Origin: Tricharina praecox | Taxonomy: Eukaryota | DNA: 64,000 bases | Direction of reading: 5' to 3' | Assembly: GCF_024521635.1 (NCBI RefSeq) | Contig: NW_026250440.1 | Span: 62,001-126,000 of the forward strand | The notes under the pieces: model-generated | What the model saw: the letters and a program-made list of their open reading frames with translations, nothing else | Databases searched by the model: none | What the model was told of the DNA's origin: nothing | In this document: positions 1 through 64,000 of the stretch, piece by piece | Position numbering within the stretch: position 1 is the stretch's first letter | Layout: each line of letters begins with the position of its first letter | Position numbers and translations under genes: made by a program

Positions 1-193
1 GATGATGTCAAGCCCCCCCTTCCGGACTCGGATGAAACCACGGTTCCCTTAAACCAACGACAAAGCATCCCGGCATGTTCCCTCGTTAAAGCTTAACACC
101 AAGAAATAAAAATAAAAATAAAAAAGCCATGCACCAACACCGTCCCGCACCCACCACCACCGGCGCCCCACCTCCCCCACCTCACCCGCCCAG

Positions 194-892
194 ATGCTGC
201 CCACGCCCGACACGGATCACATAGATCCCAACACGACGTACTCTCCAGCGGAGGACTCGTACCTGGTGCTAGACACACTCACGTCGGACGCTGGCTTCCT
301 CCATTCACACTTCGCACCGCCCTCCTCGCCCCCCCTAATCCTCGAGCTCGGCACGGGCAGCGGCATAATCTCTGCCTTTATCTCCACCAATACCACCGCG
401 CTCTTCGGTCGGGCGGACGTCCACCTCCTCGGCACCGACGCGAACTCCATCGCGTGCGCAGCGACGGCGCAAACCCTCTCTCTCACGCCCGCGCCATCGC
501 ACTTCCTTGGCGCGCTGGTGGCGGACCTCGCGGCGCCGCTGCGCGATCACGTCGTCGACATGCTCGTGTTCAATCCTCCGTACGTACCGACGCCAGAGCT
601 GCCCAGCTTGCGTGCGGAGCACGGAGCGACAGAGTTTGAGGAGGAGTCCAGGCTCCTGGCGCTGACGTATGCGGGCGGCGAGGATGGGATGGAGGTCACG
701 AGGCGTGTGCTGATGGGGCTGGGGAGCGTGCTGAGTCAACGTGGTGTGGCGTATATTCTGCTTTGTCGCAGTAATAGGCCTGGTGAGGTGGTTGAGGGGT
801 TGAGAGGCCAGGGCTGGAGGTGTGAGAAGGCTGGTGGCAGTGGGAGGAGGGGCGGGATTGAGAGGTTGGAGATCTGGAGGATCTGGAGGTAA
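194..892 (+). CDS. MTQ2: eRF1 N5-glutamine methyltransferase catalytic subunit (HemK2/Mtq2/N6AMT1 family), single exon
   Basis: N-terminal MLPTP..YSPAEDSYL, SAM-binding motif LELGTGSG, catalytic FNPPY, AGGEDG motif and C-terminal GIERLEIWR. Confidence 0.93.
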   Translation: MLPTPDTDHIDPNTTYSPAEDSYLVLDTLTSDAGFLHSHFAPPSSPPLILELGTGSGIISAFISTNTTALFGRADVHLLGTDANSIACAATAQTLSLTPAPSHFLGALVADLAAPLRDHVVDMLVFNPPYVPTPELPSLRAEHGATEFEEESRLLALTYAGGEDGMEVTRRVLMGLGSVLSQRGVAYILLCRSNRPGEVVEGLRGQGWRCEKAGGSGRRGGIERLEIWRIWR

Positions 893-2196
893 CGAATGAT
901 CGAACGAAACAATCGTACCGTGAGGCCAATCGTCTGAGTAGGAAACAACCCGCAAAGGCACACGGACATGGCGCCGTACCAGTGCTGGTGATAGTTGGTG
1001 GAGCACTGTAATGGCATTGGTACACACAAGACGCCGGGGCTTATCCCCTATGCATGTGTAGAGCGCCCTTTCGTCTTCCGTCTACTGCTATGCGATTCCA
1101 GTATTCCAACGTAAGTTCCCTCTCGGGAAGCACGTAGGTACGGCAAGCCCCAAAAAACTCCAGATACCTAGTCTACGGTACGTTCCTAAGGGCCATCGGC
1201 CGCAGTCAATCGTCTGCATAATGTGGTCTCGCCAGATAGAACCGGGTCGATTCCATAAAAGCCGAAATAAAGTCCTGAGCTCCATAGGAAGTGGAAGTGG
1301 AAATGTTCCGTTTGCAGGAGGATACGTCACGTGATACATACTCTACGGGGAGGTGATCACTCGCGATCACTCGTGATTCCTCGCGAGGCGGAAATCATAT
1401 ATAGCCCCTCCGGTTCGGGGCCACCTCGTTGTGACCACGGTGTCGATGATTGCGGTGAAGCGGTGCAAGGAAACACACCAGACAGGACTGCTCGCAGGAA
1501 ATTAGCCCAGTCGGTGTGGAGAAGTTAGAACATGGGTGAGCCAGTCTGGCATATATCATAAGTTCATAACTCGATATCGCGGCGCAGGAAGATCCCCCGG
1601 CAGATGAGCTATCCCGCACATCTATTGTGTTTCGGTGGACCTATAGTAGCCTCGAAGGTTCACAACATAACAAATAATAAATCAACACTTCGGCCAAGTC
1701 CCGATCACAGGTTATCACGCGAGAATATCCGACCACATCTGTTTTGATTCTCGTTCAAAAGTCACATCATCAAGCCATATCGTCACTCGTCAAAGATATT
1801 ACACATTGGTCATATTGGTCATATTGTATTGGTAGTATTTGCATGCCTCGAGAATCCGGTTTATTTTTCACACTTGCTTATGCTTCTGTCTGGTAAAAGT
1901 ATGTCTAGCTGGTCAGAATTAATTCGAAGAAATGAGCTCACCAACATTGCTCGTGCTTCTCAACAACATCGACTCGAACACTGCGTTTCCCGTTTCCCGC
2001 ATCCATTTCTTGGCTTTCGCGAGTGAGCGGCGCTTTGTCGCAAGCCGCAGGCCGCACGGAGTTTGTCTGCGCGAAGGAACGCGCAGTACGAGTGACCGGT
2101 GGCGAGAATCGTATCCGTATCCGTAATCCACCTAGTGTACATAAGTCCGGATCATTTCACAGAGGATTAAGCCTTGTCTCCCACAAAACTCCCAAG

Positions 2197-2520
2197 CCCC
2201 TCAAGCCTCACTTTGTTAGCTGTTGGCACAGACACGACGATCATGATCCTGCTCAGCGCAACGAAAACCCCGAGGCTGAGCGACTCTACTCTACTCTAAT
2301 AACGAGGCTGGCGGATTGAAGGCTAAGCGTTGCCTGAGGTCTCGCACCAGGCTCTCAAGCCCCCTCAAGCCCCTCACTTTGTTGGCTAACTATTGGCACA
2401 GACATGGCGATCATGATTCTGCGAAGTTCAAGCGCAATGAAAACCTCCGGGGCTGGAGGGTCGAGCGCTGTCTCTCGCATCAGGCTCTCAAGCCTCTTAC
2501 TTTGATCGCATATGGCGACA
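2197..2520. repeat. Degenerate tandem duplication, ~160-bp period, two copies plus a partial third
   Basis: cccctcaagcc(cc)tcactttgtt..ttggcacagaca..cgatcatgat recurs near 2197 and 2361; ctctcaagcctcttactttg recurs near 2485. Confidence 0.7.
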
Positions 2521-5500
2521 CCACTTATTTCGTGACGTCGACTGGTATGGGGAAAAAGTTGAATACTTGTAACTTGTTTACAGAAAACCGAGCACACGCC
2601 GGGCACAAACACCCAAGGCCCGGGGATGAAACAAAACCAAAGCCAAAACCAAACCAAAACCACGGTACGTACGTCGGTACCAGGGATTCCCGCCTGGTCA
2701 CCTACCCACTGCAGTACTATCTCTAGAGTAACCTGACGATACATAGAGTACCTTGCTTGACTACTCCAGAAGTCTAGGGCTGAGCGGACGTGAAGCCGTG
2801 TATACCGGTAATATTCAAGGTCCGTAGTTGTTTCTCTGTCCGTCCGTCTGTCTGTCCCGAGTGATGATGCAGTGGCTGAATCGAGGCTGGATAGAGGAAG
2901 TACCTATGTAGGTAATCCGACTTGCCACTTGGCGGGGAGTGCGTTGTCTTTTGCATTACTTTTCTAGATAGGTACATATCGCTCTCACTGCGATTCAAGA
3001 CATAGACCTCGGAGGAGAGGCCAGAAAAATGGGAATGGGAATGGGAATGGTCCACAGTGGGGTGGCCCGGCAGGAGAGGAGAGGAGAGGAGAGGAGCAAC
3101 TGAAGGAAGGAATTTGAGGACAATCTCTGATTTCTGTAAAGTACTCACAGCGAATTTCATACGCATTCGGGGCACTTGAGACGGTTCCATCTCTCCATCT
3201 CAGCGGCGAGGAGTCCGTGAGTCTGTATGGGGTTTACTTCTGCGGAGCACCAACACAACAAAGCTCTCTCGACGGCGGTGATGCTGACTCCTGTCTCCTG
3301 ACTCGTTGACTCGCTGACTCGCTGACTCGCTGACTCCCGAGAGTCTGAGACTGATGAGTGATGACTGGACGGAATCCCGGTCTATTTTTGGCAGAAAATG
3401 TATCTATCACCTTCAAGTTCTGTTATATGGTATTATAGTTACCCGGGAAATTGAGCGGCGTTCGTTTGCTGGATTGCTGGATTGGGGGGCTGGGAGCCGG
3501 TGCGGACGGGATTGCGATCGACGGTGCTAGCCGATAATACATACTGCTGTCTCGCATCACTCGTGGGGTGGTCGGGCAGCCTGCTACTACATACTTTTTA
3601 GAGTATATAGTACTGTAGCCTGTTCGGATAACGATGAATCACTCTCGTACTCTACATACCGTAGCTGACCGAGACAATAGTAGAGTAGAGCATGTAGAGT
3701 ACATACCAGTACGAGGTCTTTTGTCTCGCGGCACAGGCTTCATCACCATCACTATCAGCGATATCGTCCTCACCGAAGCCGGAGGTCGTATTCAACAGTA
3801 TGTACCTGTGTATAGTAGAGTAAAGTATTGCCTCCTAGGAATGGGCCTAATAATGGGCCAACTCAGTCTCGAACTTGGTTATTTGGCCATTCGCGAGACT
3901 AGAAGTGGCCAATTCGGGCTCCAACTTGGCCTTGTCGATGAGGCCCAACTATGATACCTCCTACGGTACTATAGGTACACATCACGAGGACCCGAATATA
4001 CTTTTGCGAACCGCCTTCTTTCCCTGTCGGTACGGAGTCTGGACGCCGCTAACTACCAGGCATTCGGAATGGACTTACCTTGCATTGCTGCGGTTGGGAG
4101 AGAGAGGGAGATCATCAATTGGCCTTACTACTAGTATGGTGCCGGACGCTTTAACGGGCAAGCGAGGGACGAAAAATGACCCTCAGCGCCGACCGCTACT
4201 CCTCTCCACCACAACAAAAAGAATTTTTTTGGAACCGTAGAATGGTAGAGTAGTATGTGTAGAACAGTTCTACGGTTTCAAATTAAATTATTGGTGGTTG
4301 GTGGAGAGGAGTAGGACTTGAAAAGTCGGGTATTGAGTGACGGTGAGTAGAACAACAGGACGAATGAAGAATCAAGTCAATCGAACAAAAACGGGCTGAA
4401 ATATTGGTTTACCACCATAGGTTTTTGCGTGGTCATACATTCGCACGCGATTTCTTGGCGGGCCCATCTCCATTGGACATGCCAAGACACTAGCCCGTTA
4501 GAGTGTCCGGCACCATATAGTACTATTGCTGCTGTTGGTGTCTTGCAAAGGAGGGATTTGGAGCTGAAGGACGCCGAATCGAGTGAGTCCCGAAGCTGCA
4601 GAACGAAGTTGCGATACTTACAAGTACTCTAGACAGCACGAAGCGAAGTTTTTTATGCATGTTGAACTCTCGGACTGGCGCTGGCGCTGTTGTTGTAGAG
4701 CAGTCGTCGTCGAGGAGGAGGAGGAGAGACACTTCGCTATGCAGCCTACTAGTAACTAACCTGTTCGATACTCATTCCCGTGCCAGCATCGCGAGCATTG
4801 GGAAGAAAGAAAAGATAGTCTGGTTTTTTGCATTGCGATTGTTAGGTACATTATACATACATACGGCACCGATGATCCGCGCTCGCCGACACAGCCTTCT
4901 CTAGCCGGCAAACTCTGTATTATATGTACATAAGTGAATCGGCATCGAGCAGTCATGGGCATTGGGCATTGGGCATTGGGATTCAGGTGATCCGGAGTGC
5001 AGGGCGTGCAGAGTAATCGTCAATGTCTCAAATGTGCCTCCCCCGGGAGGGGCGTCCTGCTTCACGCACTAGAAAAGGCAACATGAAGAAGGGAATTTAA
5101 CGTTGGCACTGCACTGGAGCTGGCGATGCACCGTTAGCAGGTATCCCCTCTGGATGGCTGGGGGTTCTCGACGACCGAACACGTGCACACATCACAACTT
5201 CTCTCTCGTTGTCTCGGACAAGTACATACAGACTCAGTTATGTACGGATTCTGCAGGAACAGTTGTTCACGGATTGGCGACGTGTTAGCTGGCGGTACGG
5301 GGTGGGGGGCTGTCGACGACTCGACGGAGGAGGGGAAAGACATGCATGCATGCGAGGAGGGCGTACGGGATTAGGTGGGTTTGCGACGGATGCGACGGCG
5401 CACGTCACACGGAACTCTGGAGTCTGAACTCTGAACTCCTTGCTCACGGCCACGGCTTCTTTTTTTCTTTCGGAACATGGCTCCGCTTGTTCGGCACCGT

Positions 5501-7591
5501 CATCGATTCTGGCTCTCTGATGCTAAGTACTAACAAGTACTCCATACAGCGCCACGCCGAAGCGGAAATAAGTTACGGACGGCGGTGTGTAAATCGCGTA
5601 CATACGAAGGAAGGGTGATCGGCTCAATGAATGTCGGCGCAATGAATATCGATCGGTTCGCACGTAGGGACTAGAGTATGCCAAAGTAGACTGGCCGCTG
5701 GCGGGGATTTCCTTTTTAGTCTCTCTCGCCAGTTCACACTTTGATGTTGTGACGTATTTTTTTTCTCCTTCTTTTCTTTTCTTCTGTAGGTATTCTATTC
5801 TTATTTTTCTCCTGACTCGGACGCTGCTACGGAATCGGGATAAGTTGATTTTGGTTTTTTCTTTCGCCATTGACTTTTCGGCGTGCCTTCGTAAGGCGCG
5901 TTCGAGACAACGCTGTCTCGGAATCGACACTATTCGGGCAACGATAACAACGACAAACTGCCACACGGATCAGGGGCCGAATGAGGATTGGGCTTGCAGC
6001 GGAAGGCTGTGGGCACTGGGCGGCTTGCTCAACGTTGAACTTGTTCTGCAAGCAGGCTGTGTGGGAGGCTCGCCCAGTGTCCTCTACGGAAGGCTGTGGG
6101 GGCTTGCTCGGCTTTCTGTCTATACCTTACTGCCCATGCAGAGGCCGCACAACGTTCTTGGCTTGCAAGTTGCCAGGTTGGCAGATTCTTGCGGTGCTTG
6201 TGTGGCTTCGGAATGATTGTCAGGGGATTTCGCAGAAGGCTGGATCATTCGATCGACAAGTGGAATACTAGGTATCTGCGAATACCACACTCGGCTCCCG
6301 CTACTCCTACCAAGTATATACCGACTATTTCACCTACGGCACCAGTACTCCGTCGCCTGTCCCCGCCGGCTGCGAATGAGAACATCGCGATTTGGGCGAC
6401 TCAGCACCTTTCGCCTTCAATTCTGGAGAAGCATCGTACATACCGGTAACGTATGTACTCGGTTTGCGCGTTCGCAAGCCCATTGACGTTCAACTATGCC
6501 TCCCCGCATGTCCTACATGTAAGCCAACTCAACAGCGTTCGGGCCCTTTCACGTCCAGTTAGCCAGCGTGTTCCGTTCGGAGCTGAACATCTCTCTAGTT
6601 CAGGCACCAAAGCTAACTAAGCACTCGTTCCTAGTCCCTAGTCCTGTCGATCTCTTAAAGCCGGCAACGTTGGCAGCTAGGCAAACGAAAGTGACGTATA
6701 TACAGATCAGGAAGTGCAGGCAAACGGGACAGCCATTCAGACCAGTCGATAGCCGACGAGGCCAATGGTCGTCGGTACATATCATAGCATATGATGTACC
6801 GCCGCACTCCAGGTGATCACCGGCGCCAATGCGGGTGATTTGTTGGGTGAATCAGTGCCGCTAAACCCATCGTGGGCTACCCTCCCGAGACATCACTAGC
6901 GCCGTTTGGCTGGTGACCGAGATCACCTGGGTGACGATTCGTGATGGAAGTCGGGAATGGGCGGAGGGAGTCTGGCTGGAAGCTTTTGGATGGTGGTGGT
7001 GGTGGTGACGAAGATGCTCCAGAAGATACTACCTGCAATTCAGTGACTGTCCCCGGAGGCTACAGATAGTGCCGGACACTTGTCTCCGTTCCCTCAGCTG
7101 GCTCGTGAGAAATGGAGGCGCGGAAAATTAACTATAGCTTCACTTCACGATACGTGGATGCCGATCACCTACCAACACCACAAGGGGGGAGTGAATCTAC
7201 ACGTCAGACATCCCATCGGCAGGGGAGGCATAATCGGCAGCACGCGGTGTGGGAATCGTTCTTGACCTCCTGAGACACTCCCCCGGTGCATCCTAGTCAA
7301 TGTCCTCCCGGCCGTGCAGCGACTTTCAGCTCCGCCCAACACTCCCGGCGCCCTCCGATCGTAGTGTTCCCTCTAGGGGGATTCGATACTTGCTGTGATA
7401 TCCAAAGACTGAAAATCAAGAGAGCCAGAAGTCCGATAAATACCCCCCCTCCGCCGCCGTCAATTACAATCTTCATCCCAACAGCATCTTCTCATCTCAC
7501 ACTCACAACCACATCCACTCTTCACTCTCCACTCTTCAAACAACTCCTTCTCTCTTCTACCATCCCCAAACAAACAATTCCAACTCTCAAA

Positions 7592-8223
7592 ATGGTTTCC
7601 ATCAAGTCCCTCATCGTCTTCACCTTCGCCGCCTTCGCTGTGGCCTCGCCCATCCTCAACGGCGGCGCCGCTGGTATCCAGTCCCGCGACATCATCGAGG
7701 ACACGATCCAGAAATCCGGCAACAAGAACGACTTTGTCAGCCCCAAGTCCAAGCAGGATGACACCGTGAACGCGCCCACCAACGCCATGAACTGCGGCAA
7801 TAACCACAAGATCTCCTGCTGCAACACCCAGGACATGTCCAAGTCCGATGTCACTAGCCTTCTCAACCTCGACCTTAAGCAGCTCATTGAGGTCTCCAAG
7901 TGCGCTCCTATCGCCAAGAACATTCCCATCGCTGGAACTGGCATCGGTGGAACCGTCAATGGTGAGTTTCCTCTTGTCCCCTTACTTTCAACGGACCAAC
8001 TGACCGATCTGTTACCAGCCCTTAGCGGAAACTCTAAGGACACCATGTGCGAGACCGGCCCGGTCGTCTGCTGCCCTGTCGGAAGCGGCAACGTAAGTAC
8101 CCCCCATTCTCGTCCCGCACCACGAGCAGATACTAACCTACCTAATAGAACCAGCAAAACGGCATCGTCAACATCGGCCAGACCAACGTCGCCAACTGCG
8201 TGGTCGTCCAGCGTGCGCTCTAG
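7592..8223 (+). CDS. Class I hydrophobin, 3 exons: 7592-7961, 8019-8092, 8149-8223
   Basis: Signal peptide MVSIKSLIVFTFAAFAVA. After removing two GT-AG introns the protein has 8 Cys in the pattern C-X7-CC-X26-C-X29-C-X6-CC-X22-C-X7. Confidence 0.9.
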
Positions 8224-9727
8224 GTCTAAGCTCAACAGCCTCGACCACACTACGAGTAGTAGGGGATTGAACCGGGATTTAATGGGGGGATTGGGATTGG
8301 GATTGGGATTGGGATTTCTTAACTTTCCTTTGTCTCCGTTTGAGTGAAGGCTCGGGGAACGCTTAATGTTTAACGCTTGTGTTTGGATACATGCTTTACG
8401 AGAATGATAGTTGCTTATTTTAAACCCTACAAAAAACTTGAGTGCCTGCTGTGATCCTATCTGACAATCGTTCGGAGTTCCGCGCTTCGAACTTCGATGA
8501 AGAAGAAGGAGTAGAGTGGTTTGGCTGGAGATCCATCCATCCGAATCCGATCAAAGAGCTCGGCCATTCCTTTCCCTTCCGCCATCTATCTCATCTCCCC
8601 ATTGACAAGCCATCCAGAGCTCGCCGAAAACCGCCGATCAGACCAACCACATCTTCGGCCAGACCTCGAAACCCTAGCCATCCCATCTCGTTCGGACCCG
8701 CATAGTAATAATAGACGGAGCGAGTATTCTAGCACATCACAGAGTATACCTTTGGCGGCCAGCCGCCAAACGTAGAGGTATGAATCATGATAGGTACACA
8801 GACCTGCCAACAGTGCACAGTACAAACTGTTTCGAAAATTTGTTAAAACTGCAGTGAACCGGTTATGGAAGGGGGGGCCCAAACCGAACTGCGTACCGAA
8901 TTAGAACTGGTTTGAATATCCAGTTTGATCTGGTGACCGGTCAAACTGAATAACTGAATATGTAATGGTACATCGTGTAAAGGCGTCTATCGCGAGCAGG
9001 GTTACTTACAAGCCCATATTAGTCCCGATCATGAAAAGCACTCGGACACGATCGAACTGAGTACCGCCGGTATCGCAAGAATTCGTTTCGACTCCGACCG
9101 CTTTCCGCAGTGGGACCATTCTTTCCAGAGAGGTATTTGATGGAGCATGGAGTATTGGGGGCCACGATGCTCCATAGCCGCCGCCGTGGTTGACAACTAT
9201 ATATGAACTATGGACACGGGAAGCAGCCGTGGATTGACTCGTCACGCACGCATCCTAATATTCCGTACGGGCACCTTTAGAGGCCATTACCATCGTGTTT
9301 TTTCGTGTATTTCGTGTATTTAAGGAACACTAGATTGACCACAGCAACGACTGGGTCGGATCAACGATGGATTTGCCTACCTATAGTGCGATACATCTGC
9401 CGTGATACCGCGATGTGTATTACGAATGGTTTCTCCACAGAGCTTTCTTGAATACTGTCCACCAATCGTATTATGCATCTACGGAAAGTGGTAGACTATC
9501 GGCCAAAATTTAAGTTACGTGCCTATTTGGGCGACATACGTGCACGTGGACGTGCTCTTCAGCCTTGGAGTTGTGATTGAGTCTGTCACCCAAACCCCTG
9601 TAGAGGGGAGAGCACGGTAATTTAGCAACATCAGGATTGATCGACACGGTATATATAGGTAGGTCACCGCAGTCGAGTAAGAAGCCGATGTCGTTCTCTC
9701 GTACAGCGGCTAGAGCAACAACATTTG

Positions 9728-10108
9728 GCCAATGGCGCATGCATCTCACTCATGCATGGCTAGGAGGAAAGACCTTTGCTCTGAAAGGAAGAAGACCTCC
9801 GCGTATAAAGTGGGGGGATAGTAAACCACGTTATACGCGTATAACTTGGGGCGGTAGACCAAGTTATACCTTCTTTGGTTTTTTATTTGCTCGTCCGAAA
9901 CCGTCTGTAGCCGGGTTTCGGAGGCATGGGCCTTGGCCATCATGCGTGCCTCTCACACACGCATGGCCAGGAGGAAAGACCTTTGCCCTCTCACAGCAAA
10001 AGGAAGAAAGCCTCCGCGTATAACCTGGGTGGGTAGTAGACCAAGTTATACTTTCTTTGTTTTTTTCTTCCTCATCCACACGAAACCGTCTGTCACCCGG
10101 TTTCGGAG
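9728..10108. repeat. Two tandem ~200-bp diverged units, each built of 4-5 stem-loops
   Basis: Unit 1 is ~9728-9925 and unit 2 is ~9934-10108. Both contain gcatggc.aggaggaaagacctttgc, cctccgcgtataa, gtagaccaagttatac and cgaaaccgtctgt. Confidence 0.85.
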
Positions 10109-13100
10109 AGGCCATCCCCCGGGAGCAAGTCGGCTCTCACCCGACTTGGACTCCCGGAGGAAGGGGGAAAGAACTTTGCCGGCAGCAGAAGAGAGAACGC
10201 CGTCCTTAGACCTTTTCTGCTCAGCCTCGAGGGTTGGATCCGTCTATTGTCGCTGCAACCGTCTACTTTGTAGACCGGCGGTCGCACAGATCCCTCAGTT
10301 CCTCGCTGCTACGGCTGAGCAAGATTGCTCTGTAGGGTTATCCTGGAAGTGAAAAGTAGGGGAGAGAGAGAAGGACTTACCTCGAGGTTTGATCTTGAGA
10401 TCAGGTGAAAGGAAGGAAGGAAGGGGGAGGGAATAGTTGACGAAGAAAGGAAGCTGAGATAGTTGTAAAGAGAAGGAGAGAAGGAGGAGCAGAAAGGGGG
10501 GGTTTTATAGGTGATTTAGGAGCCGCCAGGTTCCAAGCTGGTTTTCGCCGCCGCCAGACGGCTAGTCCCCACCAAAACTTGCTCATCACTTGGAACGAGC
10601 GAGCAAACGTGACGCCAATCGTCGCAGACGGGGTGGAAGTGCCGCGATACCGCTAGACCCCACAAAAACGTACTCATCCGATGTAGCGAATGAGCAAAAG
10701 TGAGGAGCCACGGGGTCGAAGTCCCCTCGCACGCCGAATTAGAGTTTAGTAGTCACTATCACAGGCTGGTATTGCTACCGCCGGCACGCCTTGTCCTCCT
10801 ATGCCGTCCTACAGAATTGTCAGGCCTTCATGGCTGGAATTGACAATGACTCGTCCTAAAAGTTGGCGTTAGTTGCTAGCTGCGGTTCGATCCGCCGTTG
10901 CAACGTTTGCCGAGGTGGGTCATCGTTCCGAGTTCCGCGCTGGTCCTCGGCCAGCTCCCCCACCGGTTCTAGGACGGGTGGTCTTGATTGCTCGACCGAT
11001 CTGGTCCCACTGTGTCCCCAACGTGGCCGCATAGAAACTGAGTCTCGGCATTCCGAGTCCAGCGGCGAAGCAACAGTTTTGCAATCATGAGTTATCACTC
11101 TCTAAAAACCGAGGGATGCATAAGTATTGTCTGCTGGAGCGAAATTAATATACCTAGTACCGGCTGATCCCAATCCGGACACGAGCTTGGGCCAGCAACG
11201 CCATCTCACGCGGCGAGTGATAACTCAACCCGGCAATAGACTGGGAGAGGGTGAGAGCCAGGGCGAGAAACAGAAAGAAAATACGAGACGATCGAGGAGA
11301 CGGATCGGAGGACGTAGAGAATGGTAACTACGGGTGTCGAATAGGTAGACTGTCAACCCCCCATCTCAGGTCTTTCTTCTGTGTGTGCTCCCTTCCTCGT
11401 CCCACGCCTGTCGGCCTGGAGTTGGCAAAGAGCCCTCGTAAAAGTTAAAACCACCACCACTCAAACACCCGTTTACTCGCCAATGCCTCTCCAGACAGGG
11501 AAGCGGGTTGACAGAAGGGGAGCACAAAAGGAGAGAGGGGATTTAGAAGTTAATTATCTCTGTCGTTCTATCCATATATTTCAACACACCCCATCGACCC
11601 AAACCCCCCCCCCGAAGGCTGAACAAGATTAGAAACGAGTGACGCAATATGCGTCAACACAGCCGAGCGGCGAGCGAACAAGTATCGCAACAACCCCAAG
11701 GCATGATGAGTAAGATATATAGAGCGACATAGGCTAAGGATGGAAGGCAGATGTCAATAAATGTTATGCCTCTGAATATTCTGTTTCTTCTACATAAACC
11801 ACCCATGTTGCCTGTTCTACTCCTCATTTTTCCGCTTCTTATCCTTCTTCCAATCCTTCTCCTGCTTCTAGTTCTTCAACTTCTTCAGCTTTTTCAACTT
11901 CTCCTTCTCCTCCTCGCACGTTCCTCCTTCCTCCTTCCGCACCGCCCGCGGCCCAACAGTAGCGCTAAATCTCCAACAGAAACCAACAGAAGCCACCGTC
12001 ACAGCGAATAATAACCCCGCTCGCACGGCAGCGCCCGCAGGCACCGCTGGTGCGTTGCCGCGAGCGGCAACGGCAGAAACATTCTGCGATTAGTTTCCGC
12101 CCTCCACGGGCGCAATGTGTGAGCGGAGCTCTTGATGATCGGCTGCAGACCCGTGGATAGGTCCAAAAAAAAAGCTGCTAGACTCCGGGTCTGTAGAGGA
12201 AGTTAGTTAGTGTCTAGCTCTCGAGCTGGCAGCCTGGCAGCAGCCTGCCCGCGCCACAGGGGTAAGACTGAGGCAAGAGAAGATGGGAACGTACCTGAGT
12301 CCAGCGGAAGGTCTCCATTGTTTCTTTGTTCCACCATTAGGGTCGCTGTGGTTGACGGTAGTGACTGGCGTCGCAACCGCCTATCGGTGCCGCACGAGGC
12401 GGCGAATCATCACTTATGCCAATCTATGCAGCTTTAGAAATGGTTCGTCAACGGGAAGGAATCAAGACGGAAACAATTACGTGGCATACTATCTGAGTAG
12501 TTCCGAAAGCCGCCAAGGAAGGGAAAGTGAAGGTGCCTCGAGGCTTATGTGGTGGATTAACACCACTAGGCCATCGAATGTGGGCGTAGAAAGTAAGGTG
12601 AGTAATAAGACTTTCGCACCGAGGCGTGATGTGGATGATGAAGTTGTTGTTGCGAAGGAGAGAGGAAGAAGATGAAGGAGATGAAGGAGAGGGAGGAGAG
12701 GAGGGAGTGGTTACGGTGGGTTTTGTGGGGTCGGCAGAAGTTCAATCCCATTCTAGGTCTAGGGCACGCAGTCGCTAGCGGGGTTGCACGAGGCTCACGT
12801 GCCGCTTGATTGTATCACACGGGTTGCCAGGAGCTCCGTGGCTAAGGCTGGCGCATACCACTGTATATGCAGCGGTATGCTGTAACCTGAATCTATAAAT
12901 TCTAGCATATTTCTACGAATTGAAATTTGAAACCCTGCTGCCCGCCGCCACCAATGATGATCAGACTGTCGATACAATCGCCGCCAACATGGAACGACGC
13001 CCAACGAACACCGCCACAGATTACTGTCGAACTGTCGAAAATACCTTACCTACCCCCCGCCAGCACAACTCCAAATTTCGATCGACTACTGGTGATTGAG

Positions 13101-13225
13101 GATCCTGACTGATTACCGGCTGACCGACTACTGGCTGATCGACTCTGACCGATTACCAGTGTTTGGGGAATTCTGGCCCTGGGCTATTGCGGTGCAAGTT
13201 GTACTGGCTTGCGGGTCTGGATGGA

Positions 13226-13565
13226 TGTCAACGGATTGTGACTGGTGAGGGAGAGGAAAAAAGAAAAGATGTAGTGGGTGAGGTAGTGGTGGTAGTGGTG
13301 CTTGCTGCATCCCCCTCCCCCGGCGCTCGCAAGCCTGTCTACTCGCCAACGCCTCCCCAGAGTCCAGACTGGGAAGCGGGTCGACAGAAGGAGAGCACAC
13401 AAGGAGAGAGAGAATGTAGAGGCTGGTGGTCTATTCTGTAGATTATGAGAGAGAAAGAAGACGAAGACGAAGAAGAAGTAGACGACGGAGAGAGCAGGCG
13501 ACTCGCTGGCCTGCCAACGTTGATGCCCACTATATACTAACTACATCCGGTGCCTCCCGCTGACA
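13226..13565 (-). mobile_element. Possible LTR relic (Ty3/gypsy-like TG..CA ends)
   Basis: Bounded by TGTCAACGG / CCGCTGACA (8/9 inverted match). Has a minus-strand TATATA (~13531-13536) followed by a CT-rich tract. Segment 13343-13412 is a diverged copy of 11477-11540. No target-site duplication seen. Confidence 0.35.
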
Positions 13566-15241
13566 AATCCTCTAGGCTCCCTCTCCCTCCTCTCGCCGAC
13601 AGGTTCTACATCGCTCGCCACAGTGGGTTTGCGTGGTGGCGGGTTTGCTTGGCGGTGGGGTTGAAACGTCGAACAATACTATGGCATTATAGACGTTTGC
13701 CGTCCTTTAATCTTCCATGCTCCACTGCCGTCTCATGCAACGATGCTTAACCAAAAAAATCGCCGAACCGGGGCTCGAACCGCAGTCCCCAAACAAAAAC
13801 CAAAAACCTTAACCACCCCCGGTGGCCCGTGGGGCGGCTTAGAAATCCCGATAGCTGGACCGATGTCCATGCTAACTCCGCCGGGTGCGTGACTACTCGG
13901 CCACGCAGGGGTTTTTTCCGTGCTGGAAATATGAATTCAAAAATCATAAAGTGGTGGGTGCCCCGCGCCTGACACGCCCGCCCGCCGTGATGGACAGGAA
14001 CAACGACGAAGTGTCACGGCCAGGTGCTTAACTTTACTTGCACGTTTTACGATGTATTCACTAAGAGATGCGCTTTTACTAACCTGACCGGCGCACATGC
14101 CTCTATGAAACGTCTCCACCGCATTCATTGGCTCTATAGTAGCACATTTTCACTTATCTACCAACACGACTATGTACTCTATGTGTAAGTCTATGCTCGG
14201 ATGCACGACACAGAGGTACTCGGCTACGGTATACACGTGCCCGTCGTGTGGCAGTATCGGGATTCCACACAAACAACAGGATGAATATTGCGAGTGATGC
14301 GGTATGCATATGCTGAGAGATTCTGCGAATGGCCGTCCGCAGCTCCAGCTACTACGATCGGGGAATGGCCGAGCGGGATTCTAACCTCCCTTGTGGCTAC
14401 ACGGTCAACAGTATGTGCGCCCAGAACCGCGGGAGAAAACAATAAAAGGTTTACTACAGTCGACATCTTCTCACGGCTGATGTCCACTTATGACTCGTGA
14501 GGAGTAGTTAAGTATGTGGGTACATACTGGCCCTGTCAACCACGGGTGGACACATACCTATGCCCTGTCTCTGTTAAACGAAACATGATGCATCGAGCTA
14601 CAGTTCTCGTGAATAGTCATGGTCTGTCGATATCCGAGATCCCCGAGTATGTAGAGATAGGGGGCATACCTAGAGGCTAGATACCAGTTGACTCTGGCTC
14701 TGGCTAGCTACCTAGAGCTATCTCAGAGCTCGCGGGAGAACGTAGAAGAAGCCCATTACCCACCTACCGGGTCTCGTGATGCTCATACCTCGCCTTTCGT
14801 CCAAAGAGGTTTCGGACTCCGGAGTATGCCGGGCATAGGTAATACCGGGCATAGTTAATGCGGGCAGGTCTTCGATGTACCTACTCTATAACTAGCAGGT
14901 GACAATGACCGATCTCGAAAAGCGCGAGCGTCCGGGCCCCGGCTGTAATCCATAGCGCAGCGGCGCGAATCTGGGGAAGTCACAGCTGCAGGGGAGCTTC
15001 ACTCCGATTCGAAAGGGCAACTGAATGGAGAAGTTAGAACTGATCGCCTAGCAATGCCGACGCGCGGGGCGGTTGTACCCGACTGTACGTACTAGCCGCC
15101 GATATGGTAGGCCGCTGATAGGTAGCCGGTAGCTCAGCGGCTGCACTCATGTGAGCGTATTCCAAGGGGGAGGAGGAGAGGGGAATGGTATCATGCGCCT
15201 AAAAATGGTCTCCGGGGTCCTGATAGGACTGAGTTGCGCTA

Positions 15242-15319
15242 GGTATCCTGCGGTATGATCCTGCGGTATGATCCTGCGGTATCCTGCGGTATCCTGCGGT
15301 ATCCTGCGGTATCCTGCGG
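15242..15319. repeat. Minisatellite (GGTATCCTGC)x7, two units carrying a 3-nt insertion
   Basis: Read directly from the sequence. Confidence 0.95.
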
Positions 15320-16188
15320 GAGCGCCCGGACTCGCACTGCAACGGCCATGCAGGCCGGTGGGTTCCTGCTTTAGGGGGTTCGCGGAACTCGGCCATGCTG
15401 CTGAAGAGTCAAGACAGCTAGGTAGGAGAATATCAACCTTATTCTTGGTGGGGGGCACATGTCCAACTGCAACTGCTCAGCTGCAGGCACCGGCCGCCGA
15501 CCAACGGCCTTGCATAGTGCGGGGGGTGGGGCAGCGATGTCTCCTAGCATGTACTAGGTGTCTATCCGTCGAGCAGCAGCTACGGGGCCAGTGACATGTG
15601 CCATTCCTCCGGCCTCGGACAGCAGTTGGCGCCAGCGATGCAATGACATCGTCTTGCCGGATAATATCAAGCTGCCGGCTAGCTGTGGATACCACAATGG
15701 ATAGATAGGCTAGAATGTCGGCGCCTCCCAGCGCACAACGCAAATGACCGACCCGCGTGTCACCTGGAAACACGAGCAGTGCATCTCCACATGTGCATGT
15801 CCCTTCCCCCTGGCCTTAGGTGATCACCGAGAACCCCTATCAAGTCCATCCAGTCCATCCATCCGTCGCCTCGAAGTTCGAATGCGAGATTGCCGGTTCA
15901 CCAGGTACGTCGGGCTCGTTCATTACCGCTCATCCAGTCATCTGGACGAAGCCGCCGGTTACACGAAGAATGTCGCCGCCGGGTGGAAGAACGTTCGCAT
16001 CAGCTGGGAAAGGCGGCCGGATCATTCGAGCCAATCTGCACGTTGACACCTCCCTATTCCAGGGGTTGCCGCCGGATGCACGCAAGGATTGGCACGATTG
16101 GCCCTCAAGGAACTTCCCGCCGATCTGCCCCTGCCACATGCTCGCGGGGGTGGATTGCGGCGATATGTCTATGCGGATAGACAGTCTA

Positions 16189-16312
16189 TTCCCATGCACT
16201 CTGTTCCTATCCACTCCATTCCCATGCACTCTGTCCCTATCCACTCCATTCCCCTGCACTCTGTTCCTATCCACTCCATTCCCCTGCACTCTGTTCCCAT
16301 GCACTGTGTTCC
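16189..16312. repeat. 30-bp minisatellite TTCCC(A/C)TGCACTCTGTTCCTATCCACTCCA, ~3.5-4 units
   Basis: Read directly from the sequence. It generates the repetitive spurious ORFs at 15820-16565. Confidence 0.95.
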
Positions 16313-16782
16313 TACGTCTGCACTCTGCAGGTATGTGCTCTACAGGAGATACGCCCTACTGCGCTGCGGGGAGTCGCCTAACTTTCCTCTTGTGTATCCG
16401 ACTTCGATGATCCTGGGATTTGCGCTGGAGCGGGTAGCTGCCTGGAGGCGTCCTGCCCTTCGGAGCCGCGCCTTCACCTCCACCACTCTCCCCCTCTCTC
16501 CCCGCAAAGAAATTATGCCGATACAGGTAGCCAAACGTTTTCCTCCGCTTCATGATGTCTCCTAACTCGGGATTAGATCTGTATCATATGCATCTTTACG
16601 GCCTAGTTCGGGGCCGGCGGGCGCGGCATCGATTGGAGCTTCCTCCTCGTCGGCTGCTGGTCCATCCGCATAACGGATGCTGTCGAGCATAACGTTGAAC
16701 CCCCGAAATTCGGTATAGTCTGCTCGTGTAGTGCACGGGAAAACGATATCCTCCTGTCAGCGAGCTGTGCCTTCCCCGATTG

Positions 16783-16864
16783 GGGACCCTTTCGATCCCT
16801 CCCCCGCTGTCATTCTGTTAGGGACCCTTTCGATCCCTCCCCCGCTATCATTCTATTAGGGACT
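16783..16864. repeat. 38-bp tandem duplication in the fungalysin promoter region
   Basis: gggaccctttcgatccctcccccgct(g/a)tcattct(g/a)tta x2 followed by gggac. Confidence 0.9.
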
Positions 16865-16992
16865 CGCGCCCGTGAGCCTGCCTCGCCATCGAGAAACGAG
16901 TTGAATCTGCCATTTAAACATCAGAAGCCCCGCTCATCCATGGGCACCACTCCTCACCCAAACCCACCCCAGGGCCTCCACTCTCGTTCAAG

Positions 16993-19118
16993 ATGCGCTT
17001 CTCCACCGCATTCTCTCTCGTTTGCCTCGCCGTCAGCGTCTCTGCCCATGCCGAGCGCAAGTCGTACGCCATTCCCGAGACGCAACATGGTGTCTACCTC
17101 AACTCGCAGCAGCACGAGCGAGCACGCCGGCTGCGTCCTCGTGCCGACGGCGACGCAGCTTCCGGCCCAGAGGAGATCGCGCTGCAACACCTCAAGGAGA
17201 TTGCTCCCGGTGCTGAGGTCCGCCTCCGGCCGGATCAGTACACCGACGAGGACACCGGAGTCTGGCACGGCTACTACACGCAGACCCTAAACGGCCTCGA
17301 CATAGAGAACGCCCAGGCTAACGTCAACGTCAATAAGGACGGGACTATCCTCTCCAGTGGCTCCAGTCTGCTGAAGGGCAAGGTGGACGCTCCGCCAATC
17401 GTCAAGAGGGCGGACCTCATCGATCCTATCGAGGCGTTGAAAGGTGCCATCGCCAAGTTGGGATACCCGCTCAACGTTGAGAATGCCGAGGCTGTTCCTG
17501 AGCAGTCCTTGACTGGCAATGGACAGGCGTACGTGCTCGTCGGTGTCGAGGGAGTTCAAGAAGTAAGTTGCAACTTCCGCGGTCTGCATCACACCCGATA
17601 CTGATGGACGTCAATCTGCAGGAGCCTAGGGCGGACCTGGTCTACTACGCAACCGGTACCGGTGTCAAGATTGCATGGCGCCTGGAGACCGATCTCGACG
17701 AGAGCTATATGATCACCTATATCAACGCTAAGGATGCTGCCGATGTCGTTGGTGCAATCGATTATGTCTCCGACGCCCAATACAATGTCTAGTGAGTGCC
17801 GGCGACTTGTCACCCGAAATTCGCATGATGGTGGTGGCTAACCGATGATGAAAGTCCGTTCGGTTTCAACGATCCCACGGATGGCGAGCGAGTGCTCGTC
17901 ACGGATCCCGCCAACAGCAAGACCTCACCGAACGGCTGGCACACAGCCGGCGACGTCACGTACACCGACACACGCGGAAACAACGGCTGGGCGCAGGAGA
18001 ACTGGGATGGAGGCAGCGACTTTGAGAACAACACCCGTCCCGACGGGGGCAAAGGGTTGGACTTTGACTTCCCTTGCAACATTTCCTCGCAGGATTCAAG
18101 ATCCTACACCGACGCCGCCATCACCCAGCTGTTCTACACCTCAAACATGTTTCATGATCTCCTCGAGCTCCTGGGCTTCACCGAGGCTGCCGGTAACTTC
18201 GAAGAGGTCAACACTGGCTCCGGGGGAATCGGAGGGGACGCTGTCCAGCTCAACGCCCAGGATGGCTCCGGATTCAATAACGCAAACTTCCTGACTCGCC
18301 CCGACGGCATCAGGCCACGCATGAGGATGTACCTCTGGAACACCGCTGGAAGCATCCTCCGCGACGGAGATTTCGATGCCTGTAAGAACCCCTCCCCATC
18401 ATCCGGAGATTGCGCAACACACTAACTCGGTCCGCCCACAGTGATCGTTATCCACGAATACACCCACGGACTTTCAAACCGTCTCACGGGCGGCCCATCC
18501 ACGACCAGCTGTCTGACCACGCTCGAAGCCGGGGGCATGGGCGAAGGCTGGGGGGACTTCTTCGGCAACGCGATCCGGGTCAAGCCCAACGACACGCGCA
18601 GCACGGACTACGTTCTGGCGGGGTGGACGAACGGCAAAGGGATCCGGACGTACCCATACTCGACCTCGCTGCTGACCAACCCAACGCTGTACTCAACCGT
18701 CGGCACAACGGGGTTCACAGCCGTGCACTCGATCGGCAGCATCTGGGCAACCATGCTCAACGAGATCATGTGGAACCTCGAGGAGAAGCATGGGTACCAG
18801 CGCGACGCTATGCCAACGTTCAAACAGGGCTCGTCGATTCCTGTTGGCGGAAGACAGCTCGCTATGAAACTCGTCCTGGAGGGCATGAAGTTGCAGCCTT
18901 GCAGGCCTACGTTCTTGTCTGCGCGTGATGCAATCGTAGATGCGGATAAGGCCCTCACCGGCGGAGAGAATGAGTGCGAGATCTGGGCGGGCTTCGCCAA
19001 GCGCGGGCTCGGGATCAATGCCGCCGCTGAGGGGGTCACTGGGCTTCGTATCGACGACTTTACGGTGCCGGAGCAGTGCAAGAGCAACAGGAAGAGGGGA
19101 GTGCTGTTTAGAGCTTGA
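16993..19118 (+). CDS. Secreted fungalysin metallopeptidase (M36) with FTP propeptide; exons 16993-17562, 17622-17791, 17855-18381, 18442-19118
   Basis: Signal peptide; propeptide [41 protein letters not shown]; zinc motif [41 protein letters not shown]. Three GT-AG introns keep the frame. Confidence 0.96.
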
Positions 19119-19318
19119 GAGACCGTAGTGTGCTGTTGTTTTTCGGGGTTAGGCATTCGGGCGTTTTGTTTTTTGCTTTCTTTCTTTCGCGGTAGGGATA
19201 TTGCATGCATGTCTGTATGGGATTTACTTAATTTGCTACCTTGTTGGGGTTCGAAGATCAAAAGTCACCGGTCTCCTAGATCTCGGTGATCAGTGCATCG
19301 TGCCTCGTGCCAACCGCC

Positions 19319-19378
19319 ATCCTCGGCCTCATCCTCATCCTCATCCTCATCCTCATCCCCATCCCCATCCCCATCCTC
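19319..19378. repeat. Hexanucleotide microsatellite (CATCCT/CATCCC)n
   Basis: Read directly from the sequence. Confidence 0.9.
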
Positions 19379-20056
19379 CGCGCCCCTGGCACCGCCTTTG
19401 CGCCAAAGCCTCGGTCAGGCTTCCTCCTTCTTCCCTTCTGCTTTTGGAAGTCCACGAGTCTGCTACTCGCTGATCGGAGTCCTAGGTACTACCGGTAGTA
19501 TACTGACCCTCTCGCAGTCCCAATGTCCCATTCATGATTCCGCTCCAAAGATCTGCTCCACTACTTGTCATAATAGTAGGTGGTAGCAGCCTGTGGTCAT
19601 GGGTGCCAACAGCCGAAGATAGCGCGGCCAAGGGCAAAAGCGCACGCTCGTATGTAGAGATTGTAAGCTTGTATGATGTAGGTATGTATGATTTAAGCTG
19701 GTCTGGAGATATTGATCATTGAAGAATCGGGGTTGGAGAAGCGCAGGCGCGGAAGTGGGGCTTGGAAGTGCGAGCTTGGAAGTGCGGGCTTGAAAGCGGG
19801 GCGACGTAGTTAGGGCGGGGTTGAGACAATATGACGGCAGGAAACTTGATACTTCGACAGAATTTGGAACTTCTGGAAGCTGGAGACTGTGGAAGCGATG
19901 GTCTCTTACACCCAGCGAGCTGGCAACACGCCTCATACACATGGGGGATATAGATCGGTAGGTACAGATAGAGTACAGTTGACCTTGGAATACCTATTGG
20001 CAGTCATCCGGAATGCGTTGCAAGAGTCAATCAACTCGCACAGTTAAAGTCATTGA

Positions 20057-20232
20057 ACGAATGACTCTAGTCAATGAAGGAATGACTACAGTCACCGAGC
20101 AGGAATGACTCCGGTTACCCGAGCAGGAATGACTCTAGTCACCAAGCAGGAATGACTCCAGCCACCGAGCAGGAATGAATCAAGTCAATCAGCAGGAACG
20201 ACTCCACTCACCGAGCAGGAATGGCTGAGTAA
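20057..20232. repeat. 23-bp tandem array, ~8 units, consensus GAGCAGGAATGACTCTAGTCACC
   Basis: ATGACT-type core recurs at 20061, 20082, 20106, 20129, 20152, 20175, 20198 and 20221. Confidence 0.85.
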
Positions 20233-20958
20233 ATCTACGAGACTCCCAGACTCCCAGTCGCCTTGGCCGCCTCCCCGTGCTCCTCGCCACTAACCGTCTA
20301 ACCAATCCACCTGGCAACCCGCCCGCCATAATTCCACCCGGGTCCTCAAACGCCGCCATACAAATGTACTCGCGGAACCCATTCCATTCTGTCATTCCAT
20401 TCGAAGGTTTGAGGACCCGTATTTTGACACCTTTAAATGTCTGAGTATAGTACATGTAGGTACTCTGGAGTCTAGGTACTCTAGGCACAGTACTGGCAGC
20501 CCCAGCTATTACCTACCCTTGTAAAAAAAAAGGGAGGTTTTTTTAAACGTGAGCGGTGGGTTGGGAAATGGTTGCGCGATCATTGGATTTCACAAACGGC
20601 CCCGCGGTATTGCCCAACTATTTCGCAACTATTGCATCTAGAATAACGTGAGCCACGTAAAACGATGCGGAAATAAAATGATGATAGACAGTACACCCAT
20701 TTTAAATTGTAAACTCGGTAAAAAGCCAGACACTGTGTGAATTTGTCATACGTTGATTTAACGCTTAAGTAAACAGGAACTGGTGGAAATATAAAAACAC
20801 AAGTTCGAGATATATCGTTGGTGCTCACTTAAGCGTTTTCTTGGCATTTTTCTACCGTTGTCGTCACGTTTCGACAATTTAAACGTTGTCTTGGCATTCT
20901 TCTACTGTTTTCCGGTGTGGGGAGCGATGAGCGAGCTGCCACGGGAGGGAGTAATAAC

Positions 20959-21137
20959 AGGAATGACTGGGTCAATCCGCGAGATGACTCTAGGAATGAC
21001 TTAGTCAGTCCGTGAAATGACAATAGTCATCGAACAGGAATGACTGAGTCAGTCCGCGAGATGACTCTAGGAGTGACTGAGTCAATCCGTGAAATGGCCC
21101 TAGGAATTACTTAGTCAATTCGTGAAATGGCTCAGGA
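20959..21137. repeat. 33-bp tandem array, ~5 units, consensus AGGAATGACTGAGTCARTCCGYGARATGACTCT
   Basis: Units start at 20959, 20992, 21036, 21069 and 21102. Confidence 0.85.
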
Positions 21138-21269
21138 GCTGTGGGAGGAGGTGTCGGCAACAGGAGGAGGTGAAGGACTCCTGTCGGTGGGTGAAGACCA
21201 ATGTGGTTAGTAGACGGCACCAACGTTGGCGGGCATGGTGGGCATGGCGGGGTCGTATGCTCTCTTAGC

Positions 21270-22560
21270 CATCCGCCTCTTCTTCTTTTTCTTCTTCTTC
21301 TCCCACAACTCCTCCTCCCCCCACGTCTCCTCCTCCCCCCGCAACTCCTCCCCCCCGCAACTGCTATTCCCACCCCCAGCTATTCCCACTCCCACCTATT
21401 CCCCCCCACTGCAACTGCTATTACCCCCCTTGCCGCAACTACTTTCGCTAATAGCACTTCTCTCATATAGCTCCTACTACTGCTGCTGCTGATGGCACTT
21501 CTCTCAAGGCTCTACTCCCGCCACAGCTGCTATTCTCCCTTCTGCCGCAACTACTACTCTCGCTAATCTTCCTCTGTATTGTAGCTCCTACTCGCGCCGC
21601 AACTACTACTGCTACTCCCACTGATAGCTCATTTCTCATAGCTCCTACCCCCGCCGCAACTGCTACTCTCGTCGCAACTGCTACTCTCGGCGCAACTCTA
21701 TTCTGGCCGTATATCTACCCTCGCTGATAGCTTCTCTCTCTCATAGCTTTTCTCGCCGCAAGTCTACTTTCGGCGCAACTCTATTCTCCTCTCCTACACG
21801 CACAACCCCTCCTCTCGGCGCAATACATAGTGATTACCCTTCCCTCTCCTCACTACTACATGCCCTGCTGGACCCGCCGCTGATACAGCACTGGAATCGC
21901 CTAAGAAATGCACTCTCGCTAGAAATGCCCCCTCGCTACCGTTGTTACAGTACTGGATTTGCCCTGGCATTTGCCCTCGAATTTGCCCTCGTGCTAACGT
22001 GTATACAGTACTGGCTGCGCTGTGAATATCCCCCACTCACTACTGCTGCTCGCCCGGCTGCTCACCCGGCTGGCCCCTCTGTGATCCCCCCCCACCCTCC
22101 ACCTTACTGCTACTGCTACTCCAGCTGATATCTCATTACTCATATAGCTACTTCTCCCGCTGCCATTCTACTCCTGCTGATAGTTTCTCTCTTTTATAGC
22201 TAGCTTTGCTGCATCTCTACCCTCGCCGCAACTGCTATGTACTCTCCGCGCAACTCTATTCTGGCCGCAACTAGAGTCCACCCTCGCTGATAGCTTCTCT
22301 CCCAAACAGCTTTTCTAGCAACAACTTTATTCTCCATTCCCCTCGGCGCAATACATCATCTCGGCACAACACATCCACTTGGCACAACACATCCACTCAG
22401 CACAACTCATCCTCTCGGCGCAACTCCTCCTCCCACCGTAGCTCCTACTCTCGCCAATAGCTTCTCTCTCTTATAGCTTTTCTGGCCGCAACTGTATCCT
22501 CGCCGCAACCTTCCTCTCGGCGCAACCATTCGTCCCGCCGACAGCTCCTCCATCTCTCTA
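21270..22560 (-). pseudogene. Decayed repetitive coiled-coil ORF (E[E/Q]LRRE-type repeats) inside the TIR element
   Basis: Many ccgcaact / gatagc..ctctc / tagctcctac units. Minus-strand fragments read EELRGEEETWGEEELWE and EELRREDELC*VDVLCQVDVLCRDDVLRRGE, with stops and frameshifts. Confidence 0.45.
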
Positions 22561-23591
22561 CCACAATGGATCTAGCAAGTCGAGGGTCAGTGGCAGCAGG
22601 GCTAGCAGCAGTATGTGCCAGCCTGCTGGCCCGCTCTGGATACTGCCTGTTGGCCCCGTAGGTAGTACTATATAGTAGAATATAAATCCATATGTGCTTA
22701 GTGCTTCAAGACCAATGTGAAAATGCTGCATAAGCGAGGAAACCCGAGCCTAGTTTCAAGGCTAAGCGTCCCGATTCATCTCTGATATTCACACGTTGCA
22801 CTTCCTGCTCCCAAGTTTCAACAGTTCAAATGGTTCAACAATGGTTCAATAATTCTAAGAAAACGATGCTGCAACGTTTTAATGCACTTAAACGCTTTAT
22901 TTTGACTACATAGGAGAGATTTGCAACATATCGAAAAAAACTCGAAGTAATTCTTTAAATATGTCTAATTGCCGACCATTTAACTCTCTATAATCGGGAT
23001 CACTTGTACTACGGCTTCCAATTTTCACCAGAAAAGCCTGTGAACTGTATGTCCACTCTCTCCGTTAAAAACTTGCAACACGTCTGTGAATCCAACACGG
23101 GATGTACAATGTTTTGAGTGGCTTCTATAGGTCAATAATTTGACATGTGTATAATTCTCAACTATCACGATGTGGTATTTACTTTTCCTACGGGTTTGAA
23201 AGAAGAAAAAAAATAGCACAACAGTCGCTCCACTATTTAAAAAAAACCCCTTTTTTTACAAGGGTAACTAAGTAGGCTCCGATTGACTGCCTCCAACAGC
23301 CATGTAGTTAGCGAATTTCTTTTCACCGTGCACGCATAGAACTCTATCGGTACAGCATCGATCGAAGCATGTATGATAGTACTTTCATTCATCAACCACC
23401 CGTTTTTAACTCTGACGATCGCAACCATCTAGGTACCCAGGTCCTAGCTACCATATCGAAGTACATACACACTTTCATTCTCGAAACACCCATTTTTTAC
23501 TCTGACAACCACAATGATCCAGCTATCTATCGAACCAGTCCCGAAGCACCGTCCACAGTCACGGAGAGATAGGAAACCGAGTGCGAGGCGT

Positions 23592-24964
<1,373 letters not shown>

Positions 24965-26805
24965 GATTGGCAGGTGGGCAGTGCGCTGCTGTGGGGAAGA
25001 CCGGGAGAGGAGACGGGAGGAGACGAGGCTGGATGAAGCTCGAGATGATCTGGATGGAGAACTGGACGAGAGGGTACATTGGTTGCATATTTATACATAC
25101 CGGAAGATGCTCAGTATCTACGGAACAGCTATGGCGGAGCTGGCGAGTCGTTCACACATCAATATCCACACAGCTATCATGACACCGCCGATGGAGATAG
25201 CGAACCTTCGGAGCTCGTCCATGAGATCCACAAGGTGTGGGGAGCTCGATAGTAGGTCCACACCACCCAGGTATCTTCAACGACGACATCGTCGCTTACA
25301 GCGGAGGAGAAATCATGGTGTTGCATCTCCACCTCCTTCCCCTCCTCTTCTCCACGGCCAAGTAGAGGTTATGCATGTATACACCCCCCTGTGGACGGCT
25401 GGAGGTGATGGGAAGATTGGCATAGAGATCAAAGGACGAGTATGCATATGGCTATCACCCCCCCCAAAAATAATAATAATAATAATAATACAGGGCTAGA
25501 GCCACGACCTTCCCGAACCAGGATAAAGATAGAGAGGAGAATCATCAAGACCGTGGGGAAGGGGAATCTCAAGTGATGAGGGTAGAAATGACCAGTGGGA
25601 TATCTGCAAGGCAATTAGGGCCAACACGACGAGCCACTGAAGCTCACCCGCCGTTGGTTGTTTCTACGCAGGTCCGATTCAATAGCCCCTCCCTAACTAT
25701 GTTTGTAATCACGTCGTCCAGGGATTGCCCACGTTGAGTATAGATTTCCTACCATGAGGAGACGAGAGCTCGCTTCACCCCCAATCCAGCTGGCCTTGGA
25801 GGCTGGGACACCAGCGACAAAGTTTTGAGCGCGTGGCTTCCGTTCAACCATCATATGTTGGATCCTACATATTTTATATGGCCGGTATGGATGTAATGGC
25901 TCGTGCTCTGTCCCGCCAAGGTAAATATTCTGGATTCATGATGTCCACACGTGTCCACTGACAAAATACCTTCCCCAAGCCCTTAATCCAGCCCTTTCAC
26001 CCCATCCACTATATCCTAGGTATCCTTGCAGGCCGTATGTAGATCTGATCCACACCAGCCGGCCTACGGAACACATTCAGTAGGCAGTCCACCGAGCGGT
26101 GGTTGATCGATCACTGCTCGAAGATTATCTATAGCACCGCTGCTTATCGCCGTGTGCACGATATCTGCTACCGTTATGCACCCGCCTGACAGCCAGCCAT
26201 CCGGGGTATATGCCTATGCCAGACACCCATGCGGATTTACGTGCTCGATGATGGTCCCTACCTAATTCACGGTACCTGCCTGCTCGATGTTTTGCTCGTG
26301 TTCGCTCCATAGTCAAAGATGTCAACGGACCGCCAACTACGCTATCAGCCGCCGTCCACACCACATGGGGCCCCCAGGTACCCGCCCCAAGTACTTGCCG
26401 AGGTCTATCCACCCCTCTCCTCCTCCCACCGGAAAACGGAACCAGCCGAAAAAGCGGCTCCGGACGATGGGCGACGAGTCGACGACTCGAGAAGCTGGAT
26501 AACTGTGTACTCTGAGACTTGCCCGAGTTGTCCAACCGGAGGAGTCCATTGCTTTACATAACTAGGGTAGGGCCACTAGTAATATAGAGTACTTACAACG
26601 GCGACTAGGTTCCGCAACCCTAGCTAAGTAGAGTTCTTACTTTATTATCCGACGCCCCACCCACCCACCCACTGTCTCGCCCGTTCCGTCCGGTTTGGCT
26701 CCGCTCATGCGCCGTGCAGTAGGATGGAAGCACGGGGGATCTGGGAATCTTAACGTGCTGATGGTGGTGCTGGTGCTGGTGCTGGTGGCGGAGATGTATA
26801 TCTTA

Positions 26806-26850
26806 CCATCCATCCCATCCATCCCATCCATCCCATCCATCCCATCCATC
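26806..26850. repeat. 9-bp minisatellite (CCATCCATC)x5
   Basis: Read directly from the sequence. Confidence 0.9.
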
Positions 26851-28779
26851 GCTGTTGCTTCAATCTTGCAGTCCTGGCCAATCGCAACCGGCCGGAGAAA
26901 GAGAAAAGAAAAAGGAGCATGCAAAGCCATCGAAGACCCACCTACCTAGTGCATCCACAGCGTTTATTCCGTCCGAGGCGTTGTTTGGGGGCTCCCGCTT
27001 CGCTATTGGACGGGCGTCGGCGCTGGCCGGTACCTACTAACCAGTACCTAAGCAGGTATATGTGAACCGAACTGTCGGAATTTTGGAGATTGCCACTCTG
27101 AGTTGAGCCTGAGTGCTACATACTTTATCTACCGTATATAGCAATGAAACCTTGGAACTCTATAGCACTGTTTATTCCATCGGGCTTCGGCATCACCGTG
27201 CTTTGAGACGCGGTTGACGACGGATAGATGGACGAATAGAACGGCAGAAGTCGCGCGGGGAAATGCTTCAGTACCTGCAGTACAGTGGCGGAGGGGGCAG
27301 AAGAAGCAAAGAAGGGAGGAGGGTGTCAACCACTATCTGCCTACCCTACGGCACCCCTGCAGGATATGCATCGAACGTCGGGAGAACGTTGGACTTCGGA
27401 GCTTACGACCGACCGCGGTGGGGGGAGGGAGGGGAGGGCTTACGTTCAGTTAAGGTAAGGCAATGGGGATGCAAGTTTGTGGACGGTCGCGTGAGATTGC
27501 TACCGTACGTTCTGCTTGTATCACGCAGCCTTGGATAGGTAGACTCTGGAGTCCGCAGAAGGGGAAATACGTTATTTGCCTTCCACCTTCCCTCCGAAGC
27601 ACTCTGGAGTCTGAGGGGTGCCACTGCTTCTGCGCAGCCCGACCAGTGATCACCGCAATCCGCCGAACTGCGTGGTGATGCTCAGCTCTTCCGCTGCGCA
27701 ATCGATATTCCCGAGAGCTAGTTGGAGGAATGCATGGTAGGGGCTAGGTAGGTACCGATCATGGTAAATGGCCCTGACGATCTTTTGGCATTGCGGGGCA
27801 CCTATCATGGTCTAAATTTGATACTACGCCGTCCAGGTCTACGCGTTGCCTCTGTATGTACATACGGTGGCAAAGAGAAGAGGAACTGAAAGGGGAGGAG
27901 GCAGAGGAGAGTAGTAGAGGAGGAGGAGGAGGAGGAGAAGAAGAAATGGATTACAAAGAGGCACTAAGAATGCAGGAACGCCAGCACTATCTATCCTTTC
28001 TCTCGAGTATCGGTAATTAGGCGTATGGGATTCCCAGAACATCTACTCTACCGAATACGAATAGGTATTTCCACATCACGGCTTCAGCTTCAGTTTCTTC
28101 GCCACTGTCAGGGAAAAAGCGGCCACCCTACGCAGTGCATACCAGTACCCATACATACATCTTAGCTATGCGAGAGCGCAACTCTAGCAGAGCGACGCCA
28201 GACGCTCCGTGCTCTGATTGGTCGAGCGCCACGATGCCCGACGCATACCATCTACTCTAGAATAGGTAGCTCCTCGGAGATCACGCCCGTTCTCTTTGAA
28301 CCACACGACAAGTGGTACGAAAAGGGGTAGGATAGAACTTCTCTACTATAGAGTAGAAACGAAAGACGAAAGAGGCGAGGTAATGGAAGAATACACACCG
28401 ACATTTCGAATCATTAAGCATCACTCGCCAGCGGGTGATCTCCGGCGCGGATCTCCAGGCAAACCCGATTTTTTACGGTAGGTGGTACGGTGTGGGGGAT
28501 CGACCTGGCAGAAATAAAAACCTTCACCATCCCCCCAATGGGTGGTTTGAAAACCCTGAGGAGTTCAACCGGTATAGTATAGACTAACTTTACATCCACG
28601 ATGTCTGTGGCGAGTGCTAGTATGTACTTCCTCTCTTCCCCCGGATTCAGTCTTTGTCCGGTGGTTCCTGTGTACCTAGCTTAGGTACCTAGGCGCATTG
28701 TGACCGTTCACTACCGGTGCTACCGGTGGATGTGGACGGTCATGAGTGACGATTATAAAGTGACATCCGGTATCGGTAC

Positions 28780-29338
28780 CAGTAGGGAGGGAATCGGTTT
28801 ATTATCGCATATCGCAATATGTCGATATGGTACTCGCTTTTTGATACGTATCGGATACGTATCCCTGAGAGACAAGCGTATTGAGATGCGGAATATGTCT
28901 TGCAGCCATATCGATACGTTGTGAACTGTATCGATACGATGTGAGCCGATCGATACGTAGTGCCCGCGTAGTATGTAGTCTGTCAAGAATATGCACCAGT
29001 GCTGGCTACGAGTTGCACTACTGTATTTGCTTAGCGGTACGTCAAGTATATACGTAAAACCGTATGCCCACTGGCACAACGTTTCGACTTTCAGAGTGTA
29101 ATAATTCACTACGTCACGTCTAAGCAAAACTATGCTAACGTTATTACATTTAGCTAAAAATGTGGTAGTGCTAACGTATCGGTACGGTCAAAATGCGTGT
29201 TTTTTTGTGCCCTGATACGATATCAACATGCGTCCTGCGGGAAACAACGTATTTTTTACCCCCCCCCCCCCTCCTTGACTATACAGTATACAGTATCGAT
29301 AGGGGGGAATCAATTTATTGTCGCATACCGCCTTACTA
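28780..29338. mobile_element. Possible hAT-like MITE relic
   Basis: Ends read CAGTAGGGAGG and (reverse complement) TAGTAAGGCGG. About 8 ATCGATAC/GTATCGG-type motifs cluster near both ends, the core is AT-rich, and no TSD is seen. Confidence 0.4.
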
Positions 29339-29986
29339 CCTACCTCATACCCACATTCGAACACAGTAGTTCTCTGGTAGTTCTCTGGTATTCCGAACAG
29401 TGCGTAAAATTTTGCACTCAGAATAAGCGATCACAAACCCAACGCTTCCTGCAGACTGCCAGCTCCACGGGGGAGTGGAGAGAAAGCACTACTGCCTACA
29501 TACAAAATCAAATAATGGAAAGAAAGATGGAATATCCGATATCGATTGTCCCGACGGCGCAATCTGGGGAAAATACCGAGTGACGGTCCATGATTTCTTC
29601 CATGTCTCATCACTCGTTCGAACTTGAAAACTTTCATTTTGTATGGCTCGGACACCACTTTGTAGGGCAACGGGGAACCCACATCGAGCTGGCGATCAAT
29701 GGTCGCGGGCAGTGGCGGTGGAAAAAGATATGTAGCTGCCATGATCCAATAAGGTCGAATGCAAAGATGATTAAACGACACTTCGTCCCATGTGCATCGA
29801 TTACCACCAAAGGTATGTACATACAGCAAAGTGTATCAATAAGTAACAACTTTTCCCCAAAGATCTAAAACAAGCAATAGAACACACCCTAAACTCCGAA
29901 ACAGATTGCTACAAGATAAGAAAAGTCGAAACCGAACCGAATAATGACATAACACGCTCTCATCCCTTCGCGCAGATATGTACGTA

Positions 29987-31236
29987 TTACTCTTCCATCG
30001 CCTCGGGCTCATCGCTGCCGGTCTCGCTCTCGATCGATCCCTCGCGATCAGCCTTCTCGGCCTCCTGCTGCAGCATTCGCTGGGTGTGGCGCTTGAGACG
30101 CTCACACTTGGCCTGGAGGATACCGACGGCCTCCAGGAAGATCTCATCCGAGTCCCATTGACCGGCACTCTCGACGAAGTCTACCACCGTTAGCGATTGG
30201 GTCTTCACGATTCACCGGGAGAAAGGGACCCACAGATGAAATGATCCCTGATCCTCCCTAACGCCACCTTGCCCTTAAACTCCTCATGCCTAAGCACCTC
30301 CCTGCTGACGGTATCATTCCTCGCATTGACCACTTTCGCCTCGCCATCCTCGATCTCCACGACGCCCTTAGGGAAGCACCCCTGGAACCTCTCCGCCGAC
30401 TTCCCCCTGATCGGCTCCAGGATAGTGATCTGCGGCATGAGGCGGTATCCACACGTAGCGACCGGCGAGAACTTCGCATGATCCTTCCCAAGACCCTTCA
30501 CCGCATGACTAGTGACGATGATTTCCTGACCGGGGCGGAGCTTTGCGATGACAATGTCCGGATTTCCCGCGCGCACAGGATCGTCGCCGAACCTCTGCTG
30601 CTGCGCGTTGTTCGCGGGCCGCCACTCCAGATCCCGCGCGTACACCGTGTGCCCCGTATACAGCTTGTCCGGATCGGTCTCGCCCTTCGGCACGTTCGGG
30701 ATGCGCTCGCACTGCGCCTGCAGCTGCAGGATCAGCGTGTCGTGCACCGTGGGCTGGTACGGTAGGTTGTTCTCCGGGTTCTTGCCCTGGCGCGGCCACT
30801 TCATGGATTTCATTGCGTCGTGGTTGCCAACGATCGGGATGAAGCCGAGGCGGTGCGCGAGGACTTCGTCCTGGATCACTGAGGTGTTGTTGAGGAAGTA
30901 GCACTGCTCAATGGCGAAGGAGTGGACCTCCGCCATCATGATCCGGCGAAAGGCATTGGCGATCGACGCGTCAATGTGCACAATGTCGAATTCAGCGTGG
31001 TGGCGGTCGTTGCGGAAGAAGTCGACGCGGAAGCTGTCACGGAATTTGGAAAGGTCCCATGAGTTGTCTTCGCCTGGCCAGTGCCCCGGGAAATCGTTGC
31101 TGGTGACGTTGGATATCGTCTCGGCGTTGATGCCGACAATCTGCAGTTAATACTGGTCAGAATAGGTCGCAATAAAGTGGCCATCATTGGGACCTCGGTG
31201 ACATACATCTCTGCGGTCTGTGTCTGCTGAGGGCAT
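29987..31236 (-). CDS. RPC40: RNA polymerase I/III shared subunit AC40 (RPAC1); exons 31236-31207, 31140-30234, 30180-29987
   Basis: DFPGHWPG, IDASIANAFRRIM, NNTSVIQDEVLAHRLG, IAKLRPGQ, DHAKFSPVAT, DTVSREVLRH, RDHFI..VESAGQ. Confidence 0.96.
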
Positions 31237-31552
31237 GGTGAGAAACGTAGAGGTGAGTGCTGTGGCTCGCGATGCGAAGGTTCAAATTTATTGGGTAGGA
31301 AAGGTATTGAGATCAAAGTTAGTCAGTCTTGGCCTGAAAATTTACAGAGCCTCAGTCATCGCTTAACACCTAATAAGATTAAGGTCTTATCCTAAAACTG
31401 TTAGCGGGGATCACGATGCATCCTTCGGATCCTTCCCTAAGGCGGAATTCAAGACTTCAAACACTAACCCGCAGTGTTATTTCTCGTCTATGGAATCTAT
31501 CTATCTCAGAGTAACAGTACGGGTGCCACATCTCCCAACGCCCAATGGTTCT

Positions 31553-34500
31553 CTAATCTTCTTCGCTATCGTCATCATCGTCAGACTCATCATCATCATC
31601 ATCATCACTGTCACCTTCCTCGTCGTCTTCCTCCTCTTCCTCCTCTTTACCGTCCTTCAACCCATACTTCACTCCGTAGTCATCCTCGAAGTCTTTCAGT
31701 GTCTTGAGCTGGGCGTTGAACCCATCCTTCGCGAACTGATCCACGATTTCCTTCAGAGCCAGTCAGCATCACCATCTTCTTTATACGGGACGCGAAGAAC
31801 CTACCTGTGCTTTCAAGGGCGTGGAGACGACAGCCACATTGCTCGTCTTGGGGTCGAAGCAGGGTAAAACGAGACTCTTGAGCACAGCCTTAAGATCATC
31901 CACCGTAACTTCCTTGATCTTTCGCAGCAATATGGTGTTGAAATCCTTGGGAATACCGTGAACAACTTGTCGAACGAAACTAACGGTTCCAGCCCCGCTC
32001 ATGTTAGGCTCGGAGTCGGCAAAGAATACAACAACACTCGAAACGGCCCCTTCAAGCGAGTTTTCGTCGAATGGTGTGGTTCCATCAGCCAGGTCTGTAA
32101 TGACCTTCTTCACAGCAGCGAATGCTTTGTATGCGTCGGGAGAACGATAAACGTCGAAAGAGATCTTGCCGGAATCGTGATCTCTCGTCATTGAGACACC
32201 GTACGCAAGACCACTCCCTCGGGCGGCAACCCAGAGCGGTCCTTCAGTAACTCCGAGGTATGAAAGAGCAAGCATGAGAGCAGGCAGCTGTAGATCATCG
32301 TAAGTAGATGGGCCCTTGCAAGTGTGCGTCGAGTAGGTGTTGTCGATGGTGGGCATTTGAACGACATTACAATTGCCTCCGGGATTCTTTCCGGCGTCTG
32401 TAAGACGATCTGTTCGCTTATCCAGGGGTGCAAGCACTCCACCGAAGGGCCGGTTCTCGACAAAAGTCTTCCAGGAAGAAACGGGATTCTTCAGCTTTTC
32501 TAAATCGGCGATGACCAGAATACGGAAATTCTCCAGCTTGCAGAATGCCGATCTAAATTGCTCAAATTGCTTGATGACTGCTTCAGGATCCTCCTTCAAG
32601 AGAGCCTCGATGCGCTTGAGGTACTTGGTCTTGACCAGCGTGTCTACGGCCCGGCCGATTGATTCACGAGAGAACTCAACCATGTTTCGAACAGAGCCAA
32701 TCATCTATATCTGTTAGCATCATCGTACCACCAAGAGCCAATCCAACACACTTTACCGCCCTGCCTCTTCTCATCAGGGATGTCGCTCTTCATTTTCGAG
32801 TTGGTTATGCCAATCCTCTGATAATCCGGTTAGTGATAAGAAACCACCTTCTTTGGATGGCACATACCTTCAGATCAAAGATGCTGTCCCAAAGCAGCGT
32901 CTTGAGCCATTTGATAGCTGCCTCATATTTCTCGGGCTCTACTTGAAGCCGGATCCTAACCGATTCAGGCATAGAGACGTAGCTGCCGGACGAGATGCCG
33001 TAGTATATGGTGTCCTTCTCCAACAGCGAGACGACTTTCTCGTACTCCACACGGACACCGTCAATCATCACCGGAGAGTCGAAGAACAGGTCCCAGTATA
33101 GTGGTATCAGTGGCCTCAGCTCAACCGGGATAGACTCTGTCGATACAAACAAGTTCAGATGGACGAACTTTGACGGAACACTCTCGAAGTGGAGGTACAA
33201 TGGCATGTCTTTGTCGTCCTGGTCGATAATATTTTGCAAAGGGCTATCGCTGCAAGCACAACCCATCCATCAGCAACAGTCCGATGTCGGAAGACCCCGC
33301 ATAACTTACTGCTTGCCATCCTTCGCTAGCCCAGCCTTGACAGTCGTCGTCTTGATGAAGCGGATTGAATCCACATCCGGAACCTTGAACTGACCCACAA
33401 CCTCTGCTGGAATCTCCCTATCATTCTCGGCCTTCGCAGCATCTAGCTTTTTCTGGAGATCCTCCAATCCATTAGGACCTAGCTCCTTGATGCGAGCAGC
33501 AATCCGCGCTTGCTCGTCCTCCTCCATCTTCTTGAGCAGCTTCGCAGATGGACGGCCCAATACCGAAACGTGGTGGTTGTCGACCAAGTACTTTCGCATG
33601 AAGTCCCTCCAGTCCTTGTCAGTCCACTGCTCCAAAATCTCATACTCCTTGAGGGTCTGTAAAGTTTGTAGATCTCTTCCATCCCGGTTTCCGAACAAGT
33701 GATCGATGATGATGGGAGTCGAAAATGAATACCCAGTGGACTCGCCGGAGAAAATTACCTGGCGTTTGTCGCGGTGAATCAGGTCGGTGAGGTATTCCAT
33801 ATTCAGAGGCTCATCCACAGTCTTTCTCAAGATCTCGAAAAGCTTCTTCTCAGCAGCCTCGAGCTTCTCGGTATTGACAGCTGTCAATTGCAACCAAAGA
33901 ACGGTGTCTGGACGATCCTCGCTGTAGAAATGGACGGCAGAGCACCACGGATCCTCAATCTCGACCATTTCCTTCTCCAGCACTGAAACCGATGATCCGG
34001 CTAGGTACATGCTCATGGCTTCGATTGCGGTCGACATCACTGGTTCCATGCAGTTCGGTCCGAAGAATCCCACCATGACCTCACCCGTCGATTCATCCTT
34101 CTCGGGAAACTCGACGGTGGCAATAGAGGACTTGGTGAGTGGTGGAACGGGAGTAGAATCTACCCAAGGTCTTGACACTCACATGATCAGCTATTCATGT
34201 TCAACCAACTATCAGCAATGTTCCAGTAACTCACCTCCTCCACGGGGCATCCACAGCCGGAACATCTGCAATAATCCCATCCTCAAACTTATCCAATATT
34301 TCGAGTAGGTTATCATGATCAACCTCTCCGATGATGATAACGCACAAGTTCTTGGGCTGATACATCTCCTTGTGGAACTGCCTAATTCTCTCAGCCGTAA
34401 GGACACGGAGAGCCTCCATCATACCCCCAGTCTCATATCTGAAGCCTACGCCCTCAGGATACAGCATCTTCACTGCTTTCTCATTCATCAGGGTCTCCTG

Positions 34501-35037
34501 GGTATTCTGAATGCCCTGCATCTCCGAGTACACCACGCCGGCATCCTGTCCTGCGCCGTCGATGTGGTGGACTTCCGTCAGGCATCCAGCATCCGTGAGT
34601 GTGGGGAACAGGGTGTGCTCCAGGTATACTGGTAGGATCTGTGCAAAACCAGCCCACCCGGCCGTGTTGAGGGTGTAGGCAGTGTGATCTGTGGCAGTCC
34701 ACGCATTCGTATCGGAATATGCCCTGCCATCGTCGACTCAAATCAGCACTGGAAAATACACCGCTAAACGCCCTACGAACCTGGTAGCTAATCGATCCAA
34801 GATACCCTTGTAGGGATAGCTCTTGGAGCCCATAAAGCACAAATGCTCTAGGGTATGTGGGGAGCCGGAATCGTCGAAGATCTCGGTTGCGAAGGTAAAG
34901 AAACCGTTGACCTTGGGGCCTTCCTTATCGACTACCACAACGGTCATCCCGGTTCGTTTCGACTCATACTTCGTGATCTTCGAAGGCGAGTAGTCAATCT
35001 CGAACTCGACTATCTTGCGGAAGTGTTCTTTGGCCAT
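31553..35037 (-). CDS. Zinc metallopeptidase, family M16 (pitrilysin/Cym1-like; resembles yeast YOL098C type); exons 35037-34781, 34723-34235, 34170-33310, 33249-32868, 32817-32752, 32704-31805, 31750-31553
   Basis: Inverted zincin motif DDSGSPHTLEHLCFMGS; TNAWTATDHTAY; GVVYSEMQG; ETGG; RGSGLAYG; YRSPD; acidic C-terminal tail. Six introns keep the frame. Confidence 0.9.
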
Positions 35038-36548
35038 GTTGGCACGTGATTCGACGAGGGTAGCGTTGTCGGAGAGGATGAGGTTGTTCGGCTGCAGAAG
35101 GAAATCTTGGTCCTGATCCTGAGAATAAGCGGGTGGGTCAGCGGGATGGGCGTCAAGGTGGGTTTTTATACTGGGGCAGTCTGCAGCGGATGGTGAGGTG
35201 AAGAGAAGCAATGCCAAGATGACGACTGCGGAGTAGAGGGGGACCATTGAAAGCATGGCCAGTGCAGCCGAGGGAGACGAGGGGAGAGGGAGGATTAAGG
35301 ACGGGGGGCAGAACATAAATAGAAGGGAGGTATAATCCACACCTGTAGAGCTGTTGCTGCGGGTGTGTAGTAAATTGAAGGTACGACCAGGCCTAGGTGC
35401 TTGGTGAGACAAAGAGGTCGTGACAGCACGTCCGTTCGATTCGCTATTCGGCTTGTAGAATTGAGTGCTGAGCTCGGTATATATTGCGGGACTTCTAGAT
35501 TCTATCCAGTCGGCTTTCCTGATGATGCTCTCCCCTTCTTGATGAGGATGTGGTTGAATGGTTATTGCACAAAACTACCCCGCTAGCTGGCGCCCGGTCA
35601 TCAAGGGAGCAGAAAAGAGCCGCTATGTACCCAGCTAGCGCAGCTGCAGGTTTCCCCACAGTCATCCTGCAGATGATCATGAGAGTGTGTAATCATCCTC
35701 GTATTTACCAAAGATTTCCTGCTCCCGGCTCCAAAGGATGCTTTGCATAAATCCAAAGCTTCACTCTCACAGCTCGGCGATCCCATTCCGAAGCTCGAAG
35801 CTCCTCGGGTGTGATGCTTGCGGCCAGGGGGTTTTCCATTTCCCGGCCTAGTTACCCCCTTCATGCTGTCCAGGTCGAGCTCGCCTGTCCAAGCGATCCG
35901 GTGATACTCGTTCCATAACTTCAAGCGACATACACGTCTACCGAAAAGCAGAGGTGTAGAGAGTACAGAATGACTTCATACCACTTGCGTATTGGCATCC
36001 CGACACATGAACGGTGATCACCCGCCAGGATCACACCTGAGCACCCGCCATCCAGCCAATCCTCCAGCCCGTCCAACAGCTTATAGAGCTTCGCCGTGGA
36101 CAAGAACGGGGAAGAAGTGTATACCGCCATAGTCTAGACGGGTTACAAGCAACCAATAACGAAACAACGATAAGTTTGCAGTACTTCAACAAGCAAACGT
36201 GTTGTGCACAGGAATTTTGCATCACATATCGTCAACCATATCCATTGTACGTACGTCATTAAGGCCATGGCCCACCCACCCACCCCACCCACCCATCCTT
36301 ATGACTCCAGCGGCGACAAAGCAGGAGGTTCTTAAGTATAACGGCGGCGTCAAAAGCACGCAGAAAAGGGAACAAGGAAGAAAAGAAAGAAAAAAGTAAA
36401 ACACCGTGGAAGATTGCTTATAACAGTAACAGGGAAGACGTGAAGACATGACGTAAACCGGGGGAAAAAAATTATGAATGATTCGGAAAGAAGAAAGCCC
36501 TTATCCCTCCTCATCATATCCTTTCTTTCTCTCTTTCCTTCTCCAGCA

Positions 36549-37700
<1,152 letters not shown>

Positions 37701-38123
37701 GGCTGTTGTTGTGCTGGATGGGATGTAAATGCGATGGGTGTTTTTGAGACGAATGAGAGAGCTTTTCGATGAAGTGGCTGGGCTTGAGAATGTTGGTTAG
37801 GGAGGTTTCGAAGGGGAAAGGGCTGGGTTGGTTTGAGATGGTTGAATCGGGGAAGGGAAGGTAGAGTAGGTACAGCGGAGTGGAAGTTGATGATCCCTCT
37901 CCTAAACAATTTGGGTTAGCGGCCCCTTGTCTTGGCTGGTTGCCAAGGGCGAGTGATCTCCAATGAATACGTGTGATGAAACGCCTTTCGCAACATAGTA
38001 CAAAAAGTGCGAAGAATGAAGTTTAAGGGACAGTACGGATAGATTTCTCTTCCGCTTCCAGCCCAACTACCAGTTAACCAGGGCTGAAATTTTATCGGTG
38101 AAAAATATCTTGTGATACATCCC

Positions 38124-39934
38124 TTACTGACTATGACTCCTCAAGTTTCCCTTAGGCTTGCGTGGTCTTACGTGGACCTTCAGTAGACCCTTCGAATGGA
38201 TAACCCCATGATCAACCCACTCCATAGTCCTCTCATCCGTTTCAAACAGCTCCATTTCAAACCTGCCAAACAATGTAGCAAGCACCAGAAACAACTCAGC
38301 GTACGCCAAACTGCCCAGAGGTTAGCCTTACTCAAAACGGCCTCAAGATGAAGAAAGAGCTCACTTGGTTCCCAGACAGGCTCTAGCACCCTTCGAGAAG
38401 CAAACGAGAAACTTGTCATGCCCCTTAGCGTCCCCGAGCCACCGCTCCGGAAGGAACTCCTTCGGCCGGGGGAAGATCGTGGCGTCGTGAAGAACCGTGT
38501 AGTGGCTTACGCCGACGATCGTTCCAGGGGGAATGTATTGCCCCGTAGAGAGGATGTAGCCATATTCTTTCGGTGCCACCCGTGGGAGCTTTCCGGGGAT
38601 GATGGTTGCGAGCCGGAGGGACTCCTTTATCACGCCGGACTAAACATATCATATCAACCAGCCGCAACCCTGATTAATAGAATGAATGAAACATACGAAA
38701 TACGGTAGATTTTCTAGCATAGCAAGTTTCATCTGACCGTTCCCATCTACATTTAGCACAACGGTATCAAGCTCATCCAGCAGTTTTTTGTGCACCAAGG
38801 GATCCCGCAGGACATAATACGTCGCATAAGTAAGCGCCATAGCTGTGGTTTCCGTCCCAGCAAAGAATATAAACATCCCCTCGGCGATAATCTGATCTCG
38901 CGGGACAGGAGGTGCACCGTTGGGAGGATTCATAAGCGCATCGAACACGGTAGCTGACTTCGCCTTCACGTCCCTTCCGGCGAGGCCATCGACAACTGAT
39001 GTCATCATCTATCCTCACATCAGCCCAAGACTTCCAGTCAGAGGTGGGCGGAGAGGCAAACTGCCAAAACTTCTCCCAAGCTCGAATCCCATCCCCACCC
39101 CGCCAGTAGTGGGAAATGTTTATTCAGCGCCTGCGCCTTCGCGCTGCGTCTGATCATATCCACATACCTCGACCGAAAATCCTTCACATCTAGCAGCCCG
39201 AGACTTGCACCAAAGGCATACTCGCAGATAAAGTCCGCAGTAAGGCAATGAAACGCGTCTTGTAACGGTACTGGCTTGCCAGAGGCCGCATAACCGTTCA
39301 GCAGTGTCGAGAACTTTTCAATCGTCGTTGACATCTGTGGTCCGAGGGAGGCGATAGTGCGTTTTGAAAAGAACGGGTTTAACAGCTCGCGCCGCTGACG
39401 GGACGAGTACTGATCTATGATGGTCACTGAAGAGTGTGTGATCCCTAGCCCGCCGTAGAAGGCTGGATCCTTTCGGTACTTTGTGTTTTGCTTGTAGACC
39501 CTGGGACATGAGGTATCAGTCGGGCCAGCTCGGCATTGGCGTGTGGGTAAGTTTGTACTCGTGGTAAAAGCTTAAGTCAGAGATATGAAGCTCGCGAGGA
39601 CTTATTCGGACCACAGGCCCTGTATAATAGGAAGATTCATAAACAAGTATGTAATGGGGCAAATATGATAGGGCATCGTACCATATTTGATGTGCATCTC
39701 CGGAAGTCGCAGAACGTACTGTCCGTCTTTGATGAGCTCGAAGTAGCATTCGTACCACGATGTTGCAGCTGCCAATCGCGGGCCAGGAAATCCGGACAAT
39801 GGATGGAAGTACAGGCGGTAAACCACCAGCAGGATCCACCAGAGGATAACGGCGGTACATATCATCAAAAGCATCCGCAAAGAAGAGCCAGTAGCGCCCT
39901 GGAGGATAGGATGAAGGAGAGTTGGATTTGCCAT
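38124..39934 (-). CDS. Cytochrome P450 monooxygenase (resembles trichodiene-oxygenase/CYP58-like fungal P450s); exons 39934-39682, 39619-39559, 39500-39062, 39008-38697, 38639-38365, 38310-38124
   Basis: N-terminal TM anchor with [19 protein letters not shown]-helix AGTETTA, ExxR (KESLR), PERW and heme motif [10 protein letters not shown]. Confidence 0.93.
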
Positions 39935-40329
39935 AGCTGCAGCTGTAGCAATACGGAAGGCAAGGAGTGTGAAGCATGGGACATTGAGGTTATAAACTGC
40001 CAGCTGTGAGCCTGTGACAGTGAGGGGATGCAAATCTCGAGGCTGCAAACGCCACGCAGGTTGCATGCAAAGTGTCAACCGGCGATGAATGAGTATCTCC
40101 CACAGAGAATCATGATCTATTTTAGACTCTTGCTGGAGAGCATAAAGGAAAGCGTAGCACAAAAGATTTACGCTGCAGGTGCCCTCCTTTCGCCCTATCA
40201 AAAGCTTTGGTGGCGTACTTCCCTTTCCAAGAAGAGAAGATTGCTGCAACTACTGGACTCGGAAAATAAATAACTCTACTGTGTGCCTCGAATCCGTTTC
40301 CCTAGCAGTAGCCGTCAGAACTGAACGTT

Positions 40330-41659
40330 TCAGGAAGCGGCTTGGATGAATCGCATACCTAAATCGATATACCTGCCTTTCCTCATTGGATCGAGCGACT
40401 CCAATGACTCTAGCCATTCCAGTATTTGCTGGTTTTCTGCCGCCTCGTCTACTTCCTCCTCATTCTCGTCGTCATCTTCATCACGGGGTTCTTTCCTCAG
40501 CCCCTGAAGTAGTTGTACATATAGCACCAGAGCTTTCAAGATATATCTGGCTATTAAAGCGTTAGCTCTACGGTCCTCAAACAGCGCTACGGAAGAACTT
40601 GCAGTCAGAGTGCTCTCCCAATAGATCCTTCAACCACTCGAGTTCATGCTCCACCAAGGCTATCCTCGTTCCCCGGGGCATCTTTGGTGCGATCGAAGTT
40701 TCGTCCCTCGCCGACACCAGCCATCGATGATAATACCACAGACTTTGATCCTCCGGATCCGTTGTAATAGCGCTCTGCAGCAATTCAAGCTCTGTCACCT
40801 CGTCAGCGCCAGTCAATACTGATTCGTAAACCAGACCCACCATCCTCCAGGACGTCCATCCTCTCCTGCTCATCCTTGTTTTCCTCTGCAAGAAGCCGGG
40901 GGTACAGAGCCCCCCTCTGATGCCATGCCGAGTAGTTCGTCATTCCACCCACACCACGAACCATCCTCTTCGTGTACTCGAATTCCTCCTTCACCATGCT
41001 CTTATACCCGCCCTCGGCCGGATTCTCGATATTCGCAACTACAATCCGGCGGTAAAACCAGCCATGGAAGTTCCGCATATCCCTCGTCAACATGACACCT
41101 ACGAGGTCCATCTCCTTGGCCCAGAACCTCGTAGCATCCGCCGGCTTCAGGAGTGTACCCGCTTGCTGTAGAGTCCACAGTCGGTGGTTCCAGATCCAAT
41201 AGCATTTCGGGTATGCCATTAGCAGCGGTATGAGGAACCCTAGCTCCTCCTTCAGCTGAGCTACCAGTCGAGCTGTGTCCTGTGGATCCGCATCATCGGT
41301 GTTTACGCTCTGCGCAAGGTGCGTGTGGAGGAGGATTTGCCGGCGGTAGTTCCATATCGTGTAGAACTCAGGGTTTATTTTTAAGACTTTCGAGGTGAGC
41401 TCGAGAGCGGCTGGGGTGTAGTCGTTAGAGGATCTCTAGAGCTGTCGTCAGCTCGGATTTTAGTTGCGGGACAATAGCCAGGCGAACTACCTTCTGCTGT
41501 GTCTCTTCGACGAGAGCCCGATAGTCTTTGAGCTTCTTGCGTTCTTTCTCTTTTACCTCCTCATTCCGTGACTTGTGATACTCCGTACGACTAATTCCGT
41601 GCTGTAAGCGAGTCAGTTGAGGGTTGATGGTGGTAGATTTGACGACGTACACTGGCCAT
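40330..41659 (-). CDS. BET4: Rab geranylgeranyltransferase (GGTase II) alpha subunit; exons 41659-41651, 41601-41491, 41435-40841, 40791-40603, 40550-40330
   Basis: MASHGISR start; PPTA repeats NPEFYTIWNYRR, PKCYWIWNHR, RNFHGWFYRR, NYSAWHQR, DPEDQSLWYYHRW; C-terminal DPMRKGRY. Confidence 0.93.
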
Positions 41660-41808
41660 GGCGGGTGGTGGGGTTGGTGATGGTGATGGGGTTGGTGGGG
41701 TTGGAGAGGCAACGCGGTGGTGATTAACGCTATTTCTATCGCGAACATCACCTCCATATCTAGAACCATAGCTCACCCACAACACAACACCCACCCACAA
41801 CAACAACA

Positions 41809-42526
41809 ATGTCGACAACCACACCCATCGCCCCCTCCTCTGCCAACCACCAGCGCTCTACCTCGCGTCCGGGATCGCGGCCAACCACACCCCTCCGCCG
41901 CTCTGCCTCTCGCAATTCGGTCCGCCAAGTCTCCGGCGAAGCCTTCCCACTCAACGCCCTTGAACCACAGTTTCAAGAGCTATCGGACTCGCTGGTGACG
42001 CTGGAAGCAAACTTCAGGGACTTCCAGGTCATGCACGAGAGTATATCGCGATTCAACGAGAGTTTTGCGGGTTTCCTGTACGGTCTCAACGTCAACGCCT
42101 ACTGTGTCGAGTTTCCGGAGGCACCCGAGGGCCCGGAGAGTTTTGCGAGGATCGCGAGGAAGGATGCTGAGGAGGGTTTGTTGCACCATACTACATGGGG
42201 AGGGAGGTAACACTGATGTGCTGTTTGTATAAAGGACCGGGCCCATCGCAATATTCGAGAAGGAAAAGTGACTGCGGGGATGTTGGGGATATGACTTTTA
42301 TGTGGGATACTGCGCCGACGAGATTGCAATTATCTGGTCTGGCGGCTGACGAGAGTACAGGACGACGGATTCGTTTGTTGCAGAGCCACAGGCTCCCCCG
42401 CCTACTCAGCCGACTCCAGTGCGCCGAGCGCCGGCGGTGAGGGGTGGTGGCCGTGGTCGTGGGCAGCCACCACGGGGTGGAGGCGGCATTCCGAGGGGGC
42501 GGGGCAGTGGGTTTTCTTACCGCTAA
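41809..42526 (+). CDS. DAM1: DASH/Dam1 kinetochore complex subunit Dam1; exons 41809-42175, 42235-42301, 42361-42526
   Basis: RPTTPLR, FQELSDSLVTLEANF, MHESISRFNESFAGFLYGLNVNAYCVEFPEAP, DMTFMTTDSFV and RG-rich tail. Confidence 0.92.
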
Positions 42527-42674
42527 TGGGTCACTTGCGGTACACGATGCGAATAGATATTGGGACTCTGCAACCCCACTACGATGGACTACGATCGCGC
42601 TGAAAGCTTTGTTATTCGCAATATGCCGGGGTTGGAGCTCTGACCACCTTCCCGTGAATGACCAGTATCCTATC

Positions 42675-43290
42675 CTACTTCCCCTCCACCTCCTTCCTCC
42701 AAACGAAAACCTCAACTGTACTGTTGGTCCTCACATGCATATCGGCCACCTCCTCATCCTCCCCGTTTTTCTCCCCCTCGCCTACCGCCTCCTTCCCATT
42801 CACCACTTCTTCTAGCGCATCCACAACATCGTCCACAATCTTGATACTCCCAGTAGTAACCCTCACCTCACAGCCCATATCCATAAACTTCGTCCCCAGG
42901 ATAACCGCATTCGTAATCCCCTTTCCGGTCGCCTTTAGTGTAACTCCTTCCTGGGGTTTCTTCCCAAGCTTTTGCCGCTTGTTACTATTTCCGCGGCGGG
43001 AGGTGCCGGCGTTGGCGGCGAACGCGTTCAGCTGCTTGTTGACGCGCTTGATGATCGCTGCGTGCGAGGAACTGGCGGATATGTAGAATACTTTTGGTTC
43101 TGCGGATGAGGCGGAGGAGATCGGTGGGTGGAGGAGGGGACGCTTTTGGAGGGTTTTTGCTATGAAGAGTGGGGGTTAGTTGAGGTGGATGGAGACGGAC
43201 GGGAGAGGGTTTACTCGAAGGAAGCGCGGGCCGTGGGGCGCGCGGAACTCGGGTGTAGATTAGCGGCATGGATTCGGTGGAGGTGGACAT
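42675..43290 (-). CDS. POP7: RNase P/MRP subunit Pop7 (Rpp20, Alba fold); exons 43290-43215, 43159-42675
   Basis: One intron (GTAAAC..CTAAC..TAG) joins KRPLLHPPI, VFYISASS..AIIKRVNKQL, VTLKATGKGI, VRVTTGSIKIVDDV and RTNSTVEV. Confidence 0.85.
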
Positions 43291-43567
43291 TTTGCCAGCA
43301 GGTGTAAGTATGTGTAAATGAAAGAAGTTATGGAGGAGAGAAAAGGCGGAAATAACGCCCCATCGATTGCGAGCAAAGGTTGTGGATGGGGTTAGTTTAA
43401 CGTTATGGCTTGGTGGGGGATTCTACGCGTACATAGCTGTAACGACATCACCTCACCTTACTCTACAAGGGTCCATTCTGGTCCGCAGGTCACCTGGATC
43501 TGTCACCTCCGTGCCTCAAGAGTCAACACCGTCCCTCACCTCCACGATCACAACCAAAATCATCGTG

Positions 43568-44356
43568 ATGTCCGTCCTGCCCACTCACAACCCTCCTGTC
43601 GCGTCCTCATCATCCAGCGCAGCATCCGCTGTACTGACCCTAACCATCCGCTTCACGACCGGCGACGGCGACTTGATCCTCCCCCTCCCGGCCCCACAGT
43701 CGAGCACAACCCACACAATAAAGCAGCACATCCGGCAATCACGACCGACGCTCTCGAGCCGCAAGCTCCGCCTAATCCACGCCGGCAAAGTTCTCCCCGA
43801 TGGTCCAGCGCTGTCCACGCTCCTCCCCCATAACAACCCCAGCATCTTCATCCACTGCTCTGTTGGCGAACCTCTATCACCCGATGAGCTGGCAACCGAA
43901 GAGTCTCCTCTGATCCCTCCTGAGGGGCTGGGGGCAGAAGCGTCCTACACTCAACAGCAGCAGCAACAGCAGCAGCAGCAATCTACACTTCCCGCGCAGC
44001 TCGGCTTCGACCGTCTGTTGACGCAGGGGTTTAGTGAAGGCGAGGTCGCTGCGCTGCGGGCGCAGTTCGCAAGGTTGAACCCAGATGTGGATGTTAACGG
44101 TGCCGAGGATGTCAGAGCGCTTGAGGATCGGTGGATCGATGAGAGCGTGGGGCAGGGACAGGAGGTGGTAGGGGGAGCAGGAGGCGGCGCCGGGACGTAC
44201 GAGGATATGCTTCTCGGCACGGCTATTGGGTTCTTTTGGCCCGCTACGATTTGGTTGGCTAGGGAAGAGGGTGTGTTTACGCAGAGAAGGAGGTATGCTG
44301 TCTTTGCAGGGCTGTGTGTTAATCTGTTCTTTGGAGTAGTGAGAGTATTTGGATAG
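43568..44356 (+). CDS. DSC3: Dsc E3 ubiquitin ligase complex subunit 3 (ubiquitin-like N-terminus, C-terminal TM hairpin), single exon
   Basis: LTIRF, LRLIHAGK, FIHCSVG, GFDRLLTQGFSEGEVAALRAQF, LEDRWID, DMLLGTAIGFFWP. Confidence 0.88.
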   Translation: MSVLPTHNPPVASSSSSAASAVLTLTIRFTTGDGDLILPLPAPQSSTTHTIKQHIRQSRPTLSSRKLRLIHAGKVLPDGPALSTLLPHNNPSIFIHCSVGEPLSPDELATEESPLIPPEGLGAEASYTQQQQQQQQQQSTLPAQLGFDRLLTQGFSEGEVAALRAQFARLNPDVDVNGAEDVRALEDRWIDESVGQGQEVVGGAGGGAGTYEDMLLGTAIGFFWPATIWLAREEGVFTQRRRYAVFAGLCVNLFFGVVRVFG

Positions 44357-44657
44357 GGAGGATTGATATATTGGCGTACGGAGTTGTGCTTTGTTAGATT
44401 TTACAATGATATCCTTTGAGAGCGTACAGGATGAAACGATAGGTATGGGAAATTATGGACAGCCAATTGTCGGATATCGACGTAGTATACTAGACCGTAT
44501 CCTCACTTCAAGGCCGTACACGTCCGCCGTGCTAGAAACTATTGACAGTCTATAATGACATCACCCCCTGATCCGATCCATCCGTCCCGCTGCGACAAAA
44601 CCGCCGATTGACTACCTCCCATCGCACAAAAAGAAATCGGGCAACGAGGTTGAGCAT

Positions 44658-45476
44658 TTACAAAGCGTCGGTCAACATCTTATTGAGTTTGGCGACCTTG
44701 GAGGAGATGGACAGATCGATGGTCCGGTCACCAACCTCGACAACAAGGCCTCCGATGATGGAGGGATCAACCTGAGGTTTGGTTAATCCGAGTTTCTTAA
44801 AGGATGACTGCAGAGTGAAGAACAAACCTTGTTGGTGGTCTTCAGCTTCTTGCCAGCTCCGATGAGCGGCGATTTGGAGATGGCGGCCTCCAACTTGCTC
44901 ACGGTCTTCGCATCCAATTGCTGTTGTCCCGTCAGTCACTCATGACGTCTAAAACATACAGCACCATCACTTACAGTAGCGGAAGTGATGATGGCCTCGA
45001 TCTCACCGCGGTGAGCACCCATCAGGACATCGAACTTCTCGACGATACCGCCAACGAGTCCGAGACGGTTGTTCTCGGCCAGAACCTCGAGGAGGTTCTT
45101 GATCGACTTGTCCTGACCAGCAGCCTTCATGACCTCGGCGATGACCAGCTTCTTATCGTCGGTCTTGAGGGTAGGCGAGGCGAGGATGCGGACGAGCTTG
45201 GGGTCCTTGGCGAGGACACCCTTAAGGGACGTGAGCGCCTTGTGGGTAGCATCGAGGCTCGAGGTCTTAGCGGAGGCAGTGTACTGGTGGCTCGGTCAAT
45301 TGCTGTCGGTTTGTTTTTTGTTTTGTGGGGATGGCCGGGCTTACAAGGGCCGATGCGTAGGTTCCGTCAACGCCGAAGAGGGCGACCGGAGGCTTCATCG
45401 ACTTACCCGGGGCGGCGGCAGCGAAGGTGCGGGCACCGGTGCGGGCAACGGAGGCGACGGAGCGGGCAGAGAACAT
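44658..45476 (-). CDS. ATP5: Mitochondrial ATP synthase subunit OSCP; exons 45476-45345, 45283-44975, 44920-44828, 44771-44658
   Basis: Mitochondrial presequence, KPPVALFGVDGTYASALY, LAENNRL, VDPSIIGGLVVEVGDRTIDLS. Confidence 0.96.
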
Positions 45477-46341
45477 GGCGGCGGCGGCTATGTGTACGGA
45501 GGGGAGAGTGCGTGGGGGGTGCGGGTTGATGATGTAGAACTGGGCCTTGATGGATGGGGGGGGGGTCGATCTCGGGAGAAAAGTGATGGGGGACAACCGA
45601 AACAACGAATCGTCAAAGCCGCAGCCAATCAGAAGCGAGGAAAACACGTGACTAGACCCAACATGAGGAGTCGCGATGGAGACGAAGGGACTTTATAACT
45701 CTCTGTTTGCATTCGTCCCTATTCTATCTGAGAATGTAGAGGCAACCAATCTGATTATTCTTTTGAGGAATTGAGGATTAATAGTCGGTTGGTGGGGTCG
45801 CGCGGTGAGGGGGAGAGGAATGTCTCAAGCATTGGCCTTGAGAACGTCACTCGTATAAATGACTTGTGTTTCTTTACAATATTCTCGATGGGAACCAGAA
45901 GTTCTTTTGTATATAAATGACCATGAAGATGAAGCCGTAGATACAAACTGGTGCATAGGGCTTCATCGCTTGTGAGGATCCTCTCCGGTGGTCCTCGCCC
46001 AGTTCTCAGTTCTTCGCACAGCCGCAACACCCCCTAGCACGTCCTTGGCAAATCATCACGACCGCACCCTTGAACCTCAACTCTGGCCTCAAACTTATCT
46101 ACCTAGCAGCCCATCAGCTCCGAGCAATCCCCGCAGATACCCCCCACCACGACTATCCACCGTATCCAGCTGTTCCACCGCCTTCTCGGAACCCTCGAAG
46201 CTCGTTTCCTTAGTCTTGCGGTTTCACAGCCTTAGAAACGAAGCTCTACGACCCCACCATCCATCCCACCACCACCATCACTACCATCACTACCCCTTAA
46301 GCACCCCCGAGTAAACACACCCGGATTGAGTGCAGGACAAG

Positions 46342-49255
46342 ATGCGGTTGGACGTCAAGGTACTCAGAATAGCCTATGAGCAGTAGCTTGGCCAGCAAGC
46401 CAGAGAGCTACTTTTGGAGTTCATCCCCAGCTGATGAGTGTAACACCGCCAGAGACAACTATTCGCCCGCTCGGACCGAGTCAAGGGAATTGATTTCCAT
46501 CCTACGGAGCCATGGGTTCTCACGACCTTATATAGCGGTAAGCGGATTAATTATGTTCCGCGTTTTGTTGCTTGACGGAGAGGGGATTAGAGCGAGAGCT
46601 TCCAGCTGATGCCACCACCCACTCGCCGCAGGTCATGTCTACATCTGGTCCTACGAAACCCAGGCAATCATCAAGACCTTCGAGGTGACGGATGTGCCCG
46701 TACGCGCCGGTCGCTTCATCGCACGTAAGAACTGGTTTGTTGTCGGATCGGACGATTTCCATCTGCGGGTATTCAACTACAACACCTCCGAGAAGATCAC
46801 GGCGTTCGAGGCCCACCCGGACTACATCCGTGCTATCATTGTTCACCCGACACAACCGTTCGTGTTGACCGCCAGCGATGACATGACAATCAAGCTGTGG
46901 GATTGGGACAAAGGCTGGAAGTGTGTGCAAACATTCGAGGGACATAGCCATTATGTGATGAGCTTGGCGATAAACCCTAAGGATACGAACACGTTTGCGT
47001 CGGCATGTCTGGATCGGACAGTGAAGATCTGGAGTTTGGGAGGCAGTGGAGCTGCAAACTTCACATTGGAGGCACACGAGACCAAGGGTACGGGTTATTG
47101 CGGTCTGGATTCAACTGGGATTTGTGCTGACGGAGCGGGCAGGTGTCAACCATGTGGACTACTACCCCGCCGCCGACAAACCCTACATTCTGACCACCTC
47201 CGACGATCGCACCATCAAGGTGTGGGACTACACAACCAAGTCGCTGATCGCTACCCTCGAAGGCCATACATCAAATGTCTCGTTCGCATGCTTTCACCCT
47301 GAGCTCCCGGTTATCATCTCTGGTTCGGAGGACGGAACGGTCAAGATATGGCACGCCAACACTTACAGACTGGAGCAGACTCTGACCTACGGGCTAGAGC
47401 GAGCGTGGTGTGTTTCGTACCAACGGGGGAAGAATGCGCTGGCAATCGGTTTCGATGAGGGATGTGTGGTGGTTAAGATGGGACGGGAAGAGCCCGCGGT
47501 GTCGATGGATCCTAGCGGAAAGATCATTTGGGCAAGACACAACGAGGTTCTGTCGGCCGCTATCAAGCCGAGTGGTAAGTCCTCTGGGTTCCACTGAAGG
47601 TGTCCAGGTGTTGACCTGTTCACAGACACCGGTATCAAGGACAACGAGCCGCTATCCCTCCCGACGAAAGACCTGGGATCGTGCGAAATCTATCCACAGT
47701 CTCTCACACATTCACCAAACGGTCGTTTCGTATCGGTGTGCGGTGACGGTGAATACATCATCTACACCGCTCTGGCCTGGAGAAACAAGGCATTCGGATC
47801 AGCACTGGACTTTGTGTGGGCCGGCAAAGATAACAGCAATGACTACGCCATCCGGGAAAGCCCAGCCAGTGTCAGGCTATTCCGCAATTTCAAGGAGAAG
47901 AGCGGTGGTCTCGATGTCGGTTTCGCTGCGGAGGGTTTGATGGGTGGTGTGCTTCTGGGTGTGCGTGGCGCAGGTGGCGTCGGACTTTTCGACTGGGAGA
48001 CTGGCAGTTTGGTGCGAAGGATCGATGTGGTGCCCAACGACGTGAGTTGTTCATTTACGGCTGCTGGATATGGACCTAACGGGTGCATTTAGATCTACTG
48101 GTCTGAAAGCGGAGAGCTGGTCACTTTGGCTTGCGATGATACATTCTATGTTCTGCGGTTCTCACGGGAAGCCTACATCGAAGCCCTCCAGAACGGAACA
48201 GTTGAGGATGACGGCGTGGAGGCAGCGTTCGAGGTTGTCGTCGACATCAACGAGAGGTATGTTCCCCTGAGCATTACCGTAGTAACCGTCCGTTACTGAC
48301 ATCCATCTTCAGCGTTCGCACCGGAGAATGGGTCGGCGATTGCTTCATTTACACAAACTCCACCAACCGTTTGAACTACCTCGTAGGAGACCAGACCTAC
48401 ACCATCTCGCACTTCGACTCCCCCATGTACCTGCTCGGATACATCCCGCGAGATGGCCGCATCTACCTCGCTGACAAAGATGTAAACGTGATTTCCTACG
48501 GACTGTCCCTGTCGGTAGTCGAGTACCAAACCGTCGTACTACGTGGGGACATGGACGCCGCCGCCGAGCTCCTCGAATCCGTGCCCGAGGACCAGAAGAA
48601 CAAGATTGCGCGCTTCCTCGAAGGCCAAGGCTACAAAGAGCTCGCGCTCGAAGTGGCCACGGATCCGGAGCATCGCTTCGACCTGGCGCTGGCGCTCGGC
48701 AACCTCGAGATCGCCCTCCAACTCGCGCGCGAAGTCGACGCCGAGCACAAATGGAAAACCGTCGGCGACGCCGCTCTGACCGCCTGGAACCTGGTGCTGG
48801 CTGAGGAATGCTTCACGAACGCTAAAGACATCGGCTCGCTACTGCTGCTCCACACCGCCACGGGAAACAGCGCGGGCCTCAAATCCCTCGCCGCGACGAC
48901 AGCCCAGTCCGGCGCTCACAACGTCGCCTTCAGCTGTCTCTGGCAGCTCGGCGATGTCGATGCCTGCGCCGCGCTGCTCGTCAAGACTAACCGCCACGCT
49001 GAGGCCGCGCTGTTCGCGCAGACGTACAAGCCCAGCATTGCCAGCGGCGTTGCCCGCGAGTGGAAAAAGGCCCTGGTCGCGAATAAGAAGCCGAAGATTG
49101 CGGAGGCGGTTGCGGTGCCCGATGATGATGCCGAGCTGTTCCCGAACTGGGAGGAGTACCTCAAGATCGAGAGTCAGGAGGACCTCATCGATGTCAATGA
49201 CGATGAGGATGTGGAGGTGGAGGAGGATGTGGTGAAGGTCGAGGCTGAGGAGTAG
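46342..49255 (+). CDS. SEC27: Coatomer subunit beta-prime; exons 46342-46359, 46453-46537, 46632-47087, 47143-47574, 47626-48041, 48093-48256, 48313-49255
   Basis: [29 protein letters not shown]40 repeats ([19 protein letters not shown]), [32 protein letters not shown]. Confidence 0.97.
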
Positions 49256-49532
49256 TATGTAATGAAATGGAATGGGAAACTTACGGGGTTTAATGTGCTT
49301 TTTTTTCTATATTTGTTTACGATGGCTGGCTGGGGGTTGTGGTCTTTTGTGTTGCTGTTGTTGCTGCTGTAGTTGCGTGTGGATTCAAAAGCGTTTAGAA
49401 TTCGAATTGCGTCTATCCAAGTATTCATCCATCATCCAGCCGAATCTCAATCTCAATCTCAATCTACATAGGACTTTTTACACCCTCCCTCCCTCCCCCC
49501 TCCCCCCCCCCCCACTGCCCCTGGCAGCTTAG

Positions 49533-51857
49533 CTACTCATCATCATCATCACTACTATCCCCCATATCAATCCCAGGAACAGAAAACATCTCTGCATCTT
49601 CATCATCTTTCTCCTCCTCCTCGGTGAAACTCATTTTTATCGGCGAACCCTCGGCCGCTGTGGCGGTGGTCACCTGCAGGAGCGTGGGGTACTCGCTCCT
49701 TACCGCCGTTGCGGGCGGCGCGGGCTGCGAGCTCGGTAGTGCCGCAGGCTTGTCGGGTGAGATACCTACAGCCGCCACGGAATGGGGCGGGAGCGAGATC
49801 GGGTTGGTGAAGAATGACTGCTGCTGTTGTAATGGTGGTGCGGCGGCGGCAGCGGTGGTGGTGGGGTAAAGAGTAGCAGCAGCAGCAGCAGCAGTGGGCG
49901 GCGAAACCCGCGGCCGTTTATGCACCCTACTTTCCTCCTGCTCCTCCCGCTCCCTCTCCTCCTCCTCCTCCCTCCCATCCAGCTCCTCCATCTCCAGCTC
50001 CCTCGCCTCCTTCTCCTCCTCCAACGCCCTCCTGACCTCCTCCCTACTCGGCCCCGTCCATACCACGGGCATTCTCGGCCTCACCAGTGCCTCTGCAGCG
50101 GCATCAACCCCCGCGCCAACCAGGAACGGCACTGTACCCGGCCTCTCCGCCGCCGCGCGCGGGAACAGTACTGCAGCGAGCAGCGCCGCCCGATTGCCCG
50201 TCAGGATCGCGGTGCGCTCGAGTTGCACGCGCAGCTCGGCGCGGATGTGTTGCGATGGCAGCTTGGACAGCGCGGTGGTCAGGAGGACGCCCGCGGCGGT
50301 GGGGAGGCCGGGGGGCGTGAACTTTGGTGCGGCGGGGGTCGTCGAGAGGAGAGAGTCCGCGTGCGTCGTGGAGTTGGTTTTTTGCTTCTTGTGTGCGGGA
50401 GCGGTGGTGGGTGCGGTGCGAGCGGCGGCGCGGGGCGCGAGCAGGTCCGTGCAGCAGGTTTGCAGAAGTGGGGTCAGGTACAGTGTCGACTCCTTGTCCA
50501 GGGCGGGCCCCGCGAGCGTGAGCAGCGTGCTGGTCACGTTGTAGATGGACACTTTGAGGTCGGCGTTGTAGCCCTCCTTGCCGCACAGGGCGACGGCGTG
50601 GCCGAGCAGCGAGGGGACGAACGGGATCACCACGGACTGCAGCCGGTTGACGACGGTATCGACCATGTCGAACGTCTGCGCGTGGATTGCGGGGAAAAGC
50701 GAGAACAGCAGCTCGCGCTGGGACTTCTCGATCGCCGGGTTGTGTTCGGTCGATGCCGGGTCCGTGGATACGCTCAGGATCCGGGAGACGGCGTTCATCA
50801 GGCTTCCCAGGGGAATCTGCGGCTGCTGCCCGGTCGACACCGTGAAGAAGCTGCCCACTGATCGCAGCAGCAGCCCAACCCTATCCGCCAGAACCGGAAT
50901 CTCCCTCTCCGCCTCCTCGCCTCCGCTCTGGCGGTCGCCTTCACGGTACTCCTCGAGCACGGGTTCAAACAGCACATCCAGAGCCGAATGCAACCGTGCC
51001 ACAGCAGCATTAAACAGCGCCGTCCACTCCATCGCGGGGGCATTAACCTTCCTTCCGCCCTCCTGATGCCCACCACTGCCGGGCGCAGGGCCACACAGAT
51101 GCAGTGCGACCACCAGCTCCCTGACCACCCTCTCCATTTCCTGCTCCACACACCTTCCATCCAGGAGCGCTTTCACCGCGACTTTAGTCTTGCCCACGAA
51201 CGGCCTAAACGTGACCGGGTGCGCCTGGACCGAATCCCTGAGCGCCTCCCACGCACACGCGGTAACACTGTCGTCGCCCCGCGGCGTGGTAACCGCGACC
51301 ACCAGCGCCCCAAAGAAAGCGGGAAGATGCGGCGTCACCAGCTCCCGCGTCAGCGTCGGCCGGTCGAGCGTAAGCTTCGTGAACACCCGCGCAAGGGTAC
51401 GGATGAGCATAACGGTGGTGACAGTTGGCTCCGGCCTCTATCCTCCCTCACACATATTAACGCCCACCCCACCCCCCCCCCCCCCCCCCCCATCCCCGAG
51501 AAGTGTACTTACATTAACCAACCCAACCAACCTCCTAACCCAGCCCTCCCCCCAAGCAGCAAGTGCCTCAAACGAGCTCTCAAGGACACATTTCGCCAGC
51601 ACGACACCGGCCCACCGCGCCTGCGGGGACTTACTCCCGATGAGCGCGGCAACGCGGGACTTGGTCTTTGCGCACAGCACCTGCGCCTCCTCGCTCGGCG
51701 AGGTGAGCGCGCAGTCGAATATGCTCGGCGAGGTGGTCGTGTATAGGATCCGTGCGAGCGATGGGATCTCGGCTGCGAGGGAGGCGTCCGGTGTGGATAG
51801 CAGCGCCGACACGAAGGTGCGCAGCAGTGGGAGGTGCTGGTCCGCGGGGCGCGGCAT
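49533..51857 (-). CDS. RIX1: Pre-60S ribosome biogenesis factor Rix1 (PELP1 homologue); exons 51857-51513, 51437-49533
   Basis: KSRVAALIGSK..RWAGVVL, WVRRLVGLV, PTLTRELVTPHLPAF, HPVTFRPF, LERTAILT, EALVRPRMPV and acidic tail. Confidence 0.88.
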
Positions 51858-52311
51858 GGTAACTGGTTGGTGGGGTGCGGAAATATGCTAAGTGGTGAGT
51901 GCGTTGGATTGAAGGTTTGGGATGCAACTTTTCCACTTGGTTAGTTAGTTAGAGTACACGGATGAGACCCTGCGGGTTTAAGCGAGCGTGGCGGTTGCAC
52001 TAAGGGACTAACGTGGGATTGAGCGCTTCTGGATCTGTGAAGCGCGGGTCTTTGCAGCGCATCGTGAAGGACAGTCAATGGGGCAGCAGAAATCAACGGC
52101 ACCGAAGCGTAAGTATCACATTGCAAATGTATTCTAGTATCATACCTACGCCTATCGGCAGGTTCAAACCAGAAAGCGACACGACTATGTACAGCTACCC
52201 TCCCATGCCCATCCCCATCCCATGCAAAAACAAGAACTCCGGTTGAAAAAACCTCAATTCAAAAACGCCGTTGATGGTTGGTTGGTTTGTGGTACTCGTA
52301 TGTATGTAAGC

Positions 52312-54017
52312 CTAGTCGTCCATGACATTTACATGGTTTCTCTCGTCCTCTGCGACTCCCTCTTCCTTCCACGTTGGCTGGCATTCGTCAGTATCGTACA
52401 GGCTTTCTCGAGATGAGGGGTGTGGTTTAAAGTCATACCAAAGTATCAAGCGCGGCCTTAAAAATCTGAATCGACTGATCGATCTGCTCCTCGGTAATGA
52501 CCAGCGGCGGGGCGAGGCGGATGATATTCTGATGGGTCGGCTTCGCGAGCAGACCCTTCTCCTTCAGGATGAGGCAGAGATTCCACGCCGAGTGGCCATG
52601 GGTCTTTGACTCGTCGATCACGACCGCATTCAGCAGACCCTTTCCACGAATGGTCTTGATGGCGGGGCTATTCAGAGCCTCGAGACCCTTGCGGAACCGT
52701 TCTCCAAGGACTTCGGCACGCTCCGTGAGCTTCTCGTCGCGGACGACTTCGAGCGCAGCGAGGGCAACGGCACAGCCGAGGGGGTTGCCGCCGTAGGTCG
52801 AGCCGTGCGTTCCCGGCTCGATCACGAGCATCACCGCCTTGTCGGCGAGGACGGCAGAGACTGGGTAGACACCGCCGGAAATCGCCTTGCCCAAGAGGAC
52901 AATGTCGGGCTTGATGCCGAAGTGCTCGAAGCAAAGGAGACGACCAGTCCGTGCGATACCTACGATCGACGGTCAGCAATGAGTTGGATGGGTGACATCG
53001 ATTGTGGGCTTGCCGGTTTGAATCTCATCGCAGATCAGGAGGACCTTGTATTCAGTGCACAGCTCCCTCACCCTCTTCAGATAATCATCATCGGGCACGA
53101 TGATTCCGGCCTCACCCTGGATCGGCTCGACCAAAAACGCCGCGATCTTATCTCCATGCGATTTCAGCGCCTCCTCGAGGTCCTCGGCGTGGTTGAACCG
53201 AATTGGCTTTCCGGTGGCAGGGCTGATGGGTCCAACATTTGGCAGATAGGGGCCGTAATTGGCGCGACACTCCGGGTCGGTCGAAAGCGATACGGCGCTG
53301 AACGTGCGGCCGTGGAAGTTCTCTGCCACTCCGAGGATGAGCGCTTCGTCCTCCGGAATCCCCTTAACTTTGTAGCCCCACTTGCGCGCGAGTTTGATGC
53401 CCGTCTCGACCGCCTCGGCGCCGGTGTTCATGGGGAGAACCATATCGAAGCCGAAGAACTTGGAAAGAAATCAACAAAAAACTACGTCTCGATCTGGAGA
53501 GACTGGGAACATACCTCTGTAACAAACTTCGAAAATACAGGGAAGACGTCATTGTAGAACGCCCTTGACGAGAGCGTAAGCCTTTGCGCCTGCTCGACGA
53601 GTGCTCCGACAATCTTGGGGTGGCAATGACCCTGGTTGACGGCCGAGTATGCGCTCAGGAAGTCGAGGTATTGCTTTCCCTACATGAGCATCCACCACAT
53701 GCGTTAGCCGATGCAGTCCAAATAAACAAGGTGCCACCCAGCCCAACAAACAGACAATGCAGGTCCCTAAGCACAACAAAAGCACGGCCCACGCACGTTG
53801 TGGCAAGCAGAGAATCACCAACCTCAGGGTCCCAGACGTGCACGCCCTTGCCTTTGGCGAAGACCACGGGCAGCGGATGGTAGTTGTGCGCTGCGTGCTC
53901 GTGCTCCAGATCCAGAGCTTGCTTCGACGAAGTAGTATGGTAACTGTCGACGGTGGCGGTGCCAGTTTTCGCAACGGGGGTGTTCGCCTTCGCTGCCATT
54001 GAAGCTGAAGGTGCCAT
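52312..54017 (-). CDS. CAR2: Ornithine aminotransferase; exons 54017-53823, 53679-53515, 53458-53014, 52959-52439, 52377-52312
   Basis: [83 protein letters not shown]. Confidence 0.97.
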
Positions 54018-54021
54018 GTCT

Positions 54022-54073
54022 GTCGGTGGTGATTGTGTGTCGGTGGTGATTGTGTGTCGGTGGTGATTGTGTA
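54022..54073. repeat. 17-bp tandem repeat (GTCGGTGGTGATTGTGT)x3 immediately upstream of the CAR2 start codon
   Basis: Read directly from the sequence; ends 4 nt before the ATG on the minus strand. Confidence 0.9.
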
Positions 54074-56380
54074 GTTGGTGCGGCGGTGTACGAGATGGGT
54101 CCGACAGGTATCCACGGAGTTCTGGGTGACGGAGGATGATCTCGAGGAGGGGTGCGGTAGATCAAAGAATCGGTACAAGGCAGTAGCTAAGAGGCAAGAA
54201 TTCAATGGAGGGAGCGAGGACAAGCCGCACGGGCTCGATCTCGGGGGCAAGTCCAATGGGTTTATATAACAAAGGCCCGTTCACTAGCTGGCCCAAGCTG
54301 GGCGGAAAGCTGACTTGTGATGGCCCATCGGGAGTGCACCCCGCCTCCCAGAGCAGCTGCTGCACCATCGACAAGATCCAGTTACTCGCTTTCGCTGCTC
54401 TTCGCTCTCCTTCCGTGCCCTTCCTTCCTTCCTGCTTGCCCGCTCTCCCGCCTTTGATCCAGGGATGGAACCCAGTGGAGAGCAACCGCTGCTCAACCCC
54501 ACCACTGCCTGCCTGCGCACCCTTTGCAACACCCCGCGCGCGATGCTCACTGCCTGCCAGGGGTCCCTGACGGTGCAGAGGCCAATCGGACAGATCGAAA
54601 ATGCGGGTGTCAGCTCTTGTGGCCAGGTCATTCGGCAATGGCTAGGAGCGGCACAGAGACGATAGGCAAGTGAGATGTATTTAGTCTGTGCTTGCCTGGG
54701 TAGCTATCGCAATCCCCCACTCGTATGCACTTCGGCTCGGTTCGCGATTCGCGACGTCGACAACTGCTAGAGCTATTCCCAAGCACCGGCAGCAAGCAAA
54801 CAGCGGGTAAAGAGAGAGAGACAGAGAGAACCGATGTATTCACTATTGATGCCCAAGAGATGAGAAGAACGACTGCATCCGCCGCTCCGCCGCATTCTCT
54901 CAACAAGATGGGTCAGATGGCTGCGATTGGTGGTGTCCCCAACCCGGTTGCCGCCTACAGCCCTTCTCGGCCTCCGCCGGCATGGCAGCACGTCACATCC
55001 ATCGGCATGCAAACCACCATCGACCTACCTCTAAGTGTTAGACCGAGACACACAGGTGCACACCGGCCCGCGACGAACTACCTCTAAGTGTTAGATCCGA
55101 AACACAAATCCGGTCCAAACGGATTGGAATCCCCCGACATCCCCGTCGCAACCGCTGCTTCCGCTATCATGTGCTCCACTGGCCACAAGAGCTGACGCAC
55201 GACGGAGGATCGATGCGCCTGGCCTCCAGTGGAGGATAATTCTTCATGAGGCGTTCACCTTCGTTCGCTAATTCCGTCGCCGTTACGGTATTTCCTTCGC
55301 GAGGCGTTCTGCTCGGTCGCTCTTCCGGGCAAATGACTCGCCGTGAGGCAGGACTGCCGCTATTAATTGGGATCACCTTACCTCTGCATTTCCTGTTTTC
55401 TCCGTGTTAAAATTCGGTACACAGCATTTCCAGCCGAGCTCCGAGTGATTTTGCGTGAATGCTTGCATGCTACTCAGCGGAAGAAGCCGATGCCATGCAG
55501 GGGACTGTCTTTGTCCGCACAGGACATTGTGAGCTCATGTCTGAGCTCTAGAGGCCAATAAACAGTGAAAACTTTTCCCGCCTAGTCGGGTCCACCACGC
55601 TTAACGTTAAGACAATAAGAATCGTATCTCGCTCGAATGGATTTCTAACTTTCTGGATGCTTGGGTTAACGTTTGACTTCACTGCGTAAGTAAAGACGAG
55701 TCGATCGACAGCCAAGCTCCTGGCTGAGCTAGGTGCTTCTATGTAGGGGAGCGTCGAGCGAACGGCGACGTAAGTTACTCAACTTTTTGCAGAATTACGC
55801 GGCATCGTGGGGGCTTCGATCGAACAGCTATGGAAGTTACTCAACTTGATTCGCAATTACACGGCATCGTGAGGACGTCAATCACGTCGATTTGTTTCAC
55901 TCGGTTTAGAACCGGTGCACGTGCTCATCACTGGTGGAGTTTACGAGGAAACATGGAGTCGCGGCAAAGTTTTAGTGGCCATAGATTTATAGTAGACTTC
56001 GAAACTGTATCGGGCCCGAGCTGTGATCTTGCCATTCGTACTGTGTTTGTTGAGTTTTAGATTCAGATTGACTCTTGCAAGCGCTCATACATAATCACTC
56101 GTGTGGCACGTGAGGCTTGGCGTTGATGCAGGGAATGCAACACGGCCGATCGAAAAAATTACACTTTGCCGCCGACACCCCCCCTACGACGCTCAACCCA
56201 CCAACCAAATTCAACTTGACACCACTATTCAACTGCGCATCCCCCCCACCTTCCACTCCCCACATTCCACCGAGTTCACCACCGACGAGCAGCTCCAATA
56301 CTCCAATCGAACAGCTAGAGCAAGGCGCGACGGAGACCGCTCGCTACCTTACTGCTACTGACGTACACGAGACACGCTCG

Positions 56381-58589
56381 ATGGTTTCCCTCGCCCCACT
56401 CAAAATCCCCTTCCCGAACACCATGCCTCCAGCTGCCGGCACAAAACATGAGCGCGAAGACAAGGCCTCGCCTATCATCGCCTCAATTTCGAAGAAACGT
56501 GTGCGGTTCGCGAACACCGCTGTTGCACAGCAAGACTTCGAACGGCTACGGCAGGAGAGCGAGGACGAGAAGATCAGTGACAGCGATGCTAGCACCACGA
56601 CGTCTACTACGACCACCACGACTACGACTACTACTGCTACCAACGCGAAAAAGCCTCGGATAAAGGGCGCGTCGGCATCGAACATGTTCAAGAAGTTTGT
56701 TGCCAACGCACTGGATGAACGCGCTGCTGTATGTTCCCCCACGCCCTTGCTTCTTGCCGGAAGAAGATGGGACTCGGGGCTGACATCGCATCGTGGTCTC
56801 TAGGGAAAACCAGCACGCTACGAAGAAATCCGGCACAAGTTCCAGGCGGACCCTGCGGATGTGGACGGAGACACAAAGCCGCCGTCCTCGCAGGAGCTGC
56901 AGATGACGCTGAAGGCGCTGTCCAACGTGGTTTCGAGACTCGACAACAGCTGTGCTACTCTCGTTAAGGACATCGTTGCGACCAGCTGGGTGGGTAGGGA
57001 TGGCCTCTTTGTGTCAGCGTTTGTGCGCTTGTTGGGGAATCTAGTCAGTGCCCACGCGAATTACATGGGTCTTGTGACAAAGATGTTGGTCCGCAACCTG
57101 AGCTTCCTACCGACCTCGACCGGAAACCTCCCCGGCTACGTCTTTGTCGACCGGAACACCATCTATGACCGCGTCCACTACGCCCTCCAATATATTATCG
57201 CTCTTGTCCCGACCGCTGCTAGTTCTACCCTGTTTCCGCTCTTAGTCGCGGAATTCCCCCACAAGAGTGAGAGGAAACTGGAGCACACGTGCTACTTGGC
57301 GAATATGCTGAGAGTCGTGGAATACGTTCCGGCTTTGAGGCATAAAGTCCTCTCGGTTATCACGGACCGCGTCATTAAGATAGACATTGAGATCCAGGTG
57401 GACCTCGAAGAGCTGGAGGATGATGAAGGAGAGGAGCTGGAAGCCGAGCTCAAGGGTGCGCTGAAGGAGAAGGAGAAGAAGGATGTTGGTGCTAATGATG
57501 ATGAAGAAGAGGAGGAGGAGGAAGTAGAGGATGATGGAAATAAAACCGACGAGGATAGTGACGAAGAAGAGGATAAAGACACGGTCAAGGCCATCAGGGA
57601 GACTGTGGATAAACTTGATTGCATGCTCGATCTACTGTTCAAGTACTACTCGCAATTCCTCCCAGACGGCACCGAGAAGGATCCCAACAGCTGTTCATCT
57701 ACGGCAGTTAATACCTTCGAGATGATTCACAACACCTTCAACACCACAATCCTGCCGACCTACCGCTCGCGCTACACGCAGTTCCTACTCTTCTGGGCTG
57801 CGCAGAAAGCACCACGTTTCTCGGACCATTTCTGTGTTTCGATGGTGGAGAAAGCGCTCGACAACATCAGCCCGGTCGGCACACGGCAAGCCGCGACGGC
57901 GTACATCGCCTCGTACGTAGCGCGCGCCAAGCTCATGCCGGCGAAGGACGTCCGTGCCGTCGTCCGGATCCTGTGTCGATGGCTCAGCGAATTTGTCGAC
58001 GTGCGGTCGGTCGACTGCAACGGCCCCGATGTCCGGAAGTTCCGTCCGTTCTACTGCGTCGTCCAGGCGATCATGTACATCTTCTGCTTCCGGTGGCGAG
58101 AGCTCCGTGAGGAGGTCGAGGACGAGTGGGGCGTCGTCGAGACTTCGTGGACTGCCGGACTGGACGTCATGCAGAAGGTCATCACCAGCCGGTTCAATCC
58201 TCTCAAGGTATGCTTCCCCTTGCGGATCCCTTTTCGCATGTGACGCCTCGTGCTAATAGGGGGAATAGGTGTGCTCGCCCGCCGTCGTCGACATGTTCGC
58301 TAAGATCGCCAACCACCTGCAGTTCGTCTTCTGCTACACCATCATCGAGCAGAACAAGCGGAAGGGGCGAGGACGCGAGGACGACATGCTCGACTCGTAC
58401 TTCCCGTTCGATCCGTTCCTGCTCAAGAAGAGCAAGCGCTGGATCGACGAGTGCTACGTCGAGTGGAAGCCCGTGCCTGGCCTCGAAGACGAGGAGGAGG
58501 AGGACAGCGATAGCAACGCCGACGAGGACGAGGATGAGACGGAAGCTGACGAGCTCGATTCCGGGGATGAGGGGAGTGAGACCAGTTAG
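56381..58589 (+). CDS. RRN3: RNA polymerase I transcription initiation factor Rrn3 (TIF-IA); exons 56381-56728, 56804-58207, 58269-58589
   Basis: LVSAH, EFPHKSE, IKIDIEIQ, KLDCML, ILPTYRSRYTQFLLF, YIASYVARAK, QAIMYIFCFRW, FNPLKVCSP, LDSYFPFDP. The start codon choice is uncertain because the frame is open further upstream. Confidence 0.94.
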
Positions 58590-61369
58590 GCGGCGGTGGT
58601 GGTCGACGATGGATGGACGCACGGACGGATGGATGGCGGAAGGCATTTACAGTTGCGGCATTTTCTTTTTTTTTTCCTTTCCTTTTCACTGTTTCCCGGG
58701 GTTCTATAAAAGTCTGGAATGTGGTTTTTTGCTTTGCTCTGGTTTTCTTTACTTTGCTTTGCGTACCGTTGCGCTGCGTTTGCGGGGGGTAAAGGCGTTT
58801 GTATCTTTATCGTGTTCCACTTGCTAGCTTTCCTTTCCTTTCCCTTCCTTTATTGTCTTCTCTTCTTCGTTCGGTTCGGTATAGCTTTGTGGGGGGTTTC
58901 TTTCGTTTTGTTTCGGAGTTGGGTTTTCGAATTTGATGATGTATCGTGCGTAGGTATGTGCCTACATAATGTACTTATTGTTAAGTAATGTACTTACTTG
59001 CCGTGCTGCTACAGAGGTATAAGCTCCTGTGGATAATTGTGATTACTTGTCCGGTGTCAGTCTACTCTACTCTGGTGGGTATCCGTTGTGGGTTCTTCGG
59101 AGTGGATTGCTGGAAATGGAACGCGATGGTGTATAGAAAATTCATTCATAGACTATGACTCGGAATATAAAGCGTTTGTTAGGTACTCAAGTTGCCAATG
59201 GTTGAGCAGTTTATTGTTCTGGAGGGGATGCAAATACCCAAGCGACAATTGTAGCCTGTAGGGCCCTGATACGATATATGAGAGGAAAACGAGGCGCAAA
59301 CAAGAATTACATACTTCCTACCTACGCAGGCCGTCACATCCGTCTACCTATACGAGCAACGACACCCTCAAATCCGCCTAGGTAGCACTGCTCTGCTCGC
59401 AAGATGCTTCAAGTCTTGAAAATGTGCTGCCCTGCCCTGCTTCAAATGAATGGACGCCGTACAACGGGTGGATACTATACCGGTAGGCATAGGACACATA
59501 GTATGGCCGAGATTGCTTCCCTTCCCACGAACGAGGGGATGGTGTGGATTGAGAGGGCAGTTCCCGGGTGCCCGGATGCGCGACATTACCTACCTACTCT
59601 GTCTCTGGGCAGTTGGCCATGTGCTAGGTATGAGGAGGGGGGGCGGGGGAACGGGGGAACGGATACCGGTATTCCCGACTTGGTCCTGTCAGCTGCCAGC
59701 CTGCTAGCGGCGCTGGTGCGATCAGATGACAGATGATCCGCTGGAGTGGTAGAGTGGTAGAGTGGCCGTCTTCTACTGTACTATAATGGTGGCTCTTATC
59801 TGGATTCTGACATAGCTGTGGATATAGCTCACCCGGATCTGCTTTTGCGATTGCGGCGGCGTGTGATCTTTCATATTCAACGGTGGTGTCGGCGCTGTGG
59901 GAAATCGTGTGCAAGTTCGAAATGGCTGCTTCGCGGCGGATTGTTGATATAGCCTACTTACAGCCCCCAGTACTACCTGGAACTCAAGTCGTATCCTTCC
60001 ATTCCGACAGAGTGCTGGTTCACAAGCGATCACCCGATCACCCAGTCCAGCAGCGGTTATCGAACAAGCCCCATCTGCGGGGGTTCACTCCGGTGGATTT
60101 GCGATCCGTCACTCAGGCGTCGAAGCCGAAGGTCGATGGGCGATCGGCGGGGGGTAGGGCAGATAAAAAGTGAACCTCGGCGAACACCATGTACGCCTAC
60201 GGGCTTGGGTGCTCTTTCCGAAACAACGGATCCGATGGCCCGTGCACGTACATAACTGTAAATTAATATCGAAGTTACCGGACGGACGGATGGGATGGGA
60301 TGGGATGGGTGCTAATGATCTGCCAATCGCTCGGAATGACGGTGCACGTGGAAGACTTGGTATACACCGGTTCGTAGACGGCGGGGTAGATATTGCTTGT
60401 TGTTGGCACGAATGCATCCGGGCCGCGACGTTTTACCTTCCGGTGCCGTATTGGAAGTTCATAGCCGGAAGACGGGACGGGGAAATCGGAGCGAACATGC
60501 TAGAGTTGCGCTTGTAACTAGTGGCTTTACTGGCCGGCGTTGAGACTCGAAGCTCGAAGCTCCAGCTGTGATATGTAGTCGGGCTTCCATACTGTCCGTA
60601 CAATATACTTAGGATCATCGAAATACGTTTCCCGACATCTGCAATGGTCACACCGACGTGCATACTCTATGCATGCATGCACCCCACACGCCCGTGCACC
60701 ATCCAGAAAGCTTGTCTATGTACCACATATATCAACTAGCTGGTAATCAATCTGCACCCAGTCCCGAGTCCCGAGTCCCGACTCCCGGCCCTGCGGATTA
60801 CGATTCACTAGGGGCTGATTTCTCAGCCTCCTCGGCCTGCAGGGTTGCGCCAGAGTACTTACTTAGATATAGTATATGCCGAGGAAGCTGGGAGCCTTGG
60901 TGCGTCCTCATCTATCTGGCGCGAGGGTTGATGGTGTCGTGTTTTATGAACCTCCCTCCGGACTGGCTGCTGATAGTCACGAGAAAATCGATTCGCCATG
61001 GTTTGGATATCCGGTGGCCCGCAGTTCGGCAGCGCAACAGGTAAACGATGCGGCTTGCATGTTTGCACCATATGCAGACACGTGCATCTCGGCTTCAGAG
61101 TTACAGGGCTTTGCTGATGATGCTGGGAATGAAGAAGGCGATCGTATTTCGGCCATGGTACGAGTCTTTAACCTCCAGTCCCGACGATGACGATGTCTGA
61201 GTTTGACATGCGTTGTATACACCTACCTAGCACGAACATAACATAACGGCCCACGATATGGGCCTACAAAAGGAGCATTGACGTCCTCTCTACTCTGCTC
61301 ATCCAGCAGTACATACACACACGTTCATTTCTCGTCAATTGGCCGGCTCCTCGACGCTACATCCTCACG

Positions 61370-61774
61370 ATGCGCGTGATTTCACTCCTTTTCCTATCTC
61401 TGTCCTTAGCCACCACCGGCCTGGCCGCATGCGGTGGTGCCAGTACCGGTACTGCGGTGTCGACTGCGCCGATGTCGATGTCAATGTCTACCGGTGACGG
61501 CCACGACCATGAACATACACCGGTTGCTACCTTGGCTTCGTCGATGCCTACGGGCGATGGCCACGAGCACGAACATACGCCTGTTGCCTCCTCTGCTGCT
61601 GCGCCTACAAGCTCCGCGGCTGACCACGACCACGGTGCTATGCCCTCGGCCGGCGTATTCCCGCCCGGCTTCGTCACCGAGCCCAGGATTGGGACTACGG
61701 CGAAGACTGCGGGCGGGAAGGTTACCAAGCAGCGGCTTGGACCGTGGACATTGGCGGTATGTATGAATGACGAG

Positions 61775-61840
<66 letters not shown>

Positions 61841-62902
61841 CGTACGGTTGGTTGACAGTTGTGCTGTCTAGGCTGGTGCTGAGCTCCCAAACCGCTACGT
61901 TTCGGTTCCGCAGCCGTGCTCGAACTGCTACCTTGTGGCTATGGAAGCTGGGCTCGAGTACGAAGACGGGACTGAGGCGAATATTGGTACGTGCTATGCA
62001 GCCTGGTGCACCAAATACACCACTGACAGCGCTCCCAGACACCGGCGCCTGGCTGCACCACATGGTGATGTACTCGCGGTCGACAGGAAAGGCGGACGTC
62101 GTCTGTGGCGGCAGCTTGGGCCTGATGCCACGACGAATCTTTGCCTCTGGCAACGAGCGCACCGTCAAGCGTCTGAACAGCAAGTCGAAGAACGGCGTCT
62201 TCATCGGCGCGGCAGATCGCATGTCCCTGATCGTCGAACTCATGAACGAGGCTGCCGAGTCGAAGACGCTGTACCTCACCATGACCTACGAATACGTGAC
62301 CGATCTGGGATACAAGGATTCGCCGTTGATCTGGTGAGCAGTGCAGCGCCGCCCACCCCTCCTCCCCATCGGTAGCTACACACTAACCGTCCCTCCAGGC
62401 TCGACGCAACCGGCTGCGGCACTAGTGACGTAGCGGCAAAAGAAGGGTATTACGAGCTGCGCTCTCCCGCGTGGAAGTCTACCGTTTCCGGCACGCTGCT
62501 GCTAGCAGACGGACACGTTCACGACGGCGGCGTGCGCGTAACCTTCTACAAGAACGGGCAGCAGATCTGCAATTCTGAGCAGCTGTACGGGATGACGTCT
62601 GCGTACCAGGAGGCTGAGGGCAGCGGACACGCCGGCCATGGCGCCGCCGCCGGAGGCGCAACGATGCAGCATATCTCGAACTCGGGGCTGTGCGCGGATT
62701 TTGGAACGGTTGCCGTGGGTGATGAGCTTGTTGCTGTTTCTGCGTATAATACTACCAGGTATCCCCTGCAGATTCATAATGGAGAGGCGCATCCGGTTAT
62801 GGTAGGTTCTTGAATTCCTGGGTAGAGGTGGGCGGAAGTAGGTGGATGTACAGAAAACTGACGGGTACCCGATAGGGTATTGGCAATATCTATGTCGGTT
62901 GA
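61370..62902 (+). CDS. Secreted protein with His/Met-rich N-terminal arm and PHM-like (SURNod19-like) copper-ligand motifs; exons 61370-61756, 61872-61986, 62039-62333, 62399-62801, 62876-62902
   Basis: Signal peptide MRVISLLFLSLSLATTGLA. Four canonical introns keep the frame. Motifs PCSNCYL, WLHHMV, IFASGNERT, ELMN, WLDATGC, GHVHDGG, ICNS, HIS..C, HPVMGI. Confidence 0.88.
61777..61839. repeat. (GT)n microsatellite, ~31 units, inside intron 1 of the secreted protein gene
   Basis: Read directly from the sequence; the intron spans 61757-61871. Confidence 0.97.
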
Positions 62903-64000
62903 GCACCACGAGGCCGGATGAAGCCGGAGTACTGTATTCAGTTAAGGGGATTGGGTGGTGGCGGGAGTGGTGGAAGGTGGTTGTATGTACACTACATACA
63001 GTATATATGCGGAGTACTTATCGCACCGTGCTCCTCCCGTCGTGCTCTGTTCTTTATATTTCGCATGTCTAGTCGAGACCCTCGGAATGTGATGCATCCA
63101 TCCACTGAGCGTAGCTGCGTAGTTTCTGCCAAATATCGAAACCACAAACAATCGAGATCCACGCGAGTGAACGACCATGAAGATCGCTCAACGTAGCTTT
63201 GTGACGATTCATCTGTGTGTTAAATAGAGTGCCGTAGTGGTTGAAGTCAAGTGAAGGTCTCTCTCCACCGTAATGGGCAGTTAGGTAGGTAGTATGCACT
63301 GAACATGTCAGCCACAGCACACCTCTCAGTGACCTCTGACTTGACCATCTTCCTTCATCCCTCGCAAATAGCCAGGGCGACAACGAAAGACGTAGACCGT
63401 AGACGTAGTTTTTGTTCGCATCAACTGGAGGCAGTGCAATACCAGTGGCACAGTGGGAGTCGACATGCGCAAGCACAGCGGCCAGCTCCCGGACTTCAAA
63501 AATAAGATTAATATTAGAACCGATATATAATCGGATTTCAGATATTAAACTGAAAAGAACAGATACTACACTTGATCTAAGCCAAAAGGCTGTAGAAGGG
63601 GGACTGTTAGCAAGATATTCGATGCTGAATGTTGGGGGATGGGGGAGACGTACCAAAGAGAGCTAAAGAGAAAAGAAGAGGAGAGGGGGAAACGGGGCGT
63701 TATATAGTTGTTGGAGGGGCACTAGCCTCGTCGGTGTGTGGCTGCTGCTTCATAGGTCTTAGGGCTAAGGGCTGTGCTTTGGTTTCGCCGTTCGGTATTT
63801 GGCTGTTCGCGATCGTAATGTGATCTTCTGGCTGTCTTTCGGTCCCGCCGATCTCGCCTCGTGCACTGTCAAAGGGGTCCTTTGGTTTTTCTGTTTCTGT
63901 TTCAACATGATGCGTTCGACCTATGCGCTATACATACCTTACTTCCTCTGTAGATCACTGCATACAGTACGCATTTTGTTCACTCTGGACCTGAGTTCGG

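Follow-up and report, generated by a model that had tools for sequence, protein, structure and literature searches.

A window of 64,000 nt of nuclear DNA from a cup fungus (Pezizales-like) holds, at positions 9728-10330, an array of three tandem, diverged units built from about 12 abutting hairpins. We put at about 0.4 the probability that RNA polymerase II makes an unannotated non-coding transcript here, read probably from the minus strand, and that the array forms its structured core; such a transcript could be an lncRNA or else a long leader that carries no convincing ORF.

Neighbouring hairpins of the array are separated by gaps of 0-1 nt. Unit A (9728..9934) consists of H1A (9733-9762, core 9738-9758), H2A (9763-9800), two copies of H3 (H3A1, 9800-9839, and H3A2, 9839-9869), a T-rich linker (9870-9893) and H4A (9894-9922). 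Unit B (9935..10118) repeats this order with H1B (9935-9968, core 9941-9965), H2B (9970-10015), H3B (10018-10051), a T-rich linker (10052-10080) and H4B (10081-10105). The diverged unit C (10119..10330) begins with H1C (10119-10157), whose core CAAGTCGG/CCGACTTG (10126-10148) encloses the loop CTCTCAC; a conserved stretch GGAGGAA..GAACTTTGC (10156-10179) and a hairpin at 10184-10221 follow, and the right end is a long nested hairpin (10219-10320) with the inner element GTCTAC ttt GTAGAC (10261-10275). A first-pass annotation, made from the letters of the DNA alone, had described a duplicated unit; every stem that it named was found where it had been placed, the duplication of A and B is real (139 of 166 alignment columns identical, 23 gap columns, BLAST E 1e-20), and the diverged unit C adds a third member. 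Trained on A and B only, a covariance model recovered this third unit at 10110-10207 with 19.7 bits (E 0.0023), the runner-up match in the window scoring 12.9 bits (E 0.14). The plus-strand signature TCTCAC(loop)..GGAGGAA..GAMCTTTGC has three matches in the window (9744..9779, 9951-9986 and 10135-10179) and none in 100 shuffles.

The individual hairpins differ in how they have changed. H1 pairs CATGCAT with ATGCATG in unit A and CATGCGTG with CACGCATG in unit B, an A-T pair of the former having become G-C in the latter; the stem of H1C differs from H1A and H1B at 4 of its 7-8 pairs, all of them Watson-Crick. These H1 changes were read directly, as MAFFT gave no single structural register for the three hairpins. 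In H2, GGAGG..CCTCC surrounds CCTTT/AAAGG; the inner stem of H2B has been extended by 8 inserted nt and closes the same loop as H1B, CCTCTCACA, and the outer stem is missing from unit C. All 11 pairs of H3 are formed in H3A2; among the three paralogous copies, all at one locus, one pair of the 11 is doubly changed (G-C, U-A and, as a third state, C.A on the plus strand or U.G on the minus strand) and one is broken, in H3A1. The unit B copy of H4 lacks the two outer pairs of the unit A copy. Thus the double changes claimed earlier for H1 and H3 are correct, as is the statement that a C.A mismatch in H3 turns into G.U on the minus strand; stems also persist, as had been noticed, while loop lengths vary (7/9/7 nt in H1 and 12/9/12 nt in H3). 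The covariation comes from three paralogues at one locus, few in number and of common ancestry.

At an overall divergence of about 16%, stems have undergone roughly a third of the change seen in loops and linkers: counted on a hand alignment of A and B, 5 of 74 stem positions changed vs 14 of 71 loop/linker positions (Fisher p 0.026). Two of the five stem changes make up one compensatory pair, another is a G.U on the minus strand, and no indel between A and B falls inside a stem. The H1 loop TCTCAC is kept in all three units while the stem around it has been rewritten, and unit C retains TCTCAC, GGAGGAA and GAMCTTTGC. Only 3 of the 118 CTCAC sites in the window lie in loops of stems of at least 6 bp, and all three are in the array. 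Slow stems, indels confined to the regions outside them and an H1 stem swapped around TCTCAC fit selection on a folded single strand, and together they would indicate constraint on pairing; the evidence for it is real but thin. The earlier proposal of selection on RNA or ssDNA structure is thus borne out in part: the signal of pairing constraint speaks for it, but no Rfam family matches the array. With Rfam 15 (4227 models, among them those for ribozymes, snoRNAs, SRP, RNase P/MRP and telomerase RNAs) nothing was found inside 9728-10330 at E<=1 or, in a search around the array, at E<=10; the only family reaching its gathering score in the whole window is U2, at 63410-63602.

Hairpins are more frequent in the window than expected by chance, and they concentrate at the array. 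We counted 26 distinct perfect hairpins of at least 8 bp, whereas 200 dinucleotide shuffles had 9.8 +/- 3.1 and never more than 20. At the array, one 600-bp span takes in five of the 26, all of them within 300 bp, a number that none of the 200 shuffles reached (maximum 3). When the array (9728-10320) was folded against dinucleotide shuffles, as had been advised in the first-pass annotation, it was more stable on both strands, with z-scores of -4.31 (plus) and -8.01 (minus) and none of 100 shuffles equally stable on either strand. For units A, B and C separately the z-scores were -3.6, -2.6 and -1.7 on the plus strand and -5.1, -3.7 and -3.2 on the minus strand, the latter being lower in all three units; the flanks 9300-9727 and 10510-10800 gave only -0.2 to -1.2. 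The excess stability ends at the array borders, and in its folding the array behaves as a structured non-coding RNA does. The preference for a strand is weak at the level of local hairpin segments, 7 of 12 being more stable on the minus strand and 5 of 12 on the plus strand.

The array sits in an 8-kb stretch without coding signal. A plus-strand hydrophobin-like gene ends 1.5 kb to its left, and the nearest coding signal on the right, also on the plus strand, begins more than 6 kb away. On the minus strand a promoter-like region (10384..10522) points into the array: TATAAAA at 10511-10505 is followed by a tract of at least 80% pyrimidines. The same arrangement of TATA and pyrimidines is present 5' of the hydrophobin-like ORF, and similar pyrimidine tracts precede same-strand ORFs at 3010-3113 (minus), 16199-16298 (plus) and 21243-21413 (plus); the minus-strand element is a putative promoter. 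An alternative candidate motif on the plus strand, TATATATAGG at 9651..9660, lies about 70 nt upstream of unit A and is common by chance. Because no transcript was seen, the promoter and strand of the array are deduced from common motifs. A putative minus-strand intron of 38 nt (GTAAGT..CAG, 10380-10343) was rejected; it is short and has no CTRAC branch word, which is present in two hydrophobin introns. Elsewhere in the window, spacers hold tandem palindromic arrays of TGACT-NN-AGTCA (20059-20226 and 20956-21140) and further arrays of factor-type words (TGACTC five times at ~3290-3330 and ATCGATACG words at 28843-28956); the window also contains a 120-nt palindrome (4196-4316).

The array shows no sign of coding for a protein. 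Among 82 scanned stop-to-stop ORFs of at least 55 aa (88 are listed for 8.4-16.5 kb) none reached a Pfam cut-off, and no ORF of this region had a codon log-odds score above 13, known genes scoring 30-167. For a 164-aa frame (9858-10349, plus strand) the protein collection, which includes relatives at 86-89% Rrn3 identity, yielded 29 word-sharing candidates, none with E<=0.01. Named relatives, ranked by Rrn3 identity, are Sphaerosporella brunnea (77%), Geopyxis carbonaria and Rhizina undulata (63%), followed by Morchella, Tuber and Pyronema. Indel lengths between units are not multiples of three. The ARAGORN program found no tRNA gene in the window, which speaks against a tRNA gene or a tRNA-derived SINE.

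BLAST, self-matching and the covariance model all failed to find a second copy of the array within the 64-kb window. A degenerate form of the signature had single matches in 2 viral and 28 metagenome contigs; we regard these 30 matches as chance because, compared with 9000-11200, none of them gives an alignment longer than 45 nt or an E-value under 0.048. The window's own locus is absent from the metagenome matches, so the metagenome collection does not include this genome's copy. The H3 pattern matched one viral contig (205 kb) in an AT-rich hairpin with no further likeness, and this match was discarded. Three soil metatranscriptome runs, compared with positions 1-20000 at 90% likeness, gave only pieces of 25-30 nt at 2675-2801 and 8287-8316, and are uninformative on expression.

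How could such an RNA have arisen and what might it do? We suppose that a module of about 200 nt with abutting stem-loops was duplicated twice, and that drift of the sequence left intact the pairing and a single loop word, which reads CUCUCAC on the plus strand and GUGAGAG on the minus strand. Transcription would more likely use the minus strand: it would begin within the pyrimidine tract (~10470-10400) and cross the array leftwards, from 10330 to 9728. The product could serve as a multivalent platform on which an RNA-binding factor meets one and the same loop in several similar hairpins. Read on the minus strand, this loop is GUGAGAG; it is present in at least four hairpins (H1A, H1B, H1C and H2B) and looks like a 5' splice site; a hydrophobin intron in the window begins with GTGAGT. 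Because of this resemblance one could speculate that the RNA titrates U1 snRNP or another factor that reads the loop. Distinctly improbable, in our estimate, is the full version of this idea, a lineage-restricted fungal lncRNA that acts as a multivalent decoy or scaffold for such a factor, is convergent towards the hydrophobin-like gene and possibly regulates it in antisense. Several observations run against the RNA reading. The conserved arms of H3, H4 and H2 fit protein-binding DNA sites equally well; the outer stem of H2 is lost in unit C, and single copies have lost one pair of H3 and two of H4; the spacers of the window hold further palindromic arrays that resemble transcription-factor sites; and template switching can make and mend stems without selection (PMC8794818).

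An unlikely explanation is that the array is a functionless by-product of mutation, in which local tandem duplication and template switching at replication (quasi-palindrome correction) repeatedly created and re-perfected short inverted repeats in a fast-evolving spacer; the hairpins would then be present in the DNA without being read. As described by Monttinen and Loytynoja 2022 (PMC8794818), template switching yields perfect stems and multi-base compensatory changes in a single event, and the array has likenesses to such hairpins in its many perfect arms, its pair-keeping double changes and the one-step lengthening of the H2B stem. The 8-nt insertion responsible for that lengthening also reproduces the loop (9 nt) of hairpin H1B, which lies 28 nt upstream; unit A contains an extra 36-nt copy of H3, and the homologue of the H4 loop in unit C is now the perfect palindrome GTCTAC/GTAGAC. 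The neighbourhood of the array (1.3 kb) is a patchwork of 19 direct repeat families and 22 inverted pairs, and local tandem duplications are common in spacers of the window (12 self-matches). However, neither the slower change of stems relative to linkers nor the retention of a loop word whose stem was replaced is predicted by switching alone, and indels outside the stems likewise speak against it; repeated switching could mimic these patterns in part. Being a route of mutation rather than a function, template switching is compatible with an RNA role. Quite unlikely, too, is a cis-regulatory module acting at the DNA level, where duplicated palindromic sites would bind dimeric transcription factors and hairpins would be incidental. 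The arms of H3 (GTATAAC.TGG), H4 (CGAAACC) and H2 are nearly invariant among copies, the centre-to-centre spacing of H4 is equal in A and B, a CCAAT word is present at 9730, and clear TGACT-NN-AGTCA, TGACTC and ATCGATACG arrays exist in the same window, the first of these (20059-21140) sharing with the hairpin array its location in spacer DNA, tandem duplication and dyad symmetry. Yet the TGACT-NN-AGTCA dyads have spacers of 2 nt and invariant arms, whereas the hairpin array has long, variable spacers of 7-13 nt and varying H1 arms. The pattern of fixed spacing and conserved arms holds for H4, in part for H3 (similar arms, but a spacing of either 9 or 12 nt) and not for H1, where arms changed and the spacer was kept; a dimeric DNA site would show the opposite. 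Furthermore, no recognisable gene has the array upstream of it, and the array lies downstream of both promoter-like motifs aimed at it.

The first-pass annotation had also offered the leader or packaging region of a mobile element, an idea left unsupported because no TIR or LTR ends, target-site duplication, transposase or gag/pol were found nearby. In a wider form, the array would be what remains of a mobile element, or an inner portion of one (subterminal repeats of a transposon, end hairpins of the Helitron type or a decayed MITE cluster), read as ssDNA or as transposase sites, which we consider rather improbable. Subterminal repeats of DNA transposons and end hairpins of Helitrons repeat short words many times over, in direct and inverted orientation, across a few hundred bases, and dense words of this kind resemble subterminal transposase-binding regions; the array is likewise dense in them, 350 bp holding six occurrences of the H3 11-mer and four of the H4 word, and the surrounding 8 kb have no coding signal and contain other repeats, while the 120-nt palindrome points in the same direction. 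On the other hand, the array differs from such elements in having no ends, target duplication, transposase or second copy in the 64-kb window: a scan for TG..CA ends with a 4-6-bp target duplication and a terminal inverted repeat of at least 4 nt gave no candidates; no convincing TIR was seen, and the sole flanking inverted repeat (9437-9450 / 10320-10333, 86% complementary) has no adjacent duplication; no transposase, Rep/helicase or gag/pol domain occurs in the 82 scanned ORFs; and neither the signature nor H3 has a true match in viral contigs, nor the signature in metagenome contigs. A sub-threshold zinc-ribbon match 4 kb away was the only hint of a mobile element among the scanned ORFs. 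A minus-strand telomerase RNA (TER), with TAACCCTA (10340-10333) as template just past the promoter-like tract, is extremely improbable and was rejected as main reading. The word spans 1.33 telomere repeats, and ~100-130 nt separate it from the putative start; but its single occurrence, on the minus strand at 10333-10340, compares with 1.09 expected by chance per window, and such an 8-mer turned up in 66 of 100 shuffles. No Rfam telomerase family matched even at E<=10, and ATAAGT, the Neurospora-type TER 3'-end signal, is absent from the minus strand between 2529 and 12411 (nearest listed sites at 2523 and 12412). According to the available part of Qi et al. 2013 (PMC3592445), TERs of Pezizomycotina are long non-coding RNAs without apparent ORF (2049 nt in N. 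crassa), and the fungal core comprises a template-pseudoknot and a P6/P6.1 three-way junction with a 4-bp stem and a NUNGN loop; the likeness of the array to them is that of a long non-coding locus with the TAACCCTA word, and a triplicated 200-nt unit is not among the TER features described there.

For a structured non-coding transcript, the closest parallels are in mode of working and do not imply membership in a family. Tandem stem-loop repeats are found in regulatory non-coding RNAs such as the A-repeat of Xist, the stem-loops of Drosophila roX and the bacterial decoys CsrB/RsmZ. The array would resemble these in its series of similar short hairpins that present the same loop word, in stems free to change if paired and in having no ORF; it differs in that it is known from DNA alone, has an unrelated sequence, comes from a filamentous ascomycete and belongs to no Rfam family.

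Structured lncRNAs defined so far in filamentous fungi are very few, and none is known from Pezizomycetes. If stems of the array were indeed rewritten around a kept loop word, it would offer a clean and testable unit of RNA-protein recognition. If the array is untranscribed, it would be a compact natural case of duplication and template switching imitating a covariation signal, and thus a caution for genome scans that call RNA genes.

All the stems named in the first-pass annotation were found in the array, a chain of abutting hairpins at 9728-10330 in non-coding spacer. The duplication it claimed, of a ~200-nt module with hairpins H1-H4, held for tandem units A (9728-9934, with an extra internal copy of H3) and B (9935-10118), in whose alignment 139 of 166 columns are identical and 23 are gap columns; its 'further stems' turned out to be a third unit, C (10119-10330), much more diverged than A and B. 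A covariance model trained on the H1-H2 portions of A and B alone recovered unit C (19.7 bits, E 0.0023); the next-best match in the window scored 12.9 bits (E 0.14). Each of the three units carries one match to the degenerate signature TCTCAC..GGAGGAA..GAMCTTTGC; these are its only matches in the window, and 100 shuffles gave none.

Counting perfect hairpins (stem of at least 8 bp, loop of 3-14 nt), we saw 26 distinct ones in the window versus 9.8 ± 3.1 across 200 dinucleotide-shuffled versions. A single 600-bp span at the array held five of the 26, while no span in any shuffle held more than three. Folding energy of 9728-10320 (593 nt), relative to dinucleotide shuffles, bore out the proposed structure, with z of -4.31 on the plus and -8.01 on the minus strand. 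Taken singly (plus; minus), unit A gave -3.6; -5.1, unit B -2.6; -3.7 and unit C -1.7; -3.2. The flanks were ordinary (9300-9727, -1.0; -1.2 and 10510-10800, -0.4; -0.2), and the array structure is real and sharply bounded.

Elsewhere, a ~120-nt palindrome at 4196-4316, with 16-bp outer arms CTACTCCTCTCCACCA / TGGTGGAGAGGAGTAG around an inner 12-nt inverted repeat, scored z between roughly -6 and -8 on either strand (sliding window, few shuffles); it could be a MITE-like or structured element. Another small group of perfect hairpins, at 28843-28956, is due to repeated ATCGATACG/GATACGTATC words and thus looks like a motif cluster, not RNA.

With units A and B aligned by hand, segment by segment, substitutions affected 5 of 74 paired positions versus 14 of 71 in loops and linkers (Fisher p 0.026), and all indels were confined to loops or linkers. 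Two of the five stem changes make up the A-T to G-C double change reported earlier for H1; one is the C.A of H3, which does become U.G on the minus strand; the other two are outermost H4 pairs lost in unit B. Among the three copies of H3, 9 of 11 pairs are invariant. The compensation proposed for H3 stood for one pair, seen in G-C, U-A and wobble/mismatch states; another pair is broken in the copy at 9800-9839.

H1 gives the strongest single signal of pairing constraint. Its stem in unit C, CAAGTCGG/CCGACTTG with outer CCGGGAG/CTCCCGG, has no mismatch, and differs at 4 of 7-8 pairs from the other H1 stems (CATGCAT/ATGCATG and CATGCGTG/CACGCATG), while the loop word TCTCAC is kept in all three units. 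CTCAC words number 118 in the window (59 per strand), and just three, all in H1, sit in a loop closed by a perfect stem of at least 6 bp. In unit B, H2 and H1 share the same loop (CCTCTCACA), so that a fourth hairpin displays the loop word. These comparisons are suggestive of constraint on pairing; the events are few and come from paralogues at one locus, which falls short of proof.

Both transcription of the array and its strand we infer from sequence features. Three metatranscriptome runs compared with the sequence gave no relevant coverage, a result that bears neither way on expression. On the minus strand, a promoter-like region points into the array: TATAAAA (10511-10505), then a tract of at least 80% pyrimidine (10522-10384). 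The same layout precedes the hydrophobin-like ORF to the left, and comparable tracts lie at 3010-3113 (-), 16199-16298 (+) and 21243-21413 (+), each upstream of a same-strand ORF. Minus-strand z is the lower in all three units, and two mismatches become G.U on that strand; local hairpin segments are more stable there in only 7 of 12 cases. The first AUG of the putative minus-strand RNA, at 10115, opens an unconvincing 83-codon frame. TATATATAGG, ~70 nt upstream of the array on the plus strand, offers an alternative promoter reading.

The window is fungal nuclear DNA. Its long open frames hold Rrn3, COPA/B, Dsc3, Rix1, peptidase M16 and Rpb3/AC40-type domains, and a U2 spliceosomal RNA gene lies at 63410-63602 (-; Rfam match over the full length, 149 bits, E 1e-30). 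Identity of the Rrn3 fragment is 77% with Sphaerosporella brunnea (Pezizales, Pyronemataceae), 63% with both Geopyxis carbonaria and Rhizina undulata, and less with Morchella and Tuber, which places the source among Pezizales-like ascomycetes. The hydrophobin-like gene (7593-8221, +; ATG at 7593, stop at 8221) has an eight-cysteine pattern, a signal-peptide-like start and two short introns (GTGAGT..TAG and GTAAGT..TAG, branch words CTGAC/CTAAC); its PF01185 match is weak (E 0.01, under the Pfam cut-off).

Around the array, some 8 kb (8400-16500) carry neither Pfam match nor codon-bias signal: none of 82 scanned stop-to-stop ORFs of at least 55 aa (88 listed) reached the Pfam cut-off, and no ORF had codon log-odds above 13 (recognisable genes, 30-167). 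Pyrimidine tracts alternate between strands there (10384-10522, -; 11799-11957, +; 12621-12720, -), and the stretch may harbour several clustered non-coding transcription units. It also holds a dispersed 80-nt repeat (11468-11547 and 13334-13420; 80% identity, 1.9 kb apart) and, directly past the promoter-like tract, a 58-nt unit present twice (10550-10607 and 10641-10698; 76% identity), each copy containing a small hairpin in which G.U pairs form on the minus strand. The 291 nt around these copies were no more stable than shuffles. A long pyrimidine-rich, internally repetitive stretch (21243-22540; several 60-170-nt repeats, 66-82% identity) precedes a plus-strand ATG near 22567.

We tentatively favor, at a probability of roughly 40%, an unannotated non-coding Pol II transcript of which the array is the structured core. 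This RNA would probably be read from the minus strand, with its repeated hairpins offering one shared loop to a binding factor. An array that is a mutational by-product of tandem duplication and template switching, a documented mechanism (PMC8794818), seems rather unlikely: a patchwork is what this would leave, and the extra H3 copy in unit A, the H2B insertion that lengthens the stem and copies the neighbouring loop, and the new perfect palindrome in unit C fit; template switching alone, however, predicts neither stems that change more slowly nor a kept loop.

Palindromic protein-binding DNA sites would account for the near-invariant H2-H4 arms, and clear factor-type arrays exist elsewhere in the window; the behaviour of H1, spacing that varies and the absence of a gene with the array upstream of it nevertheless make such sites improbable. 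Tandem TGACT-NN-AGTCA dyads within GGAATGACT.. words (20059-20226 and 20956-21140; periods ~34 and ~77 nt) resemble bZIP-type binding sites repeated within a spacer, and five tandem GCTGACTC words (~3290-3330; TGACTC-type sites) lie directly past the purine-rich tract 3010-3113, which precedes the minus-strand ORF 2355-2903. We likewise doubt a mobile-element relic: LTR-type or TIR-type ends with target duplication were not found for the array, nor was a second copy within the 64-kb window, and only chance matches came from pattern searches of viral and metagenome contigs. Telomerase RNA, considered because of TAACCCTA at 10340-10333 (-), is highly improbable; the word is at chance level (1.09 expected per window), and neither Rfam at E<=10 nor the accessible part of PMC3592445 gave other support.

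The Rfam check proposed for the array returned no family match even at E<=10; it contains no tRNA and encodes no credible protein (Pfam scan, codon log-odds, homologue search). No array of similar kind was found in Rfam and the collections searched, and a broad literature search gave only general papers on inverted repeats, none of which mentions Pezizomycetes. If transcribed, the array would join a known kind, non-coding RNAs in which protein-binding stem-loops are repeated.

Follow-up and report, generated by a model that had tools for sequence, protein, structure and literature searches.

A divergent fungal SURNod19 gene of Tricharina praecox predicted to encode a secreted protein with a PHM/DBH-type fold and a conserved CuM-like ligand set

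Peptidylglycine alpha-hydroxylating monooxygenase (PHM) and dopamine beta-hydroxylase (DBH), which in animals serve to amidate peptide hormones and to produce noradrenaline, are the standard examples of monooxygenases with two non-coupled coppers. They are copper type II, ascorbate-dependent enzymes (Pfam PF01082, Cu2_monooxygen, and PF03712, Cu2_monoox_C), and in PHM the two copper sites lie about 11 Å apart. The CuH site is formed by H107, H108 and H172 in PHM (PMC6123673) and by H262, H263 and H333 in DBH, where the CuM site consists of H412, H414 and M487 (PMC4846438). PAM is reported to be missing throughout fungi and land plants (PMC6529398).

Here we describe a gene found in a window of 64,000 nucleotides from Tricharina praecox (contig NW_026250440.1, positions 62,001 to 126,000), the product of which belongs to the SURNod19, or Nod19, superfamily. 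This MtN19-like 'stress up-regulated Nod 19' family is known from plants, and the window protein differs from it by an added Met/His-rich arm. In bean, Nod19 is a validated target of the copper-responsive miR398b, and Nod19 itself goes down in copper deficiency and up in copper excess together with Cu/Zn-SOD (PMC3882225). The Nod19-domain effector candidates of Venturia inaequalis, a family of secreted proteins described as being of unknown function, reach their peak in the early phase of infection (PMC9632046).

The gene is located on the forward strand at positions 61370-62902 of the window, with five exons separated by four GT..AG introns that have branch sites of the CTRAC type. Exon 1 (61370-61756, 129 codons) codes for the signal sequence (approximately residues 1-20, 61370-61429), the Met/His-rich arm and the beginning of the N-terminal domain, and is followed by intron 1 (61757-61871, 115 nt), inside which tandem-repeat analysis located a (GT)31.5 microsatellite at 61777-61839. 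Exon 2 (61872-61986) contains the invariant P-C-x-x-C, with Cys145 at 61917-61919 and Cys148 at 61926-61928, as well as the LEY-x-DG-x-AN strand, which is conserved. After intron 2 (61987-62038, 52 nt, branch site CTGAC), exon 3 (62039-62333) provides the bulk of the N-terminal beta-sandwich, including the HH pair, Cys190, GNER and E-L-M-N, and it is separated by intron 3 (62334-62398, 65 nt, branch site CTAAC) from exon 4 (62399-62801), which codes for the C-terminal beta-sandwich with WLD-x-x-GCG, G-H-V-H-D-G-G, Cys323, Cys364 and HPVM. One N-x-T site (Asn383) is also encoded by exon 4. Last, intron 4 (62802-62875, 74 nt, branch site CTGAC) precedes exon 5 (62876-62902), which adds the final eight codons, GIGNIYVG, and a TGA stop at 62900-62902, and supplies the rest of the final beta-strand beyond the ligand Met, where the family consensus is VMGI-x-x-x-YV. 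When the exons are joined and translated, the coding sequence of 1227 nt gives 408 amino acids and one terminal stop.

All four introns are skipped exactly by window-identical contigs from two public runs (X1 and X2) of two studies, runs that were classed as RNA by guess only, so that the spliced joints themselves are the evidence. Contig X2 has the 3' end of exon 1 at 61756 with a joint that skips 115 nt, as well as the joint of intron 2, X1 has that of intron 3, and both contain the joint of intron 4. As the contigs skip exactly these four introns, the gene is transcribed and spliced as assumed. The original prediction held that ORF calling breaks the spliced gene into fragments, and the frame is indeed interrupted four times, as the joints in the two runs confirm. 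An alternative acceptor for intron 2 at 62029 disagrees with the spliced contig and with the AN-x-x-TG-x-WLHH consensus of the family, and is ruled out. The homologue P0005 (see below) is colinear across all four exon junctions, which gives independent support to the gene model. Within the window, we found no related neighbour gene in the approximately 10 kb upstream.

Residues 1-20 are hydrophobic and signal-like, with a best 10-residue Kyte-Doolittle mean of 2.43, which is in line with the signal peptide that had been claimed for the protein. A hydrophobic segment was found at the N-terminus of 77 of the 152 homologues that start with Met, against 2/152 at an internal control position. From this typical hydrophobic N-terminus we infer that the protein is secreted. 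It is followed by a low-complexity arm rich in Met and His (residues 35-91, 61472-61642, exon 1), in which MSMSMS, two copies of M-[SP]-T-G-D-G-H-[DE]-H-E-H-T-P-V-A and DHDHGAM come one after another, placing His at 45, 47, 49, 65, 67, 69, 86 and 88, and Met at 35, 37, 39, 59 and 91. Strings resembling GHDHEH or GDDHEH are also present in P0008 and in the actinobacterial P0213. Of the 178 aligned proteins, just 7, counting that of the window, have at least four His ahead of the conserved core, so the arm is an accessory and not a feature of the family.

The only Pfam family matched is SURNod19 (PF07712), to which exon 4, scanned alone, aligned with an E of 3.9e-4 and 19.8 bits, below the gathering cut-off of 25 and with the match confined to the C-terminal third of the model. 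Among full-length relatives, the best is P0005, a metagenome protein of 338 amino acids with 54% identity to window residues 100-408, and it too stays below the 25-bit cut-off (17.1 bits). When P0005 was compared by phmmer with 1.84 billion representatives, 1046 of these were retrieved at E<=1e-3, 582 at <=1e-10 and 105 at <=1e-30. SURNod19 was matched at E<=0.01 by 53 of the 97 aligned relatives (best 6e-14). Over all the relatives scanned, scores reach up to 48.9 bits, with many bacterial ones surpassing the cut-off, and a profile built from 14 PF07712-positive proteins finds P0005 at an E of 1.9e-85. Given these Pfam matches, the profile hit and the closeness of P0005, the gene is a divergent fungal member of the SURNod19 superfamily. 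Members above the cut-off have the HH, HxH, Met, GNER and Cys in common with the window protein, which is in line with the likeness to SURNod19 (HH, HxHxGG, VMG) given in the original prediction.

The named members of the family are mostly 'hypothetical proteins' of Ascomycota, together with some of actinobacteria. Among the former we found Tricharina, Onygenales, Aulographum, Venturia, Mollisia and Coniochaeta, so that Pezizomycetes, Onygenales, Dothideomycetes (including Venturia), Leotiomycetes and Sordariomycetes are represented, and among the latter Actinokineospora, Amycolatopsis, Haloechinothrix, Streptomyces and Nocardioides. A relative is present in 48 of the 401 Actinomycetota genomes sampled, a count that takes in four unpublished genomes (G020, G050, G084 and G176). 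The nearest Atlas clusters are from Ascomycota, with PF07712 on 20-32% of their members, and the window gene is one ordinary member of the family.

Searches of PDB sequences with exon 4, P0005 and the 97-sequence profile found unrelated chains only (best E, 0.42-2.1). For the structural comparison, P0005 was folded with the 97-sequence alignment in place of the spliced window protein, giving an all-beta model of two domains (pLDDT 91.1, pTM 0.87). Foldseek against the PDB placed DBH 4zel on top (E, 9e-8), along with many PHM entries, the best of them at 4e-7, and these were followed by PNGase F (peptide-N4-(N-acetyl-beta-glucosaminyl)asparagine amidase F; 5e-5). The same order was seen with VIA-align, which gave 17.4 (3.1 Å / 226) for PHM 6ala_A, 16.5 (3.7 Å / 255) for DBH 4zel_A, 15.8 (4.1 Å / 232) for PHM 5wja_D, 12.4-14.2 (5.1-6.2 Å) for other PHM entries and 8.0-9.4 for PNGase F and its kind. 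By way of this homologue model, the body of the window protein is predicted to have the two-beta-sandwich PHM/DBH fold, which agrees with the two domains of PHM type expected in the original prediction. Both of the best structural matches, 6ala_A and 4zel_A, are in the 'closed' conformation. The one copper of 6ALA is bound by H107, H242, H244 and citrate, and a like closure is described for 4ZEL in its chain A (PMC6123673, PMC4846438).

The ligand motifs could be read in the DNA and in the translated exons at the positions that had been claimed for them. The HH of WLHHMVMY (His174 and His175, 62056-62061), the GNER motif (Gly-Asn-Glu-Arg 205-208, 62149-62160), and Glu234 (62236-62238) and Met236 (62242-62244) of LIVELMN are all encoded by exon 3, while the HVH of DGHVHDGG (62514-62522, with His305 at 62514-62516 and His307 at 62520-62522) and Met400 of HPVM|GIG (62799-62801), the last codon before intron 4, are encoded by exon 4. 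Their conservation was measured in a mafft alignment made up of 177 homologues, 270-520 amino acids long, and the spliced protein, leaving out gapped rows at each position. His174 and His175 are each kept in 176/176, His305 in 174/175, His307 in 173/175 and Met400 in 165/170. GNER is kept in 169-172 of the 177. The position of Glu234 is acidic in 173/177 (109 Glu and 64 Asp), with Met236 in 159/177 and Asn237 in 161/177. Six Cys (145, 148, 190, 272, 323 and 364) are nearly invariant, the pair of Cys145 and Cys148 being found in 164/164, and further invariant residues fall near the putative CuM triad, namely, GNER, the D-G-G after HxH, Tyr329 and Tyr382. Judging by this level of conservation, the motifs are not a product of chance.

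None of the Pfam models of the copper monooxygenases recognizes these proteins. PF01082 and PF03712 had no match at E<=10 for the four exon products or P0005, none at E<=0.01 among 97 relatives and none at E<=1 among 10 more, so that, out of the three profiles named in the original prediction, both Cu2 models failed and SURNod19 alone was matched, below its threshold. We thus compared the family with PHM-type proteins from the 401 actinobacterial genomes, of which seven had a match to PF03712, four of them above the cut-off. Five comparison proteins, with a cytochrome c and weak matches (below or near the cut-offs) to the N and C models of Cu2_monooxygen, show the classic pattern of HH ... Q-x-H-Y-H ... 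G-H-x-H ... D-E-M-C. In the whole-profile hhalign comparison, G-H-T-H-D-G-G fell on G-H-Q-H-E-L-G (probability, 69.5%; E, 4.2e-5), and with the C-terminal domains only (probability, 89.8%; E, 1.8e-6) HxH was aligned with HxH and Met328 of P0005, equivalent to Met400 in the window, with the Met of DEMC. The CuM ligand set thus appears to be intact, as had been proposed.

The N-terminal domain is less straightforward. Its hhalign comparison gave an E of 0.009 against 0.007 for a cross-domain control, which is not significant, with HH paired to HH and E-L-M to H-Y-H. The same register was found in a multiple alignment of 24 N-terminal domains. As the profile alignment is not significant, the equivalence of the HH pairs rests on the superposition of the whole fold, the order of the motifs and the multiple alignment. 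The first of the two His in Q-x-H-Y-H is, we assume, His172 of PHM, and on that assumption Glu234 would stand in place of His172. Within this weak register, the strand that carries the third CuH His in PHM has a His in only 1 of the 177 homologues, and Glu/Asp and Met predominate, in keeping with the altered CuH site (Glu or Met for the third His) that had been anticipated. In the 24-domain alignment the same strand reads M-x-M-N-H in the cupredoxin-fused bacterial proteins described below, and it reads Y-M-L-H-N-L in a bacterial group that is further removed and has H-L-H-H as well. Residues of ligand type (His, Met, Glu/Asp) persist at two alternating positions throughout the superfamily, which suggests that the metal site of the N-terminal domain survives in an altered form, and this persistence is the best comparative argument for it. 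A site of two His and a carboxylate would also suit iron or zinc.

Compared with PHM and DBH, the window family has the same predicted fold and CuM ligands, but it lacks the third CuH His (H172 in PHM and H333 in DBH) and has its own invariant P-C-x-x-C, GNER, H-x-H-D-G-G and VMGI. Other differences from these systems are that the window protein contains neither a DOMON nor a PAL domain and that the model is nearest to closed conformers. With no match to the models and no third CuH His, it cannot be counted as a member of PHM/DBH as Pfam defines them. The residues that bind the peptidylglycine carboxylate in PHM are an Arg two residues before HxH and an Asn and a Tyr after the Met; in the register given by hhalign, these columns are hydrophobic or small in the window family (G/A/I, I and I/L/V).

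Several relatives are fused to redox modules. A C-terminal cupredoxin domain (PF00127) was found in P0293 (24.1 bits), in P0297 (20.4 bits), a cluster of 11 sequences with the JGI name 'plastocyanin', and in the host ORF of locus L036 (28.2 bits), with the type-1 copper pattern (H...C-x-x-H-x-x-x-x-M) intact in P0293 and P0297. These bacterial SURNod19-like proteins are exported and share the body with HH, HxH-G-G and VMGI, but their M-x-M-N-H replaces the fungal E-L-M-N and GEER replaces GNER, and, unlike them, the fungal window protein is without a fused donor. P0128, one continuous ORF of 1018 amino acids, contains a complete body (HH, GNER, ELMN, HLHDGG and IMGI) that a Met-rich linker joins to a Ferric_reduct/FAD_binding_8/NAD_binding_6 module, a fusion known from this single sequence. 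The PHM-like comparison proteins themselves carry a fused cytochrome c. Fusions to one-electron carriers or to a transmembrane reductase driven by NAD(P)H point to an extracellular redox metalloenzyme.

The reading that we favor, with moderate confidence, is that the secreted protein is a redox enzyme that depends on copper, its CuM site being of the PHM type and its N-terminal site rebuilt from two His and Glu and/or Met. Once the signal peptide is removed, the mature protein would be a secreted, disulfide-bonded chain of approximately 390 residues, a divergent fungal SURNod19 (Nod19) member acting most likely as an oxygenase or oxidase. Its C-terminal domain would keep the O2-activating CuM triad (His305, His307 and Met400) and its N-terminal domain the HH pair (His174 and His175), with Glu234 and/or Met236 probably replacing, on the equivalent strand, the third His of the electron-transferring CuH. 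Electrons would probably come from an outside reductant, the putative donor in relatives being the fused cupredoxin or ferric-reductase module. The arm of the window protein would probably serve in copper capture or hand-over. The copper could also be bound differently, in a closed conformation where one copper, or a tightly coupled pair, is held at the domain interface by HH, HxH and Met. The loss of the third CuH His would be expected of such a center, but we regard it as unlikely, as the orientation of the domains is the least certain part of the predicted model and the maintenance of E/D and M on the strand equivalent to that of His172 is easier to explain with a separate surviving site in the N-terminal domain. 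The authors of PMC6123673 see the closed one-copper state as an assembly intermediate and not as the active form.

Ferric/cupric-reductase modules serve metal uptake in fungi, and LPMO-like Bim1/X325 proteins are said to handle copper at the cell surface. A secreted, non-catalytic protein that captures, buffers or hands over copper there by means of its His/Met sites and its arm would fit with the Met-rich linker and reductase-type module of P0128, with the Ctr1-like character of the arm (MSMSMS, and GDGH[DE]HEH twice) and with the co-regulation of bean Nod19 and Cu/Zn-SOD by miR398b in copper economy (PMC3882225). We nevertheless find this role improbable, as few members of the family have a His-rich arm, enzymes that require single electrons are those in which cupredoxin fusions are typically found, and a complete CuM triad in a PHM fold, with the invariant residues nearby, is conserved over fungi and bacteria. 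PNGase F, a hydrolase that works without copper or any other metal, has the same double beta-sandwich, and the window protein could be a glycan or peptide hydrolase of this kind, or a lectin, in which the His and Met are structural or bind another metal. The two were compared by fold, where the match is much weaker (5-9% identity) than that to PHM and DBH; as the fusions are hard to reconcile with a hydrolase, we consider this reading very improbable. The favored copper-dependent redox enzyme could be extended, tentatively and with less chance of being right than wrong, to the whole Nod19 superfamily of fungi, plants and bacteria, which would be an unrecognized third branch of the PHM/DBH copper-oxygenase fold. 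Its N-terminal site would be rebuilt as two His and Glu/Met, or both sites would be merged into one interdomain center (the closed conformation), and it would be fed by protein donors (cupredoxin or ferric-reductase modules) and not by ascorbate; in fungi, from which PAM is reported to be missing, these would be secreted oxidative enzymes with a substrate outside the cell, belonging either to the host or to the cell wall.

Among the matches listed in the literature searched, we found no paper that links Nod19 or MtN19 with PHM or DBH. The UniProt entry of one bacterial relative has been automatically named 'Copper type II ascorbate-dependent monooxygenase, C-terminal domain', so the resemblance to PHM has not gone wholly unseen in the databases. 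A large family of fungi and bacteria that was named from plants would combine a PHM/DBH fold and an O2-binding copper triad with a second site that is built differently. If the proposed chemistry is true, the 'stress' proteins of the Nod19 type in plants and the Nod19 effector candidates of fungi could be given a biochemical function, a new type of site would be added to the copper-monooxygenase family, and the cupredoxin and ferric-reductase fusions would show how electrons are supplied to such enzymes outside the cell.

The genomic context of the bacterial relatives was also surveyed. A search with P0213 led to four loci of Actinokineospora, in two of which a PepSY_TM gene follows the relative. 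A PepSY_TM membrane reductase was discarded as a general electron donor, PF03929 being present in only 1 of the 24 genomes that hold a relative. Across 118 ORFs of 26 bacterial loci there was no common neighbour, and neither a copper chaperone nor a common redox partner adjoined the relatives; these ORFs were selected from 163 of at least 215 amino acids, dropping mostly those antisense over the host gene and the flanks of the two weakest loci, and three loci from unpublished genomes were left out of this survey. Other domains were found fused to the relatives themselves, with Dockerin and TSP3 in P0291, and Ig-like, PKD and Glucodextran_B domains in P0274 and P0133.

Among the homologous proteins, P0128 (1018 aa) is one uninterrupted ORF in which a Met-rich linker connects an entire SURNod19-like body to a ferric-reductase/FAD/NAD module; just one sequence represents this fusion, and it comes from a 57-kb contig. 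P0035 of Choiromyces venosus (585 aa), annotated as an "FAD-binding domain-containing protein," carries FAD_binding_4 at residues 56 to 199, and its residues 395 to 584 correspond to half of a SURNod19-like body, the N-terminal one; it is either a genuine fusion or the product of two adjacent genes that were joined during annotation.

In two Actinokineospora genomes, the gene 3' of the SURNod19-like gene, on the same strand, codes for a PepSY_TM (PF03929) membrane protein (L001, 7185 to 8708; L004, 7160 to 8698). This arrangement is not a general one: PF03929 was found in only 1 of 24 genomes with a relative.

The PHM-like comparison proteins L009 to L013 are actinobacterial proteins of 570 to 630 aa in which a cytochrome c domain is accompanied by weak but two-domain Cu2_monooxygen matches (for example, L010, 1489 to 3201, minus strand), with the complete ligand set HH/HYH/HxH/DEMC; that of L009 contains a YceI domain in addition. 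They appear to be self-contained bacterial PHM-like enzymes with heme as the donor. A more distant bacterial group is formed by the host ORFs of L029, L034, L035, L039, L040, L042, and L043 (540 to 820 aa), none of which has a Pfam match. They share the motifs H-L-H-H, GEEK, Y-M-L-H-N-L, and H-x-H-P-G-G, and most have an extra C-terminal H-G-H motif. A YceI-domain gene lies 3' of the host ORF in L035, and a CcmE gene lies near that of L040.

Upstream of the gene, the window contains long ORFs, known from translation only, at 49533 to 51437 (minus strand), 52433 to 53470 (minus strand, in two pieces), and 56804 to 58243 (plus strand). The product of the second reads like an aminotransferase, and no kinship to the SURNod19-like gene was apparent in any of the three translations.

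In the region 61034 to 61230, ahead of the start codon, an X2 contig (X2 being a public run) continues for 205 letters beyond 61219 on the 5' side, and these letters are not those of 61200 to 61218. The final 30 of them correspond to 61034 to 61040 joined to 61135 to 61157, an arrangement that implies 5'-UTR introns at about 61041 to 61134 (GT..AG) and about 61158 to 61218, the latter with an odd 3' end, although an assembly artifact is a possible source of these letters. A short upstream ORF may start at 61155. Within intron 1, a perfect (GT)31.5 microsatellite (61777 to 61839) is absent from the X2 contig, having been removed by splicing, and its antisense gives rise to long His/Thr-rich pseudo-ORFs in six-frame listings.
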